DNA from: an uncultured Candidatus Rokubacteria bacterium
GTDB lineage: Bacteria; Methylomirabilota; Methylomirabilia; Rokubacteriales; CSP1-6
Direction: 5' to 3'
Assembly: GCA_963747235.1 (NCBI GenBank)
Contig: CAVVEU010000020.1
Location: forward strand, 32,001 to 96,000
Length of the DNA: 64,000 nucleotides
The position numbers were made by a program, and so were the translations under genes. Every line of letters starts with the position of its first letter. Positions within the stretch are counted from its first letter, which is position 1. This document shows positions 1-64,000 of the stretch, piece by piece. The notes below the pieces were generated by a model. The model had not been told where the DNA came from and ran no database searches. It saw nothing but the letters and a program-made list of their open reading frames with translations.

Positions 1-30
1 GGGCCGCACAAGCCCAGCATGGCTCGACAT
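1..30 (-). CDS. probable 5' end of a gene running off the window edge (MSSHAGLVRP...)
   Basis: ATG at 30-28, 8 nt downstream of a candidate -10 box; only 10 codons visible. Confidence 0.3.
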   Translation of the reverse strand, partial: MSSHAGLVRP

Positions 31-38
31 TGAATCGC

Positions 39-67
39 AGTGTAAGGCCGCGACCCCGATTGATCAA
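39..67 (-). promoter_or_regulatory. candidate sigma70 promoter TTGATC-N17-TACACT
   Basis: Minus-strand -35 TTGATC (67-62), 17-nt spacer, -10 TACACT (44-39), in an AT-richer intergenic patch. Confidence 0.5.
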
Positions 68-113
68 TGAAAATCGAGGGTTTGGAGCGTGCGCCTCGGT
101 GGGCGCCGGGCGA

Positions 114-1215
114 TCAGCGGCGGAGGAGGTCGTAGAGGGCGGTGAACGCCTGGGCCTGCGCGGCGTAGGTGAAGCGCTCGACGGAGGCCCGCGCGCGCGC
201 GGCCCAGCCGCCCGCCGGCGCGTCGCGGAGCGCGGCGAGCCCCTCGGCGATCGGCCCGACGGCGGACTCGGCGGCGACCCAGCCGTTCTCCCCGCGGCAC
301 ACGATCTCGGAGCCGCCGGCCCGCGCGCTGCTGAGCACCGGCACGCCCGGAGGCGAGGGCTTCCAGATGCACGTTGCCGAAGGGCTCGTACCGCGCGGGC
401 AGCGCGACCGCGTCGGCGGCGGCATAGAGCCGCTCCACCTCCTCCTTCGGTCCGGTCCAGATCGTGCGGTCGGCGATGCCGAGGCTCGCGGCGAGGCTCT
501 GGTAGCGCGCCACGTCTCCCTTTCCGGTCACGACCAGCCGGCTTTCCGCGTCCGCCACGCGCGCGAAGGCCTCGAGCAGCGGGTCCAGGCCCTTGCGCTC
601 GAAGCCCGAGCCCACGAAGAGCACGGTCCACGCCTCCTGGGGAATGCGCAGCGCATCGCGCGTCGGGCGGCGGTGGCGGCCTCGGTTGTCCGGATGGAAG
701 CGCTCGAGGTCGACGCCGTTGTAGATGAGCGTCACCCGCGCCGGATCGGTGCCGAACCGCCGCTCGATCTCCTCCTTGCCCTGCCGCGAGATCGCCACCA
801 CGTGGCGCGCGGTGCGGAGCTGGAAGATGCGCCGCTCGAGCGCCAGGACCAGACGATGGTACGGGTTGAGCCCCGAGACCTTCCGTCCCATCGCCTCGAG
901 GTAGGCGGCGTGGCAGCCCTCGCCCGCGCGATAGAGATCCTGGCCGAGCGCGCGCTCGTGACTCTGCACGAGGTCGTATCCGTGCCGCGCCACCGCGGCC
1001 CGCGCCGCCACCACGAACGAGATCAGGCGGAGCACGGAGGGATGGCGCAGCGTCGGCACGCGGCGCACCACGAGGCCGGGCACCGACGCCTGCCGGCGCG
1101 TGCTGATCAGCTCGACGTCGTGGCCGGCGTGGCGGAGCGCGGTGAGCAGGCCCGCGGTCGCGGTCTCGACGCCGCCGTGGAAGGAGAACGGCCGGCAGAT
1201 GAGGCCCAGGCGCAT
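114..1215 (-). CDS. GT4 glycosyltransferase, WaaG/RfaG-like LPS core transferase (frameshift near 350)
   Basis: MRLGLICRPFSFHGGVE..., LFVGSGFERKG and EPFGNVHLEALASG motifs; C-terminus continues in the 114..425 frame (GVPVLSS...ERFT). Confidence 0.8.
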
Positions 1216-2348
1216 CAGCGCCCCATCCCGCGCGCCCGCTCGACCAGGGGGAAGAGCGCGCGGCGCGCGGACTCGAAGCTGTAGCGGTCCACCGCCCGGC
1301 GCCGGGCCGCCTCCCCCAGCGCGCGCGCCTCGTCGGGCCGGTCGAGCAGGCGCCCGATGGCCGAGGCGAGCGCGGCCACGTCGCCCGGCGGGACCAGCGC
1401 CCCGCAGCCCTCGAGGATCTCCGGGATCATGGAGACCCGCGTGGAGACGATCGGCCGCCCCAGGGCCATGGCGTCGAAGAGCTTCGCCGGCACCTGGCCA
1501 CGCGTGTCGCTGCTCTCGCGCTGCGGGACGACGACCACGTCGGCGGCGGAGAGGAAGCCCGGGACCTGCGCGATGGGGACCCGCCCGACCAGGCGGATGC
1601 CCGGATGCCGGGCGCTCAGGGCGCGGCCGGTATCCGATGTCGGCGCCGTGCCGACCAGGGCCAGGACGACGTCCGGCCGGCCGAGCCGACCCACGGCGTC
1701 GGCCAGATCCTCCACCCCCTTGTAGCCCCGGGGGGTCCCGAGGAACATGACGACGCGCTCCTTGTCCACGCCGAGGCGCTCCCGCGCGGGTCCCGGGTCG
1801 GCGCGGCCCGGCGCCCAGCGGTCGGTGTCCCGGACATGCGGGATCAAGACGCCGCCGAATCGCTGCTCGAGAAAGCGCGAGGCGACGGTGACACCGTCGG
1901 CGATTCCCCTCAGCCGCTCCATCAGCCACGTCCACGTAAGGCCCCGTGGATTGGAGAGATTCATCGCTCGCCCGATCGTTCCCCACACGCCGCCTCGGAG
2001 GAAGAAGCCGACCTCCCAGTCGTCGATGTCGAGGAGCAGCGGTCGGCGGCGCCCGAGGCGGGCGAGATAGCCGACGCCGGCGCTGGTCAGCCGGGGCTTG
2101 GAGGCGTAGATCAGATCGCCGTCGGCCATCCGGAGCAGGGCCGGCAGGCGCGCCGCGAAGCCTGGGAGCCGCCCGCCCGGGACCGATCGCACCGGCACCT
2201 GCTCGTCCGCCACGGGCTCCCAGACGGTCGCGCCGAAGCGCGGCCCGATGATCTCCACCGCCCCGACCGGCTCCAGCAGCCGCGCGAGCAGCCACGCGCG
2301 CCCCATCGCGTTGTCCGAGACGTCGAAGCAGAGGATCGAGACCTTCAC
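1215..2348 (-). CDS. GT4 glycosyltransferase
   Basis: GTG start VKVSILCFDVSDNAMGR; FLGTPRGYKG and PAKLFDAMALGRPIV GT-B motifs. Confidence 0.8.
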   Translation of the reverse strand: MKVSILCFDVSDNAMGRAWLLARLLEPVGAVEIIGPRFGATVWEPVADEQVPVRSVPGGRLPGFAARLPALLRMADGDLIYASKPRLTSAGVGYLARLGRRRPLLLDIDDWEVGFFLRGGVWGTIGRAMNLSNPRGLTWTWLMERLRGIADGVTVASRFLEQRFGGVLIPHVRDTDRWAPGRADPGPARERLGVDKERVVMFLGTPRGYKGVEDLADAVGRLGRPDVVLALVGTAPTSDTGRALSARHPGIRLVGRVPIAQVPGFLSAADVVVVPQRESSDTRGQVPAKLFDAMALGRPIVSTRVSMIPEILEGCGALVPPGDVAALASAIGRLLDRPDEARALGEAARRRAVDRYSFESARRALFPLVERARGMGR

Positions 2349-3469
2349 CGCGCCGGCCGCGCCGAGTCCACCGCGAGCGACAGGTAGAGGGCGGTCAGGC
2401 GCTCGGCGAGCCGGGCGCCCGAGAAGCGCTCGCGCACCAGCTCGGCGCCGGCCGCGCCCAGGCGCCGGCGGAGGGCCGCGTCGCGCAGGAGGCGCTCGAT
2501 GGCCGCCGCGAGGGGCACGGATTCTCCGGCCGGCACCAGCAGCGCGGTGACGTCGTCTTCCAGCACCTCGGGCACCACGCCCACGCGGGTCGCCACGACC
2601 GGCACGGCCGCGGCCAGGTACTCCCAGAGCACGCGCGACATGCCGTCGGACTCGAGCGCCGCGTAGAGCGCCACGTCGAGCGCCGCCATCACCATGGGCA
2701 GCTCGTCCACGAAGCCGACCAGGGAGACGCGGTCGGCGAGCCCGGCCGCGTGCACGAGCCCGCGCACGCGCTCGGCGAACGGTCCCTGCCCGATGAAGAC
2801 CAGGTGGAACGGCAGCCCGGTGGCGGCGAGGCGGGCCGCCGCCGCCACCACGGTCTCGTGCCCCTTCATGACCCGGAAGCCCCCGACCAGGCCGATCAGC
2901 GGGACGTCCGGCGACACCTTCAGCAGCCCGCGCGCGTCGAGGCCGTGCGCCGGCGGCACGTCCGGGCGATAGCGCTCGGCGTCCACGCCGCCCGGCAGCG
3001 CCACCACCCGGTCCTCCGGGGCCAGCCCGCTCGCGACGATCTGGCGGCGGATCGCGTCGGTGACGGTGACGATGAGGTCGGTCGCGGAGCCATAGAGCCA
3101 GCGGTTCAGCGCGTGCGGCCGGATGGGCTGCACGATGTGCCGCGTGCGCACGATGGCCCGGCGGGGGCTCGACATCCGGTTGGCGAGCGCGGCCAGCCAG
3201 TGCTCCTTGCCGCGATGGACGTGGAACACCTGCGTCTCGGGCAGCCACGCGACGAGCTGGCGCACGTCGCGCACGTCCATGATCGGCGAGACCCCGCTCG
3301 AGAGGTGCAGCGTCTCGAGCCGCTCGATGCCCGCCTCCTTCGCGCGCCGCATGACGCGGACCTGGCTGCTCTTCTTGCAGACGAGCGTCACGTCGTGCCC
3401 CGCCCGCTCGAGCTCCACCACCGCCCGCGCCGCCCAGTACGCATCCGAAGACCACCCCCGACACGACAC
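2345..3469 (-). CDS. GT4 glycosyltransferase (start uncertain)
   Basis: GGFRVMKGH and SDGMSRVLWEYLAAAVPVVAT GT4 signatures; in-frame TGA just upstream, so the true start may be frameshifted. Confidence 0.8.
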   Translation of the reverse strand: MSCRGWSSDAYWAARAVVELERAGHDVTLVCKKSSQVRVMRRAKEAGIERLETLHLSSGVSPIMDVRDVRQLVAWLPETQVFHVHRGKEHWLAALANRMSSPRRAIVRTRHIVQPIRPHALNRWLYGSATDLIVTVTDAIRRQIVASGLAPEDRVVALPGGVDAERYRPDVPPAHGLDARGLLKVSPDVPLIGLVGGFRVMKGHETVVAAAARLAATGLPFHLVFIGQGPFAERVRGLVHAAGLADRVSLVGFVDELPMVMAALDVALYAALESDGMSRVLWEYLAAAVPVVATRVGVVPEVLEDDVTALLVPAGESVPLAAAIERLLRDAALRRRLGAAGAELVRERFSGARLAERLTALYLSLAVDSARPAR

Positions 3470-3504
3470 GATATGCCTGAGTCACGGACGCGGTCGCCTG
3501 CGCA

Positions 3505-3575
3505 CGGTTGTCCGCGGCACTGGGGGAGTGCGGGGGCCATTTCTGGCCCCCGCATCGATAGAGCTCAAAGAACTA
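3505..3575 (-). repeat. dispersed REP-like palindromic element, copy A
   Basis: Minus strand reads ...gagctctatcgATGCGGGGGCC-agaaat-GGCCCCCGCActcccccagtgccgcggacaaccg; nearly identical to 29962-30031. Confidence 0.75.
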
Positions 3576-3594
3576 GACGAGTATCCGCAGGAGC

Positions 3595-4728
3595 TCATCG
3601 CGTCTTCCGCGACCGAAGCGCGCTCTCGTACACCGACTCCACGCGCGCCGCGTGCGCCTCCGACCCGTAAAGCGCCCGCGCCCGCTCTCGCCCCGCGCGC
3701 CCCATCGCCGCCGCCCGCTCCGGCTCCGCGATCAGCGCGCGGAGCGCGGCGGCCACCGATTCAGGCCGGTCGTCGTCCACCAGCAGTCCGGTCACGCCGT
3801 GCACCACGGTCTCGGGCAGCGCGCCCACGCGGCGGCCGACCACCGGTCGCCCGGCCGCCATGGCCTCCAGCGCGGCCCGGCAGGATTCGTCGGAGCCCGC
3901 GCCCAGCAGCGCGAAGGCGTCGAGCGCCTGGAGGACGCCGGGCAGATCCACGTCGCGATAGCCGGTGAAGAGGACCTCGCGCGTCAGGCCGAGCTCGCCG
4001 ACCAGGGCCTCGAGGCCCGCCCGCGCCTCCCCCTTGCCGACCAGGAGGAGCCGGGCGCCCGGGTATTCCGCGAGCAGCAGCCGGAAGCCGCGGATCAGCA
4101 GCTCGTGGCCGCGGCGCGGCGCGAGGCGGGCCACGCAGCCCAGCACCGGCGCGCCGCCCAGGTCGAACTCCTTGCGGATGGCGGCACCGCCGTCGCCGGT
4201 CTCGAATCGCGCGAGGTCCACCACGCCGTCCACTCGCGCGAGGCGGCCGGCGGGAATGCCCGCGCGCCGGCCGCGCGCCTCGATCTCCCGGCTCACCGTG
4301 AGCAGCGCGTCGGTGCGCCGGTAGAGCGTGGTGGACGGCCAGTCGAGGCGCACCGCGCGGGCATTGTGGAACGTGCGGACGAGCGCGGCCGGCCCGCGGC
4401 CCCGCGCCAGCCAGCCCAGCCAGTGATCGTGGGAGTGGTGCGTGTGGATCACGTCGACGCCCTCGGCGCGCATGATGGCGCGCACGCGGCGAAGATCCGC
4501 GAGCGCGTGGAGCGGGTTGCCCCGGACTTCCAGGGAGAGCCCCGGCAGCGGCTCGAGGCCGGCCTCGCGCGCCTTCTGCTCGAAGCGGTCGCCCGCGATG
4601 AGCCCGAGCAGGACGCGGTGCCCGCGTCCCCGGAGCCCGGTGAGCAGGCGGATCACCGGCTCGGCGCTGCCCGTCCACCAGCGATTGGCCACGAGGTGCA
4701 GCACGGTCAGCGGCCGGCCCGGGCTCAT
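3595..4728 (-). CDS. GT4 glycosyltransferase
   Basis: MSPGRPLTVLHLVANRWWTG; VARLAPRRGH and SDESCRAALEAMAAGRPVV motifs. Confidence 0.82.
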   Translation of the reverse strand: MSPGRPLTVLHLVANRWWTGSAEPVIRLLTGLRGRGHRVLLGLIAGDRFEQKAREAGLEPLPGLSLEVRGNPLHALADLRRVRAIMRAEGVDVIHTHHSHDHWLGWLARGRGPAALVRTFHNARAVRLDWPSTTLYRRTDALLTVSREIEARGRRAGIPAGRLARVDGVVDLARFETGDGGAAIRKEFDLGGAPVLGCVARLAPRRGHELLIRGFRLLLAEYPGARLLLVGKGEARAGLEALVGELGLTREVLFTGYRDVDLPGVLQALDAFALLGAGSDESCRAALEAMAAGRPVVGRRVGALPETVVHGVTGLLVDDDRPESVAAALRALIAEPERAAAMGRAGRERARALYGSEAHAARVESVYESALRSRKTR

Positions 4729-5804
4729 GCGAGCAGCTCGTCGTAGACGGCGAGCAGGCGGTCGATCGCGTGGGTGTGCGAGAAGCGCGCCTCCACGAGG
4801 GCGCGCGCCGCGCGGGCCCGCTGCGCCGCCGCTTCGGGGTCGTCCAGCACGCGCTCGATCCCGGCCGCGAGCCCCTCGACCGATTCGCTCTCGACGAGCA
4901 GTCCCGTCAGGCCGTCGGCCACCACCTCGGGAATGCCGCCGATCCGGCTCGCCACCACCGGCACACCGGTGGCGAACGCCTGCAGCAGGGCCTGCGGCAC
5001 GCCCTCGGTGCGCGTGGACGCCTGGGCGAAGCAGTCCATGGTGGCGAGCAGGGCCGGCACGTCGGGGCGGAAGCCGGTGAAGACGACCGCGTCCGAGAGC
5101 TTCGCCTCGCGCGCGAGCTGCTCGACCCAGTTGCGCCGGATCCCGTCGCCGACCAGGAGGAGCGTGGCGCCGGGCCGCTTCTCGCGCACCATCGCGAAGG
5201 CCTGGAGGAGCTGCGGGTGGCCCTTGGACCCTCGGAACATCGCGACCGAGCCGATGACCGGGTGGCCCAGGCCGAGCTCGCGCGCGGTCTCCGGCGCGCG
5301 GGCGCCGAACGGGAAGGACTCGAGGTTCACGCCGGCCGGGATCGCGATGACCCGCCCGGGCGGCACGCCCACCTCCACGACCAGTCGGCGGATGGCCTCC
5401 CCGCTCGTGATCACGCGGTCGGCGAGCCAGCGATAGACCGGGTTGAAGCCGCGGCGGATGGCGATCGAGACGTGCCGGGTGCGCACCACCGGCACGCGGC
5501 AGAGCCGGGCGGCCATGCCGCCGAGCCAGGCGTCGATGGAGCTGTGCGTGTGCACCAGGCTCACCCGCTCGCGCCGGATCAGCCGCACCAGGCCGACGAG
5601 CGCGCGCAGATCCACGGGACCGGTCATGCGGATCGGCGCGGTCTCGAGGCCGGCGGCGCGCGCCCGCTCCAGCAGGCGCCCGTCGGGCTGGCCGGCCACC
5701 AGCACGCGCCACCCCCGCTCCACCGTCCAGCGCGCCTCGTTGAGCGTGCGCACCTCCTGGCCGCCCAGGCCCGGCGAGGCTTCCGTGTGCAGGACCGTCT
5801 TCAC
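4725..5804 (-). CDS. GT4 glycosyltransferase
   Basis: VKTVLHTEASPGLGGQE; AMFRGSKGH and EGVPQALLQAFATGVPVV motifs. Confidence 0.82.
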   Translation of the reverse strand: MKTVLHTEASPGLGGQEVRTLNEARWTVERGWRVLVAGQPDGRLLERARAAGLETAPIRMTGPVDLRALVGLVRLIRRERVSLVHTHSSIDAWLGGMAARLCRVPVVRTRHVSIAIRRGFNPVYRWLADRVITSGEAIRRLVVEVGVPPGRVIAIPAGVNLESFPFGARAPETARELGLGHPVIGSVAMFRGSKGHPQLLQAFAMVREKRPGATLLLVGDGIRRNWVEQLAREAKLSDAVVFTGFRPDVPALLATMDCFAQASTRTEGVPQALLQAFATGVPVVASRIGGIPEVVADGLTGLLVESESVEGLAAGIERVLDDPEAAAQRARAARALVEARFSHTHAIDRLLAVYDELLA

Positions 5805-6797
5805 GCCACGGCCTGCCTGACCTCGTGCAGCACCTCGTCCGGCTCGATCCGGGTGAGGCAGACATGGTCGATGGGACAGCGCGGGAGAAAGCACGGCGCG
5901 CACGGCGCCGCGCGATCGAGGGTCCGGCTGTGGCGGCCGCGGGGGGCGGTGAGCCGGCGATCGGTCGGTCCGAAGAGCGTGACGGTGGCCACGTCCATCG
6001 CGGCGGCCAGGTGCGCGACGCCGGTGTCGCCGCTCACGAGGCAGCGCAGGCGCGCGAGCAGGCGCGGCAGCAGCGCGGGCCGGTCGCGCCCGACGAGCGA
6101 CGCGATCGGCCCGCCGGCCGCGAGGGTGACCGCGGCGACGGTGTCCGTGTCGTCGCCGGTGCCCAGCAGGACCGGCGTGAGCCCGGCCGCGGCGAGCCGT
6201 TGCGCGAGGCGCCCGAAGGCCTCCGCGGGCCAGAGCTTCGAGCTGCCGAAGGCCGCGCCCAGATGGAGGCCGACGAGGCGCGCGTCGGCCGCGACGCCCG
6301 GCCTCGACCAGGAGCCGCGCGATCTCGGCGTCCATCGCGTCATCTCGTCGCAGCGTCCATGCCGGCGCCGCGGCGACATCGTTCACGCCGAGCGGCGCCA
6401 GCAGCGCCGCGTACTCGTCCACCTGGTGCAGGCGCGGGGCGGGCAGCGGCAGCGCGTCGGTGAGGAACGCCGCGCGCCCGTCGGTGGCGTAGCCCACGCG
6501 GCGCGCCGCGCGCCAGCGCCAGGCCGCCAGGGCCGACTCGATGGAGCTCGGCAGGAGCACCGCCACGTCGGCGCGCTCGGCCGCGAGCGCCCGCGCCAGG
6601 CGTCGCCGCGCCGCGAGCGGCTTCGGGTAGGACAGGACGACATCGGCGACCCCCTGCCCGGCCAGCAGCGGGGCCCAGCGCCCGACGAGGGTGATGCGCG
6701 CGCCCGGCTCGGCGGCGCGGAGCGCGGCCAGCGTGGGGAGCGCCATCACGGTGTCGCCCAGCCAGTTCGGAGTGCGGACGACGATCGCCGCGCTCAT
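5801..6797 (-). CDS. waaF: ADP-heptose:LPS heptosyltransferase II, GT9 (frameshift near 6300)
   Basis: VRTPNWLGDTVMALP N-terminus; GAAFGSSKLWP and VSGDTGVAHLAAA in the second frame; CAPCFLPRCP C-terminus. Confidence 0.8.
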
Positions 6798-7919
6798 GAG
6801 CAGGGACGGCCCAGCGGCGCGGCGGACAGCACGCCCGCGAGCAGCCGCGACCAGTGATCCTGTCCCGATTCGAGCACGAGCCGCACCGGCAGCACCCAGA
6901 GCGGCAGCGGGGACGGCGGCAGATCGCGGAGCCGCACCCAGTCCTTCTCGGTCGTGATGAGGCCCTCGGCCCCGGCCGCGCGGGCATCCTGCACGAGCTC
7001 CCGCAGATCGCCGGGCGTGAACCAGTGGTGATCGGGGAACTCGGCGAAGGCCACGCGCTGGATTCCCGCGGCGTCGAGCGTGTCGGCGAAGCCCTGGGGC
7101 GAGCCGAGCCCCGCGAAGGCCATGAGTCGCCGGCCCGCCAGCTCCGCCACCGGGACCCGCCGGCCGCTCTGCGTCTCGAGGGCGTCCTGGTGGTGGTAGC
7201 TGGCGGCCAGCACCGCCGCGGTGGGATTGAAGCGCCGCACCATCGCGGTCACCGCCTCCACCGGCCCGGGGCCCGCGGGATTGGTCACCACGATCGCGTG
7301 GGCGCGGGCCAGCCCGGCGAGCGGCTCGCGGAGCATGCCGCGGGGAAAGACACGGGCATTGCCCCACGGCGCGCGGCCCTGCACCACGAGGATCTCCAGG
7401 TCCTTCGCGAGCGTCCGGTGCTGGAAGCCGTCGTCGAGCACGAGGGCGGTCGCCCCGAGCCGCTCGACCGCGACCCGGCCGGCCTCGTAGCGATTCTCGC
7501 CCACCACCACCGCGACGCCGGGCAGTCGCTCGGCGAGCAGCAGCGGCTCGTCGCCGGCGGTGCGCGCGTCGGCCCGCACGCCCTCCCGGTCCGCCACGAC
7601 GTGCACGCCACGGGTGACGCGCCCGTAGCCGCGGCTCACCACCGCGGGCACCGCGCCCAGCTCGCGCAGGGTGCGCACCACCAGCTCCACCGTCGGGGTC
7701 TTGCCGCTGCCGCCCAGCGTGAGATTGCCGACCGAGACGACCGCGCAGGGCAGCCGCCCGGTGCGCAGGATCCTGAAGCGATAGGCCAGGTCGCGGAGCG
7801 CGGAGCGCGCCGCGGTAGCCCAGGCTGAGCGCGGAGAGGCCGACCGTCACCACCGGCGTGTCCGGATCGTCCCAGTACCGGCGCAGCAGCACCTCGGGCG
7901 CCCGGCGCGGGGTCGTCAA
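6794..7919 (-). CDS. lpxK: tetraacyldisaccharide 4'-kinase (frameshift near 7800)
   Basis: VVSVGNLTLGGSGKTP P-loop, SRGYG, GDEPLLLA, LDDGFQH, FPDHH and TTEKD motifs. Confidence 0.88.
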
Positions 7920-9206
7920 GGCGCGATGCCCTGAGCCCGCGGCCACAGGTGACGGCCCACCAGGTCGAGCGTGGCACTCACCGCGCCCTGCCGTCCCGCG
8001 AAGGCCTGGCGGGCGGCCTCGCCCATGCGCCGCGGCGAGATCGCGATCTTCCAGCAGGCGCGCGAGCTCGCGCTCGAGCTCGGGGCCGTCCTTCACGAGG
8101 AGCCCGCCCCCGCTGCGCTGCAGCAGCTCCGCGCCCTCGCGGAAGTTGCTCATGTGCGGGCCCACGAGCACCGGCTTGCCGCGCATCGCCGGCTCCAGCA
8201 CGTTGTGCCCGCCGATCGGCACGAGGCTGCCGCCGACGAAGACGACCTCGGCGAGCGCGTAGAGGGCGGCCAGCTCGCCCACGGTGTCGAGGATCACGAC
8301 CGCGCCGGGCGCGGCGTCCGCGGGGAGGCGGCTGCGCCGGGCCGCGACCAGGCCGCGCTCGCGGATCAGCTCCTCGACCTCGCCGGCGCGCTCCGGGTGG
8401 CGGGGCGCCAGCAGCAGGGCCAGATCCGGGCAGCGCGTCCGCGCGCGCAGGAACGCGTCGAGGACGATCGCTTCCTCGCCGCGGTGCGTGCTGCCCGCGA
8501 TCCAGAGCCGCGCGTCCGCGTCGAGGCGTAGCCGCTCGCGCCAGGCGGCGGCGTCATCGCCGGCCGCCTCCGGCACCAGGTCGCTCTTCAGGTTTCCGGT
8601 CACCACCACGCGCGCGGGCGGCGCGCCGAGCGCGATGATCCGCCGCGCGTCCTCCTCGGTCTGCATCGCGAAGACGGAGACGTTCGCGAGCACGCGCCGC
8701 ATCAGCCCGCGGACCCACCGGTAGCGGCGGAACGACCGGTCGGAGATGCGGCCGTTGGCGATCATGGCCGGGATCCGGCGCCGCGCGAGCGCGCGCAGGA
8801 AGTTGGGCCAGAGCTCGGTCTCGATCGCGATGAAGAAGCGCGGGCGCGCAGCGTCGAGCGCGCGCCGCACCGGACCCGGGAGATCGATCGGGAAGTAGCG
8901 ATGGGTGGCGGTGCCGGCGAGGCGCTCGCCCACGATGCGCGCGCCGGTGGGCGTGATCGTGCTGACCACGATGCCGAGCTCCGGCCAGCGATGGCGGATC
9001 CCCTCGACGAGGGGCACCGCCGCCGCCGACTCGCCCACCGAGACCGCGTGGATCCAGCAGCGCGGCTCGGAAGGCAGTCCGTCGCCGAGCCGCCCGAGAC
9101 GCTGGGCGAGGTCCCGGCCGTAGCCCGCCCGGCGGCGCCGGGCCAGGAAGGCCGGCAGGTACGCGAGGAGCCCGACCCCGAGCACCGCGGAGTAGAGCGC
9201 GTACAT
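7916..9206 (-). CDS. waaA: Kdo transferase (frameshift near 8030)
   Basis: WIHAVSVGE, ETELWPN, GNLKSD, AGSTHRGEE, APRHPER and GGHNVLEPA motifs. Confidence 0.9.
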
Positions 9207-9859
9207 CAGCGGCGCGCCTCCTCGTCCACCTGCCAGCTCAGACCGCGGAGCGCGGCTTCCACGTCCTTGCGGGCCGCTTCGTCGGCTTCGGGGCCGGCGG
9301 CGCGCGCGACGTGGATCGGCTCGCCGAAGCGCACCACGCAGCGGGCGAATGGCCGCGGGATCCGGAACTCGTCCCAGGAGTGCAGTCGCCACTCGCGGGC
9401 GGCGCCCACCGCTACCGGCACGATGGGCGCGCCGGAGAGCCGCGCCAGCGCGATCACGCCGGGCTTGAGCACCTCGCGCGGGCCCCGCGGGCCGTCGGGG
9501 ACGACCACCACCTCGTGTCCGTCGCGCAGGGCGCGGGTGAGCGCGCGCAGGGCTTCCCCGCCGCCGCGCGAGGAGGAGCCGCGCACCGGCACGAGGCCGA
9601 AGCGGCGGATCCAGCGCGCCACGATCTCGCCGTCCCGCGACCGACTCGTGAGCGTGTGGGCGCCGCGCCGGCCGTAGAGACAGGGCAGGAGCAGGAGGCG
9701 GCTGTGCCAGAGCGCGTAGATCAGGGGCGCGCGCGCGGCCCAGAGCGGCGCGATCGCCGCCTCCTCGCGCTGAACGCGCAGGGTACCCGCGAGCATCCGC
9801 AGGGCGATCACGCCGAGGACGGGGCCGGCGGCGAGCGCGAGCGCACCCGGGATCTTCAT
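9206..9859 (-). CDS. DUF374 lysophospholipid acyltransferase family protein (LpxJ-like)
   Basis: WHSR, SRSRDGE, VRGSSSRGG, PDGPRGP and SWDEFRIPRPF motifs; lies between lpxB and waaA. Confidence 0.75.
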   Translation of the reverse strand: MKIPGALALAAGPVLGVIALRMLAGTLRVQREEAAIAPLWAARAPLIYALWHSRLLLLPCLYGRRGAHTLTSRSRDGEIVARWIRRFGLVPVRGSSSRGGGEALRALTRALRDGHEVVVVPDGPRGPREVLKPGVIALARLSGAPIVPVAVGAAREWRLHSWDEFRIPRPFARCVVRFGEPIHVARAAGPEADEAARKDVEAALRGLSWQVDEEARR

Positions 9860-11028
9860 CCGACCCGCGCCGTGTCGAGCACGGCGCGCGCGGCACGAAG
9901 GCCGACGCCCGGCTCGCCGAGGCGCGCCCGCAGGTCCTTGAAGGCCGCCCGCTGGGCGGTGGCCGCCACCGGGTCGTCCAGCAGGCGCGCGGCTTCCTGG
10001 GCCAGGCGCGCGCCGGTCACCTCGCCCTGGATCAGCTCGGGGACGACCACGCGCCCCGACACCAGGTTGGGCAGGCCGATCCACTGCACGCGCGTCAGGG
10101 CGCGGGCGATCAGCTCGGTGAGGCGCGAGACGCGGTAGCAGATGACCATCGGCGCGCCGAGCAGCGCCGCCTCGAGCGTGGCGGTGCCGGAGGCGATGAG
10201 CAGCGTGTCGGCCGCGGCCATGACCTCGTAGGTGCGCCCGCTCACCAGCTCGATGGGCGGGATCCCGGGTCCGGCCGCGCTCATGAGCGTCGCCACCTGC
10301 TCGCGCGCCACGGTGGGCGCGAGGCCGAGCACGAAGCGGCGCCGCCCGTCGTCGGCGGCGAGGCGCCGGGCCGCGTCCAGCATCGAGGGCAGCAGGCGCT
10401 CGATCTCGCCGGGGCGGCTGCCCGGCAGGAGACCGATCAGCGCGTGGCCGGGATCGACGTCGAGCCGCCGGCGGGCTTCGTCACGCGTGAGATCGAGCGG
10501 GAGCACATCCAGCAGCGGATGGCCGACGAAGGTCACCGGCACATGGGCGCGCTCGTAGAGCGGGGGCTCGAACGGGAAGACGGCGAGCACGCGCTTCACG
10601 CGCCGGGCCATCTGGCGGACGCGGCCGGCGCGCCACGCCCAGAGCTGGGGCGGAATGAAGTACACCACCGGCACCCCGGCGCGCCGCGCGCGGCGGGCGA
10701 GGCGCAGGTTGAACTCCGGGAAGTCGATGAGCACGAGGGCGCGCGGACGGTCGGCCAGGAGCCGGCGCCCCATCGCGCGGTACGCGCGGTAGAGCGCCGG
10801 GACGCGCCCCACCGCCTCGCTGGTGCCCACCGCGGCCTGCCCGGTGGGATCCACGATCACCTCCATGCCCGCCGCCGCCATGTGGCCGCCGCCCATGCCG
10901 ACGAGCTGGAGGCCGGGCGAGAGCTCGCGGAGCGCCCGGCAGAGCATGCCGCCGTGGAGATCGCCGGAGGCCTCCCCCGCCGAGAGCATGATCGCCGCGC
11001 GATCCGCGGACGGCTCAGCCGGCGTCAT
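9856..11028 (-). CDS. lpxB: lipid A disaccharide synthase
   Basis: AGEASGDLHG, IDFPEFNL, PQLWAWR, LLPGSR and SGTATLE motifs. Confidence 0.95.
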   Translation of the reverse strand: MTPAEPSADRAAIMLSAGEASGDLHGGMLCRALRELSPGLQLVGMGGGHMAAAGMEVIVDPTGQAAVGTSEAVGRVPALYRAYRAMGRRLLADRPRALVLIDFPEFNLRLARRARRAGVPVVYFIPPQLWAWRAGRVRQMARRVKRVLAVFPFEPPLYERAHVPVTFVGHPLLDVLPLDLTRDEARRRLDVDPGHALIGLLPGSRPGEIERLLPSMLDAARRLAADDGRRRFVLGLAPTVAREQVATLMSAAGPGIPPIELVSGRTYEVMAAADTLLIASGTATLEAALLGAPMVICYRVSRLTELIARALTRVQWIGLPNLVSGRVVVPELIQGEVTGARLAQEAARLLDDPVAATAQRAAFKDLRARLGEPGVGLRAARAVLDTARVG

Positions 11029-11821
11029 CGACGCTCACCACCGTGATGCCCGCCTGGTCGGCGAGCCGTACCACCTCGTCGCGATCGAGGAGCAGCACGC
11101 GGCCGGCCGGGACGGCCAGCGCAGTGGCGCCGCCCTCGCGCATCGCCTCGAGCGTGGCCGCGCCGATGGTGGGGATGTCGAAGCGGTAGTCGTGGGAGGT
11201 CGCCACCGCCTTCACCACCACCGCGCCGGGGCCCGCGAGTCGCCCACCTCTTCGGATCGTCTCGTCGGTTCCCTCGGCGGCCTCCAGCGCCACCGTCACG
11301 CCGCGGGCCCGCACCACCGTCTGGCCGACCCCGTCGGCGGCGAGCCGGCCCGCCAGGCGAAAGCCTGCGCGGATCTCGTCCCACTCGGCGGCCACCGGCG
11401 CGCGCGCGCCGAGCGTGCCCGCGGGCAGGAGCCACGGGGCGAGGAAGTCCCGCTGGTCGAGCACCTCGATGCTCATGCCCGCGAGCGTCGCGACCACCAT
11501 CTGGGAGAGCGCCGCGTCCGAGAGGCCGCCCTGGGCGAGGCCGAGGCCGGCCGCGTCGGCCTGGTCGTACTTCGAGAAGGCACTCGACTTCCAGAACTTG
11601 CCGACGAAGACGGCGGCCTGCGCGCGATGGGCGGCGAGGCCGACGAGCACCGCCTGGATGTCGGTGATGGTGGAGGGGATGAAGACGTCGGCGACCTCGG
11701 CCAGCCCGGGCGCGTCTTCGAAGGCGAACGCGGCGACGCGCCACCCCCGTCGCCTGGCCTCCGCCGCGGCGCGGCCGGGCAGGATCCCGGCCCCGGCCAT
11801 CAGGCCGAGGGTACGCTCCAC
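11015..11821 (-). CDS. lpxI: UDP-2,3-diacylglucosamine diphosphatase LpxI
   Basis: LGLMAGAGILP, GQTVV, ALEAAEGTDETIRR and DYRFDIPTIG motifs; lpx context. Confidence 0.85.
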   Translation of the reverse strand: MERTLGLMAGAGILPGRAAAEARRRGWRVAAFAFEDAPGLAEVADVFIPSTITDIQAVLVGLAAHRAQAAVFVGKFWKSSAFSKYDQADAAGLGLAQGGLSDAALSQMVVATLAGMSIEVLDQRDFLAPWLLPAGTLGARAPVAAEWDEIRAGFRLAGRLAADGVGQTVVRARGVTVALEAAEGTDETIRRGGRLAGPGAVVVKAVATSHDYRFDIPTIGAATLEAMREGGATALAVPAGRVLLLDRDEVVRLADQAGITVVSVDDAG

Positions 11822-12831
11822 GGAAGATCCTTCGGCCAGGCGATCTCGCCCCGGCCCTCGCGGATCATCCGCTCGATCTCCAGCGCGACGGCCAGCGACT
11901 TGAGGTCGTCCGCCTCGGGCAGCTCCACGTGCCCGCCGCCGTCGGCGGCCCGCGCGGCCGAGATCAGATGGCGGATCTCCAGCTTCAGGGGGTTGTCCTT
12001 GTGCACCAGCAGGTGCTCCACGAAGGAGGCCTGGCGGTAGCGGATGGACTCGCGGTTGAGCGTGTATTCCTGCGCGGCGCGCCGGTAGATCTGGATGTCC
12101 TGGTGCGAGTAGTCGAGCAGGATGTAGGCATCCGGCTGGGTGATGGCCAGCGTGCGGATCTTCTCCTCGGTGGCGCGGCTCGCGGTGATGGTGGCCATCG
12201 CCCCCGAGTCGAAGACGATCTGCACGGTGGCCACGTCGGTGACCTGCGACTGCACCGAGGAGCCGACCGCGGTGATCTTGCGCGGCTCGCCGTCCACGAG
12301 GCCCAGCACGATGTCGATGTCGTGGATCATCAGGTCCATCACCACCGAGTCGTTCTGCACGCGCGGCACGAAGGGGCCGAGGCGGCGCGATTCGATCAGG
12401 ATGGGCCGCTCCACGATCTTGCGGAGCTCCTGCACCGCTCCGTTGAAGCGCTCGACGTGGCCCACGTGGAGCACGCGGTTCTGCTCGCGGGCGATCCGGA
12501 ACAGCTCCTTGGCCTCCTCGAGGGTGGCGGTCATGGGCTTTTCGACGAGCACGTGGGCGCCCGCCTCGAGCAGGTCGCGGGCGACCGCGAAGTGCTGCTC
12601 GGTGGGCACCGCCACCGTCGCGAAGTCGATCTGCCCGGCCAGCTCGCGGTGATCGCGGTGGGCGCGCGCGCCGTAGGGGGCCGCGATCCGCTGTGCCTTG
12701 GCGAAGTCGGCGTCCACCACCCCGACGAGCTCCACGCCCCAGATCTCGGCCAGGGCCAGGATGTGGTACTGGCCCATGTGCCCGGCGCCGACCACCGCGC
12801 CGCGGATCTTGGGCTCGGCGGCCTGGCTCAC
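11800..12831 (-). CDS. Gfo/Idh/MocA oxidoreductase, GnnA-like (UDP-GlcNAc 3-dehydrogenase)
   Basis: VVGAGHMG Rossmann motif, VLVEKP, VGHVERFN, DLMIHDID; located between lpxA and lpxI/lpxB. Confidence 0.8.
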   Translation of the reverse strand: MSQAAEPKIRGAVVGAGHMGQYHILALAEIWGVELVGVVDADFAKAQRIAAPYGARAHRDHRELAGQIDFATVAVPTEQHFAVARDLLEAGAHVLVEKPMTATLEEAKELFRIAREQNRVLHVGHVERFNGAVQELRKIVERPILIESRRLGPFVPRVQNDSVVMDLMIHDIDIVLGLVDGEPRKITAVGSSVQSQVTDVATVQIVFDSGAMATITASRATEEKIRTLAITQPDAYILLDYSHQDIQIYRRAAQEYTLNRESIRYRQASFVEHLLVHKDNPLKLEIRHLISAARAADGGGHVELPEADDLKSLAVALEIERMIREGRGEIAWPKDLPWSVPSA

Positions 12832-13652
12832 GAGATCCCCTCTTCCACCACTTCCGCGTGATCGCGGCCGCCCCGACCCGGGCCGGGGATCACCCCCCGC
12901 TTGGACGTCTCCACGAACTGCACGAGCCGCGCGACCAGGGGATGGTGGCCGAGCTCCGCCCGCACCCGCTTGACCGCGGAGCCGGGCGCCACGCCCGAGC
13001 GATAGAGCAGGCGGAACGCGGTCTGCACCTGCCGCCGCGAGGCGGCGTCGATCCCGCCGCGGCGCATGCCCACCACGTTCACGGAGCGCGCGACCGCGGG
13101 CGCTCCGTCCGCGATGACGAAGGGCGGGACGTCCTGGGTGATCTTGGAGCAGCCGCCGATGTAGGCGTAGGTGCCGATGCGGCTGAACGGATGGATGCCG
13201 GTGAGGCCGCCGATCGTCACGCGGTCCTCGACGATGACGTGCCCGGTCAGCCCCGCGAAGTTGATGACGATGACGTGGTCGCCGAGCACGCAGTCGTGGG
13301 CCACGTGGCTCGAGGCCATGATGAGGCAGTGGCGGCCCACCGTGGTGTCGTGCCCTTCGTGGGTGGCGCGGTGGATGGTCACGTACTCGCGCAACACCGA
13401 ATCGTCGCCCAGCGAGACGCCCACCGGCGTGCCCTCCCGGAACTTGAGGTCCTGCGGCACGCCGCCGATGATCGCCCCGTGGCCGACGCGGCCGCGGGCG
13501 CCCACGCGAACCCGGCCTTCCAGCACCACGTGGGCGCCGATCTCCGCGCCCGCTCCGATCGTCACCTCGGGCCCGATGATGGAATAGGGACCGACCCGCA
13601 CGTCGGAGGCCAGCTCCGCCCGAGGATCGATCACCGCGGTGGGATGGATCAC
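12828..13652 (-). CDS. lpxA: acyl-ACP--UDP-GlcNAc O-acyltransferase
   Basis: IHPTAVIDP, PQDLKF, REYVTIHRAT and SHVAHDC motifs; hexapeptide repeats. Confidence 0.95.
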   Translation of the reverse strand: MIHPTAVIDPRAELASDVRVGPYSIIGPEVTIGAGAEIGAHVVLEGRVRVGARGRVGHGAIIGGVPQDLKFREGTPVGVSLGDDSVLREYVTIHRATHEGHDTTVGRHCLIMASSHVAHDCVLGDHVIVINFAGLTGHVIVEDRVTIGGLTGIHPFSRIGTYAYIGGCSKITQDVPPFVIADGAPAVARSVNVVGMRRGGIDAASRRQVQTAFRLLYRSGVAPGSAVKRVRAELGHHPLVARLVQFVETSKRGVIPGPGRGGRDHAEVVEEGIS

Positions 13653-14689
13653 GCGCGCCGCTCTTCCATCTCGCGCACGCGCTTCTCGAGCGCGCGGACC
13701 CGCTTGATCAGCTCCGGGAGCTGGGTTTCCCCGGCCCAGATCCGCTTCATCTCGGCCAGCGGGCGGCTCGGGATGCCGCCCCAGATCTCGCCCGCGGGCA
13801 CGTCGTTGGGCACGCCCGACTTGGCGGTGAGGATGGCGCCCGCCCCGATCGTCACGTGATCGGAGACGCCCACCTGCCCGGCCATCATCGCGCGATTGCC
13901 GACGCGCGAGGAGCCGGCGATGCCCACCTGCGAGACCAGGATCACGTCCTCGCCGACGTCGCAGTTGTGGCCGATCTGGACGAGGTTGTCGATCTTGGTC
14001 CCGCGCCGCACCACCGTGTCGCCGAGGGTGGCGCGGTCGATCGCGGTGTTGGCTCCGATCTCCACGTCGTCCTCGATGCGCAGCCCGCCCACCTGCGGGA
14101 TCTTGCGATGCGCGCGGCCGTCGAAGGCGTAGCCGAAGCCGTCGGCCCCCAGCACCGCGCCGGAGTGGACGATGACGCGGTTCCCGAGGCGGACGCCCTC
14201 GCGCACCACGACCCGGGGATAGAGCCGGACGTCCTCCCCGAGCACGGCCCCCGCGCCGACGAACGACAGCGCGCCGACCCGGCTGCGCGGGCCGATCACC
14301 GCCCCCGTCTCCACGACCGCGAGCGGGCCGATCGACGCGGTGCGATCGATCCGCGCGCCCTCGGCCACGCAGGCGGTCGGGTGCGCGCCGGGGGTCGCCG
14401 GGGCCTCGGGATGGAAGAGCTCGAGCAGGGCGATCAAGGCCTGCTGCGGGTGATCCACCTGCAGGAGCGCGCCGGCCAGTCCGGTCACGTCGCGGCCCAC
14501 CACGAAGGCTCCGGCGCGGCTGGCTTCCGCCTGCTTGAGGTATTTCCGGTCGGTGAGGAAGGACACGTGCTCGGCCCCCGCCGTCTCGAGCGGGGCCACC
14601 CCGGTCACCACGCGGGCCGCGTCACCCACGAGCGACGCCCCGAGCGCGTCGGCGAGCCGGCCGAGCGTGAAGGAGGCGCCGTCGCTCAC
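13649..14689 (-). CDS. lpxD: UDP-3-O-acylglucosamine N-acyltransferase
   Basis: GADGFGY, KIPQVG, DVEIGANTAIDR and KIDNLVQIGHN motifs. Confidence 0.95.
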   Translation of the reverse strand: MSDGASFTLGRLADALGASLVGDAARVVTGVAPLETAGAEHVSFLTDRKYLKQAEASRAGAFVVGRDVTGLAGALLQVDHPQQALIALLELFHPEAPATPGAHPTACVAEGARIDRTASIGPLAVVETGAVIGPRSRVGALSFVGAGAVLGEDVRLYPRVVVREGVRLGNRVIVHSGAVLGADGFGYAFDGRAHRKIPQVGGLRIEDDVEIGANTAIDRATLGDTVVRRGTKIDNLVQIGHNCDVGEDVILVSQVGIAGSSRVGNRAMMAGQVGVSDHVTIGAGAILTAKSGVPNDVPAGEIWGGIPSRPLAEMKRIWAGETQLPELIKRVRALEKRVREMEERRA

Positions 14690-15256
14690 TTACTTCGTGG
14701 CCTTCTTGACCTGGTCGTCGTAGGCCTTGAGGACTTCGTCGGTGAGGTCGGCGTCGTTCGCGTTGTAGAGCACGCCCGCGCGCTGCCGCTCGAGGACGAC
14801 CGCGAACCCGCGATCCTTGCCCAGGCGCTGGATCAGACCCGCCACGTCCTGGAGCACCTTCTGGAGCAGCGCGTCCTCCTTCTTCTGGAGCTGCGCCTGG
14901 AGGTCGTCCACGAGGCGCCGCACGTCGCGCACCTTGCGCTCCATCGCGTCCTGCTTCTCCCGGCGCGCGTCGACGGAGAGGAGTTGGCCCTTCTTCTCCA
15001 GCTCGTCGCGCATCTTCTCGAGCTCGGTCTTCTGGCCGTCGAGCTGGCGCTGCATCGCCGCCTTGTCCTTCTCGAGCTGCTCGCGCGCGGCCGCCCCCGC
15101 CACCGAGCGGGCGAGGATCCGCTGGACGTCCACGATGGCCACCCGCCCGTTCGAGCCCGCCGCGGGCGCCTGGGCCTGCGCCCAGACCGCTCCGCCGACG
15201 CTCATCACGAGGGCCAGGCCGGTGGCCGTCCACCACACTGCGGTGCGTCGCATCAT
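14690..15256 (-). CDS. skp: periplasmic chaperone Skp/OmpH
   Basis: Signal peptide, VAIVDVQRIL, coiled-coil body and DLTDEVLK C-terminus; directly after bamA. Confidence 0.88.
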   Translation of the reverse strand: MMRRTAVWWTATGLALVMSVGGAVWAQAQAPAAGSNGRVAIVDVQRILARSVAGAAAREQLEKDKAAMQRQLDGQKTELEKMRDELEKKGQLLSVDARREKQDAMERKVRDVRRLVDDLQAQLQKKEDALLQKVLQDVAGLIQRLGKDRGFAVVLERQRAGVLYNANDADLTDEVLKAYDDQVKKATK

Positions 15257-15269
15257 TCCGCCTCCTCGG

Positions 15270-17549
15270 CTAGAACGAGGAGCCCGCCGAGAAGTTGAAG
15301 TTCCCGAGGCTCTCGCCCGCCTTCTTGTCGAGTTTGATCCCATAGTCCACCCGGATGGGGCCGAACGGCGAGTTCCATCGGAAGCCCGCCCCCGCCCCGT
15401 GCCGGAGGTCCGTGAGGTCGATCTTGGTGCCGCCCGAGATGTCGGGGCCCCATACGTTACCTACATCGTAGAAGATGGCGGCCTTGATCCCGAAGAAAAG
15501 CGGGATCTGGTATTCGATGGTGCCCAGGAGCTCGGAGTTGCCACCCACCCGGGTGCCCGAGCTGTCGCGGGGGGAGACCTGGAGCGACTTGAACTGCCGG
15601 AGCGAGTTGGAGCCGCCCAGGTAGAAGCGCTCGAACAGGGGGACCGGGTCCTTGTCCCAGCCGATCGCGTAGCCGGCCATGAGCCGGAAGCTCAGCACGT
15701 GATCCAGCCAGGGGGTCGGCTGGTAGTAGGTCGTGCTGAACACGCTCCGGACGAAGCGCTCGCCGAAGCCCACCCCCGCGAAGTCCAGGCCGATCGACAC
15801 CGTGCTGCCCCGGGTCGGATCGAAGACGTTGTCGCGGGTGTCGCGGCTCAGGCTGAGCCCGACCAGGGACGTGAGGTGGGTGCCCTCCTCCGAGAGGAGC
15901 TCCGGGCTGCCCAGGTCGTTGACGTCGCTGATGCGATCCTGGCTGACCCGGTACATCGCGTTCCAGCGCGAGTACTCCCCGAGGGGGTGGCCGAGCCGGA
16001 TGTCACCGCCGAGCGAATTGACCGTGTAGTCGGGCAGGATGCGCCGGGTGTTGAAGATGTCGAAGCCGGCCGCCAGGGGCCGGTCGAAGAGCCAGGGCTC
16101 GGTGAAGCCGATGGTGCCGGTCTGGAGATTCTCGCCGCCGCGCAGGCGGAGGAATACCTCCCAGCCCTTGCCGAGGAAGTTGCGCTGCGAGAGGTCGAGA
16201 GTGCCGAGGACGCCGTCCTGCGAGCTGTAGCCGCCGCCGATCGAGAAGAGGCCGGTGGGCTTCTCGGTCACGTCGATGTTGACGACGATCTTGTCCTTGG
16301 ACGACCCGGGAGCGGTCCGCGCCTCGACCTTGTCGAAGTAGTTGAGGTTGGTCAGCCGCTGCTTGGCCCGGGTGAGCTTCTGGCTCGTGAAGAGATCGCC
16401 CTCCGCCATCGGGATCTCGCGGCGCAGGATCTTCTCCTCGCTGCGGGTGTTGCCCGAGATGTTGATCCGCTCCACGTAGGTCTCGGGGCCCTCCACGACC
16501 TCGAAGACCACGTTGACGAGCCGGTTGGGGGTGTCCTGCATCGTGTTCGGGCTCACGTCGGCGGAGGCGCGGCCGATCGCGCTGTAGAGATCGGTGACGC
16601 CGGTGACGCTGTCCCGGAGCTTGCTCCGCGAGAAGACGTCCCCCGACTTGAGCTGGATGCGCTTCCGGATCTCCTCCTGAGGCAGGAGGGTGTTGCCGGT
16701 CACGTCCACCCCGCCGACCTTGAACTGGGGACCTTCCACCACCACGATGCGGATGGTGGCCCGGGCCTTCTCCCGGTCCACGTCGATCTCCGACTTCTCG
16801 ACCCGCGCCTGCACGTAGCCGTGATCGTTGTAGAGCTGGATGATGCGGTCGGTGTCCTCGTCCAGGCGCTGCCGCTGGACGGTCCCCCGCAGGACGTAGA
16901 ACTCCCGCTCCTGGGTCTCCATCGCGGCCCGGACCTGCTTGGGGGTCAGCCCCTGCGTCCCCTCGATCGCGATCTGCTCGATGGTGATGCGGCGGCCTTC
17001 CGCGATCTTGAACGTGACGGTCACGTCGCCGTCCGCGAGTTTTTCGACCTCCGGGGCGATGCCGACCTCGAAGTAGCCCTCCGTCTCGTAGAAGTCCTTG
17101 AGCTTGTCGGTGGCCCGGTTGACCTCGACCGGGTTGTACACGGTGCCCAGCTTGAGGTCGATCTTCTCGAGCAGGGTGGACGCGTCCTGTTTCTTGTTCC
17201 CCGAGAAGAGCACGTCGCGGACGAAGGGCCGCTCGGTCACCACGTAGGTCAGCTTGACGCCGCCCTCGAAGTCCTCCACCCGGACCTGGACGTCGTCGAA
17301 GAAGCCGAGGGAGAAGATGCCCCGGATGTCCTCGGCGGTGCGGTTGGCCACGAACGGGGTGCCGATCTTGAGGGTGACCCGCCCCAGGATGACGGCTTCC
17401 TGGACTCGGCGGTTACCCTGGACCGCGATCTCCTTGACGAGGATCGGGCGTTCGGGGGGAGCGGTAGGGACTTGCGCAAACACCGGGACTGAGCCCAGGA
17501 GCAGGGCAAAAAAAATGGAGAGAGCGCATCTCCCCCGAGCGGTCTTCAA
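15270..17549 (-). CDS. bamA: outer membrane protein assembly factor BamA
   Basis: POTRA repeats (GNRRV, GNTRS), FYLGGSNSLRQF, WNSPFGPIRVDYG and terminal Phe. Confidence 0.95.
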   Translation of the reverse strand: MKTARGRCALSIFFALLLGSVPVFAQVPTAPPERPILVKEIAVQGNRRVQEAVILGRVTLKIGTPFVANRTAEDIRGIFSLGFFDDVQVRVEDFEGGVKLTYVVTERPFVRDVLFSGNKKQDASTLLEKIDLKLGTVYNPVEVNRATDKLKDFYETEGYFEVGIAPEVEKLADGDVTVTFKIAEGRRITIEQIAIEGTQGLTPKQVRAAMETQEREFYVLRGTVQRQRLDEDTDRIIQLYNDHGYVQARVEKSEIDVDREKARATIRIVVVEGPQFKVGGVDVTGNTLLPQEEIRKRIQLKSGDVFSRSKLRDSVTGVTDLYSAIGRASADVSPNTMQDTPNRLVNVVFEVVEGPETYVERINISGNTRSEEKILRREIPMAEGDLFTSQKLTRAKQRLTNLNYFDKVEARTAPGSSKDKIVVNIDVTEKPTGLFSIGGGYSSQDGVLGTLDLSQRNFLGKGWEVFLRLRGGENLQTGTIGFTEPWLFDRPLAAGFDIFNTRRILPDYTVNSLGGDIRLGHPLGEYSRWNAMYRVSQDRISDVNDLGSPELLSEEGTHLTSLVGLSLSRDTRDNVFDPTRGSTVSIGLDFAGVGFGERFVRSVFSTTYYQPTPWLDHVLSFRLMAGYAIGWDKDPVPLFERFYLGGSNSLRQFKSLQVSPRDSSGTRVGGNSELLGTIEYQIPLFFGIKAAIFYDVGNVWGPDISGGTKIDLTDLRHGAGAGFRWNSPFGPIRVDYGIKLDKKAGESLGNFNFSAGSSF

Positions 17550-17573
17550 GGACGTGGGTTCGTGTGCCTGGGT

Positions 17574-20021
17574 TCAGTGTTCCGCCAGCGCCAGCCGGGG
17601 CTCCACCACCTGGATTTCCCGGAAGACGAGATCCTGCCCCTGCGCATCCACCTCGATCCGCACCCCATCGCCGAACTGCCCGCGCACGATGGCTTCGGCC
17701 AGCGGATCCTCGACGTGCTTCTGAATCGTACGGCGAAGCTGCCGGGCTCCGTAGGTCGCATCGTACCCCTTCTCGACCAGCAGGTCGAGGGCGGCCTCGG
17801 TGGGCTCGATCGAGATGCTCTTCTCGCCGAGCTGGGTGTTGATCCGGGCGATCATCATCCGCACGATCTTCGTGATGTCTTCCTTGCTCAGGGCGTGGAA
17901 GACGATGGTGTCGTCGATGCGGTTGATGAACTCGGGCCGGAACGCCCGCTTCAGCTCCTCGAGCACCCGCTCCTTCATCTTCTCGTGGGTGCGGTCTTCT
18001 CCCTCGGGCAGGAAGCCGGGTGATAGCCGCTTGCCGATGAAGCTGGTGCCGAGGTTGGAGGTCATGATCAGGATCGTGTTCTTGAAGTCCACCACGTGGC
18101 CGACCGAGTCGGTCAGGCGGCCGTCGTCCAGGACCTGGAGCAGCATGTTGAAGACGTCCGGGTGGGCCTTCTCGATCTCGTCGAACAGGACCACCGAGTA
18201 CGGCCGACGGCGGACCTTCTCGGTCAGGAACCCGCCCTCTTCGTAGCCCACGTAGCCGGGAGGCGCCCCGAGGAGCCGGGACACCGAGAACTTCTCCATG
18301 TACTCGGACATGTCCACCCGGATCAGGGCGTTCTCGTCGCCGAAGAGGTACTCGGCGAGGGTCCGGGCCAGCTCGGTCTTGCCGACGCCGGTGGGGCCCA
18401 GGAAGATGAACGAGCCCACGGGCCGGCGGCTGTCCTTGAGGCCGGCCCGGGAGCGCCGGATGGCCCGCGAGACCGCGGCCACCGCGTCGTCCTGGCCCAC
18501 GATGCGGCCGTGCAGGGCCTCTTCCATGCGGGCGAGCTTGGCCGACTCCTTCTCCTCGAGCTTCGAGAGCGGGATGCCGGTCCAGCGGGAGACGATGTAC
18601 TCGATGTCCTCCTCGGACACCGTCTGCGGGCCCTTGCCCTTGCGCTTGTCCCACTCGCGCTTCATGTCCTCGTCGCGCCCGCGCAGCAGCTTCTCCTTCT
18701 CTCGAAGGGAGGCGGCCTTCTCGAACTCCTGCGCCTCGAGGTACATGTCCTTCTCGCGCACCACCCGCTCGACTTCCTTGCCCAGCTCCTTGATCTCGGG
18801 GGGCGGCGTCAGCGCCATGAGGCGCGTCCGCGAAGACGCCTCGTCGATCACGTCGATGGCCTTGTCGGGGAGCTGCCGGTCGGTGATGTAGCGGTCGGCC
18901 AGCTTCACCGCCGCGTCGATGGCCCGATCGGTGATCTTCACCCGGTGGTGCGCCTCGTACTTGTGGCGCAGGCCCTTGATGATCTCGACCGCCTCGGTCA
19001 CGGAGGGGGCGCGGACGATGACGGGCTGGAAGCGCCGCTCGAGTGCGCCGTCCTTCTCGATGTACTTGCGGTACTCGTCCAGCGTGGTGGCGCCGATGGT
19101 CTGGATCTCGCCACGCGACAGGGCGGGCTTCAGCATGTTGGAGGCGTCGATGGCCCCCTCGGCCGCGCCGGCCCCGATCAGGGTGTGCAGCTCGTCCAGG
19201 AACAGAACCACGTTCTCGGACTGCCGGATCTCCTTCATGACCGCCTTGAGCCGCTCCTCGAACTGGCCGCGGTACTTGGTGCCGGCCACGAGCGCGCCCA
19301 GGTCGAGCTGCAGCAGTCGCTTCTGGGCCAGCACGTCCGGCACCTCATGCCCCACGATCCGCTGGGCGAGCCCTTCGACGATGGCGGTCTTGCCCACGCC
19401 GGGCTCGCCGATCAGGACCGGGTTGTTCTTGGTCCGACGGGCCAGGATCTGGATCACCCGCTCGATCTCGGTCTCGCGGCCGATGACCGGGTCGAGCTTG
19501 CCCTCCCGGGCGAGCTGCGTGAGATCGCGCGCGAACTCGTCGAGAACGGGGGTCTGGGAGCGCTTCTTCGGGCGCGGGTAGTACTGGTCGCCGAGCAGGG
19601 CCAGCGTCTCCTGGCGGACCTCGTCCAGCCGGGCGCCGAGGGACTCGAGGATCTTGGCCGCGATCGACTGGCCTTCCTTCATCAGCCCGAGGAGCAGATG
19701 CTCCGTGCCGATGTAGTTGTGGCCGAGCTGGCGGGCTTCCTCGATCGATAGCTCGAGGACCCGCTTGGCCTGTGGAGTGAACGGCACTTCACCGAAGGTG
19801 AGCGTCTTGGGGAAGCCGGCCAGCGCTCGCTCGACTTCCGCCTTCACCGTCTCGAGGCGCAGCCCCAGCCGCTGAAGCACGGCAGTCGCGATGCCTTCGC
19901 CGTCACGGATGAGTCCGAGCAGGATGTGCTCGGTCCCAACGAAATCGTGACGGAACCGCCCTGCCTCTTCCCTGGCCAGGATGATGACCCGACGCGCCCG
20001 CTCCGTGAATCGCTCGAACAC
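17574..20021 (-). CDS. clpC: ATP-dependent Clp protease ATP-binding subunit ClpC
   Basis: [12 protein letters not shown], two Clp-N repeats, two AAA+ modules ([16 protein letters not shown]) and a UVR middle domain. Confidence 0.93.
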
Positions 20022-20145
20022 TGTGGGTGACCTCGCGCCTTTCTGACTTCGGGTTATGGCTCGCCGGGGGCCCTTACTTCACCCCGATGCTCCCTAAACC
20101 TGCGATGAGTATATGCCTTCCGGCGCCTTCGGCCTAGCCCTTTCT

Positions 20146-20183
20146 TGTGACGCCTTCCGTCACGACCCTGTAACCCCTTGAAA
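20146..20183 (-). promoter_or_regulatory. candidate clpC upstream elements: inverted repeat GTGACG-N5-CGTCAC and an IHF-like site
   Basis: tgtgacgccttccgtcacg palindrome; minus-strand TTTCAA-GGGG-TTA; TATACT -10-like box near 20108-20113. Confidence 0.35.
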
Positions 20184-20192
20184 CTCGTGGAC

Positions 20193-20879
<687 letters not shown>

Positions 20880-20891
20880 GGCGCCCGCCGC

Positions 20892-22130
20892 TCACTCATA
20901 GCGAAGGACCTCGATCGGATCCATGCGCGCGGCCCGGCGGGCCGGCGACAGGGTCGCGAGGAAGGAGATCACGAGAGTAGAGCCGACGATCATGGCAAAA
21001 TCGGAGCCGGTCAGCTTCATCGGCAGGTAGCTGATCTGGTACACGTCGCCGGCCAGCCGGATGATCTTGTAGGTGTTCTGCACCCAGATCAGGAGCAGCC
21101 CGAAGGCGCTGCCCGCCACCGTGCCCCCCACCCCGATCAGCATGCCGGCCACCAGGAACACGGTGCCGATGCTCCCCGCCCCGGCCCCCATCGCCTTGAG
21201 GATGCCGATCTCCTTCCGCTTCTCCGCCACGAGCAGGACGAGGTGCCCGATGATGGCGAAGGCCGCCACCAGCACGATGATGGTGACGATCACGAACAGG
21301 GCCAGCTTCTCGAGCTGGAGCGCCGCGAACAGGTTGCGGTTCATGTCCATCCAGTCGCGGATCCAGTACGGCCCCTTGAGGCGGGCCGCGATCGTCCGCC
21401 CCACGTCCTTGGCGTCGAAGGGATTGGCCAGCTTCACCTCCACGCCCGTCACCCGGTCGCCCAGTCCCGCGAACTCCTGGGCCGCGGCCAGTGACGTGTA
21501 GGCGAGTGAGGCGTCGTACTCGTACATGCCGACCTCGACCCAGCCGGCCACCAGGAAGCGCCGCATCTTGGGGACGAGCCCGACCGCGGTCATGGCCCCC
21601 TGCGGGGAGATCACCGTGACGTGGTCACCCGGGGCGACGCCGAGGCTCCGCGCCAGCTCCCGCCCCAGGAGGAGCGCGGGCTCCGAGCCCGTGAGCACCG
21701 GCTCCATGCTGCCGAAGCGGACCTGCGAGCCGATCGCGTCGCGCACCGCCGGGGTGGCGAGATCCACGCCGCGCAGGAGCCCGCCGGTCGCGCCGCCGTT
21801 CGCCGAGGTGAAGAGCGCCTGCTGGAGCACGAAGGGCGTGGCGGAGACGACGCCCGGGACCGGGGCCACCTGCTGGGCGAGGCCGCCACCGTCCGCCACC
21901 CCGCGCCCGCCCGCTTCCATGATCAGCACGTGCGGGTTGGCCGAGATGATCTTGTCCCGGATGCCGTCCTGGAAGCCGGTCATGACCGCGAGCACCACGA
22001 TGAGCGCGCTCACGCCCAGGAAGACGCCCCCGATGCCGATCCAGACGAAGAGCGAGAGGTTGGTCCGGTGGCCGCGCGCCCGCAGGTAGCGGAGCCCGAG
22101 GAACACCTCGAAGGGCATGCGCCGTAGCAT
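20892..22130 (-). CDS. lipoprotein-releasing ABC transporter permease LolC/E
   Basis: LRYLR, VLAVMTGF, DWMDMNRNLFAALQLEK, EIGILKAMGA and DPIEVLRYE motifs. Confidence 0.9.
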   Translation of the reverse strand: MLRRMPFEVFLGLRYLRARGHRTNLSLFVWIGIGGVFLGVSALIVVLAVMTGFQDGIRDKIISANPHVLIMEAGGRGVADGGGLAQQVAPVPGVVSATPFVLQQALFTSANGGATGGLLRGVDLATPAVRDAIGSQVRFGSMEPVLTGSEPALLLGRELARSLGVAPGDHVTVISPQGAMTAVGLVPKMRRFLVAGWVEVGMYEYDASLAYTSLAAAQEFAGLGDRVTGVEVKLANPFDAKDVGRTIAARLKGPYWIRDWMDMNRNLFAALQLEKLALFVIVTIIVLVAAFAIIGHLVLLVAEKRKEIGILKAMGAGAGSIGTVFLVAGMLIGVGGTVAGSAFGLLLIWVQNTYKIIRLAGDVYQISYLPMKLTGSDFAMIVGSTLVISFLATLSPARRAARMDPIEVLRYE

Positions 22131-23695
22131 CAGGCGCCGTCCTCCTCGGCCGAGTCACTGTCCTCCGCGCCGGTCCGCTCGGGCCGGAGGTGGGGGAACA
22201 GGATCACATCCCGGATCGACGCGGCGTTGGTGAACAGCATGGCGAGCCGGTCGATGCCGATCCCTTCCCCCGCGGTGGGGGGCAGGCCGTACTCCAGCGC
22301 GCGCACGAAGTCCTCGTCCATCCAGTGCGCTTCCTCGTCGCCGCGCTCGCGCTCCTTCGCCTGCTCCTCGAAGCGGCGGCGCTGGTCGATCGGGTCGTTG
22401 AGCTCGGAGTACGCGTTGGCGATCTCCCGCCGGCAGACGTAGAGCTCGAAGCGGTCCACCAGGCGCGGCTGCCCCTGCTTCTGCTTGGAGAGCGGCGACA
22501 GCTCGATGGGGAAATCCACCACGAAGGTGGGCTGCACCAGGGTGGGCTCGACGAGCGTGTCGAAGATCTCCTTCCACAGCGCGACCGGGCCGTGCTCGCC
22601 GCGGAGCACCGTCTGGGTCTTGCGATCGGTCCCGAACCCGCCCCGGCGCGTGGCCGCCTCCCCGAGCGGGCGCGCCTCGGTCTCGGGCGTGACCGGGCTG
22701 CCGATCGCCTCGCCCAGGGCCTGGAAGAAGGGCAGCCGGCGCCACGGCGGGGCCAGGCGAATCGTCTCGCCCTGGTACGTGAGCTCGTCCCGGCCCAGCA
22801 GGGTCTGCCCGAGCTGGCCGAAGAGCTCCTCGGTGAGCTGCATCAGGTCCTGGTAGTCGGCGTAGGCCTGGTAGAACTCCAGCATCGTGAACTCGGGATT
22901 GTGCTGGGTCGACATGCCTTCGTTCCGGAAGTTGCGGTTGATCTCGTACACGCGCTCGAGGCCGCCGACCACGAGGCGCTTGAGATACAGCTCGGGGGCG
23001 ATGCGCAGGTAGAGCGGCATGTCGAGCGCGTTGTGGTGCGTGACGAACGGCTTGGCCGCGGCGCCCCCCGGGATCGGCTGCATCATGGGGGTCTCCACCT
23101 CGAGGAAGCCGCGCGCGTCGAAGAAGGCGCGCATCGCCGCGATGAGGCGGCTCTTCATCACGAAGGCTTCGCGGACCTGGGGGTTGACGATCAGGTCCAC
23201 GTAGCGGCGCCGGTAGCGCGTCTCCACGTCCTTCAAGCCATGCCACTTCTCGGGCAGCGGGCGCAGGGCCTTGGCGAGGAACTCGAACTGCTTCACCGCG
23301 ACCGTGAGCTCGCCGGTGCGGGTGCGGAAGAGCTCGCCGGTGACCCCGATGAAGTCGCCCACGTCGAGATCCACGAAGGCCGGGTAGGCGTCGCCCAGCA
23401 CGTCGGCGCGGGCGTAGAGCTGGATCTGGCCCGACTGCTCGCGGAGCACCGCGAAGCAGGTCTTGCCGTGGTGGCGCATCGCCATCACCCGGCCGGCCAG
23501 CGCGACCGCGCCCGCGCTCTGCAGCGCGGCCTCGTCGGCGTCCTTGAAGCGCGCCTGCAACGTGCCCGCCCAGTGGGTGACCGGGAAGCGCGCGCCGAAC
23601 GGGTTGACCCCGCGCGCCCGCCAGGTCTCGAGCTTCTCCCGGCGGACGCGCATCTGCTCGTTGAGGTCGGGCGGCAGTCCGGGCGGCGTGGTCAT
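22130..23695 (-). CDS. lysS: lysine--tRNA ligase (class II)
   Basis: [28 protein letters not shown] and GIGIDRL motifs. Confidence 0.97.
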
Positions 23696-23705
23696 GCGCG
23701 CGCGA

Positions 23706-24813
23706 TCACGCCGAGGGCGCGGGCCGGGCCATCGTCAGATAGGCGCGGATGAAGGGGTCGAGCCCGCCGTCCATCACCGCTTCCACGTTGCCCACCTCGA
23801 TCCCGGTCCGGTGATCCTTGATGATCTGGTAGGGCGCGAAGGTGTAGGTGCGGATCTGGCTGCCGAAGGCGATGTCCTTCTTCTCCCCGGTCAGGTCGGC
23901 CAGCTCCTGCTTCTGCTTCTGCTCGTAGATCTGGAAGAGGCGCGACTTGAGGATGCGCATGGCGGTGTCGCGGTTGCGGAGCTGCGAGCGCTCGTTCTGG
24001 CAGGCCACCACGAGGCCGCTCGGCAGATGGGTGATGCGCACCGCGGAGTCCGCCGTGTTGACCCCCTGCCCGCCCGGCCCCGAGGAGCGGTAGACGTCCA
24101 CCCGGAGATCCTCGTCGCGGACGACCACCTCCACGTCCTCGACCTCCGGGATGACCGCGACGGAGGCGAAGGAGGTGTGCCGGCGCCGGGAAGCGTCGAA
24201 GGGCGAGATGCGGATCAGGCGGTGCACGCCGGCCTCGCCCTTGAGATGCCCGTAGGCGTAGTCCCCGCTCATCTCGATGGTGGCCGACTTGATGCCCGCT
24301 TCCTCGCCCGCGAGCAGGTCCACCACCTCGGCCTTGAAGCCGGCGCGCTCCGCCCAGCGCAGGTACATGCGCATGAGCATCTGGGCCCAGTCCTGCGACT
24401 CGGTGCCGCCCGCTCCCGGGTGGATGGACATGATCGCGTTCTTCTTGTCCTGCGGCCGCGAGAGGATGATCTTCAGCTCGAAGGCTTCGACCTCTTCCCC
24501 GATCTGCTTGAGACTCTGCTGGATCTCCGCGGTCACGCTCTCGTCGCCGGCCTCGGTGGCCATCTCCCAGAGCAGGCGCGTCTCTTCCGCGCGGCCCGCG
24601 AGATCCTTGAAGGTGGTGACGGTGCGCGCCAGCTCGGCGCGCTCCTGCACGAGGGCCTGCGCCTTGCGGGTGTCCTCCCAGAAGCTGGGCGAGGACATCT
24701 CGGCGTCGATCAGGCCGAGGCGGGTTTCCTTGGTGGGGAGGTCAAAGATGCCCTCGGAGATCGTCGAGCCGCTTGTCCAGCTCGGCCACGTCACGCTTGA
24801 GCTCTCCTAGCAT
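23706..24813 (-). CDS. prfB: peptide chain release factor 2 (programmed +1 frameshift)
   Basis: First frame [23 protein letters not shown] ends CTT TGA; second frame has the SPF specificity motif and GGQ. Confidence 0.95.
24741..24756 (-). other. prfB programmed frameshift site
   Basis: Minus strand CGAGGG-CAT-CTT-TGA-C: internal SD-like sequence followed by the canonical CUU UGA C slippery stop. Confidence 0.9.
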
Positions 24814-26351
24814 GACGCGGGTGACCTCCGGCAGAAGGCGAGGGCGACACCGGCCGCCCCCAGACCGGCGCAGGCATACACGAGCCAGTCGCCGAATCGA
24901 GTGTAGAGCGTGGTGCGATCGCGCAGCGGGATGCGGCGGTGGAGGACGCCGCGCTCGAGCAGCGGCAGCATCGGGCCGATCCGCCCGCTGGGCTCCACGA
25001 ACGCCGAGACGCCGGTATTGGCGGCGCGCGCGATCGCCACGCGGTGCTCGACGGCGCGGAGCGGTAGCATCCCCAGGTGCTGCCAGGGGCCGCTCGTCTC
25101 CCCGAACCACGCGTCGTTGGTGATGTTGGCCATGAACGCCGCTCCGCGGACCACGAATCCCCGGAACAGCTCGGGGAAGATGACCTCGTAGCAGATCACG
25201 GTTCCGAACGGTGCGCCCGGCAACGGGAAGACGGTCTCGGTGTCACCGGTGCCGAATTCCGAGATGAACTCCGCCCAGCCCTTGACGAAGCTGAGCAGAC
25301 TCGCGAGCGGGACGTACTCCCCGAACGGAACCAGGTGAATCTTATCATACTTGGCCGTAATCCCTTGTCCGGTCAGCAGAAATGCGCTGTTCAGGAACTG
25401 CTCCCGGGGCCGATCCCGGCGGTCGATCGAGCCCACCAGGATCGGCGTGCCGACCTCTTCCGACAGCCGGCGGAGCCGCTCGAGCAGGACCGGGTCGCCG
25501 CGCAGGAAGATGGTTGTCGCGGTCTCCGGCCACAGCACGACCGCGGGTCGCGCGCGCGCGGCCTCGCGCGTGAGCTGCTCGTAGATGTCCATGATCTGCG
25601 CGTGGCGGGCCGGATCCCACTTGATCGTCTGCTCGATGGCCGGCTGGATCACCGCGACCTCGACCGAGCCGGCGCCGCCCGCGCTCGCCCGCCCGATGGC
25701 GTGGAGGCCGAAGGCGAGCGTGGCCACGAGCAGGACCATCGCCGCCGCCGCGCCGGGCCAGGCGCGCCGGGGGCCGAGCGCGAGGAGGCCGGCGAGTGCC
25801 GCGTTCACCGCGACGATCAGGAAGGACACCGCGTAGACGCCGCCCAGCTCGGCGATCTGGATCACCGGGAGCTGCGCCGCCTGCGAGTAGCCGAGCAGGC
25901 CCCAGGGGAAGCCGCCCATGAGCCAGCCGCGCAGCCATTCGCCCACCACCCAGAGGGCGGGCGCCAGCGCCAGCGCCGGGCCCGCGCCGAGCCGGCCCCG
26001 GAGCCAGGCCACCGCGCCCGCGACTGCTCCCAGGTAGAGGCCGCAGTACGCGGCGAGCGCCACGATCGGCAGCCACGTCAGCGGCCAGGGGATCGCGCTG
26101 TAGTGGAGGAACGTGTGGTCGAGCCATCTCAGGAGCAGCACGTAGAACACGGTACCGGAGAGCCAGCCGTCGAGCAGGGCGGCGCGGCCCGACCGCGTCG
26201 ATCCGGAGACCAGCGCGGGGACGAGCCAGATCCACGCCAGCGCCGCCCAGCTCGTCTTCGGGAACGCGAGCGCGCCGAGGATGCCGGCGGCCACGAGGAC
26301 GAGGATGCGCGCGGCGGTCGCGCCCCGGCTCGCGCCCGGCTCAGCTCCCAT
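24807..26351 (-). CDS. lnt: apolipoprotein N-acyltransferase
   Basis: GFPWGLLGYSQ, WPETA, YDKIHLVPFGEYVP, ICYE, NDAWFG and ANTGVS motifs. Confidence 0.95.
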   Translation of the reverse strand: MGAEPGASRGATAARILVLVAAGILGALAFPKTSWAALAWIWLVPALVSGSTRSGRAALLDGWLSGTVFYVLLLRWLDHTFLHYSAIPWPLTWLPIVALAAYCGLYLGAVAGAVAWLRGRLGAGPALALAPALWVVGEWLRGWLMGGFPWGLLGYSQAAQLPVIQIAELGGVYAVSFLIVAVNAALAGLLALGPRRAWPGAAAAMVLLVATLAFGLHAIGRASAGGAGSVEVAVIQPAIEQTIKWDPARHAQIMDIYEQLTREAARARPAVVLWPETATTIFLRGDPVLLERLRRLSEEVGTPILVGSIDRRDRPREQFLNSAFLLTGQGITAKYDKIHLVPFGEYVPLASLLSFVKGWAEFISEFGTGDTETVFPLPGAPFGTVICYEVIFPELFRGFVVRGAAFMANITNDAWFGETSGPWQHLGMLPLRAVEHRVAIARAANTGVSAFVEPSGRIGPMLPLLERGVLHRRIPLRDRTTLYTRFGDWLVYACAGLGAAGVALAFCRRSPASC

Positions 26352-27081
26352 TCGCGAGCCGATCGGCCAGGGCGCGCGGCAGGCCCGCGGCGAGGATCTT
26401 GGCGGCCGCCGCCCGGTGGTCGTAGGCGACGCGGCGGATCGTCACCGAGCGGGCCTCGCGGTCCCAGATCGCGTAGCAGGCGCGCGAGTCGCGGTCGCGC
26501 GGCTGGCCGACGCTGCCCACGTTGACGAGGTACCGGCGGCCGTCGTCGAGCCGCACGTGGGCCTCCGGCCGGTCGAGTCGGTCGCGGTGATCCGGTCCCC
26601 CGCTGCCCACCGACCAGACGCCCGGCAGGTGCGAGTGGCCGATGAAGCAGAGCCGCGTGCCGAAGTCGCCGAACACCTGCAGGCCGTCCTCCTCGGATAC
26701 GAGATAGTCCCACTCCTCCGGGCTGCGCGGGCTCGCGTGCACGAGGGTGGCGTCCTCCATCGTGCGCATCAGGGGCAGATCGGTCAGGAAGCCGCGATGG
26801 CCGTCGTCGAGCTGCTCGCCCGTCCACTCGGCGGACGTCCGCGCCCACGGGTTGAACCAGCGCAGGTCGAGCAGCCCGAGCGCGCCGTGCTCGTGGTTGC
26901 CCGCCACCATCGCGCTTGCCCGCTCGCCCACCGTCTCCACGCACGCCACCGGGTCGGCGCCGTAGCCGACCAGGTCGCCCAGGCAGAGCACCTCGAGCGC
27001 GCCTTCGCCGGCGGCGTCGGCGAGCACGGCGGTGAGGGCTTCGAGATTGGCGTGGACGTCCGAGATGACCGCGTAGCGGAT
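26341..27081 (-). CDS. calcineurin-like metallophosphoesterase (first codon reads ATC)
   Basis: (I)RYAVISDVHAN, LGDLVGYG, GNHE, GHSH and NVGSVGQPRD motifs; the first metal motif lies upstream of the ORF-track start at 27027. Confidence 0.85.
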   Translation of the reverse strand: MRYAVISDVHANLEALTAVLADAAGEGALEVLCLGDLVGYGADPVACVETVGERASAMVAGNHEHGALGLLDLRWFNPWARTSAEWTGEQLDDGHRGFLTDLPLMRTMEDATLVHASPRSPEEWDYLVSEEDGLQVFGDFGTRLCFIGHSHLPGVWSVGSGGPDHRDRLDRPEAHVRLDDGRRYLVNVGSVGQPRDRDSRACYAIWDREARSVTIRRVAYDHRAAAAKILAAGLPRALADRLANGS

Positions 27082-27094
27082 GGCGGCCGGCCCG

Positions 27095-27514
27095 TCAGGA
27101 GGTGGGGGCTTGTTCTTTGTGGATGCGGTCGAGGATCCCGTTGATGAAGCGGCTGGACTCGTGGGTGCTGAACTTCTTCGCGACCTCGAGCGCCTCGTTG
27201 ATGGCGACCTTGGGGGGCACGGCGGCGCCCGCCCACCGCAGCTCGAAGATCGCCTGGCGGAGGATGTTGCGATCTACCACCGCCATGCGCTCGAGCTCCC
27301 AGTTCTCCGCGTAGCGCTCGATCAGCTCGTCGATCTCGGCCTCGTGCTTCTTGGTTCCGCGCACGAGCGTCTCCGCGAATTCCCGCGCCTCGGGATCCAC
27401 CGGATGGCGCACCCAGAAGTCGTCGAAGTGCGGCTCGGGCTGCCCCTCGCCCTGGACGTCCATCTGGTAGAGGAGCTGCAGCGACAGCTCCCGCGCCTTG
27501 CGGCGGCGGCCCAT
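27095..27514 (-). CDS. nusB: transcription antitermination factor NusB
   Basis: RRKARELSLQLLYQ, VDRNILR, INEALEVAKKF and FINGILD motifs. Confidence 0.95.
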   Translation of the reverse strand: MGRRRKARELSLQLLYQMDVQGEGQPEPHFDDFWVRHPVDPEAREFAETLVRGTKKHEAEIDELIERYAENWELERMAVVDRNILRQAIFELRWAGAAVPPKVAINEALEVAKKFSTHESSRFINGILDRIHKEQAPTS

Positions 27515-28008
27515 CAGCGCCCGCCCTTCCGGCCCCGGATCGAGCGCAGCCAGCCCGCCATCTCGAGCGCGGCCAGCGCGGCCTCCTCGCCCCGGTTGCC
27601 CACGACACCGCCCGCCCGCTCCCACGCCTGCTCCTCGGTGAGCGCGGTGATCACGCCGAAGGTCACCGGCACCCCGGTGTCGAGCCCGACGCGGCTGATG
27701 CCGTGCGCGGCCACGCCGCACACGTAGTCGAAGTGCGGGGTCGCGCCCTTGATCACCGTGCCCACGCACACCACGCCCGCGAAGCGGCGGGTGCGCGCGA
27801 GGGCCTGGGCGGCCTGCGGCAGCTCGAAGGAGCCCGGCACCCAGTGCACCTCCGCCGCGTCGCCGCTGACCCCGTGCTTGGCCAGGGCGGCGAGGGCGCC
27901 GTCGAGCAGCTTCTTGGAGATGGACTCGTTGAAGCGGGCCACCACGACCGCGAACCGCTGGCCGCGGGCGGCGGGCGTGACGCGGCGCTTGGGAGCGATA
28001 CCGGCCAT
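27514..28008 (-). CDS. ribH: 6,7-dimethyl-8-ribityllumazine synthase
   Basis: VVARFN, VPGSFELP, IKGATPHFDYV and PVTFGV motifs. Confidence 0.95.
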   Translation of the reverse strand: MAGIAPKRRVTPAARGQRFAVVVARFNESISKKLLDGALAALAKHGVSGDAAEVHWVPGSFELPQAAQALARTRRFAGVVCVGTVIKGATPHFDYVCGVAAHGISRVGLDTGVPVTFGVITALTEEQAWERAGGVVGNRGEEAALAALEMAGWLRSIRGRKGGR

Positions 28009-28011
28009 CGG

Positions 28012-29228
<1,217 letters not shown>

Positions 29229-29229
<1 letters not shown>

Positions 29230-29903
29230 TATCGGGACCCCTCCTCCGTATCCGCTCGCCTCGGACCTCGTATCCGCTCGGCTCGCCTTCGGCTCACCTC
29301 GCCCTGCCGTGGCTGCGGCTCGGCCTCCAGCTGCAGAATTCGCTGCACGTACTTGCCGATCATATCCATCTCGAGGTTCACGCGCTGCCCCTTCCTCAAG
29401 GCCCCCAGGGTGGTCGCGGCCAGCGTGTGCGGGATGATCATGATCTCGAAATCCCGCTCGTTGAGCCGCGCCACCGTGAGGCTGACGCCGTCCACCGCCA
29501 CCGATCCCTGCGGGATCAGCAGCGGGGCCAGCGCCTCGTCCCGCCATTCTATCGTGAGCCGGGCGGTCTCTGCCTGTCGGGTCAGGGCCACCACGTGGCC
29601 CACGCCGTCCACGTGCCCCTGGACCAGGTGGCCGCCCACCAGGCCGCCCAGGCGCATGGGCCGCTCGAGGTTGACGGTGTCCCCGGCCGCGAGATCGCCC
29701 AGCGCGGTGCGCGCGAGCGTCTCCGGGCCCATGTCGAATCGCAGGCGTCCCGGACCGCGCTCGACCACCGTGAGGCAGGCCCCGTTGATCGCCACGCTGG
29801 CGCCCAGGTCGCTGTCCTCGAGCACGCGGTCGGCGCTCACCACGAGGCGCGCGCCGTCGCGCTCGAGGACGCGTCCCGTCTCTTCGATCAGGCCTGTGAA
29901 CAT
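29229..29903 (-). CDS. ribE: riboflavin synthase (alpha chain)
   Basis: [24 protein letters not shown] and GVSLTV motifs. Confidence 0.95.
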
Positions 29904-29911
29904 GTTGTGTG

Positions 29912-29959
29912 GTGTGGTCAGCCGTTCGTGTGGTCAGCCGTTCGTGTGGTCAGCCGTTC
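29912..29959. repeat. perfect tandem repeat (GTGTGGTCAGCCGTTC)x3
   Basis: Three exact 16-bp units at 29912-27, 29928-43 and 29944-59, 8 nt from the ribE start codon. Confidence 0.9.
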
Positions 29960-29961
29960 AA

Positions 29962-30031
29962 GTCTTCAAGCTCTGTCTAATGCGGGGGCCCAGAAATGGC
30001 CCCCGCACTCCCCCAGGTCCGCGGACGACCG
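29962..30031 (+). repeat. dispersed REP-like palindromic element, copy B
   Basis: ...aagctctgtctaATGCGGGGGCC-cagaaat-GGCCCCCGCActcccccaggtccgcggacgaccg; matches the reverse complement of 3505-3575. Confidence 0.75.
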
Positions 30032-30098
30032 GTGTGGAGCCGCGGACAATCGGCGAGTTCGTGTTCGCGGTTCCGCAGGGTGCGGATGCTCGTGGGAG

Positions 30099-31196
30099 TC
30101 AGTCATGGATGATGTCGGCTTCGAGCAGCCAGTCGGTGCCGACCGGGCGGGTGGTCATGTTGGTCAGGTGGAGCGCGGTGGGGAGGGTGAGGCCGGGGCC
30201 GCCGATCGGCGTGGGCGCTTCGGCGCCTCCCAGGAGCGTGGGGGCCACGAAGGCGGCGACGCGATCCACCAGGCCGGCCTGGACGAAGGCGCCGGTCAGC
30301 TCGCCGCCCGCTTCGAGGAGCACCGCGGTCACGTCGAGGGCGAAGAGGCGCGCGGCGAGATCGGCCACGTCCACCCGGCCCTCCCGTGACTTGCACGCCA
30401 GCACGGTCACGCCCGCCGACTCGAGCGCGGCGAGCCGCTGCGGCGGCGCCGCCTCTCCGACCGCCACCAGGACGCGCGACCGGCTGCCGGTCTGGAGCAG
30501 CTTCGCGTCGAGCGGCAGGCGCGCGCGGCTGTCCACCACCACGCGGTACGGCTCCCGCGGCCACGGGTCGAGCAGGCGCACGGTCAGCGCGGGATCGTCG
30601 GCGAGCACGGTGCCGATGCCGGTCACGATCGCGTCGCTCTGGCTGCGGAGGCGATGGCCTTCCAGGCGCGCCGCCTCGCCGGTGATCCACTGCGAGTGGC
30701 GGTCGAAGGCCGCGATCTTCCCGTCGAGTGTCATGGCCCACTTGACGGTGACGTGGGGGCGCTGCCGCTCGACGGCGGTGAAGAACGTCCGGTTGAGCGC
30801 GCGTGCGTCCCGCTCGAGGCAGGGTGTCGTGACCTCGATGCCCGCGGCGACGAGGGCGGCGGCTCCCCCGCCCTGCACCCGCGGGTTGGAATCCCGCGTG
30901 GCCGACACGACCCGCCGGATCCCGGCGCGCATGATCGCCTCCACGCAGGGTGGCGTCCGCCCCACGTGGTTGCACGGCTCGAGCGTCACGTAGAGGGTGG
31001 CGCCCCGCGCCCGTGGGCCCGCCTCGGCCAGTGCGGCCGCCTCCGCGTGAGCCGCGCCCGCCCGCTCGTGGAAGCGCTCGGCCAGGAGGGTCCCATCCCG
31101 TACCACGATCGCGCCCACCATGGGGTTGGGTGACGTGAGGCCGCGCCCCCGCGCCGCCAGGGTGAGGGCCCGCGTCATCCACTCGAGATCGGTCAT
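30099..31196 (-). CDS. ribD: riboflavin biosynthesis deaminase/reductase RibD
   Basis: PNPMVGA, HAE, TLEPCNH..TPPC, AMTLDGK and GTVLADDP motifs. Confidence 0.95.
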   Translation of the reverse strand: MTDLEWMTRALTLAARGRGLTSPNPMVGAIVVRDGTLLAERFHERAGAAHAEAAALAEAGPRARGATLYVTLEPCNHVGRTPPCVEAIMRAGIRRVVSATRDSNPRVQGGGAAALVAAGIEVTTPCLERDARALNRTFFTAVERQRPHVTVKWAMTLDGKIAAFDRHSQWITGEAARLEGHRLRSQSDAIVTGIGTVLADDPALTVRLLDPWPREPYRVVVDSRARLPLDAKLLQTGSRSRVLVAVGEAAPPQRLAALESAGVTVLACKSREGRVDVADLAARLFALDVTAVLLEAGGELTGAFVQAGLVDRVAAFVAPTLLGGAEAPTPIGGPGLTLPTALHLTNMTTRPVGTDWLLEADIIHD

Positions 31197-31235
31197 GGCG
31201 TCGTCCGGGTGCCGCCTGCCACCCGGGCAGGCATT

Positions 31236-32195
31236 TTACCCCGCTTGCTGCGGCTCCGACTGCTCGACCTGCTGTTCACCAAGGACGGCGTCCACGAAGG
31301 TCTTCGGGTCGAAGACCTGGAGATCCTCGATCTGCTCGCCGACCCCGACCAGCTTGATCGGCACCCCGAGCTCCTGGTGGATGCGGATCGCGATGCCGCC
31401 CTTGGCGGTGCCGTCGAGCTTGGTGAGCACGAGGCCGGTGAGCCCGACCGCCTCGTGGAACATGCGCGCCTGCTGGAGCCCGTTCTGGCCGGTGGGCGCT
31501 TCCAGCACCATCAGCGACTCGTGGGGGGCGCCGGGCATCTGGCGGCCCAACACGCGCTTGAGCTTGCCGAGCTCGTCCATGAGGTTGGACTTGGTGTGCA
31601 GGCGCCCGGCGGTGTCCACCAGCAGCACGTCCACGTCGCGCGAGGTGGCCGCCTTCACCGCGTCGAACACCACCGCGGCCGGGTCGGCGCCCGCGACCTG
31701 GTGGATGACGTCCACGTCGATCCGGCGGCCCCACTCCTGGAGCTGCTCGATCGCGGCGGCGCGGAACGTGTCGGCGGCGGCCATCAGCACGCGCTTGCCG
31801 TCGGCCTTGAGCGAGGCGGCCATCTTCGCGGTGCTGGTGGTCTTGCCCGCCCCGTTGACGCCCAGCATGAGGATGACGGTGGGATGCGCGTCCAGGATCA
31901 GCGGGGCGGCCGCGCCCGCGAGGGCCTCCTCGAGGAAGCGATGCAGCGACGCGCGCACGTCCTGGGTGGTCACCACGCGGCCCCGCTTGATCTCGTCCCG
32001 GACGCGCTTGACGAAGGCGCCCGCCGCGGCCGCGCCCAGGTCCGCCGCGATCAGGGTCTCCTCGAGCTCTTCCAGCATCGCCTCGTCGACCGGACGGGCG
32101 ATGGCGAGGATGGCGCCCAGCCCCTCGTCCATCAGCTCGCGGGTGCGCCGCAGTCCCTGCCGGACGCGCTCCCCGAGGGAGCCGAACAGGCTCAC
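31236..32195 (-). CDS. ftsY: signal recognition particle receptor FtsY
   Basis: GVNGAGKTT, DTFRAAAIEQL, DTAGRL and TKLDGTAKGG motifs; the ORF track fuses it to the upstream gene through a frameshift. Confidence 0.95.
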   Translation of the reverse strand: MSLFGSLGERVRQGLRRTRELMDEGLGAILAIARPVDEAMLEELEETLIAADLGAAAAGAFVKRVRDEIKRGRVVTTQDVRASLHRFLEEALAGAAAPLILDAHPTVILMLGVNGAGKTTSTAKMAASLKADGKRVLMAAADTFRAAAIEQLQEWGRRIDVDVIHQVAGADPAAVVFDAVKAATSRDVDVLLVDTAGRLHTKSNLMDELGKLKRVLGRQMPGAPHESLMVLEAPTGQNGLQQARMFHEAVGLTGLVLTKLDGTAKGGIAIRIHQELGVPIKLVGVGEQIEDLQVFDPKTFVDAVLGEQQVEQSEPQQAG

Positions 32196-33080
32196 GAGCC
32201 GGAGGCCGGCGCCTGGGGGAGCTCGAGCCGCTGGATCACCGTCCCTTTCGGGCCGAGCGGCGGCAGGACCTTGCCGTTCAGGGCGACCTCGACCCCACCG
32301 GCATTCCCGATGGTCACGAGGAAGCGGCGCTCGGCCGACCACTCCCGGCTGGCACCGGCGGGCAGGAGCTCTTCGGTGGCGCGGCCCTCGTCGGGCTGCA
32401 CCCGGATCCAGGTCGCGTCCACCGCCCGGATCATGAGGCGCTGGGGGCCCGAGGCGCTCCGGGCCACGGCGGGCGCCGGGGGCGGAGCCGGAGCGGGCAT
32501 GGCCGCGGGCGTGCTCGCCGGCGGGGTCGTCGCCGGCGGCGGAGCGGGTGCCGCGGCCGGCCGTGGCGTCTCGACCGGCGCGGGCGTCGGGGCCGCTATC
32601 TTGGGATGTCGGAGCGGAGGGAGCCGGAGTGGGCTCCGGCAGCGAGGCCGAGACGTCCATTTTCGGTGCAGCGACTGAAGTTCCGCCCGTCCGCCTGACA
32701 GTCAGGTTGATCACGATCAGCGCGATGCCCAGGATCACCAGCAGGGCCAGGCCGACCAGGACGGAGCTGGGGGCCCACGTGGTCCGGGGGCGCGGCGGCG
32801 CGCTGGCCGCCTGGGCGGCCGCTCGCTCCCCCGCCAGGGCTTCGTAGTGGGCGAGCGCCTCGTCCGGGGCCTCCCGCAGGAAGCCGCAGTAGGCCCGGAT
32901 GAAGCCGCGCACGAAGACCGGCGACGGCAGATCGGCCAGGCGCTCTTCCTCGAGGGCTTCCAGGTGGCGGATCCCCACCCGGGTGGAGCGCGCCATGTCC
33001 TCCAGCGAGCTGCCCTTGGCCTCGCGGAGCGCGCGGAGGTGACCGCCGAGCGAGGTCGCCGAGTTTTCCGCGGGCGTCAT
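32192..33080 (-). CDS. RodZ-like HTH / transmembrane / DUF4115 protein (frameshift near 32600)
   Basis: LGGHLRALRE..., FVRGFIRAYC HTH; TM helix; Pro/Ala linker; TWIRV...IGNAGGVEV C-terminal domain. Confidence 0.8.
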
Positions 33081-33100
33081 GCCCAGTAGTGTAGCGCGGG

Positions 33101-36100
33101 TTACGCTTCGGTCAGCTTTACTGAGACGAGGCGGGAGAGGCCCGGCTCCTCCATGGTCACGCCATAGAGCACGTCGGCGGCCTCCATCGTCTTGCGGTTG
33201 TGCGTGATCACCACGAACTGGGTCTGGGTGCAGAGCTCGCGCAGCACCCGGAGGAACCGGTGGATGTTCGCGTCGTCGAGCGGCGCGTCCACCTCGTCGA
33301 GCACGCAGAACGGGCTCGGGCGGTGGTAGAAGATCGCGAAGAGCAGGGCCAGGCCGGTGAGGGCCTTCTCGCCCCCGGACATCAGCGTGACGGCCTGCAG
33401 GCGCTTGCCCCGGGGCTGGGCCATGAGCTCCACGCCGAGCTCCAGCGGGTCTTCCTCGCCCTCCTCGGGCGGCACCATGCGCAGCTCGGCGCGCCCGCCC
33501 TCGAAGAGCCGGGAGAAGATGTCGCTGAAGTGCCGGCTGATGTCGTCGAAGGCTTCCTGGAACCGCTCCTGGGCGGTGCGGGTCATCCCGCGCAGGGCCT
33601 TCTCGAGATCCTTGATGGACCCGACCACGTCGTCGTGCTGGGTGCGGAGGAAGTCCAGGCGCTCGGTCAGCTCGCGGAATTCCTCGTCCGCCACCAGGTT
33701 GACCGGGCCCATGGCCTCGAGCTTGCCGGTCAGCTCCTCGTGCCGCTGCCGGACCTCCTCGAGGTCGCGCGCCACGTCGTGGGCGGCCAGCAGCGCCTCC
33801 ACGGTCTCGATGGCGTGGCGCCGCCGCGCTTCCTGCACCAGCTCCTCGCGACGCACGCGGCCTTCCGTCTCGGTCAGGTCGAGCTGATGGAGCCGGCTGA
33901 CGAGGCCGTTCAGATGCTGCTGCACCTCGCGCAGGTCGGTCTCGATCGCCTGGCGCTCGTCGAGCTGACGCTGGTGCTCCTCCGCGATGACCGCGACCTC
34001 GGCCTCGAGCCGGTCGCGCTCGGCCACCGCGTCCCGGGCCTGCGCGTCCGTGCGCTCGCGCTCCGTGGCCAGGTCCCCGCGGCGCTCGGCGGTCTGCGCT
34101 CGGCGCGCCACCGACTGCTGTTGCTGGAGGCCGAAGTCCTGCTCGAGCCCGAGGATGCGCTCGATGTCGCGCCCCAGGGCCTCCACCCGCTCGGCCACCG
34201 TGGCCAGGTCGACGCGGCAGACCGTGAGCCGCTCGGTGAGCCCGGCCTCGTCACCCTGCCCGCTCTCGAGAAGGGCCTGGAGCGCGGTCAGGTCCCCGCC
34301 GAGGCGGGCCTCCTGCTCCGAGGCGGCCACCAGCGCACTCTCCAGCTCGACGAGCTGGCTCGCGGTTTCCTCGCCCTCGCCCGCGAGCTGTAGGCTCTCG
34401 GCGGTCAGCGTCTCCAGGTGGCGCGTGACCCGGTCCGCCTCGCGCAGCACGGACTCGAGGTCCTTCGCGCCCGAGACGCGCGCGGTCTCCTGCGCCTGGT
34501 AGTTGGACTGGAGTCCTTCCAGCCGGGCCCGCAGGCCGGTGACCTCGCCCTCGATCGCCTCCGCCCGCGCCCCGGCCGCGGCCACCTCACGCTCGAGGCC
34601 CGCGATCTCCTCACCGAGCTGGCGGATGGCCCGCTTGCGCCCGAGGAGGGAGTGATCGTTACTCTGCCGCTCGCTGTCGCGATGGCCGCCGGTGAGCCGC
34701 CCGATCGGCGACAGCACCTCGCCCGAGCGCGTGACGTAGGTGGCGAGCACCCCGTTCCGCCGCCAGAGTGTCTCGGCCTGGTCGAGATGGGAGACGATGC
34801 CCACGCGGCCGAGCAGGTAGTGCAGCAGGGCCGGGCGGGGGCCGCCCACCAGGCGCGCCGCCCAGCTCACCTCCCCCGAGTCATCGGGCAGCGCCGCCGC
34901 GGCCGGCAGCGTCTCGAGCGGCAGCAGGGTCGCCGCGCCCGCGCCCTCGCGCTCCAGGTATCCGAGCGCGGCGCGCGCGTGCTCGAAGCGCTCCACCACG
35001 ACCCATTGCAGGCGATCGCCGAGCACGGCTTCCACCGCCGCCTCGAGGCCGTTCGGGACTTCCAGGAGGTCGGCCACGGTGCCGACCACGCCGCCCAGGT
35101 CGCCGGCGCCGGGGCGCGCGAACATCGCCCGCACGCCCGCGCCGTAGCCCTCGCGCTCCCGCTCCAGGCGCTCGAGCGCTTCGAGCGCCGACTGCCGCGC
35201 GGCCAGCTTCACGCGCAGGCCGGCGGCCGTCTCCTGCGCCTCGGCGCGCGCGGCCTCGCGATCCCGTCGCGCCGCCTCGATCTCCTGCAGCTCCGTGCTC
35301 AGCAGCGAGAGCTGGGCGCCGGCGCGCTGGCTCGCAGCCTCGAGCCGCAGCCGCGTGGTGGCGAGCGTGCCGGCCTCCGCGCGGGCGGCCGCCAGCTCCA
35401 TGGCGAGGCGCTCGGCGCGGCGATCCACCTGGGCCCGCCGCTCGCGGAGCTCGCCACCCGAGCGCGTGAGCTCGGCCCGGGCGCCCGCGACCCGGATCTG
35501 CTCCAGCCGCAGGGCCTCGAAGCGCTCGCGGCGCTCGCTGAGCGCGCTCCGGCAGGCCTCGATCTGCGCCTCCACCTGCCGCACCTCGCCGTCCTGCTCG
35601 ATGTGGCGCCGGCGGGCCTCCTCGAGGCCGCGGTCCTTGTCCTGGCGCTCGGTGGCCAGGGCGATCCGCCGCTCGGCCAGGCCGCGGATCTCCTCCTCGA
35701 GGCGCCGCTCCTCCGCGACCAGGTCCTGGATCTGGAGGCCCATCTGCTCGCGCCGCTCCAGGAGGCGCTCGGCTTCGCCCTGGATCTTCTGCACGGACTG
35801 GCGCAGGTCGCCCAGCCGGTACTCGGTGTCCTGGATGGCGGCGGCCTGCAGGGCCTGGCGGCCGGTCAGGGTGGCGATCCGGGCGCGCTGCTGCTCCTCG
35901 GCCTCGCGCAGCGACTCCATCTCGCGCGTGACCGCCTCGTGCTGCGCGGCGCGCGCCGCGTAGTCCGCCGCGAGGAGGGCCAGGTCGAGCCCCTGCCGCT
36001 CGGCCTGGAGCACCTTGTACTGCTGCGCCTTCCGCGCCTGGCGCTCGATCGAGGAGAGCTGGCGGCGCACCTCCTCCATGACGTCTCGGAGGCGCTGGAG

Positions 36101-36658
36101 GTTCAGACGGGTCGCGTCGAGCTTGCCCTGGGTCTCGGAGCGCTGCTGCTTGTAGCGCGCGATGCCCGCCGCTTCCTCGATGAACATGCGACGCTCCCAC
36201 GGCTTGGCGGTCAGCACGTGGTTGAGCCGCTCCTGGTCCATGAGGGCGTAGGCCTTCGGGTTCACCCCGGTGCCCGCGAAGAGGTCCTGGATGTCGCGCA
36301 GCCGGCACACGTTGGTGTTGAGCAGGTACTCGCTCTCGCCGGTGCGGTAGAGGCGGCGGGCCACCGCCACCTCGCTCCACGGCACGTTGAGGCCCCCGTC
36401 GTTGTTGAAGACGAGGTTGACCTCGGCCATCCCGACCATCTTCCGGGACGACGAGCCGTGGAAGATGACGTCTTCCATCTTGGCCCCGCGGAGCGTCTTG
36501 GGGCTCTGCTCGCCGAGGGCCCAGCGGATCGCGTCGGCCACGTTGGACTTGCCGCAGCCGTTCGGGCCGACGATGCAGGTGACGCCGGGGAAGACCTTCA
36601 CGTCGGTCTTCTCCGCGAACGACTTGAAGCCGTGGATCAGGATCGATTCGAGTCGCAT
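33101..36658 (-). CDS. smc: chromosome segregation protein SMC
   Basis: GFKSFA, GPNGCGKSN, hinge region, MSGGEKAL and LDEVDAPLD motifs; long coiled coils. Confidence 0.96.
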   Translation of the reverse strand: MRLESILIHGFKSFAEKTDVKVFPGVTCIVGPNGCGKSNVADAIRWALGEQSPKTLRGAKMEDVIFHGSSSRKMVGMAEVNLVFNNDGGLNVPWSEVAVARRLYRTGESEYLLNTNVCRLRDIQDLFAGTGVNPKAYALMDQERLNHVLTAKPWERRMFIEEAAGIARYKQQRSETQGKLDATRLNLQRLRDVMEEVRRQLSSIERQARKAQQYKVLQAERQGLDLALLAADYAARAAQHEAVTREMESLREAEEQQRARIATLTGRQALQAAAIQDTEYRLGDLRQSVQKIQGEAERLLERREQMGLQIQDLVAEERRLEEEIRGLAERRIALATERQDKDRGLEEARRRHIEQDGEVRQVEAQIEACRSALSERRERFEALRLEQIRVAGARAELTRSGGELRERRAQVDRRAERLAMELAAARAEAGTLATTRLRLEAASQRAGAQLSLLSTELQEIEAARRDREAARAEAQETAAGLRVKLAARQSALEALERLEREREGYGAGVRAMFARPGAGDLGGVVGTVADLLEVPNGLEAAVEAVLGDRLQWVVVERFEHARAALGYLEREGAGAATLLPLETLPAAAALPDDSGEVSWAARLVGGPRPALLHYLLGRVGIVSHLDQAETLWRRNGVLATYVTRSGEVLSPIGRLTGGHRDSERQSNDHSLLGRKRAIRQLGEEIAGLEREVAAAGARAEAIEGEVTGLRARLEGLQSNYQAQETARVSGAKDLESVLREADRVTRHLETLTAESLQLAGEGEETASQLVELESALVAASEQEARLGGDLTALQALLESGQGDEAGLTERLTVCRVDLATVAERVEALGRDIERILGLEQDFGLQQQQSVARRAQTAERRGDLATERERTDAQARDAVAERDRLEAEVAVIAEEHQRQLDERQAIETDLREVQQHLNGLVSRLHQLDLTETEGRVRREELVQEARRRHAIETVEALLAAHDVARDLEEVRQRHEELTGKLEAMGPVNLVADEEFRELTERLDFLRTQHDDVVGSIKDLEKALRGMTRTAQERFQEAFDDISRHFSDIFSRLFEGGRAELRMVPPEEGEEDPLELGVELMAQPRGKRLQAVTLMSGGEKALTGLALLFAIFYHRPSPFCVLDEVDAPLDDANIHRFLRVLRELCTQTQFVVITHNRKTMEAADVLYGVTMEEPGLSRLVSVKLTEA

Positions 36659-36715
36659 GTCGTCACGCCCGCGAGGGCGTGAATTCACTAATAACATGTG
36701 GTGGACGGATCAACC

Positions 36716-36745
36716 AAGAAAAAACCCCACCAGCGGGGGGCGGGG
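36716..36745 (-). terminator. probable intrinsic terminator after secA
   Basis: Minus strand CCCCGCC-loop-GGTGGGG followed by a T-run. Confidence 0.55.
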
Positions 36746-36787
36746 ACGCGCTGCGGCACTAGATGTGGGCCGCGGCTCTGGCGGGGC

Positions 36788-39648
<2,861 letters not shown>

Positions 39649-39657
39649 GTCCGGGCC

Positions 39658-41385
39658 TCATCTTACACCACCCGCCGAGCCCCGCAGGAGCTCCCGGGCG
39701 TGACGGCGCGACGTTTCGGTGACCCGCTCGCCGCCCAGCATGCGCGCGACCTCGTCCACGCGGGCGGCGTCCCGGAGTGGGGTCACGGACGTGCGCGTGG
39801 CGCCGCGGGCGACCCGCTTCTCGACCAGTAGATGGTGCCCCGCGTAGGCCGCGATCGGGGCCAGGTGCGTCACGCAGAGCACCTGGCGGCCCGCCGCCGA
39901 GGCGCGGAGCTTCTGGCCGACGACGTCGGCCACGCGGCCGCCGATGCCCGCGTCGACCTCGTCGAAGACCAGCACCGGCACGTCGTCCGCCGCGGCGAGG
40001 ACCGTCTTGGCGGCCAGCATCACGCGCGAGAGCTCGCCGCCCGAGACGACCTTGGCGAGCGGCCGCAGGTCCTCGCCCGGGTTGGCCGAGAGCAGCAGCT
40101 CCGCGGTCTCGGCCCCGCGCGGCCCCACCCGCCAGCCCCCTTCGGCCGATGCGAGCTCGTCCGCCGCGGCTGCCTCGCGCCGCAGGGCCACGCGGAAGCG
40201 CCCGTGCTCCATGCCGAGCCCGCGGATCTCCTTCTGGATGAGGCGCTCGAGCTTCTCCGCGCCACGGGTGCGGGCCTCCGAGAGGGCGGCGGCCTCCGCG
40301 CCCGCGGCGGCCGCCGCCTCGGCCACCGCGCGGTCCATGTCCTCCGCGATCGCGTCGTGGCGCGTGATCCGATCCAGCGCCTCCGCCACCTCGTGCCGGT
40401 GGGCCAGGATGGCGGCCACCGAATCGCCGTACTTCCGCTTGAGCTTGACGATCGCGTCGAGCCGCGCGTCGATCTGCTCGAGCCGCTCGGGATCGAAGAC
40501 CGCGCGGTCCCGGAGGGCGCGCGCCCGGCCGACCACGTCCTCGACATAGGCCTGGGCGCCCTCGATCGCCTCGATGGGCGCAGCCGCTTCCGGCTCGTGG
40601 CGCGAGACGTCGCGCAGCAGCGCAGCCGCGCGCGCCAGCCGGGCCGCGGCCGACTGCGGGTCTTCGTAGAGCAGGCCGAGCGCCTCCTGCAATCCCGCCG
40701 CGATCCGCTCGGCGTGCTGGAGCCGCCCGCGCTCGGCCCGGAGCTCGTCCTCCTCCCCGTCCTTGAGCTGCAGCCCGTCGATCTCGGAGAGCTGGAAGCG
40801 GTAGAGGTCTTCCTGGCGGGCGCCCTCGCGCATTTCTTCGCGCAGGCGTAGCAGCGCCGCGCGCGCCTCTTCCCACCGCCGTACCAGCGCGCCCAGCCGC
40901 TCGCGGCGCTCGTCCGCCCCCGCGAAGCGATCCAGCAGCAGGAGCTGCCGCGCGGGTTCCAGCAGACGCTGGTGCTCGTGCTGGCCGTGAAGCTCCACCA
41001 GGAGCTCGCCCAGGCGCTCGAGCAGGCCCACGGTGGCGGGCGCGTCGTTCACGAAGGCGCGGTGTCGGCCGGTGCGCGCCAGCTCGCGCTTGATGACGAG
41101 CTCACCCTCGCCCGGGCGATGCCCGGCCTCGTCGAGTAGCGCGGCCACCGGGCCGCTGGGATCGATCTCGAAGACCGCGGAGACCATCGCGGTGTCGGCC
41201 CCGGTGCGGATCCAGTCGAGCTGGGCGCGGGCGCCGGTGAGGAGCAGGAGCGCGTCCACCACGATGGACTTGCCGGCGCCGGTCTCGCCGGTGAGTACGT
41301 TGAGGCCGGCGGCGAACGGCACCACCGCCTCTTCGACCACCGCGAGATTGCGAATCGACAGCTCGCGCAGCATCGTTGCGGCCAT
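39658..41385 (-). CDS. recN: DNA repair protein RecN
   Basis: LTGETGAGKS, HGQHEHQ, SGGELSRVML and FDEVDAGIGG motifs. Confidence 0.95.
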   Translation of the reverse strand: MAATMLRELSIRNLAVVEEAVVPFAAGLNVLTGETGAGKSIVVDALLLLTGARAQLDWIRTGADTAMVSAVFEIDPSGPVAALLDEAGHRPGEGELVIKRELARTGRHRAFVNDAPATVGLLERLGELLVELHGQHEHQRLLEPARQLLLLDRFAGADERRERLGALVRRWEEARAALLRLREEMREGARQEDLYRFQLSEIDGLQLKDGEEDELRAERGRLQHAERIAAGLQEALGLLYEDPQSAAARLARAAALLRDVSRHEPEAAAPIEAIEGAQAYVEDVVGRARALRDRAVFDPERLEQIDARLDAIVKLKRKYGDSVAAILAHRHEVAEALDRITRHDAIAEDMDRAVAEAAAAAGAEAAALSEARTRGAEKLERLIQKEIRGLGMEHGRFRVALRREAAAADELASAEGGWRVGPRGAETAELLLSANPGEDLRPLAKVVSGGELSRVMLAAKTVLAAADDVPVLVFDEVDAGIGGRVADVVGQKLRASAAGRQVLCVTHLAPIAAYAGHHLLVEKRVARGATRTSVTPLRDAARVDEVARMLGGERVTETSRRHARELLRGSAGGVR

Positions 41386-41420
41386 GCTACGGCCAACGCC
41401 GCGGGGCGCTCAACTGTATC

Positions 41421-42278
41421 TTATCGCTCGCCCCACTTGAGCTTCGTGCGGAGCACCGAGAAGAAGTTCTTCTGGGGTACGCGGAGGAGCCGGGTCCGGG
41501 CGGTGGCCCGGCGCACCTCGACGATGTCGTGCGCCTTGAGCGCGAAGCCGACCTGGCCGTCCAGGGTCAGCATGACGTCCTGGTCGGTGAGCAGGGTGAT
41601 CGAGATGCGCTGCGTGGCGGGCAGCACGATCGGCCGGTTGGTCAGGGTGTGCGAGCAGATCGGGGTGAGCACCACCGCGTCCATGGTCGGGAACACGATG
41701 GGGCCGCCCGCCGACAGGCAGTAGGCGGTGGAGCCGGTCGGGGTGGAGAGGATGAGCCCGTCCGCGCGGTAGCCGGTGGCGAAGACCCCGTCCACCGCCA
41801 CCTCGAGCCGGATGATGCGGCTCATGGCCGACTTGGTGATGACCACGTCGTTGAGGGCGGCGTACTCGCCGAGCCGCTCGCCCTGCCGGAACACGCGCGC
41901 CTCGAGCAGCATGCGCTCCTCGATGACCAGCTCGCCGCGCAGGTAGGACTCGAGCGCCGGGAACAGCTCGTCCACCGTGAGCGCGGTCAGGAAGCCGAGG
42001 CCGCCCAGGTTGACGCCCAGGATCGGCACGCCGAGGTCGCCCACCAGGCGGGCCATGCTGAGCAGGGTCCCGTCGCCGCCCAGGACGAGCAGGAGATCGG
42101 ACTGGGCCGGCAGCTCCGGCCGTCCCGCCATCGGTACCGTCGCCTCGGGGCAGAGCGCCGCCGTTTCCTTCTCGAGCACCGGCTGGATCCCGCGGTCCGC
42201 GCACCACTTGAGGAGCTGCGGCACCACCGTGCGGGCTTCCTCCCGGTCGGTCTTGGCGACGATACCCAGCCGCTTCAC
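41421..42278 (-). CDS. nadK: NAD kinase
   Basis: GGDGTLL, GVNLGGLGFL, LNDVV and STPTGSTAY motifs. Confidence 0.95.
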   Translation of the reverse strand: MKRLGIVAKTDREEARTVVPQLLKWCADRGIQPVLEKETAALCPEATVPMAGRPELPAQSDLLLVLGGDGTLLSMARLVGDLGVPILGVNLGGLGFLTALTVDELFPALESYLRGELVIEERMLLEARVFRQGERLGEYAALNDVVITKSAMSRIIRLEVAVDGVFATGYRADGLILSTPTGSTAYCLSAGGPIVFPTMDAVVLTPICSHTLTNRPIVLPATQRISITLLTDQDVMLTLDGQVGFALKAHDIVEVRRATARTRLLRVPQKNFFSVLRTKLKWGER

Positions 42279-43189
42279 GGCACCGGCACCTCCTCCGCGG
42301 TGGTCTGGGTGATCAGCGTGTCCAGCTCGGAGAGGGTGCGGCCGGTCTTGGTCAGGAGGAGGAAGAACTCGCGGTTGCCCTTCGGGCCCTTGAGCGGTGA
42401 CGCGGTGACGCCGCGCACGTGCCAGCCGTGCAGCACCGCGAAGCGCGCCACCCGGGCGACCACCGCCCGGTGATGCGAGCTGTCCCGGACCACGCCGCCC
42501 TTGCCCACCTGCCCCTTGCCGACCTCGAACTGCGGTTTCACCAGCACGACCGCCTCGCCCTTCGAGGTGAGCACGTTGAACACCGACGGGAGCACCTTCT
42601 CGAGCGAGATGAACGAGATATCCACGGTGGCCAGATCGGGCGACTCGGGAAAGGAGTCGATCGGCAGGTTGCGCGCGTTGGTCTTCTCCATCACCACCAC
42701 CCGCCCGTCGGCGCGCAGCTTCGCGTCGAGCTGGCCCTGCCCGACGTCCACCGCGTAGACCTTCACCGCGCCCTGCTCCAGCAGGCAGTGGGTGAAGCCG
42801 CCGGTGGAGGCGCCCACGTCGATGGCCACGCGCCCGCGCGGCTCGATCGTGAAGGTGGCGAGCGCGTGCGCCAGCTTGTCGCCGCCGCGGCTCACGAAGC
42901 GCGGGCGCGCCGCCAGCTCGATGCGCGCGCCGGGCGCGACGAGCGCGCCGGCCTTGTCCACCCGCTGCCCGTCCACCATCACGTCGCCGGCCAGGATCAC
43001 CCGCGCCGCCTTCTCGCGTGATTCGAGGAGCCCGCGCTCCACCAGCGCGATGTCGAGGCGGACTTTTGTCTTCGCGCGAGCTTCGGCGGCTCGTTCGGGC
43101 ACGGCCGCCGTCTTTCCACGGACACTGGGCGCAGTCTTCCGTGGCGGGGCGGCCTTCGACAGGCCACGCTTCTTTGGGGACCTCTTCAC
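42275..43189 (-). CDS. tlyA: TlyA family rRNA 2'-O-methyltransferase
   Basis: S4 domain, FVSRGGDKL, DVGASTGGFT, VKPQFE and GPKGNREF motifs; basic N-terminal extension. Confidence 0.92.
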   Translation of the reverse strand: MKRSPKKRGLSKAAPPRKTAPSVRGKTAAVPERAAEARAKTKVRLDIALVERGLLESREKAARVILAGDVMVDGQRVDKAGALVAPGARIELAARPRFVSRGGDKLAHALATFTIEPRGRVAIDVGASTGGFTHCLLEQGAVKVYAVDVGQGQLDAKLRADGRVVVMEKTNARNLPIDSFPESPDLATVDISFISLEKVLPSVFNVLTSKGEAVVLVKPQFEVGKGQVGKGGVVRDSSHHRAVVARVARFAVLHGWHVRGVTASPLKGPKGNREFFLLLTKTGRTLSELDTLITQTTAEEVPVP

Positions 43190-43302
43190 GCCAGCTCCTT
43201 TCTTGAGCCGCCCGCGCCTCCGGCCAGGAGATGGCAGGGCGGACGATCGCAGAGAAAGACGGTGGACCGCTGCTGGTGAGGGAACGGCTCGACCGCGTTC
43301 AT
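43186..43302 (-). CDS. putative 38-aa leader ORF upstream of tlyA
   Basis: SD TAGGAG shortly before the ATG; MNAVEPFPHQQRSTVFLCDRPPCHLLAGGAGGSRKELA*; its TGA overlaps the tlyA GTG (GTGA). Confidence 0.35.
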   Translation of the reverse strand: MNAVEPFPHQQRSTVFLCDRPPCHLLAGGAGGSRKELA

Positions 43303-43335
43303 GCGGGCTCCTAAGCCCAAGAGACCGTGCCAGAA

Positions 43336-43358
43336 ATCACAGCGGTCACAATTATATA
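43336..43358 (-). promoter_or_regulatory. -10 box TATAAT followed by a TGTGA-N4-TGTGA direct repeat
   Basis: Minus strand ctaTATAATTGTGAccgcTGTGAtt upstream of the leader ORF and tlyA-nadK-recN. Confidence 0.45.
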
Positions 43359-43382
43359 GCCGAACCCCCTCCGGGAACGAAT

Positions 43383-44078
43383 TCAGCGGACACTGGTGCC
43401 GGCCCGGGGTCGCAGCACGAAGAGCAGCCCCATGCCGGCCAGGAAGCCTCCGATGTGGGCAAAGAAGGCCACCCCGCCGCTGGCCCCGAAGCTGCCGAGC
43501 CCGTTGAGCACCTGGACCACGATCCAGAAGCCCAGCACGATCACGGCGGGGATCTTCACCAGGCGGAAGAAGAAGCCCAGGATGATCAGCGTGGTGACGT
43601 GGGCGTGCGGGAAGAGCACCAGGTAGGCGCCCAGGACCCCGGAGACCGCGCCGCTCGCGCCCACCATGGGCACCGGGGAGCCGGGGCCGATGGCGGTCTG
43701 GGCCAGCGCGGCCGCCACGCCCGAGGCCAGGTAGAAGATCAGGTAGCGGCCGTGGCCCAGGACGTCCTCGACGTTGTTCCCGAAGATCCACAGGTAGAGC
43801 ATGTTGCCCGCGATGTGGAAGAGCCCGCCGTGCATGAACATCGAGCTGAAGATGGTCAGGATCGGCGCCGGCAGGTCCAGGGCCCCCCGGCAGGCGCCGG
43901 TGAGCCGGCAGGGCACCAGCCCGAACTCCTCGATGAAGGCCTGCCCGGCCCGCGCGCCCTGCCCGTCGCCCACCTCCAGCGAGAACTGGTAGAGGAAGAC
44001 CAGCGCGTTGGCCAGGATCAGGCCGATGGTGACGATCGGGGTGCTGTGGGCGGGGTTGTCGTCCTTGAGGGGGAACAC
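43383..44078 (-). CDS. rhomboid family intramembrane serine protease
   Basis: MFPLKDDNP, SMFMHGG..H..GNM, GASGA catalytic Ser and AHIGGF catalytic His. Confidence 0.93.
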   Translation of the reverse strand: MFPLKDDNPAHSTPIVTIGLILANALVFLYQFSLEVGDGQGARAGQAFIEEFGLVPCRLTGACRGALDLPAPILTIFSSMFMHGGLFHIAGNMLYLWIFGNNVEDVLGHGRYLIFYLASGVAAALAQTAIGPGSPVPMVGASGAVSGVLGAYLVLFPHAHVTTLIILGFFFRLVKIPAVIVLGFWIVVQVLNGLGSFGASGGVAFFAHIGGFLAGMGLLFVLRPRAGTSVR

Positions 44079-44084
44079 GGACCG

Positions 44085-45386
44085 CTATTGCGCCGCGGGA
44101 CCCAGCGTCACCACGGTGGGCGCGCTCAGATAGGCTCGCGCGACGCGCTGCACGTCCTCGGCCGTCACCACCTCCACCGCGCGCACGTACCGCTCGGCGA
44201 ACCCCGGCCCGACTCCGAGCGCTTCGAAGAAGGCGTCATACCAGGACAGCCGCGCGTTGGTGCGCCGATCCAGCGCGAACTGGCCGAGCAGGTAGCCCTT
44301 GGCGCGCGTGAGCTCGGCCGGGCTCAGGGGCTCGCGGCGGATGCGCTCGAGCTCCCCCAGCATCGCGGTCTCCGCCCGGGCCTGGTTGGCCGGCGCGGTG
44401 CCGAGCTGCGTGAAGAGCACGCCGGGCCCCTCGCGCGACGGATAGGCGCCGCCCGTCGAGTAGGCGAGGCCCTGCTTGTCGCGCACCTCGGTGAAGAGCC
44501 GTCCGGCCATGCCGCCGCCCAGCGCGGTGGCCAGCACCTTCACCGCCGCGTAGTCGGCGTGTGACGTCGGCGGGGCGAGGAAGCCGGCCAGGACCTGGGC
44601 TTGCGCAGACGCCCGCACGATCACGGTGCGGTCCGCGCGCGCGGCGGCCGCGGGCAGTGTGGGCTCGGTCTCCGCGGGGCCGGTGGGGGCGCCGGCGAAG
44701 AGGCGGCTCACCTCCGCCATCACGAGGCGCGTGTCCACGTCGCCGCTCACGGCCAGGATCATGCGCGGGGCCCGGTAGAAACGCTGGTGATGCGCGACCA
44801 GGCGGGCGCGATCGATGCGCTCCAGCGCGGCGGGCCGGCCCAGGATCGGGCGGCCGTACGGATGATCCCCGTACACGCGGCTCATCAGCGTATCCATGGC
44901 CAGCGAGAACGGCTGGTCCTGCCGGCTGCGGAGCGCGGTCAGGGTGGCGCGCCGCTCGCCGTCGATCTCGGCCACGGGCAGCGTGGGCCGCAGCGCGACG
45001 TCGGCGATCAGCTCGAGCATCGTTCGCCAGTTTCGCGCGAGCGCGGTGGCGCGGATCTCCGAGTAGTCCAGGTCGGCCGACGAGCCGATGCCCCCGCCCA
45101 GGTTCTCCGCGGTCTCGGCGACCTCGAGCGCCGAGCGCTTCTCGGTCCCCTTGAGCAGCACCTGCTGGAGCAGATGGCTGATGCCCGCGTCGTCCTCGGT
45201 CTCCCAGCGCGAGCCCATCCGCACGAAGAGCGAGGCCGCCGTCACCGCGGTCGCGGTGTTCTCCCGCACCAGCACGGTGAGGCCGCCGGGGAGCTGCTGG
45301 CGAACCGGCTGCGCCGTCGCCTGCCCCGCCGCGGCCCACCCGAGGGCCACGACCAGCGCGAGAGCCGCCGCGCGCCGCGGGCTCAC
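44085..45386 (-). CDS. exported M16B peptidase, non-catalytic subunit
   Basis: Signal peptide; M16 fold with the zinc motif degenerate (SHLLQQ instead of HxxEH); retains RLFTEVRDKQGLAY. Confidence 0.85.
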   Translation of the reverse strand: MSPRRAAALALVVALGWAAAGQATAQPVRQQLPGGLTVLVRENTATAVTAASLFVRMGSRWETEDDAGISHLLQQVLLKGTEKRSALEVAETAENLGGGIGSSADLDYSEIRATALARNWRTMLELIADVALRPTLPVAEIDGERRATLTALRSRQDQPFSLAMDTLMSRVYGDHPYGRPILGRPAALERIDRARLVAHHQRFYRAPRMILAVSGDVDTRLVMAEVSRLFAGAPTGPAETEPTLPAAAARADRTVIVRASAQAQVLAGFLAPPTSHADYAAVKVLATALGGGMAGRLFTEVRDKQGLAYSTGGAYPSREGPGVLFTQLGTAPANQARAETAMLGELERIRREPLSPAELTRAKGYLLGQFALDRRTNARLSWYDAFFEALGVGPGFAERYVRAVEVVTAEDVQRVARAYLSAPTVVTLGPAAQ

Positions 45387-46732
45387 TGCGCGCGACCCCG
45401 CGGGACGAAGGCCAGCCGCGCGTAGGCGTCGGTGAGGTAGCGGCGCGCCGCCTCCTGCACCTGCGCGCCCGTCACCGCGCGCACGCGGTCCAGGTAGGCG
45501 CGCTCGGCCTCCAGGCTCCAGGTGGTCTCGGCGCGGCCGTACGCCAGCGCCAGGCCTTCCACCGTCTCGCGCGAGAACTCGCGCTGGGCCTCGGAGGCGG
45601 TGATCGAGCGGGCCAGCTCCTCCGGCGTCACGCCGTCCGCCTGGATGCGGCGGATCTCGGCCAGGATGCCGCGCTCCACCGCCTCCTGGTCCGCGCTCTC
45701 GAGCTGCGCGGTCACGCCCACCGCGCCCGCGCCCTGGAGCGCGCCGTACCAGCCGCTGATCCCGGACACCAGCCGCGCCTTCTCGCGCAGGGCCTGGTTG
45801 AGCCGCGAGCTGCGCGAGCCGCCCAGGATGTGGCTCAGCACGTCCACCGCCGGCATGTCGGGATGACCGAGCGGCGGCGCCAGCCACGCGAGGCCGAGCT
45901 GCGTCTGGCGCTCCGGACGCTCCACCGATCGGGTGCGCACGCCGTCCAGCGGCGCCGGCGCGGGCACCGCCGGCCGGGTGTAGCCGGCCCGGGGAATCGC
46001 GCCGAACGCGGCGATCGCGGCGGCGCGGACCTCCGCCGGGTTGACGGGACCGACCACGACCAGGGCCATGTTCTCCGGGACGTAGTGGCGCTTGTAGTAC
46101 CCGCGCAGGGTCTCCTGGGTGGCGCCCCGCAGGTCTCCCGCGTCACCCAGCACGGAGCGCCCGTAGGGGTGGCCCTGGTAGAGCACGCTGTAGAGCTGGC
46201 GGCCCAGGGACGACCGCGGATTGTCCTCGTTCAGCCGCACTTCCTCGAAGACCACGTCGCGCTCGCGCGTGAGCTCGGTCGGATCGAACACGGAGTTGAG
46301 CACCATGTCCGCGATCAGGGAGATTCCGGGCACCGTGCGCGTCGCGGGCAGCAGCAGGTAGTAGAAGGTGTAGTCGTTCGATGTGCCCGCGTTGGTGCGC
46401 CCGCCCACCGCCTCGACGTCGCTCTCGACGAATCCGCGCGGCCGCGTCGCGGTTCCCTTGAAGAGCATGTGCTCCGCGAAGTGCGAGAAGCCGCGCTCGC
46501 CGATCGCCTCGTCGCGCCCGCCCACGCCGGTCCAGAGATGAATCGCGACCGTGGCCGCGGCGCGGTGCTCCTGGATGATGAGCCGCATGCCGTTGGGGAG
46601 CACCTCGCGGATGGGCGCGGGCAATCCACGCGCCCCCGGCGCGGGCGGTGCCGTCACGCATCCACCGAGCGTATATAGGAGGAAGGCGATCGCGCAGACG
46701 CGTACGGCGCATCTGCCGATGGAGGGGGTCAT
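45383..46732 (-). CDS. exported M16B zinc peptidase, catalytic subunit (probable lipoprotein)
   Basis: GFSHFAEHMLFKGT (HxxEH), NAGTSNDYT and ERDVVFEE motifs; N-terminal hydrophobic stretch ending LGGC (lipobox-like). Confidence 0.9.
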   Translation of the reverse strand: MTPSIGRCAVRVCAIAFLLYTLGGCVTAPPAPGARGLPAPIREVLPNGMRLIIQEHRAAATVAIHLWTGVGGRDEAIGERGFSHFAEHMLFKGTATRPRGFVESDVEAVGGRTNAGTSNDYTFYYLLLPATRTVPGISLIADMVLNSVFDPTELTRERDVVFEEVRLNEDNPRSSLGRQLYSVLYQGHPYGRSVLGDAGDLRGATQETLRGYYKRHYVPENMALVVVGPVNPAEVRAAAIAAFGAIPRAGYTRPAVPAPAPLDGVRTRSVERPERQTQLGLAWLAPPLGHPDMPAVDVLSHILGGSRSSRLNQALREKARLVSGISGWYGALQGAGAVGVTAQLESADQEAVERGILAEIRRIQADGVTPEELARSITASEAQREFSRETVEGLALAYGRAETTWSLEAERAYLDRVRAVTGAQVQEAARRYLTDAYARLAFVPRGRAQ

Positions 46733-46840
46733 TGCGGCTACACGGTACCAGAGCCCAAGACAGTTTGCCGGGTCATCTGTCGGGGCCATGCCGGGCAGAA
46801 CGCCCTCGTGGCCCCGGTGGCCGATCGGAGGCCGAAGCCT

Positions 46841-46853
46841 TAAGGTATTGAAA
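46841..46853 (-). promoter_or_regulatory. candidate IHF binding site
   Basis: Minus strand TTTCAA-TACC-TTA against consensus WATCAA-N4-TTR (1 mismatch), about 30 bp upstream of a sigma54-like box. Confidence 0.5.
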
Positions 46854-46882
46854 CTATGGACTAGTTGGACTCTGAAACCCTC

Positions 46883-46898
46883 TGGCATTGCCGGTGCA
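46883..46898 (+). promoter_or_regulatory. candidate sigma54 (-24/-12) promoter
   Basis: TGGCATTGCCGGTGCA has exact GG-N10-GC spacing and faces the repeat-protein gene. Confidence 0.6.
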
Positions 46899-47004
46899 TC
46901 CTATGGCTGCGAGTTGGGGCCCCAGGGGGCCGGGAGAAGAAACCCAAGTGGGACGCGCAGTGAGCAAGAAGTCAGAAACGCAGTCAGAAAGGATGGAAAC
47001 GACG

Positions 47005-48188
47005 ATGAGAAAGTTCCTTGCAGCGACGATGAGTGTAGTGACGGTCTTCTCCCTCTCGGCCACGGTCGGGATGGCGCAGACCACGTCCTGCCCCGAGGTG
47101 GCGTCGGCGAAGGCGATGCTGACGCAGACCGCGAAGAGCCAGGACGTCCAGGCGCCCCGCTCGCTGGCGGGTGCCCGGTCGCAGGACGTGCAGGCCCCGC
47201 GTAGCCAGGACGTCCAGGCGCCCCGCTCGCTGGCGGGTGCCCGGTCGCAGGACGTGCAGGCGCCGCGTAGCCAGGACGTGCAGGCCCCGCGCGGTCAGGA
47301 TGTGCAGGCTCCTCGCGGTCAGAACATCCAGGCTCCTCGCGCCCAGGACGTGCAGGCGCCGCGTGGCCAGGATGTGCAGGCTCCTCGCGGTCAGGACATC
47401 CAGGCTCCGCGTAGCCAGGATGTGCAGGCTCCCCGCGTCAGGACTAGCGGGTGCCCGCGTCGCAGGACGTGCAGGCTCCTCGCGCCCAGGACGTGCAGGC
47501 GCCGCGTGGCGGTCGGCAGGACGTGCAGGCTCCTCGCGGCCAGGACATCCAGGCGCCGCGTGGTCAGGATGTGCAGGCTCCTCGTGGTCAGAACATCCAG
47601 GCTCCTCGCGCGCAGGACGTCCAGGCGCCGCGTGGCCAGGACATTCAGGCCCCGCGTGGTCAGGACGTGCAGGCTCCTCGTAGCCAGGACGTGCAGGCTC
47701 CTCGCGGTCAGAACATCCAGGCTCCTCGCGCCCAGGACGTGCAGGCGCCGCGTGGTCAGGATGTGCAGGCTCCTCGCGGTCAGGACATCCAGGCGCCGCG
47801 TGGCCAGGATGTGCAGGCTCCTCGCGGTCAGAACATCCAGGCTCCTCGCGCCCAGGACGTCCAGGCTCCTCGCGGCCAGGACGTGCAGGCGCCGCGTGGC
47901 CAGGACGTGCAGGCTCCTCGCGGTCAGAACATCCAGGCTCCTCGCGCCCAGGACGTGCAGGCGCCGCGTGGTCAGGATGTGCAGGCTCCTCGTGGTCAGA
48001 ACATCCAGGCTCCTCGCGGCCCAGGACGTGTCCAGGCCCCGCGTGCCCAGGATGTGCAGGCTCCCCGCTCTGCCGAGTTCAAGAAGGCTTCTGGTCTCGT
48101 GACCGAGGCCGAGGCGGCGTGCAAGGCCGGCAACTCGACGCTGGCGGCTGACAAGGCCAAGGCGGCGATGGAGATGCTGAAGAAGTAG
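47005..48188 (+). CDS. secreted tandem-octapeptide-repeat protein of unknown function (frameshift near 47440-47460)
   Basis: SD AAAGGA; signal peptide MRKFLAATMSVVTVFSLSATVGMA; about 36 (G/S/A)Q(D/N)(V/I)QAPR units; one Cys in each flanking helical segment; own terminator. Confidence 0.85.
47137..48068 (+). repeat. 24-bp coding tandem repeat array (about 36 units, with 2-3 SLAGAR spacers near the 5' end)
   Basis: Unit about GGYCAGGAYGTSCAGGCKCCKCGY; most variation is at synonymous positions. Confidence 0.95.
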
Positions 48189-48206
48189 CAGTTCGACGAC
48201 GCAACC

Positions 48207-48246
48207 AACGGCCCCGGGGCGAATCCCCCGGGGCCGTTTCTTTTTG
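48207..48246 (+). terminator. intrinsic terminator
   Basis: AACGGCCCCGGGG-cgaatc-CCCCGGGGCCGTT followed by TCTTTTT. Confidence 0.85.
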
Positions 48247-48258
48247 TGGCGATCGCGG

Positions 48259-49007
48259 TCAGACGAGGCGGGCCCGGAGCCGGGACGACGCGAAGTCCAC
48301 GATCATCACCAGCCCGATCAGCACGAGCAGCACGGTGGCCGCCGCGGGATAGTTCAGGAGCCGCAGGTAGGTCTGGATGTAGAAGCCGATGCCCCCTGCC
48401 CCCACGAAGCCCAGGACCGCCGCCGCCCGGATGTTCGTCTCGAAGCGATACAGCGTGAAGGACAGGAACTGCGGCACGAGCTGCGGGAGCACGCCCCAGC
48501 GCAGCACCTGCAGCGTCGTGGCGCCCGTCGCCCGCACCGCCTCCACCGGCCCCGGCTCGATGGCCTCGATGGCCTCGGAGTACAGCTTGGCCAGCACGGT
48601 CGCCGTGTAGACCAGGACCGCCAGCACGCCCGGGAACGGGCCGAGCCCGACCGCGGCCACGAAGAAGAGCGCGTAGACCAGCGTGTCCACCGCGCGGAAC
48701 GCATTGAGCAGGCTGCGCGCCCAGTAGAAGAGCCAGGGCGGCGCCGCGTTGCGCGCGGCCGCGAAGCCCAGCGGCAGCGCGAGCACCGCCGCCACCGCGG
48801 TGCCCACCACCGCGATCTGGATGGTCTCCACGGCCCCGCGCAGCGCGTTGCCCAGCACCGAGAGATCGGGCGGGACCATGCGACGCAGGAAGTCCCACAT
48901 GAAGGGAAGGCCCTCGATCAGGCGGCCCAGCGAGACTTCGGTCTCCACCGCCGACCAGGCGATGGCCCCCAGGATGACCACCCACGCCGCCCATCGGCTC
49001 CCGCGGC

Positions 49008-49011
<4 letters not shown>
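48259..49011 (-). CDS. phnE: phosphonate/phosphite ABC transporter permease
   Basis: ALFFVAAVGLGP, KLYSEAIE, YRFETNIRAAAVLGFVGAGGIG motifs. Confidence 0.9.
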
Positions 49012-49750
<739 letters not shown>

Positions 49751-49754
<4 letters not shown>

Positions 49755-50080
49755 CGGCGGCCGGCGGTGAAGTGGAAGTGGACGTGGTAGACCACCTGCC
49801 CGCCCTCGGGCCCCGTGTTGCAGGACACGCGATAGCCGCGCTCGGCGTAGCCGGTGCGCTCGCCCAGCAGTCGCGCCACCTGCATGCACCGGCCGATCAC
49901 CTCGGTGTCACCGGGCTCGAGCCGCGCGAGGGACTCGATGTGGCGCTTCGGGACGATCAGCAGGTGGATCGGCGCCTTCGGGTACAGATCCCGGAACGCC
50001 AGGACCTGATCGTCCTCGTACTCGATCTCGGCGGGACTCTCCTTCGCGGCGATGCGGCAGAAGACGCAGGTCTGGGTCAC
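49751..50080 (-). CDS. histidine triad (HinT-like) nucleotide-binding protein
   Basis: CVFCRI, HLLIVPKRH and GGQVVYHVHFH motifs; SD GGGAGG before the GTG. Confidence 0.92.
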
Positions 50081-50152
50081 GGGGCCTCCCGGCTCGTGTA
50101 TAATCCTTGACGCCACGCCATCCTGTCAGCGAATCCGTTGGAGGACAACGAC

Positions 50153-50274
50153 ATGGGTACCTGTCCCAAGTGCAAGCTGCGCATCCGAAAGAACGGCAAC
50201 CACATCAAGCTGGGCTCGGTCTGGCGCCACAAGATGTGCCCGCCAAGCCCGGCCGCGCCGCCAAGAGCGCCTAG
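50153..50274 (+). CDS. small basic C-x2-C-x18-H-x2-C zinc-finger microprotein (about 40 aa; probable 1-nt indel near 50240)
   Basis: TATAAT at 50099-50104, SD GGAGGA, then MGTCPKCKLRIRKNGNHIKLGSVWRHKMCP; adding one C gives ...AKPGRAAKSA* ending at TAG 50272-74. Confidence 0.6.
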
Positions 50275-50392
50275 CTTCCCTCCCCGCTCCATCAGCACAG
50301 TCTCACCGCCGCTGGTCAGGGTAGCCGAAACCGGGCGAGGGTGGGAAGAGCCGTCCAGCGCATCGCGACACGTCCCGACGAGGAGGCCCGGC

Positions 50393-51411
50393 ATGACGGT
50401 CCGGCTCATCGCGCTTCTCCTGCTCGCCACCCTCGTCTCGGTCGGGCTGCCGGCGCCCGCCGGGGCCCAGGCGGTGGGCGACGTCTTCCGGAAGGTGAGC
50501 CCTTCCGTCGTCGTGATCCGATCCAGGGGGCGGGACGTCTCCGCGTCCGGCCAGGTCCGCTTCGGAGAGATCGGCTCCGGCGTGCTGATCTCGGCGGACG
50601 GCAAGGTGATGACGGCGGCCCACGTCGTCCACGCGATGGACGAGATCAACGTGGAGTTCATCGGAGGCGAGACGGTGCCGGCGCGGGTCGTCGCCTCCGA
50701 GCCCGCCGCCGACCTCTCGCTGCTCCAGCTCGATCGCGTGCCCGCCGACGTCCGCGTCTCTCGCCTCGCCGATTCGCGCACCGTCCGCGTGGGCGACCAG
50801 GTGCTGGTCGTGGGCGCGCCGTACGGGCTCGCCTACTCGCTGAGCGTCGGCTACGTCAGCGCCCGCTGGCCGCCGAACAGCGTGTACCCGGCCTTCCCGC
50901 TGGCCGAGTTCTTCCAGACCGACGCCACGATCAACACCGGCAACTCCGGCGGCCCTCTGTTCAACCTGGCGGGTGACGTCATCGGGATCGTGAGCCACAA
51001 CATCTCGAAGGGCGGCGGCAGCGAGGGGCTCGGCTTCGTGGTGACGATCAACACCGCCAAGGATCTCCTGCTCGCCCGGCGCTCCATCTGGAGCGGACTC
51101 GAGGGCCACACCCTGTCGGGGGACCTGGCCGCGATCTTCAACCTGCCCCAGCCCGAGGGCTTCCTGGTCAAGACGGTGGCCAAGGGCTCGCCCGCCGCGG
51201 AGGCGGGGATTCGCGGCGGCAACCGGACCGCGGTCATCGACGGCCAGACGCTGGTGGTCGGCGGCGACGTCCTGCTCGCGGTGGAGGGCATCCCGGCCGG
51301 AAACCTCGCCGACTACAACCGGATGCGCGAGCACTGCAGACGCTGCCGGGGCGCCTCAGTGACGGTGCTGCGGGCCGGCGCGTGCTGAACCTGGTCGGCA
51401 AGGCGCCCTGA
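50393..51411 (+). CDS. HtrA/DegP-like trypsin serine protease with one PDZ domain (3' frameshifts)
   Basis: SD AGGAGG; signal peptide; GSGVLI, TAAHVV, DLSLL and QTDATINTGNSGGPL motifs; PDZ (VAKGSPAAEAGIR). Confidence 0.88.
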
Positions 51412-51728
51412 CCGCGGCCGGGTTCGCGAAGTCGCGTACCCGCCGGAAGCACCGGCCGCCTGACGCTCTGGCGCTCGAATCGGGCTGAGGTCGGCTGGGG
51501 AGGCCGGCGGATCAGCGGCGTGTGCGCCGAGACCAGCGCAGTCACTACGCCGGCGCCAGCATCCGCGCCGGCCGGGTCGCGGGAGGGCGGTCCCCAACGC
51601 AGACGATCACCGCTCGTCCGCGAACGCGCGTGGCGTCGACCGGGCCCGACCCGGAGATCGAAGGGCCGGGGAGCATGGCGCTCCACTCGGCCTCGCGCCC
51701 GGACGCCACTCCGCAGCGGACCTCTAAA

Positions 51729-51804
51729 TGGTGGAGGGTAAGGGAGTCGAACCCTCGACCTCGGCGTTGCGAACGCCGCGCTCTCCCAACTGAGCTAACC
51801 CCCC
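51729..51804 (-). tRNA. tRNA-Ala(CGC)
   Basis: 76-nt cloverleaf GGGGGGTTAGCTCAGTTGGGAGAGCG...TTCGACT...CCA; anticodon loop TT-CGC-AA; G3:U70 Ala identity pair. Confidence 0.95.
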
Positions 51805-51870
51805 GTCAGACCGGCCCATTGTACTCGGCCGGCCCCCATCCGACAAGCCCGGCGACGGCCTCGTCGCGCC

Positions 51871-52680
51871 TCAGCTCTTGGGTGGCTGCGGATCGGCGCC
51901 GAACGCCCGCAGCAGCGGGGTGAAGAGGTCCAGCGGCAGCGGGAAGAAGGTCGTGGTGTTCCGCTCGGAGGCCACCTCCCGCATCGTCTGGAGATAGCGG
52001 AGCTGCACCGCGATCGGGAAGCGCATCAGCACCTCGGCGGCCTCGCCCAGCTTGGCGGCGGCCTGGAACTCGCCCTCCGCGTTGATCACCTTGGCGCGCC
52101 GCTCGCGCTCGGCCTCGGCCTGCTTGGACATGGCGCGCTGCATGTCCTGCGGCAGGTCCACGTTCTTCACCTCGACGGCGGCCACCTTCACGCCCCACGG
52201 GCTCGTGTGCTGGTCGATGATCCGGGTCAGCTCCTCGTTGATCTTCTCCCGGCGCGCCAGGAGATCGTCCATCTGCTGCTGGCCCAGCACGCTCCGCAGC
52301 GTGGTCTGCGCCATCTGGGAGGTCGCGTAGAGATAGTCCTCCACGCTGATGACCGCCTTGGCCGCGTCGAGCACGCGGAAGAAGATCACCGCGTTCACCT
52401 TCATCGACACGTTGTCGCGCGTGATCACGTCCTGGGGCGGCACGTCCATGGTGATCGTGCGGAGGCTCACCTTGACCATCTTGTCGATGAACGGGATCAG
52501 GAGCACGAGGCCCGGGCCGGTGCCGTCGCCCCCGGGGTTGAAGATCGCGTTGGTCCGCCGGCCGAAGCGGAAGATGACGCCCCGCTCGTACTCCCGCAGG
52601 ATGCGGAACGAGGAGAAGAAGATGTAGAGCAGGATGATCGCGACCGGGATGATGCCGAAGAGGAGCTGGATGCCTTCCAT
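51871..52680 (-). CDS. SPFH/stomatin (slipin) family protein
   Basis: [31 protein letters not shown] and [12 protein letters not shown] motifs. Confidence 0.93.
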
Positions 52681-52699
52681 GTGCGGCCTCCTGAGAGTG

Positions 52700-54031
52700 C
52701 TAGGGGCGCTGCGCCGACCTGGTGACCTTGAGCGTGAGGCCATCGATGGCCGCGACCTTGACGGACTCGCCCGCCGCCACGGTGCCGTCCTGGCTCAGCG
52801 CCCGCCACAGCTCGCCGTCGATCATCACCTGCCCCTCGGGCGCCAGCGCCGACCGCGCCACCCCGAGCCGCCCCACCATGGCGGATTCGCCGGTCACCGA
52901 GGGCCGGTAGAGCGCGCGGATGCCCATGGACACCGCGAAGAAGACCAGCGCCGCGGTCGTGCCCACCGTGGGAATCACCACGTACCAGGACAGCCGGATC
53001 CCGGTCGTCTCGGGCGAGTCGTAGAGCATGAGGGAGCCGAGCAGCATGGCGACCACGCCGCCGATCGCGAGGACGCCGTGGCTCACCACCTTGACCTCGG
53101 CGATGAGCAGCACCACGCCGAAGAGAAGCAGCAGGAGGCCGGCCCAGTTCACCGGCAGGCTCTGGAAGGCGTAGAAGGCCAGGATCAGGCAGATGCCGCC
53201 GATGACGCCGGGCAGGATCGCGCCCGGGTTGGACAGCTCGAAGAAGATGCCCGAGCATGCCCGCCATCATCAGCAGGTAGGCGATGTTGGGGTCCGAGAT
53301 CAGGGCGAGGAACCGGTCGCGGAAGCGCACCTCGATGACCTTGACCGGCGCGTCCTTGGTGGCGAGCGTGACCTGGCCGCGCGTGGTCTTGACGGCGCGG
53401 CCGTCGATCTGGGTCAGGAGATCCGGCACGCTCTCGGCCACCAGGTCCACGATCTTGAGCTTGACCGCCTCGCGCTCGGTGGCCGAGACCGACGAGCGCA
53501 CCGCCTTCTCGGCCCACTCCGCGTTGCGCCCCCGCTCGGTGGCGATGGTGCGCGCGAAGGCGGCCGCGTCGTTCTCGACCTTCTTGATCATCTCCTTGTC
53601 CCCGCCCCCGCCCACCGCCACCGGGTGCGCGGCCCCGATGTTCGTGGCGGGCGCCATCACGGCCACGTGCGCGGCCATCGTGATGAAGACTCCGGCGGAG
53701 GCGGCGCGCGCGCCACCCGGCGCGACGTAGACGATGACCGGGATCGGCGAGCCCAGGATGCTCTGCACCATCGAGCGCATGGAGCGCTCGAGCCCGCCCG
53801 GCGTGTTGAGCTGCACGATCGAGGGCCTGGGAGCCTTCGGCCTGCGCCCGGTCGATCGCGCTCGCCGAGCAGGCGGACCGTGACCGGGGTGATCGCGGAA
53901 TCCAGCTCGATCAGCGACACGGATTGAGCCGCGGAGGCCGGGCCGGCGAGGGAGAGCAGCGCGGCGGAGGCCAGCAGGATGGCGACGGCGACGAGGAGAG
54001 GCCGGTTGATGGCCGATCTCACGCGCGTCAT
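52700..54031 (-). CDS. nfeD: NfeD membrane-bound serine protease, long form (frameshifts near 53250 and 53820-53865)
   Basis: [23 protein letters not shown] domain and OB-fold GELWRA; paired with the SPFH gene. Confidence 0.88.
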
Positions 54032-54053
54032 CTTAGCACGCGCGGGACGCGCC

Positions 54054-55007
54054 CTAGCGGGCGAGGGCGACCACCGAGAGCAGCTCGAAGAGCAGGTTGG
54101 CGGCCAGCACGCCGGTGATGGCGCCGGGCCCGTCGTAGGGCGGCGAGACCTCGACGATGTCGCCCCCGGCCAGCTCGATCCCGCGCAGCCCGCGCACGAG
54201 CCCGAGCGCCTCGTAGGAGGTGAGCCCGCCCGCCTCCGGCGTCCCCGTCCCCGGGGCGTAGGCCGGATCGCACGCGTCCACGTCGAAGGAGACGTAGACG
54301 GGCCCGCCGCTCTCGAGGCGCCGCAGCCGCTCGACCGCGGCGGCGACGCCGCGCTCCTTGATCTCCTCGATGCGGATGACCTCGAAGGCGTGCTCGCGGT
54401 GGAAGTCGAAGTCCTCCGGGCCGTAGAGGGGCCCGCGGATGCCCACCTGGATGGAGCGCGCGCCGTCGATCAGCCCCTCCTCGATCGCCCGGCGGAAGGT
54501 GCTGCCGTGGTAGTAGGGCAGGCCGAAGTAGCGGTCCCAGGTGTCCGGGTGCGCGTCGAAGTGCACGAGCCCCAGGCGCCCGTGGCGCTTCGCGAGCGCG
54601 CGCAGCACCGCCAGGGTCACGGTGTGATCGCCGCCCACGCAGAGCGGGACCGCGCGGGCCTCCACCACCGGCGCCAGGGTCTGCTCGATGGCCGCGAAGG
54701 TCGCCTCGATCGACACCGGCACCGCGTCCACGTCGCCGCAGTCGGCGACCCGCAGCCGCTCGAAGGGGTGCACGCGCAGGGCCGAGTTCCACGGCCGGAT
54801 CAGCGAGGACTGCTCGCGCACGTGACGCGGGCCCATGCGCGCGCCCGAGCGGTAGGAGCAGCCGCCGTCGAAGGGAATGCCGCAGAGGGCCACGTCGAGC
54901 CCCGCGGGCGACTCCACGTGCGGCAGCCGCATGAACGTGGCCGGCTGCGCGAAGCGAGGCGACGCGAAGCCGTCGCGCTGCTTCGGATGCTCGCGGGACG
55001 GGTCCAT
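54054..55007 (-). CDS. speB: agmatinase / ureohydrolase
   Basis: GGDHT, HFDAHPD and SFDVDACDPAYAPGTGTPE motifs; exact substrate uncertain. Confidence 0.8.
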   Translation of the reverse strand: MDPSREHPKQRDGFASPRFAQPATFMRLPHVESPAGLDVALCGIPFDGGCSYRSGARMGPRHVREQSSLIRPWNSALRVHPFERLRVADCGDVDAVPVSIEATFAAIEQTLAPVVEARAVPLCVGGDHTVTLAVLRALAKRHGRLGLVHFDAHPDTWDRYFGLPYYHGSTFRRAIEEGLIDGARSIQVGIRGPLYGPEDFDFHREHAFEVIRIEEIKERGVAAAVERLRRLESGGPVYVSFDVDACDPAYAPGTGTPEAGGLTSYEALGLVRGLRGIELAGGDIVEVSPPYDGPGAITGVLAANLLFELLSVVALAR

Positions 55008-55028
55008 GGCAGCGGCGGTGCCGGCCGG

Positions 55029-56246
55029 CTAGAGCGTGCCGCGCAGGGTTGCCACCGCCGCGGCCAGGCGCTCGACCTCGCCCGCCGTGGAGTGCACCGA
55101 GAAGCTCGCGCGCAGCGTGCCCGCGATGCCGAGGCGGCGCATCAGCGGCTGGGCGCAGTGAAAGCCCGCGCGCACCGCGATCCCCTGCTGGTCGAGCAGC
55201 GCGGCGCCGTCGTGGGGGTGCAGCCCCTCCACGTTGAAGGCCACCACCGCGCCCTTCATCTCGGGATTGCGCGGGCCGTAGAGGGTGACGCCCTCGATGC
55301 GCCCCAGCGCGTCCAGGCACTGCGCGACGAGCGCCTGCTCGTGGGCCAGCACCTCGCTCATGCCGAGCTTGCCGAGGTATTCGCACGCCGCGTGCAGCCC
55401 CACCGCCTCCGCGATCGGGGGCGTGCCCGGCTCGAAGCGCCACGGCAGGTCGTTCCACTGCGCGCGGTCGATCCAGACCTCCTTGATCATCTCGCCGCCG
55501 CCCCAGGCGGGCTCGAGCTTGTCCAGCACCTCGCGGCGCCCGTAGAGCACGCCGATGCCGGTGGGCCCGAGCATCTTGTGGCCGGAGAAGGCGTAGAAGT
55601 CGGCGCCGATCGCGTTCAGGTCGAGCGGGAGATGCGGCACCGCCTGGGCCCCGTCGAGCAGCACGAGCGCGCCGGCCCGGTGCGCGCGCTCCACGATCTG
55701 GGCCACCGGGTTGATCGTCCCGAGCACGTTGGAGACGTGGGCGACCGCCACCACGCGTGTGCGCGGGGAGAGCAGGCGGTCGAAGGCCTCGAGGTCGAGA
55801 TACCCCTCCCCGACCACCGGGATCGCGCGCAGCACCGCGCCGCGGTCGCGACAGGCCATCTGCCACGGGATCAGGTTCGAGTGGTGCTCGAGCTCGCTGA
55901 CGATGATCTCGTCGCCCGCCTTGAGCGTCCGTCCCACCGCCTGCGCCACCAGGTTGATCCCCTCGGTGGTGCCGCGCGTGAAGATGATCTCCTCGCGGCT
56001 GCGGGCGCCCACGAAGGCGCGCACCGCGTCCCGGGCCGCCTCGTACCGCTCGGTGGCTTCCTCGCCCAGGGTGTGGATGGAGCGGTGCACGTTGGCGTGG
56101 CTCGTCTGGTAGTAGTTCGAGATGGCCTCGATCACCGCGAGCGGCTTCTGGCTGGAGGCGGCCGAGTCGAGATAGACGAGCGGATGCCCGTTCACGATGC
56201 GGGAGAGGATCGGAAAGTCGCGGCGGGTCTTCTCGCCCAGGTTCAT
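55029..56246 (-). CDS. sufS: SufS-type cysteine desulfurase
   Basis: YLDSAASSQKP, EHHSN, FSGHKMLGPTG and VRAGFHCAQP motifs. Confidence 0.92.
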   Translation of the reverse strand: MNLGEKTRRDFPILSRIVNGHPLVYLDSAASSQKPLAVIEAISNYYQTSHANVHRSIHTLGEEATERYEAARDAVRAFVGARSREEIIFTRGTTEGINLVAQAVGRTLKAGDEIIVSELEHHSNLIPWQMACRDRGAVLRAIPVVGEGYLDLEAFDRLLSPRTRVVAVAHVSNVLGTINPVAQIVERAHRAGALVLLDGAQAVPHLPLDLNAIGADFYAFSGHKMLGPTGIGVLYGRREVLDKLEPAWGGGEMIKEVWIDRAQWNDLPWRFEPGTPPIAEAVGLHAACEYLGKLGMSEVLAHEQALVAQCLDALGRIEGVTLYGPRNPEMKGAVVAFNVEGLHPHDGAALLDQQGIAVRAGFHCAQPLMRRLGIAGTLRASFSVHSTAGEVERLAAAVATLRGTL

Positions 56247-56617
56247 CGCGTCACCTCCTGACCGCTGAGGGCCTCCTGCAGGACGCTCAGCGGGAGCGTC
56301 ACGCACTTCATCCGTGACGGCCGGATATCGGAATCGAGCCGCTCCAGCAGGCTCGACGGGGTCTGGGTCTGCGCGAAGCCCACCGGCTGGCCGAGCGCGG
56401 CCTCGAGCAGCAGGTCGGCGGAGGCCGCGCAGATCGCGCAGCAGTCGCCGGTCCAGCGGGCCTCGGCCAGGCGCCCGTCGGCGAGCCGGCCCTGGATGCG
56501 CACGCGGTCGCCGCAGAGCGGGTTCACGTCCTCGTGGGCCACGTCCGGGCGCTCGATCGCGCCGCGGAAGAGCGGCCGGCGGAAGCGCTCCCGGATCACG
56601 TCGCTGTAGAGCGCCAT
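56243..56617 (-). CDS. SufU/IscU-like sulfur-transfer protein
   Basis: NPLCGDRV, GDCCAICAASA and RMKCVTL cysteine motifs; overlaps the sufS start. Confidence 0.85.
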   Translation of the reverse strand: MALYSDVIRERFRRPLFRGAIERPDVAHEDVNPLCGDRVRIQGRLADGRLAEARWTGDCCAICAASADLLLEAALGQPVGFAQTQTPSSLLERLDSDIRPSRMKCVTLPLSVLQEALSGQEVTR

Positions 56618-56619
56618 GG

Positions 56620-57666
56620 TTACTCGGCCAGCTCGCCGCGGGCGCCGGTCTTGCGGTACGGCGGGAAGCGGTACGCGCTGTCGCGCGAGAGCAGGCCGCC
56701 GTGGCCGAGGGCGGCGATCTCGGCCGCGCCGGTCGGGAGCCCGGCCAGGATGCGCGGCAGCACCAGGTCGAACGTGGTCGCCTGCGAGAACATGCCGCAG
56801 GCGGGCATGCCGAGCACCGGGTGCCCGCGCACCTCCGCGATCCACAGCAGGCTGCCCGGATGGGCCGGCGCGCCGTGCCGGATCATGCGGCCGCCCAGGC
56901 GCTCGAGCCCCGCGAAGACCGGATCGAGCGGATCGAGCGAGCCCGCGCCGGCCGCGATCAGGATGTCGGCGCCGGCGGCCAGCAGGGCCTCCATCTCGCC
57001 CGCGACCGCGGCGGCGTCCCCGGCCGCGTAGCGCACCGGCAGCAGCCGCGAGCCGAACCAGTCCACCTTCTCGGTCAGGGAAGACTCGAAGCGCTGGCGC
57101 TGGGGCGGAGCCAGGGTCTCGCGGCTCAGCGCGGCCAGCACGTGAGGCTGGAAGGGCTTCACCGAGACGAGCCCGCCCGCGCTCGCCGCGCGGCTCTCCG
57201 CGTCCTTCACCAGCCGCTCCGGGATGGCCAGCGGGGTGATCTTGGCCCGGGCCACCGGCTCGCCCGACTCCACCGGCTGCAGATCGTAGAGCGTGAAGAC
57301 CGACATGCCCTCGAGCCCGTTGACCGCCGCGACCGCGGGCGCGTTGACGCCGACGAGGCCGCGCCGCTGCGCCGCGAGCGTCCACTGCCCGCCGGTATAG
57401 CCCTTGACCTCCACGTTGGCGCCGCAGGCCGCGGCGGCCAGGCGCGAGCCGGCCGGCTCCTCGTGCACGTCGCCCGGTTCCAGCTCGAGCAGGTGCACCT
57501 CCTGCCAGGGCAGCGCGAGCAGGCGCGCCGCCGCGGCCGCGTCGAGCGTCTGGCCCTTCGAGATGGCCACCTTCCCGGCCTGGTCGCGCACGTCGTGGCA
57601 CGCGATGCGCCCCTCGAGCGCGTCGGGGGTGACGTCGCTATTCCGGTTTACGGCAACGGCCTTCAA
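56620..57666 (-). CDS. molybdopterin-binding protein (MoeA/MoCF-like domain)
   Basis: DVHEEPAG, AKITPLAI, SLDPLDP, GAPAHPGSLLW, VLGMPAC and GHGGLL motifs; Moco-maturation context. Confidence 0.75.
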   Translation of the reverse strand: MKAVAVNRNSDVTPDALEGRIACHDVRDQAGKVAISKGQTLDAAAAARLLALPWQEVHLLELEPGDVHEEPAGSRLAAAACGANVEVKGYTGGQWTLAAQRRGLVGVNAPAVAAVNGLEGMSVFTLYDLQPVESGEPVARAKITPLAIPERLVKDAESRAASAGGLVSVKPFQPHVLAALSRETLAPPQRQRFESSLTEKVDWFGSRLLPVRYAAGDAAAVAGEMEALLAAGADILIAAGAGSLDPLDPVFAGLERLGGRMIRHGAPAHPGSLLWIAEVRGHPVLGMPACGMFSQATTFDLVLPRILAGLPTGAAEIAALGHGGLLSRDSAYRFPPYRKTGARGELAE

Positions 57667-57678
57667 GGCTTGTTCTGA

Positions 57679-57720
57679 TTGGGGGGGAGCGGCGCCGCTC
57701 CTCCCCCAAGCCCCCCCACC
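57679..57720. repeat. G/C-run palindrome (hairpin plus trailing C-tract)
   Basis: TTGGGGGGGAGCGG-CG-CCGCTCCTCCCCCAA-gcccccccacc, intergenic between xdhC and the next gene. Confidence 0.55.
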
Positions 57721-57764
57721 ACACTCATCATTCGTCTGTCCTCGGGCTCCATGCTCGGCCGCGC

Positions 57765-58854
57765 CTACTTGAGGCCGCGGCGTACTTTCTCGGAGATGGG
57801 CATGCCGGTGGCGTTGCGATGGGTGGCCAGGGCCTCGGCCAGGATGCTCAGCGCGATCTCGGGCGCGGACTGGGCGCCCAGGTCGAGCCCGATCGGCACG
57901 CGCACGCGCAGCAGCGCGTCCTCGGCCACGCCGTCCTCGCGCAGCAGGTTCAGGATCGCCGCGCCCACGCCGGCTGCTGCCGAGGAGCCCGATGTAGCCC
58001 GCCGGCGTGCTCAGGGCGTGCTTGAGCACCGGGAGGTCGTACTTGTAGTCGTGGGCGACCAGCACCAGCGCGGTGGTCGGGATCAGCGGGACCTGCTGCA
58101 CCAGCTCCGACGGCACGCCGATCCGGAGATCGTCCACGTCCGGGAAGCGCTCCTTGGTGGCGAAGCGCGGCCGGCCGTCGATCACGATCGTGCGGAAGCC
58201 GAGCGTTCTGGCCAGCGTGACGAGCGGCATCGCCACGTGGCTGGCGCCGACCACGATCAGCGTGGAGGGCGGCGCGAAGACTTCCGCGAAGGCGCGCACG
58301 TTCTCGAGGAACAGCGTCCGCGACTTCCCCGCGGCCATGGCCTCGCGGGCCTCCGCGGCGAAGCGCTGGTCGAGGAAGGTATCGCCGAGCGTGCCCTCCT
58401 GCTTGCCGTCGTCGAGCAGCAGGAGCTTGGCGCCGTTGTGGGGCGCATCGAGGCGGGTCACGATCACCGCCCGCCCGCCCTGCTCGGCGTGGACGCGCGC
58501 CCGCTCGTAGTAGACGAGCGTCGTGTCGTCCTTGTCGCCGAGCGTCACCGGCTCCAGGAAGACCTCGATGGTGCCGCCGCAGGTGAGCCCGATCTCCCAC
58601 GCTTCCTCGTCGCCCAGGTTCAGCTCGAGGAGCCGCGGGGCGTTCTTGCCGAGCACGTCGGCCGATTCCTCGATGACCTGCGCGTCCACGCAGCCGCCGA
58701 TGGTGACCGAGCCGAGCACGCGCCCGCCCTCGCCCACCAGCATCTTCGCCCCTTCCTTCCGGGGCGTGGTGCCGCGCGTGTTGACGAGGGTGGCCACCGT
58801 CACCTTGGACTCGTTCTGCTTGAGCTGGTTCAGCTGCTCGGAGAGCTCGGTCAT
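57765..58854 (-). CDS. XdhC/CoxF family Moco-insertion chaperone (frameshift near 57965)
   Basis: GTTPRKEGAKM, GGCVD, GLTCGGTIEVF, YIGLLGS and PIGLDLGAQSAPEIALSILAE motifs. Confidence 0.9.
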
Positions 58855-58859
58855 GTCGA

Positions 58860-60014
58860 CTACCTCAGGTTGAGATGGCTGGCCAGGTCGCGCAGGCTCG
58901 CCAGGTTATGCGCCGCCGCGAAGTGGTCCACGAGCGGCAGCGCCGCGGCCATCCCTCGCGTGAGGGGCTCGTAGGACGGATTGCCCAGCAGCGGGTTGAG
59001 CCAGATGAGCCGGCCCGCCTTGCGCTTGATCGCCAGCATCTCGTTGGCCAGGATCTCGGGCTCGCCGGTATCCCAGCCGTCCGACAGCACGAGGACGATG
59101 GTGTGCCGATCCACCAGGTTCCCCCACCGCGCATTGAACTCCTGCAAGGATTCCCCGATCCGGGTCCCACCGGAGAAGTCCCGCACCTCGGTCAGCTTCG
59201 CCAGGGCCTGGCGGTAGGACGCACCCTTGAGATGCTCGGTCACCCGCGTCAGTCGCGTCGAGAAGGTGAAGGTCTCGACCCGGCCGAAGACGTTCTGGAG
59301 CGCGTAGAGGAACTGGAGCAGGAAGCGGCTGTAGAGGTCCATCGAGCCCGAGACGTCGCAGAGCAGGACGAGCCGGACCTTGCGCCTCCGGCGCTCTCGC
59401 CTCCGGAGCTCGATGATCTCGCCCTTCATGAGGTTGGCCCGCATGCTGCGCCGCATGTCGATGACCCCGCCCCGTCGGGTCGGCCGCTTGCGCCGGCTGA
59501 TGCGCCGGGCCAGCCGCTTGGCGATCAGGATCGTGAGCCGGGCCACCTCGTCGAGATCCTCAACCGGAAAGGCCGAAAAGTCCTGATCCATGAGGATTTC
59601 TCGGTCACTGACCCCGGGGACCTCGAGCGGCTCTCCGTCGTCGTCGCCCTCTTCCTCCCAGCCTTCGAGCGCCACCGAGACCTTCTTCTGCGCCGCCTCC
59701 GCCCCGGTATTGCCGGCGTGCTCCTCCGGGATGGCCGCCTCGGTCGGGCTCATGAGGCCGTCGAGCCCCTGCCCCTCGTCGGCCTGGAAGCGCCAGAAGA
59801 CGTCGAAGCAGCGGTCGAAGGCGGGGAACTCCTCCCGCCGGGCGACCAGGGTCGTGCGCAGCGCCAGGTAGACGTCCTGGCGGTCCATCAGGTCCACGAC
59901 CTCGAGCGCCCGCACCCCGTCCATCAGCTCGCCGACGGTGAGCGGCAGCCCCGCCGCCCGCAGCATCTGGCCGAAGCGGAGGACGGCGGTGGTGAGGTCG
60001 CGGGGTCCCGCCAT
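58860..60014 (-). CDS. coxE: CoxE-like VWA domain protein
   Basis: LCDVSGSM MIDAS, SGGTRIG, LSDGWD and WLNPL motifs. Confidence 0.85.
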   Translation of the reverse strand: MAGPRDLTTAVLRFGQMLRAAGLPLTVGELMDGVRALEVVDLMDRQDVYLALRTTLVARREEFPAFDRCFDVFWRFQADEGQGLDGLMSPTEAAIPEEHAGNTGAEAAQKKVSVALEGWEEEGDDDGEPLEVPGVSDREILMDQDFSAFPVEDLDEVARLTILIAKRLARRISRRKRPTRRGGVIDMRRSMRANLMKGEIIELRRRERRRRKVRLVLLCDVSGSMDLYSRFLLQFLYALQNVFGRVETFTFSTRLTRVTEHLKGASYRQALAKLTEVRDFSGGTRIGESLQEFNARWGNLVDRHTIVLVLSDGWDTGEPEILANEMLAIKRKAGRLIWLNPLLGNPSYEPLTRGMAAALPLVDHFAAAHNLASLRDLASHLNLR

Positions 60015-60015
60015 G

Positions 60016-60907
60016 CTAGCCCTCGGCGGCCACGAAGCGCTTGAGGCCGCTCGACGTCAGCTCCCGCTTGAAGCGCTTGATGTCGTCGGCGTCCTTGAGC
60101 ACGCAGCCGAGCGTCTCCAGCACCAGGTCCTCGTCGAGATGATTGGCGTGCAGCGAGGCCAGGGCCTGCGCCCAGTCGAGGCTCTCGGCCACCCCCGGCA
60201 CCTTGGAGAGGCGCATGGTGCGGAGGCCTTCCATGAAGCGCGAGATCTCGCGGGCGAGCGCCTCGTTCACCCCGGGGACCTTGCGGGTGACGATGCGCAC
60301 TTCCTTCTCGAACCCCGGGAAGTCGATCCAGAGATAGAGACAGCGCCGGCGCAGCGCATCGGAGAGCTCGCGCACCCGGTTCGACGTGAGGATGACGTAC
60401 GGCGGGATGCTTGGCCTTGATCGTGCCGAGCTCGGGGATCGTCACCTGGAACTCGGAGAGCACCTCGAGGAGGAACGCCTCGAATTCCTCATCCGCGCGG
60501 TCGACCTCGTCCACCAGCAGCACCGGCGGCCTGCCGTCCTGGCTGATCGCCTGGAGCAGCGGGCGGCGGATCAGGAAGGGCTCGGAGAAGATCGTCGCTT
60601 CCTTCTCGCCGAGGCTGTGGGTGGTCGCCTCCTCGAGCTTGATGTGCAGGAGCTGCTTGGGGTAGTTCCACTCGTAGAGCGCCTGCGCGGCGTCGAGCCC
60701 CTCGTAGCACTGCAGGCGAATGAGGTTGGTGTCGAGCATCCGCGCCATCACCTTGGCGACCTCGGTCTTGCCCACACCCGCGTGTCCCTCGATGAGGAGC
60801 GGCTTCTTGAGCGTCATGGCCAGGTGCACGGACGTCGCGATGGCCGGATCCGTGACGTAGTCGGCCTTCTCCATCATCTGCTGGATCTTCTCGATTTCGG
60901 CTCTCAT
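60016..60907 (-). CDS. coxD: CoxD-like MoxR AAA+ ATPase (frameshift near 60400)
   Basis: EGHAGVGKTE, RLQCYEGLD, DEVDRADEEFE and RELSDALRRRC motifs. Confidence 0.85.
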
Positions 60908-60919
60908 GGCCCTCTCAGT

Positions 60920-61534
60920 CTACACCGCGTGATTGCCTGCCCGGAGGTTCGCCCGGATCTTCTCATAGTCGTCGGGCGTGTCCACGTCCGGCGGCATGGG
61001 CAGGTCGAGCTCGACCCACTCCACGCGGGTCGGCTCCTTCTGGATGATGGGCCGCGCGCCCTGGTCTCCCGTCAGGCGCAGCAGCTCGGGAAAGATCTCG
61101 CGCTTGAACACCACCGGGTTGCCCTGCCCGTCGCGGTAGCGCGGCGCCACGATCAGCTTGGGGCTCGTGCGCCGCGCCGCCAGGAGCGCCGGAATGATGG
61201 AGGGCGCCAGCAAGGGCTGGTCGCCGAGCGCGATCAGGACCGCGTCCACCGACGGGGGCAGCGCGGCGATGCCCGTGCGGACCGAGCCGGCCTGGCCCTC
61301 CTCGGGCGCCGGGTTCTCCGCGATCTGCACCTCGATGCCGGACAGGGCCGCCTCGATCGGCTCGACGTCGGGCCCGGTCACCACCCACACCGAGTCCACC
61401 CCGCCCGCCAGGACGCTCTCGACGACGTACCGGATGATCGCCCGGCCGCCCACCTTCATGAGCACCTTGGACTGACCCATGCGGCGCGAGAGGCCGGCGG
61501 CGAGCACGATCCCCGCGATCATCCCGCGCTCCAA
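60920..61534 (-). CDS. mocA: molybdenum cofactor cytidylyltransferase, MocA-like
   Basis: LAAGLSRRMG, LGDQP, GNPV, GDQGAR and DVDTPDD motifs; next to a molybdenum hydroxylase. Confidence 0.8.
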   Translation of the reverse strand: MERGMIAGIVLAAGLSRRMGQSKVLMKVGGRAIIRYVVESVLAGGVDSVWVVTGPDVEPIEAALSGIEVQIAENPAPEEGQAGSVRTGIAALPPSVDAVLIALGDQPLLAPSIIPALLAARRTSPKLIVAPRYRDGQGNPVVFKREIFPELLRLTGDQGARPIIQKEPTRVEWVELDLPMPPDVDTPDDYEKIRANLRAGNHAV

Positions 61535-61596
61535 AAACGACGCCCCGCGGAGGCCATCCCGCGGGGCTCGTCGACCGGACGTCTCACCCGAGCGGC

Positions 61597-62460
61597 TTAC
61601 TTCACGGCCGCGGCGGCCGCCTCCATCGCCCGCTTGGCGAAGACCCGCACCAGGTGGCTCTTGTACTCCACCGTGCCCTGCAGATCGGCCTGGACGTCCA
61701 CGCCCTCGGCCGCCTTCTCGGCCGCCGCCTGGATGGACGCCGCGTCGGCCGCCTTGCCGGTGATCGCGGCTTCCACGCCCTTGGCGCGCACCGCCTTGGT
61801 GCCCGCGCCGGTGACCGCGACGCTGGCCTTGCCGACCTTGCCGCCGTCCACGCTCAGCACCGCCGCGACGCCGACCACCGCGAACCGCGAGGCCGGATGC
61901 GGGAACTTCATGTAGGCGGCGCCGGTCTTGCCCGCCATCGCGGGGACGCGCACCTCGGTCAGGATCTCGTCTTCCGCGAGCGCGGTGGTGAGCAGGCCCT
62001 TGAAGAAATCATCGGCCTTGATGGTGCGCTTGCCCTTGGGGCCCTCGGCCACCATCTCCGCGCCGAGCGCGATGATCGCGGCCGGGTAGTCGGCGGCCGG
62101 GTCCGCGTGGGCCAGGCTGCCGCCGATCGTGCCCATGTTGCGCACCATCGGGTCCCCGATCTGGGCGGCCACCGCGGCGAGCATCGGGCACTTCGCCTTC
62201 ACGACCGCCGAGGACTCGACCTGGTAGTGGGTGGTCATCGCGCCGATGACGAGCGTGGTGCCGTCTTCCTTGATGCCGGACAGGCCGGACACTTTCCGGA
62301 GATCGACGAGGTGCTTCGGCTGGGCCAGGCGCAGCTTCATGGCCGGGAGCAGGCTGTGCCCGCCCGCCAGCAGCTTGGCGTCGTCCTTGTGGCGCCCGAG
62401 CAGGTCCAGCGCCTCTCGCACGGTGCCGGGCGTGTGGTACTCGAACTGGGCTGGGTACAT
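61597..62460 (-). CDS. coxM: CoxM/CutM-like FAD-binding medium subunit
   Basis: MYPAQFEYH, LAGGHSLLPAMKLR and RNMGTIGGSLAHADPAAD motifs. Confidence 0.88.
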   Translation of the reverse strand: MYPAQFEYHTPGTVREALDLLGRHKDDAKLLAGGHSLLPAMKLRLAQPKHLVDLRKVSGLSGIKEDGTTLVIGAMTTHYQVESSAVVKAKCPMLAAVAAQIGDPMVRNMGTIGGSLAHADPAADYPAAIIALGAEMVAEGPKGKRTIKADDFFKGLLTTALAEDEILTEVRVPAMAGKTGAAYMKFPHPASRFAVVGVAAVLSVDGGKVGKASVAVTGAGTKAVRAKGVEAAITGKAADAASIQAAAEKAAEGVDVQADLQGTVEYKSHLVRVFAKRAMEAAAAAVK

Positions 62461-62474
62461 GTCGGCGTCTCCCC

Positions 62475-64000
62475 TTACTTCCTGGATTTGGCGGCCTGAG
62501 CGGTTTTCCAGACCCGCTCCGGCGTGAGTGGCATGGCGTCGATGTGGTCCACGCCGAGCCCCGACAGGGCGTCCACCACCGCGTTGACCACCGCCGGCGT
62601 CGAGGCGATCGTGCCCGTCTCGCCCGCTCCCTTGACGCCGAGCGGGTTCACGAGCGTGGGCGTCTCGGTGCGGTCGGTCTCGTAGAACGGCAGCATGTCC
62701 GCCTTGGGGAGCGTGTAGTCCATCATGCTCCCGCTGACGAGCTGCCCGGAGGCCTTGTCGTACACCGCCTCCTCCCAGAGCGCCTGCGCCACGCCCTGGG
62801 CGATGCCCCCGTGGACCATGCCGTCCACGATCATCGGGTTGATCACGTTGCCGACGTCGTCCACCGCGACGTAACGAAGGATCTTCACGTGGCCGGTGTC
62901 CGGATCCACCTCGACCATGCAGGCGTGGGCGCCGAACGGGAAGCAGAAGTTGGACGGGTCGTAGAAGCTCGTCTCCTCGAGACCCGGCTCCACGCCCTCC
63001 GGATAGTTGTGCGGCACGTACGCGGTGAGCGCGACCTGGCCGAACGGGATCGCCTTCTCGGGCGAGCCCTTGACCACGAACTGGCCGTTGACGTACTCCA
63101 TGTCCTTCGGATTCGCCTCGAGGAGGTGGGCGGCGATCTTCTTGCCCTTCTCCTTGATCTTGTCGAGCGACATCACGATGGCGGTGCCGCCCACCGAGGC
63201 CGAGCGGCTGCCGTAGGTGCCCATGCCGAACGGCACGCGGCCGGTGTCGCCGTGCACGATCTCGATGTCGTCCATCGGGATGCCGAGGGAGTCGGCCACG
63301 ATCTGGGCCATGGTGGTCTCGTGCCCCTGCCCGTGCGAGTGGGAGCCGGTGAACACGCTGACCTTGCCGGTGGGATGCACCTGGACCTTGCCGGACTCCC
63401 AGAGACCCGCCTGGGCGCCGAGCGAGCCCACGACCTTGGAGGGCGCGATGCTGCAGGCCTCGATGTAGGTCGAGAAGCCGATGCCCATCAGCCGGCCCTG
63501 CGCGCGCGCCGCCGCCTGGTCGGCCCGGAACTTCTTGTAGTCGATCATGCCGAGCAGCTTGTCGAGGGCGCCCAGGTAGTTGCCGCTGTCGTAGGACAGC
63601 GCGACCTTGGTCTGGTAGCCGTCGGAGAACTTCGGGATGAAGTTCTTCTTCCGGATGTCCACCGGGTCCATCTTGAGCGCGGCCGCCGCGGCGTCCACCA
63701 TCCGCTCGAGCAGGTAGCAGGCCTCGGGCCGTCCGGCCCCGCGGTAGGCGTCCACCGGCGTGGTGTTGGTGAAGACGCCGGTGACCTCCGCGTGGATCGC
63801 GGGCCACTCGTACACTCCGTTGAGCAGCGTGGCGTACAGATACGTCGGCACCGCCGGCGCGAACGTCGAGAGATAGGCGCCCAGGTTGGCGGTGGTCTTC
63901 ACGCGCAGGCCCAGGAACTTGCCGTCCTTGGCGAGCGCGATCTCGGCGTCGGTCACGTGGTCGCGCCCGTGGGCGTCGGTCTGGAAGGCCTCGCGGCGCG
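62475..64000 (-). CDS. coxL: form II CoxL-like molybdenum hydroxylase large subunit (5'-truncated by the window)
   Basis: AYRGAGR active-site loop, HGQGHET, GTYGSRS, HGGIAQG and GVKGAGE motifs. Confidence 0.88.

What the first reader, a model, noticed from the sequence alone, without database searches (positions are those of the whole stretch)
44085..48246. Secreted ~36x octapeptide polyprotein head-to-head with an exported M16 peptidase heterodimer: candidate peptide-precursor and processing system
Seen: a gene with a signal peptide carries about 36 tandem (G/S/A)Q(D/N)(V/I)QAPR units, every one ending in Pro-Arg. It is divergently transcribed from two overlapping exported M16B genes, one with HxxEH and one with a dead motif (HLLQQ), which are followed by a rhomboid. 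Established: active/inactive M16B pairs (PqqF/PqqG, mitochondrial processing peptidase) excise peptides from precursors, and MPP reads Arg near the cut. Multi-copy precursors such as fungal Kex2-processed repeat proteins and neuropeptide precursors are cut at basic residues. Inference: this could be a bacterial multi-core precursor cut in the periplasm into dozens of near-identical peptides. Read as QDVQAPR-G, a unit has an N-terminal Gln (pyroglutamate-prone) and a Gly after it, as in amidated peptide hormones, although no amidating enzyme is visible here. An alternative is an uncleaved disordered periplasmic chaperone or osmoprotectant.
Basis: partly seen in the sequence, partly recalled or inferred. 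Interest (0 to 1): 0.85.

Follow-up and report, generated by a model that had tools for sequence, protein, structure and literature searches.

The report
Rokubacterial secreted octapeptide-repeat protein gene
This is a gene for an exported, mostly disordered protein built of about 36 near-identical eight-residue units, one member of a large uncharacterised family confined to one lineage of uncultured soil bacteria; it sits beside a peptidase pair, but nothing yet shows that the peptidases cut it.

Summary
The repeat array is real: 35 canonical units plus 1 irregular unit of (G/S/A)Q(D/N)(V/I)QAPR. As assembled the gene is not one ORF. A 23-nt linker at 47437-47459 replaces the usual 18-nt SLAGAR linker and breaks the frame. 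Contigs from two other runs carry the in-frame form, so the break is probably a consensus error.

The protein belongs to a large unnamed family: signal peptide, Cys-helix, repeats, Cys-bearing helical hairpin. It was found in 144 of 158 other genomes of one GTDB family of Methylomirabilota and in 0 of 92 genomes of the phylum's other families.

The active/inactive exported M16 pair and the rhomboid are confirmed. An M16A ortholog lies divergently next to the repeat gene in 47 of 71 evaluable loci.

That adjacency looks positional. The sister family has the same RecN-NadK-TlyA-rhomboid-M16B-M16A-HIT block without the repeat gene. Five genomes moved the M16 pair away and kept the repeat gene in place. 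Paralogs sit elsewhere, one lineage beside RtcB.

New here: the family has a conserved sigma-54 (-24/-12) promoter in 53 of 67 loci, with upstream enhancer-like sites.

Best reading: a conditionally induced, exported, multivalent disordered envelope protein. Processing into octapeptides remains possible but has no positive evidence.

The parts
47005..48188 (+). Repeat-protein gene, about 392 aa if the 5 extra bases are ignored. It encodes a signal peptide, an N-terminal Cys-helix (CPEVASAKAMLTQTAK), 36 octapeptide units with SLAGAR linkers, and a C-terminal helical hairpin (KASGLVTEAEAACKAGNSTLAADKAKAAMEMLKK). The frame is broken as assembled.
   Evidence: The start at ATG 47005 comes from alignment of 12 loci, with a conserved AAAGGA ribosome-binding site 11 nt upstream. 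Homologs: (1442 proteins with E<=0.001 among 8000 scored). AF2 on the close homolog P0047: helices 45-64, 131-148 and 152-167 at pLDDT 73-85; repeats below 50.
47437..47459 (+). Frame break: a 23-nt linker where other copies have the 18-nt SLAGAR linker (47161-47178, 47227-47244).
   Evidence: Run X2 contig record 20 (47391-47477, 1 other letter) omits 5 bases (47437, 47440, 47442-3, 47458), giving in-frame PRSLAGARSQ. An X1 loose end at 47460 also lacks the extra base.
48018..48044 (+). Irregular unit GPGRVQAPR: 1+2 inserted bases that restore the frame locally.
   Evidence: The X2 contig (record 24) and an X15 RNA-library contig each omit 3 bases here.
46883..46898 (+). Sigma-54 type -24/-12 promoter, TGGCAT-N5-GTGCA, 122 nt upstream of the start codon.
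   Evidence: The pattern is found upstream in 53 of 67 family loci, paralogs included, and in 0 of 67 on the opposite strand. The window holds 7 matches in 128 kb of both strands, against 4.6 expected. The TGGCA and TGC columns are invariant in alignment A5. The genome has rpoN and 20 Sigma54_activat hits.
46759..46804 (+). Candidate enhancer (UAS) sites: GGCAGAACGCC (46794-46804) and a degenerate copy GACAGTTTGCC (46759-46769), 78 nt upstream of the -24 element. An AT-rich stretch lies between them and the promoter (46840-46859).
   Evidence: Conserved columns in A5. GGCA-N3/4-YGCC is present in 46 of 67 upstream regions at a fixed distance from the promoter; among the paralog loci only L077 has a match, at a different spacing. 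Function as a UAS is inferred.
48207..48238 (+). Intrinsic terminator: 13-bp stem followed by a T-run.
45383..46732 (-). M16B-type peptidase, active subunit (HFAEH), with a lipoprotein-like N-terminus (LGGC; the Cys is at least 90% conserved in orthologs).
44085..45386 (-). M16B-type subunit with a degenerate metal motif (HLLQQ; ortholog consensus NFLQR) and a signal peptide. Its start overlaps the upstream stop (GTGA).
43383..44078 (-). Rhomboid-family intramembrane protease gene, starting 6 nt after the M16 pair.

Best explanation
The locus encodes a Sec-exported, largely disordered tandem-repeat protein of a family so far seen only in one family-level lineage of Methylomirabilota ('Rokubacteria').

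Shown:
- a signal-peptide-like N-terminus;
- a short N-terminal helix and a C-terminal helical hairpin, each with one invariant Cys;
- between them, 5 to more than 40 copies of an 8-residue unit whose Q-x-x-Q-x-P-R core is held by purifying selection;
- a conserved sigma-54 promoter with upstream enhancer-like sites;
- a strong terminator, so the gene is a monocistronic unit.

Inferred mechanism. An enhancer-binding activator encoded elsewhere switches the gene on under a particular condition. The protein is exported. The terminal helices pack together and the two Cys form a disulfide, either within one chain (closing the repeats into a long loop) or between chains (building polymers). The repeat region then acts intact as a flexible, multivalent display of QxxQxPR motifs in the periplasm or on the envelope, as a binding, spacing or protective matrix.

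The position next to the M16 pair is inherited gene order. The gene was inserted between M16A and HIT in an older housekeeping block. The frame break in this assembly is most likely a consensus error.
For: Family and architecture:
- One search found 1442 hits; the sequences and alignments A1 and A2 show the two Cys invariant in 52 sequences.
- AF2 predicts helices at pLDDT 73-85 and repeats below 50.
- No Pfam or NCBIfam family reaches its cut-off. Atlas neighbours are only Methylomirabilota hypothetical proteins.

Selection on the unit:
- 23 distinct 24-mers encode 6 peptides, with synonymous variety and an invariant Q, Q, A, P, R.
- Across species Q1, Q4, P6 and R7 stay fixed while D/E, V/I/L/A and A/S vary.

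Distribution: f1 144 of 158 genomes, other families 0 of 92.

Regulation: sigma-54 promoter in 53 of 67 loci against 0 of 67 on the opposite strand, UAS-like sites, rpoN and 20 activator hits, terminator.

Positional nature of the synteny.

Frame break as error:
- In-frame contigs in X2 and X1.
- Frame breaks in 5 of 13 arrays from assemblies with 'contig_N' names and very long contigs, against 2 of 68 in the others, at scattered single-base indels.
- The genome's second paralog is also broken.

Contigs of one RNA library (X15) cover the unique 5' and 3' ends. This is a weak hint of transcription only.
Against: - No experiment or dataset shows the mature form. An intact protein is assumed, not observed.
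- Such strict conservation of an exact 8-residue unit with contiguous copies is also what a multi-copy peptide precursor would show. A pure spacer would not need it.
- The disulfide and helix packing are inferred. I had no access to model coordinates, and pTM is only 0.36.
- No binding partner is known.
- Adjacency to M16A is retained in 51 of 56 orthologous loci even at 45-53% M16A identity. This is compatible with a functional link.
- If the frame break is real in this strain, this copy would be a pseudogene.
Confidence: 0.45

Rival explanations
1. Multi-copy peptide precursor. After export the repeat region is cut at every unit, after Pro-Arg or one residue later, into about 36 near-identical octapeptides. 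The cutting enzyme would be the neighbouring lipoprotein-anchored M16 heterodimer or another periplasmic protease. The disulfide-linked terminal helices would act as a pro-domain or docking element. The peptides would act as signals, antimicrobials or chelators.
For: - Units are contiguous and of exact length, with an invariant P-R at each boundary, and are kept by purifying selection.
- Copy number varies freely, from 5 to 37 in complete arrays, as expected if the output is simply more peptide.
- An M16A ortholog is adjacent and divergent in 47 of 71 evaluable loci.
- M16B pairs are known to process peptide precursors (AlbE/AlbF for subtilosin) and bacterial M16B enzymes act on short unstructured peptides. 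I read passages of the review PMC12731061.
- Trypsin-like peptidase genes lie nearby: window 50138-51388, and directly downstream in L041.
Against: - The M16 pair and rhomboid block exists without the repeat gene in the sister family.
- Five genomes separate the two, with both retained.
- Paralog lineages sit in other stable contexts, for example beside RtcB in 6 loci.
- The M16 operon has no sigma-54 promoter in the shared spacer, so co-regulation is not evident.
- There are no dibasic sites or spacers as in known polyprotein precursors.
- The strongly conserved folded caps with invariant Cys are unusual for a mere pro-region.
- The only RiPP-family signal (thiovarsolin) is below its cut-off, at 24.2 against 35 bits.
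Confidence: 0.2
2. Cross-linked matrix or envelope polymer. The two terminal Cys form intermolecular disulfides, or the invariant Gln residues serve as transglutaminase-type cross-link donors with the Lys-rich termini. This would build an elastic extracellular or periplasmic network.
For: - There is one invariant Cys near each end.
- Each unit has two invariant Gln.
- The helices are Lys-rich and a Lys near the C-terminus is at least 90% conserved.
- There is a weak resemblance to Cornifin/SPRR, which are cross-linked envelope proteins: 22.2 bits, below the 34.8 cut-off.
Against: The Cornifin match is sub-threshold and probably compositional. No transglutaminase was looked for or seen in the locus. 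AF2 places the N- and C-terminal helices as confident elements of one chain, but the contacts could not be inspected.
Confidence: 0.12
3. This particular copy is a pseudogene: the frame break at 47437-47459 is real in this strain.
For: The sequence as given has the break. The genome's second paralog is broken too.
Against: - Near-identical contigs from two other runs are in frame at that spot.
- The repeats downstream of the break remain perfectly conserved at the peptide level.
- Breaks are enriched in long-contig assemblies and occur at scattered positions.
Confidence: 0.1

Closest known systems
Polyprotein peptide precursors cut at basic residues (fungal Kex2-processed repeat proteins, yeast alpha-factor, neuropeptide precursors). 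Named from my own knowledge; not tested by any search.
   Same: A signal peptide followed by many tandem, near-identical short units, each ending in a basic residue, with variable copy number.
   Different: Units here are contiguous, without spacers, and end in a single Arg preceded by Pro rather than a dibasic site. The host is bacterial with Sec export to the periplasm. Conserved Cys-bearing helical caps flank the array. No processing has been shown.
M16B heterodimers that mature peptide precursors (AlbE/AlbF for subtilosin; PqqF for PQQ) and the mitochondrial processing peptidase
   Same: One HxxEH subunit plus one subunit with a dead motif, encoded by overlapping genes. Family members act on unstructured peptides (passages of PMC12731061).
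   Different: Here both subunits carry export signals. The pair belongs to a housekeeping block that exists without the repeat gene in the sister family. No substrate is known. The best NCBIfam scores are far below the equivalog cut-offs (76 against 285-320 bits).
Thiovarsolin-type multi-core RiPP precursors (NCBIfam NF033878)
   Same: Repetitive precursor with APR-containing repeats; weak profile match.
   Different: The score of 24.2 is below the cut-off of 35, and no stretch passes on its own. The present protein has a signal peptide. The ORFs listed for 40-52 kb and the neighbours named by Pfam include nothing that looks like a RiPP maturation enzyme; no YcaO or TfuA profile was searched specifically.
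Secreted or periplasmic intrinsically disordered repeat proteins and hydrophilins (a general class; named from my own knowledge)
   Same: Exported, hydrophilic, charge-balanced, predicted disordered (pLDDT below 50), with variable repeat number.
   Different: The exact motif is conserved far more strictly than in typical disordered spacers. The array has folded, Cys-bearing caps, and expression is sigma-54 dependent.

Membership tests
M16B active/inactive peptidase heterodimer | Both chains carry Peptidase_M16 (N) and Peptidase_M16_C domains of about 45-50 kDa | tested here: met
   PF00675 at 96.1 and 80 bits, PF05193 at 122.9 and 114.7 bits, all above the cut-offs.
M16B active/inactive peptidase heterodimer | HxxEH zinc motif in one chain only | tested here: met
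   HFAEH in 45383-46732; HLLQQ in 44085-45386. In 24 orthologs H84, E87 and H88 are invariant in the first chain, and the second has consensus NFLQR.
M16B active/inactive peptidase heterodimer | The two chains form a heterodimer that cleaves peptides | not testable with these tools
   Only the gene overlap GTGA suggests co-translation.
Multi-copy (polyprotein) secreted peptide precursor | Signal peptide plus tandem identical core units | tested here: met
   The signal peptide is read from the sequence; no predictor was run.
Multi-copy (polyprotein) secreted peptide precursor | Recognised processing sites (dibasic or spacer) between the units | tested here: not met
   Units abut directly. There is a single Arg after Pro and no KR/RR.
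Multi-copy (polyprotein) secreted peptide precursor | Released peptides observed, or a dedicated protease genetically tied to the precursor | tested here: inconclusive
   M16A is adjacent in 47 of 71 evaluable loci. However, the M16 block exists without the gene, is relocated in 5 genomes, and is absent at 15 paralog loci. No peptide data are available.
Thiovarsolin RiPP (NF033878) | Score at or above the curated cut-off | tested here: not met
   24.2 bits against 35, with 0 stretches passing.
Pfam families hit by the repeat region (Peptidase_M23, Gp5_trimer_C, Cornifin) | A domain match that passes on its own, at or above the gathering score | tested here: not met
   No stretch passes for any of the three. 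Whole-protein scores: Gp5_trimer_C 28.0 against 30.9 and Cornifin 22.2 against 34.8 are below the cut-off; Peptidase_M23 31.2 exceeds its 28.7 only as a sum over repeats. These are compositional matches to the repeats.
Sigma-54 dependent gene | GG at -24 and GC at -12 with canonical spacing (TGGCAC-N5-TTGCW type), upstream of the start | tested here: met
   The window has TGGCATTGCCGGTGCA at 46883-46898. Conserved in 53 of 67 loci against 0 of 67 on the other strand. The consensus itself is recalled from my own knowledge.
Sigma-54 dependent gene | The organism has RpoN and enhancer-binding activators | tested here: met
   PF04552: 1 match at 210 bits. PF00158: 20 matches above the cut-off, none on the window's contig.
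Sigma-54 dependent gene | Transcription start and activator dependence demonstrated | not testable with these tools
   Only contigs, not raw reads, were available.
Bacterial lipoprotein (for the repeat protein) | Lipobox [LVI][ASTVI][GAS]C at the end of the signal peptide (recalled motif) | tested here: not met
   Residues before the invariant Cys are variable (TS, SN, DK, DQ, SP, QP and others). The Cys lies 2-5 residues after an AxA-type site.

The most novel reading that the evidence does not exclude
A bacterial, Sec-exported polyprotein. Under sigma-54 control the cell would export a protein that periplasmic proteases cut after every Pro-Arg into about 36 copies of one octapeptide. The candidates are the neighbouring lipoprotein-anchored M16 heterodimer or a trypsin-like enzyme. 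A disulfide-linked two-helix remnant would be left behind, much as proinsulin loses its connecting peptide. This would be a peptide-hormone-style production line in an uncultured soil phylum, with the peptides acting as signals or effectors.
Probability: 0.15. Interest if true: 0.85.

Novelty: new variant of a known kind. Interest (0 to 1): 0.55.

Why it matters
Rokubacteria are abundant, uncultured soil and subsurface bacteria with almost no experimentally characterised proteins.

This family is nearly universal in one of their families (144 of 158 genomes) and often has several matching places per genome. Words of the repeat stretch turn up in runs of 17 studies (soil, sediment, bog). The family has no Pfam or NCBIfam model, and four literature searches found no mention of it.

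It combines features that make it tractable:
- a simple invariant motif;
- a defined promoter class with candidate enhancer sites;
- a clear, cheap biochemical test: does the neighbouring M16 pair cut it?

If it is a multi-copy peptide precursor, it would be a new mode of peptide production in bacteria. If it acts intact, it is a striking case of a strictly conserved multivalent motif in an exported disordered protein.

The work also shows that these genes are systematically mis-assembled. They are collapsed or truncated in short-read MAGs and frameshifted in long-read MAGs, so they are probably under-annotated.

Tried and rejected
Complex prediction. I submitted the M16A and M16B alignments with a 56-residue, 7-unit repeat segment. 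The verdict was 'no answer' (score 0.00, mark 0.32; controls were not run). It counts neither for nor against binding.

Fold search of the AF2 model against the PDB. No match had E<=0.001; the best was E=2, small helical proteins. Nothing usable.

ESM Atlas. The neighbours were only unnamed Methylomirabilota clusters.

Rfam on 46500-48400. No match, so there is no known RNA element in the spacer.

Sigma-70 consensus scan. None found.

Literature.
- Motif strings QDVQAPR, QDIQAPR, QAPRGQD and DVQAPRG, matched anywhere: 0 papers.
- Rokubacteria + repeat + signal peptide + M16, Rokubacteria + metaproteom + hypothetical protein, and tandem repeat/octapeptide/periplasm/sigma-54/disordered: nothing on this family in the listings.
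- Of PMC12731061 I read only the passages returned by 'find'. Supplements are closed and were not seen; metaproteomic tables there could bear on whether the protein is detected.

Programmed frameshift. Rejected: the breaks in other assemblies are single-base indels at scattered positions, and near-identical contigs are in frame.

Lipoprotein or Lpp-like tether. Rejected for lack of a lipobox.

RiPP (thiovarsolin). Rejected as sub-threshold.

Regulon search with the UAS-plus-promoter pattern in the window's own genome. It found one further site, on contig C5, upstream of a small secreted helical ORF. One extra hit is too little to define a regulon.

Depth in the RNA library X15 is high over the repeats, but it sums contigs of many relatives and cannot rank expression. 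I did not use it as evidence of level. Coverage gaps in the laid runs are not used either.

Full report
WHAT IS IN THE SEQUENCE

Tandem Repeats Finder reports a 24-nt array across 47137-48068 (period 24, 33.9 copies; period 48, score 845). Translation gives 35 canonical octapeptides and one irregular unit. The canonical units are GQDVQAPR x9, SQDVQAPR x8, AQDVQAPR x7, GQNIQAPR x6, GQDIQAPR x4 and RQDVQAPR x1. The irregular unit is GPGRVQAPR. All units end in Pro-Arg.

The array is preceded by MRKFLAATMSVVTVFSLSATVGMA|QTTSCPEVASAKAMLTQTAK. I read this as a Sec signal peptide followed by a short helix. It is followed by SAEFKKASGLVTEAEAACKAGNSTLAADKAKAAMEMLKK. A 13-bp-stem terminator follows at 48207-48238.

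The array is not one ORF as assembled. After eleven units the usual 18-nt SLAGAR linker (present at 47161 and 47227) is replaced by 23 nt at 47437-47459, and the repeats continue in another frame.

IS THE BREAK REAL?

I laid Logan contigs of four runs on the gene. One contig of run X2 (record 20, 47391-47477, one other mismatch) omits exactly five bases (47437, 47440, 47442-3, 47458), which restores PRSLAGARSQ in frame. A contig end in X1 at 47460 also lacks the extra base. At the irregular unit (48018-48044), X2 and the RNA-library run X15 each omit three bases.

The genome's second family member, on contig C39, is also frame-broken just after the N-terminal helix.

Across 79 related loci I counted 81 arrays.
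- Arrays read in two frames number 5 of 13 in assemblies whose contigs are named 'contig_N' and reach megabase length. I infer that these are long-read assemblies.
- In the other assemblies the figure is 2 of 68: one is a scaffold gap of N and one is a deletion.
- The breaks are single-base indels at scattered places.

I conclude that the break is most likely a consensus error and that the gene encodes about 392 aa. A strain-specific pseudogene remains possible (about 10%).

The same comparison shows that long arrays are normal. Complete arrays have a median of 32 units in the long-contig assemblies (n=13) and 14 in the others (n=43). In the others, 25 of 68 arrays are cut by a contig end.

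THE FAMILY

A search with the 245-aa downstream ORF found 1442 proteins with E<=0.001 among 8000 scored. The few that carry names are hypothetical proteins of Rokuibacteriota or Methylomirabilota.

All 18 sequences I read share one plan: a signal peptide, a CP(P/A)E(V/L)xxAK helix, units Q-[DE]-[VILA]-Q-[AS]-P-R-[GSA] with occasional (S/T)LAGA(R/K) linkers, and a C-terminal ...LVxEAEAACKxG(D/N)...KAxxA...LK. In a 52-sequence alignment the two Cys are invariant.

AlphaFold2 on the closest intact homolog (P0047, 168 aa) gave helices 45-64 (pLDDT about 74) and 131-148 plus 152-167 (83-85). The repeats scored below 50, with pTM 0.36.

No Pfam or NCBIfam model reaches its cut-off with a stretch that passes on its own. 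The PDB fold search gave nothing below E=1. The Atlas gave only unnamed Methylomirabilota clusters.

Within the window's array, 23 distinct 24-mers encode 6 peptides. Ala uses 3 codons, Pro 3, Arg 2, Asp 2 and Val 2, with no replacement at Q2, Q5, A6, P7 or R8. The units are therefore held by selection on the peptide, not only by recent duplication.

DISTRIBUTION

Among 251 genomes of the phylum, the family profile matches 144 of 158 other genomes of the window's own GTDB family (f1). It matches 0 of 92 genomes in the twelve other families, including 0 of 21 in the sister family f2 of the same order. Three unpublished genomes are among those counted.

Several MAGs labelled as other phyla, even an archaeon, carry the locus with flanking genes 85-97% identical to the window. 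I read these as binning or labelling errors.

THE NEIGHBOURS

On the minus strand lie, in order:
- an M16 gene with HFAEH and a lipoprotein-like LGGC N-terminus (45383-46732);
- an M16 gene with HLLQQ and a signal peptide (44085-45386), overlapping the first by GTGA;
- a rhomboid gene 6 nt further on (43383-44078).

These rest. Next come S4/FtsJ (TlyA-type), NAD kinase and RecN-type genes. Downstream of the repeat gene are an ABC permease and ATPase, a HIT protein and a trypsin-like/PDZ peptidase. In 24 orthologs the H-x-x-E-H residues of the first chain are invariant, and the second chain always has a dead motif.

IS THE M16 ADJACENCY FUNCTIONAL?

The 79 loci from one-genome-per-species contigs are the best 80 of 161 tblastn-confirmed stretches, so they are biased towards orthologs of the query. 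They sort as follows:

| Arrangement | Loci |
|---|---|
| M16A divergent, 391-622 nt before the first unit (M16A identity down to 45%) | 47 |
| One gene (GAF-GGDEF) between M16A and the repeat gene | 4 |
| Same RecN-NadK-TlyA(-rhomboid) block, repeat gene in place, no M16 pair | 5 |
| Unrelated loci | 15 |
| Too little upstream sequence to evaluate | 8 |

Four observations nevertheless point to inherited position rather than coupling.

1. In four genomes of sister family f2, which lacks the repeat family, the block RecN-NadK-TlyA-...-rhomboid-M16B-M16A is present. M16A there lies 56-390 nt (between HSPs) from the HIT gene, and no repeat array is present. The repeat gene was therefore inserted between M16A and HIT in the ancestor of f1, and the peptidase pair predates it.

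2. The five genomes without M16 at the locus do have the orthologous pair (46-51% identity, like other distant orthologs), but elsewhere. It has none of the block genes nearby, and no repeat array within 1.5 kb (five genomes) or about 7 kb (three genomes). One of the five is an unpublished genome.

3. Paralogs live in other stable contexts. One lineage (6 loci, including the window genome's own second copy) lies between RtcB and CBS/DksA-type genes.

4. The adjacency is no better conserved than that of the plainly unrelated RecN, NAD kinase and TlyA-type genes in the same block.

The complex prediction gave no verdict and counts for nothing.

REGULATION (NEW)

The 272-nt spacer between the two start codons holds a sigma-54 type promoter, TGGCATTGCCGGTGCA, at 46883-46898. 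The pattern TGGYA-N7-YGCH occurs in the 260 nt upstream of the start in 53 of 67 family loci with an identifiable start, including 7 paralog loci. It occurs in 0 of 67 on the opposite strand. In the window it occurs 7 times in 128 kb of both strands, against 4.6 expected.

Seventy-eight nt upstream of the -24 element lies GGCAGAACGCC (46794-46804), and 35 nt further up a degenerate copy. GGCA-N3/4-YGCC is found in 46 of 67 upstream regions, mostly at that fixed distance. Among the paralog loci only L077 has a match, at a different spacing. An AT-rich stretch lies between these sites and the promoter.

This is the layout of an enhancer-dependent promoter. That the sites bind an activator is my inference. 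The genome has rpoN and 20 Sigma54_activat hits, none on this contig. The same composite pattern occurs once more in the genome, upstream of a small secreted helical ORF. No sigma-54 motif faces the M16 operon.

HOW IT MOST LIKELY WORKS

Shown: the gene, its repeats, its caps, its restriction to one lineage, the selection on the unit, the promoter motif, and the history of the synteny.

Inferred: export by Sec; pairing and disulfide bonding of the terminal helices; action of the repeat region as an intact, flexible, multivalent QxxQxPR display in the envelope; induction by an unknown activator. I give this reading about 0.45.

The polyprotein reading, cutting at every unit by the M16 pair or by a trypsin-like enzyme, keeps about 0.2, with about 0.1 for the M16 pair specifically. 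The exactness of the unit is what a multi-copy precursor would show, and P2-Pro/P1-Arg followed by Gly, Ser or Ala is a good protease site (recalled, not tested). A cross-linked polymer (about 0.12) and a true pseudogene (about 0.1) are further rivals.

COMPARISON WITH KNOWN SYSTEMS

The peptidases meet the sequence criteria of an M16B active/inactive pair. Heterodimer formation and a substrate could not be tested. Passages of a 2025 review (PMC12731061) confirm three points: bacterial M16B enzymes are mostly of unknown physiological substrate, AlbE/AlbF matures subtilosin, and periplasmic FusC/PqqL exist.

The repeat protein resembles eukaryotic polyprotein precursors in plan. It fails their defining dibasic or spacer sites, and no released peptides are known. 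It is not a thiovarsolin-type RiPP (24.2 against 35 bits), nor a lipoprotein. It is best filed as a new family within the broad class of exported disordered repeat proteins.

VERDICT

The object is a genuine, conserved, lineage-specific, sigma-54 controlled gene family of unknown role. It deserves a simple biochemical test. Interest 0.55.

Noticed in passing
G000:C39:~48891-49401 (L003 1332-1842): A second family member in the same genome, lying between RtcB and CBS/DksA-type genes. Its frame is also broken, right after the N-terminal helix (KSAQAS*). Intact orthologs such as P0050 exist elsewhere.
   Followed up: partly
G000:C5:106038-106139 (-), L105: The only other place in the genome with the GGCA-N3-YGCC ... 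TGGCAY-N6-TGCH composite. It lies upstream of a small ORF with a signal-peptide-like start (MRHRPRSVSLLPLLFLLLLG...). A beta-barrel-looking ORF runs divergently. This may be a co-regulated gene.
   Followed up: partly
L037, L040, L041, L060 (e.g. L041 8464-9720 and 10864-12477): In one sub-lineage a GAF-GGDEF diguanylate cyclase gene sits between M16A and the repeat gene. A trypsin-like peptidase gene follows the repeat gene directly.
   Followed up: partly
L009, L011, L017, L019, L021, L024, L026, L030, L054, L058, L061, L067 (record titles): MAGs labelled Deferrimicrobiaceae, Limnocylindria, Acidoferrum, Dormiibacterota, Verrucomicrobiia, Binatia and even Nitrosotalea carry this family. Where flanks are present, most (L009, L011, L019, L024, L026, L030, L067) are 77-98% identical to the window's. 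This points to mis-binned or mislabelled contigs rather than gene transfer.
   Followed up: no
window 47089-47100: The N-terminal motif is CPEV here but CP(P/A)EV in all relatives I read. The window is one codon shorter, either a real 3-nt deletion or another consensus error.
   Followed up: no
window 1-12000: G+C is 74-77% here, against 65-73% further along the window. Not examined.
   Followed up: no
window 47248-48068: The array has higher-order periodicity (48- and 72-nt periods; recurring GQNIQAPR-AQDVQAPR-GQDVQAPR blocks). This suggests expansion by duplication of 2-3-unit blocks.
   Followed up: no
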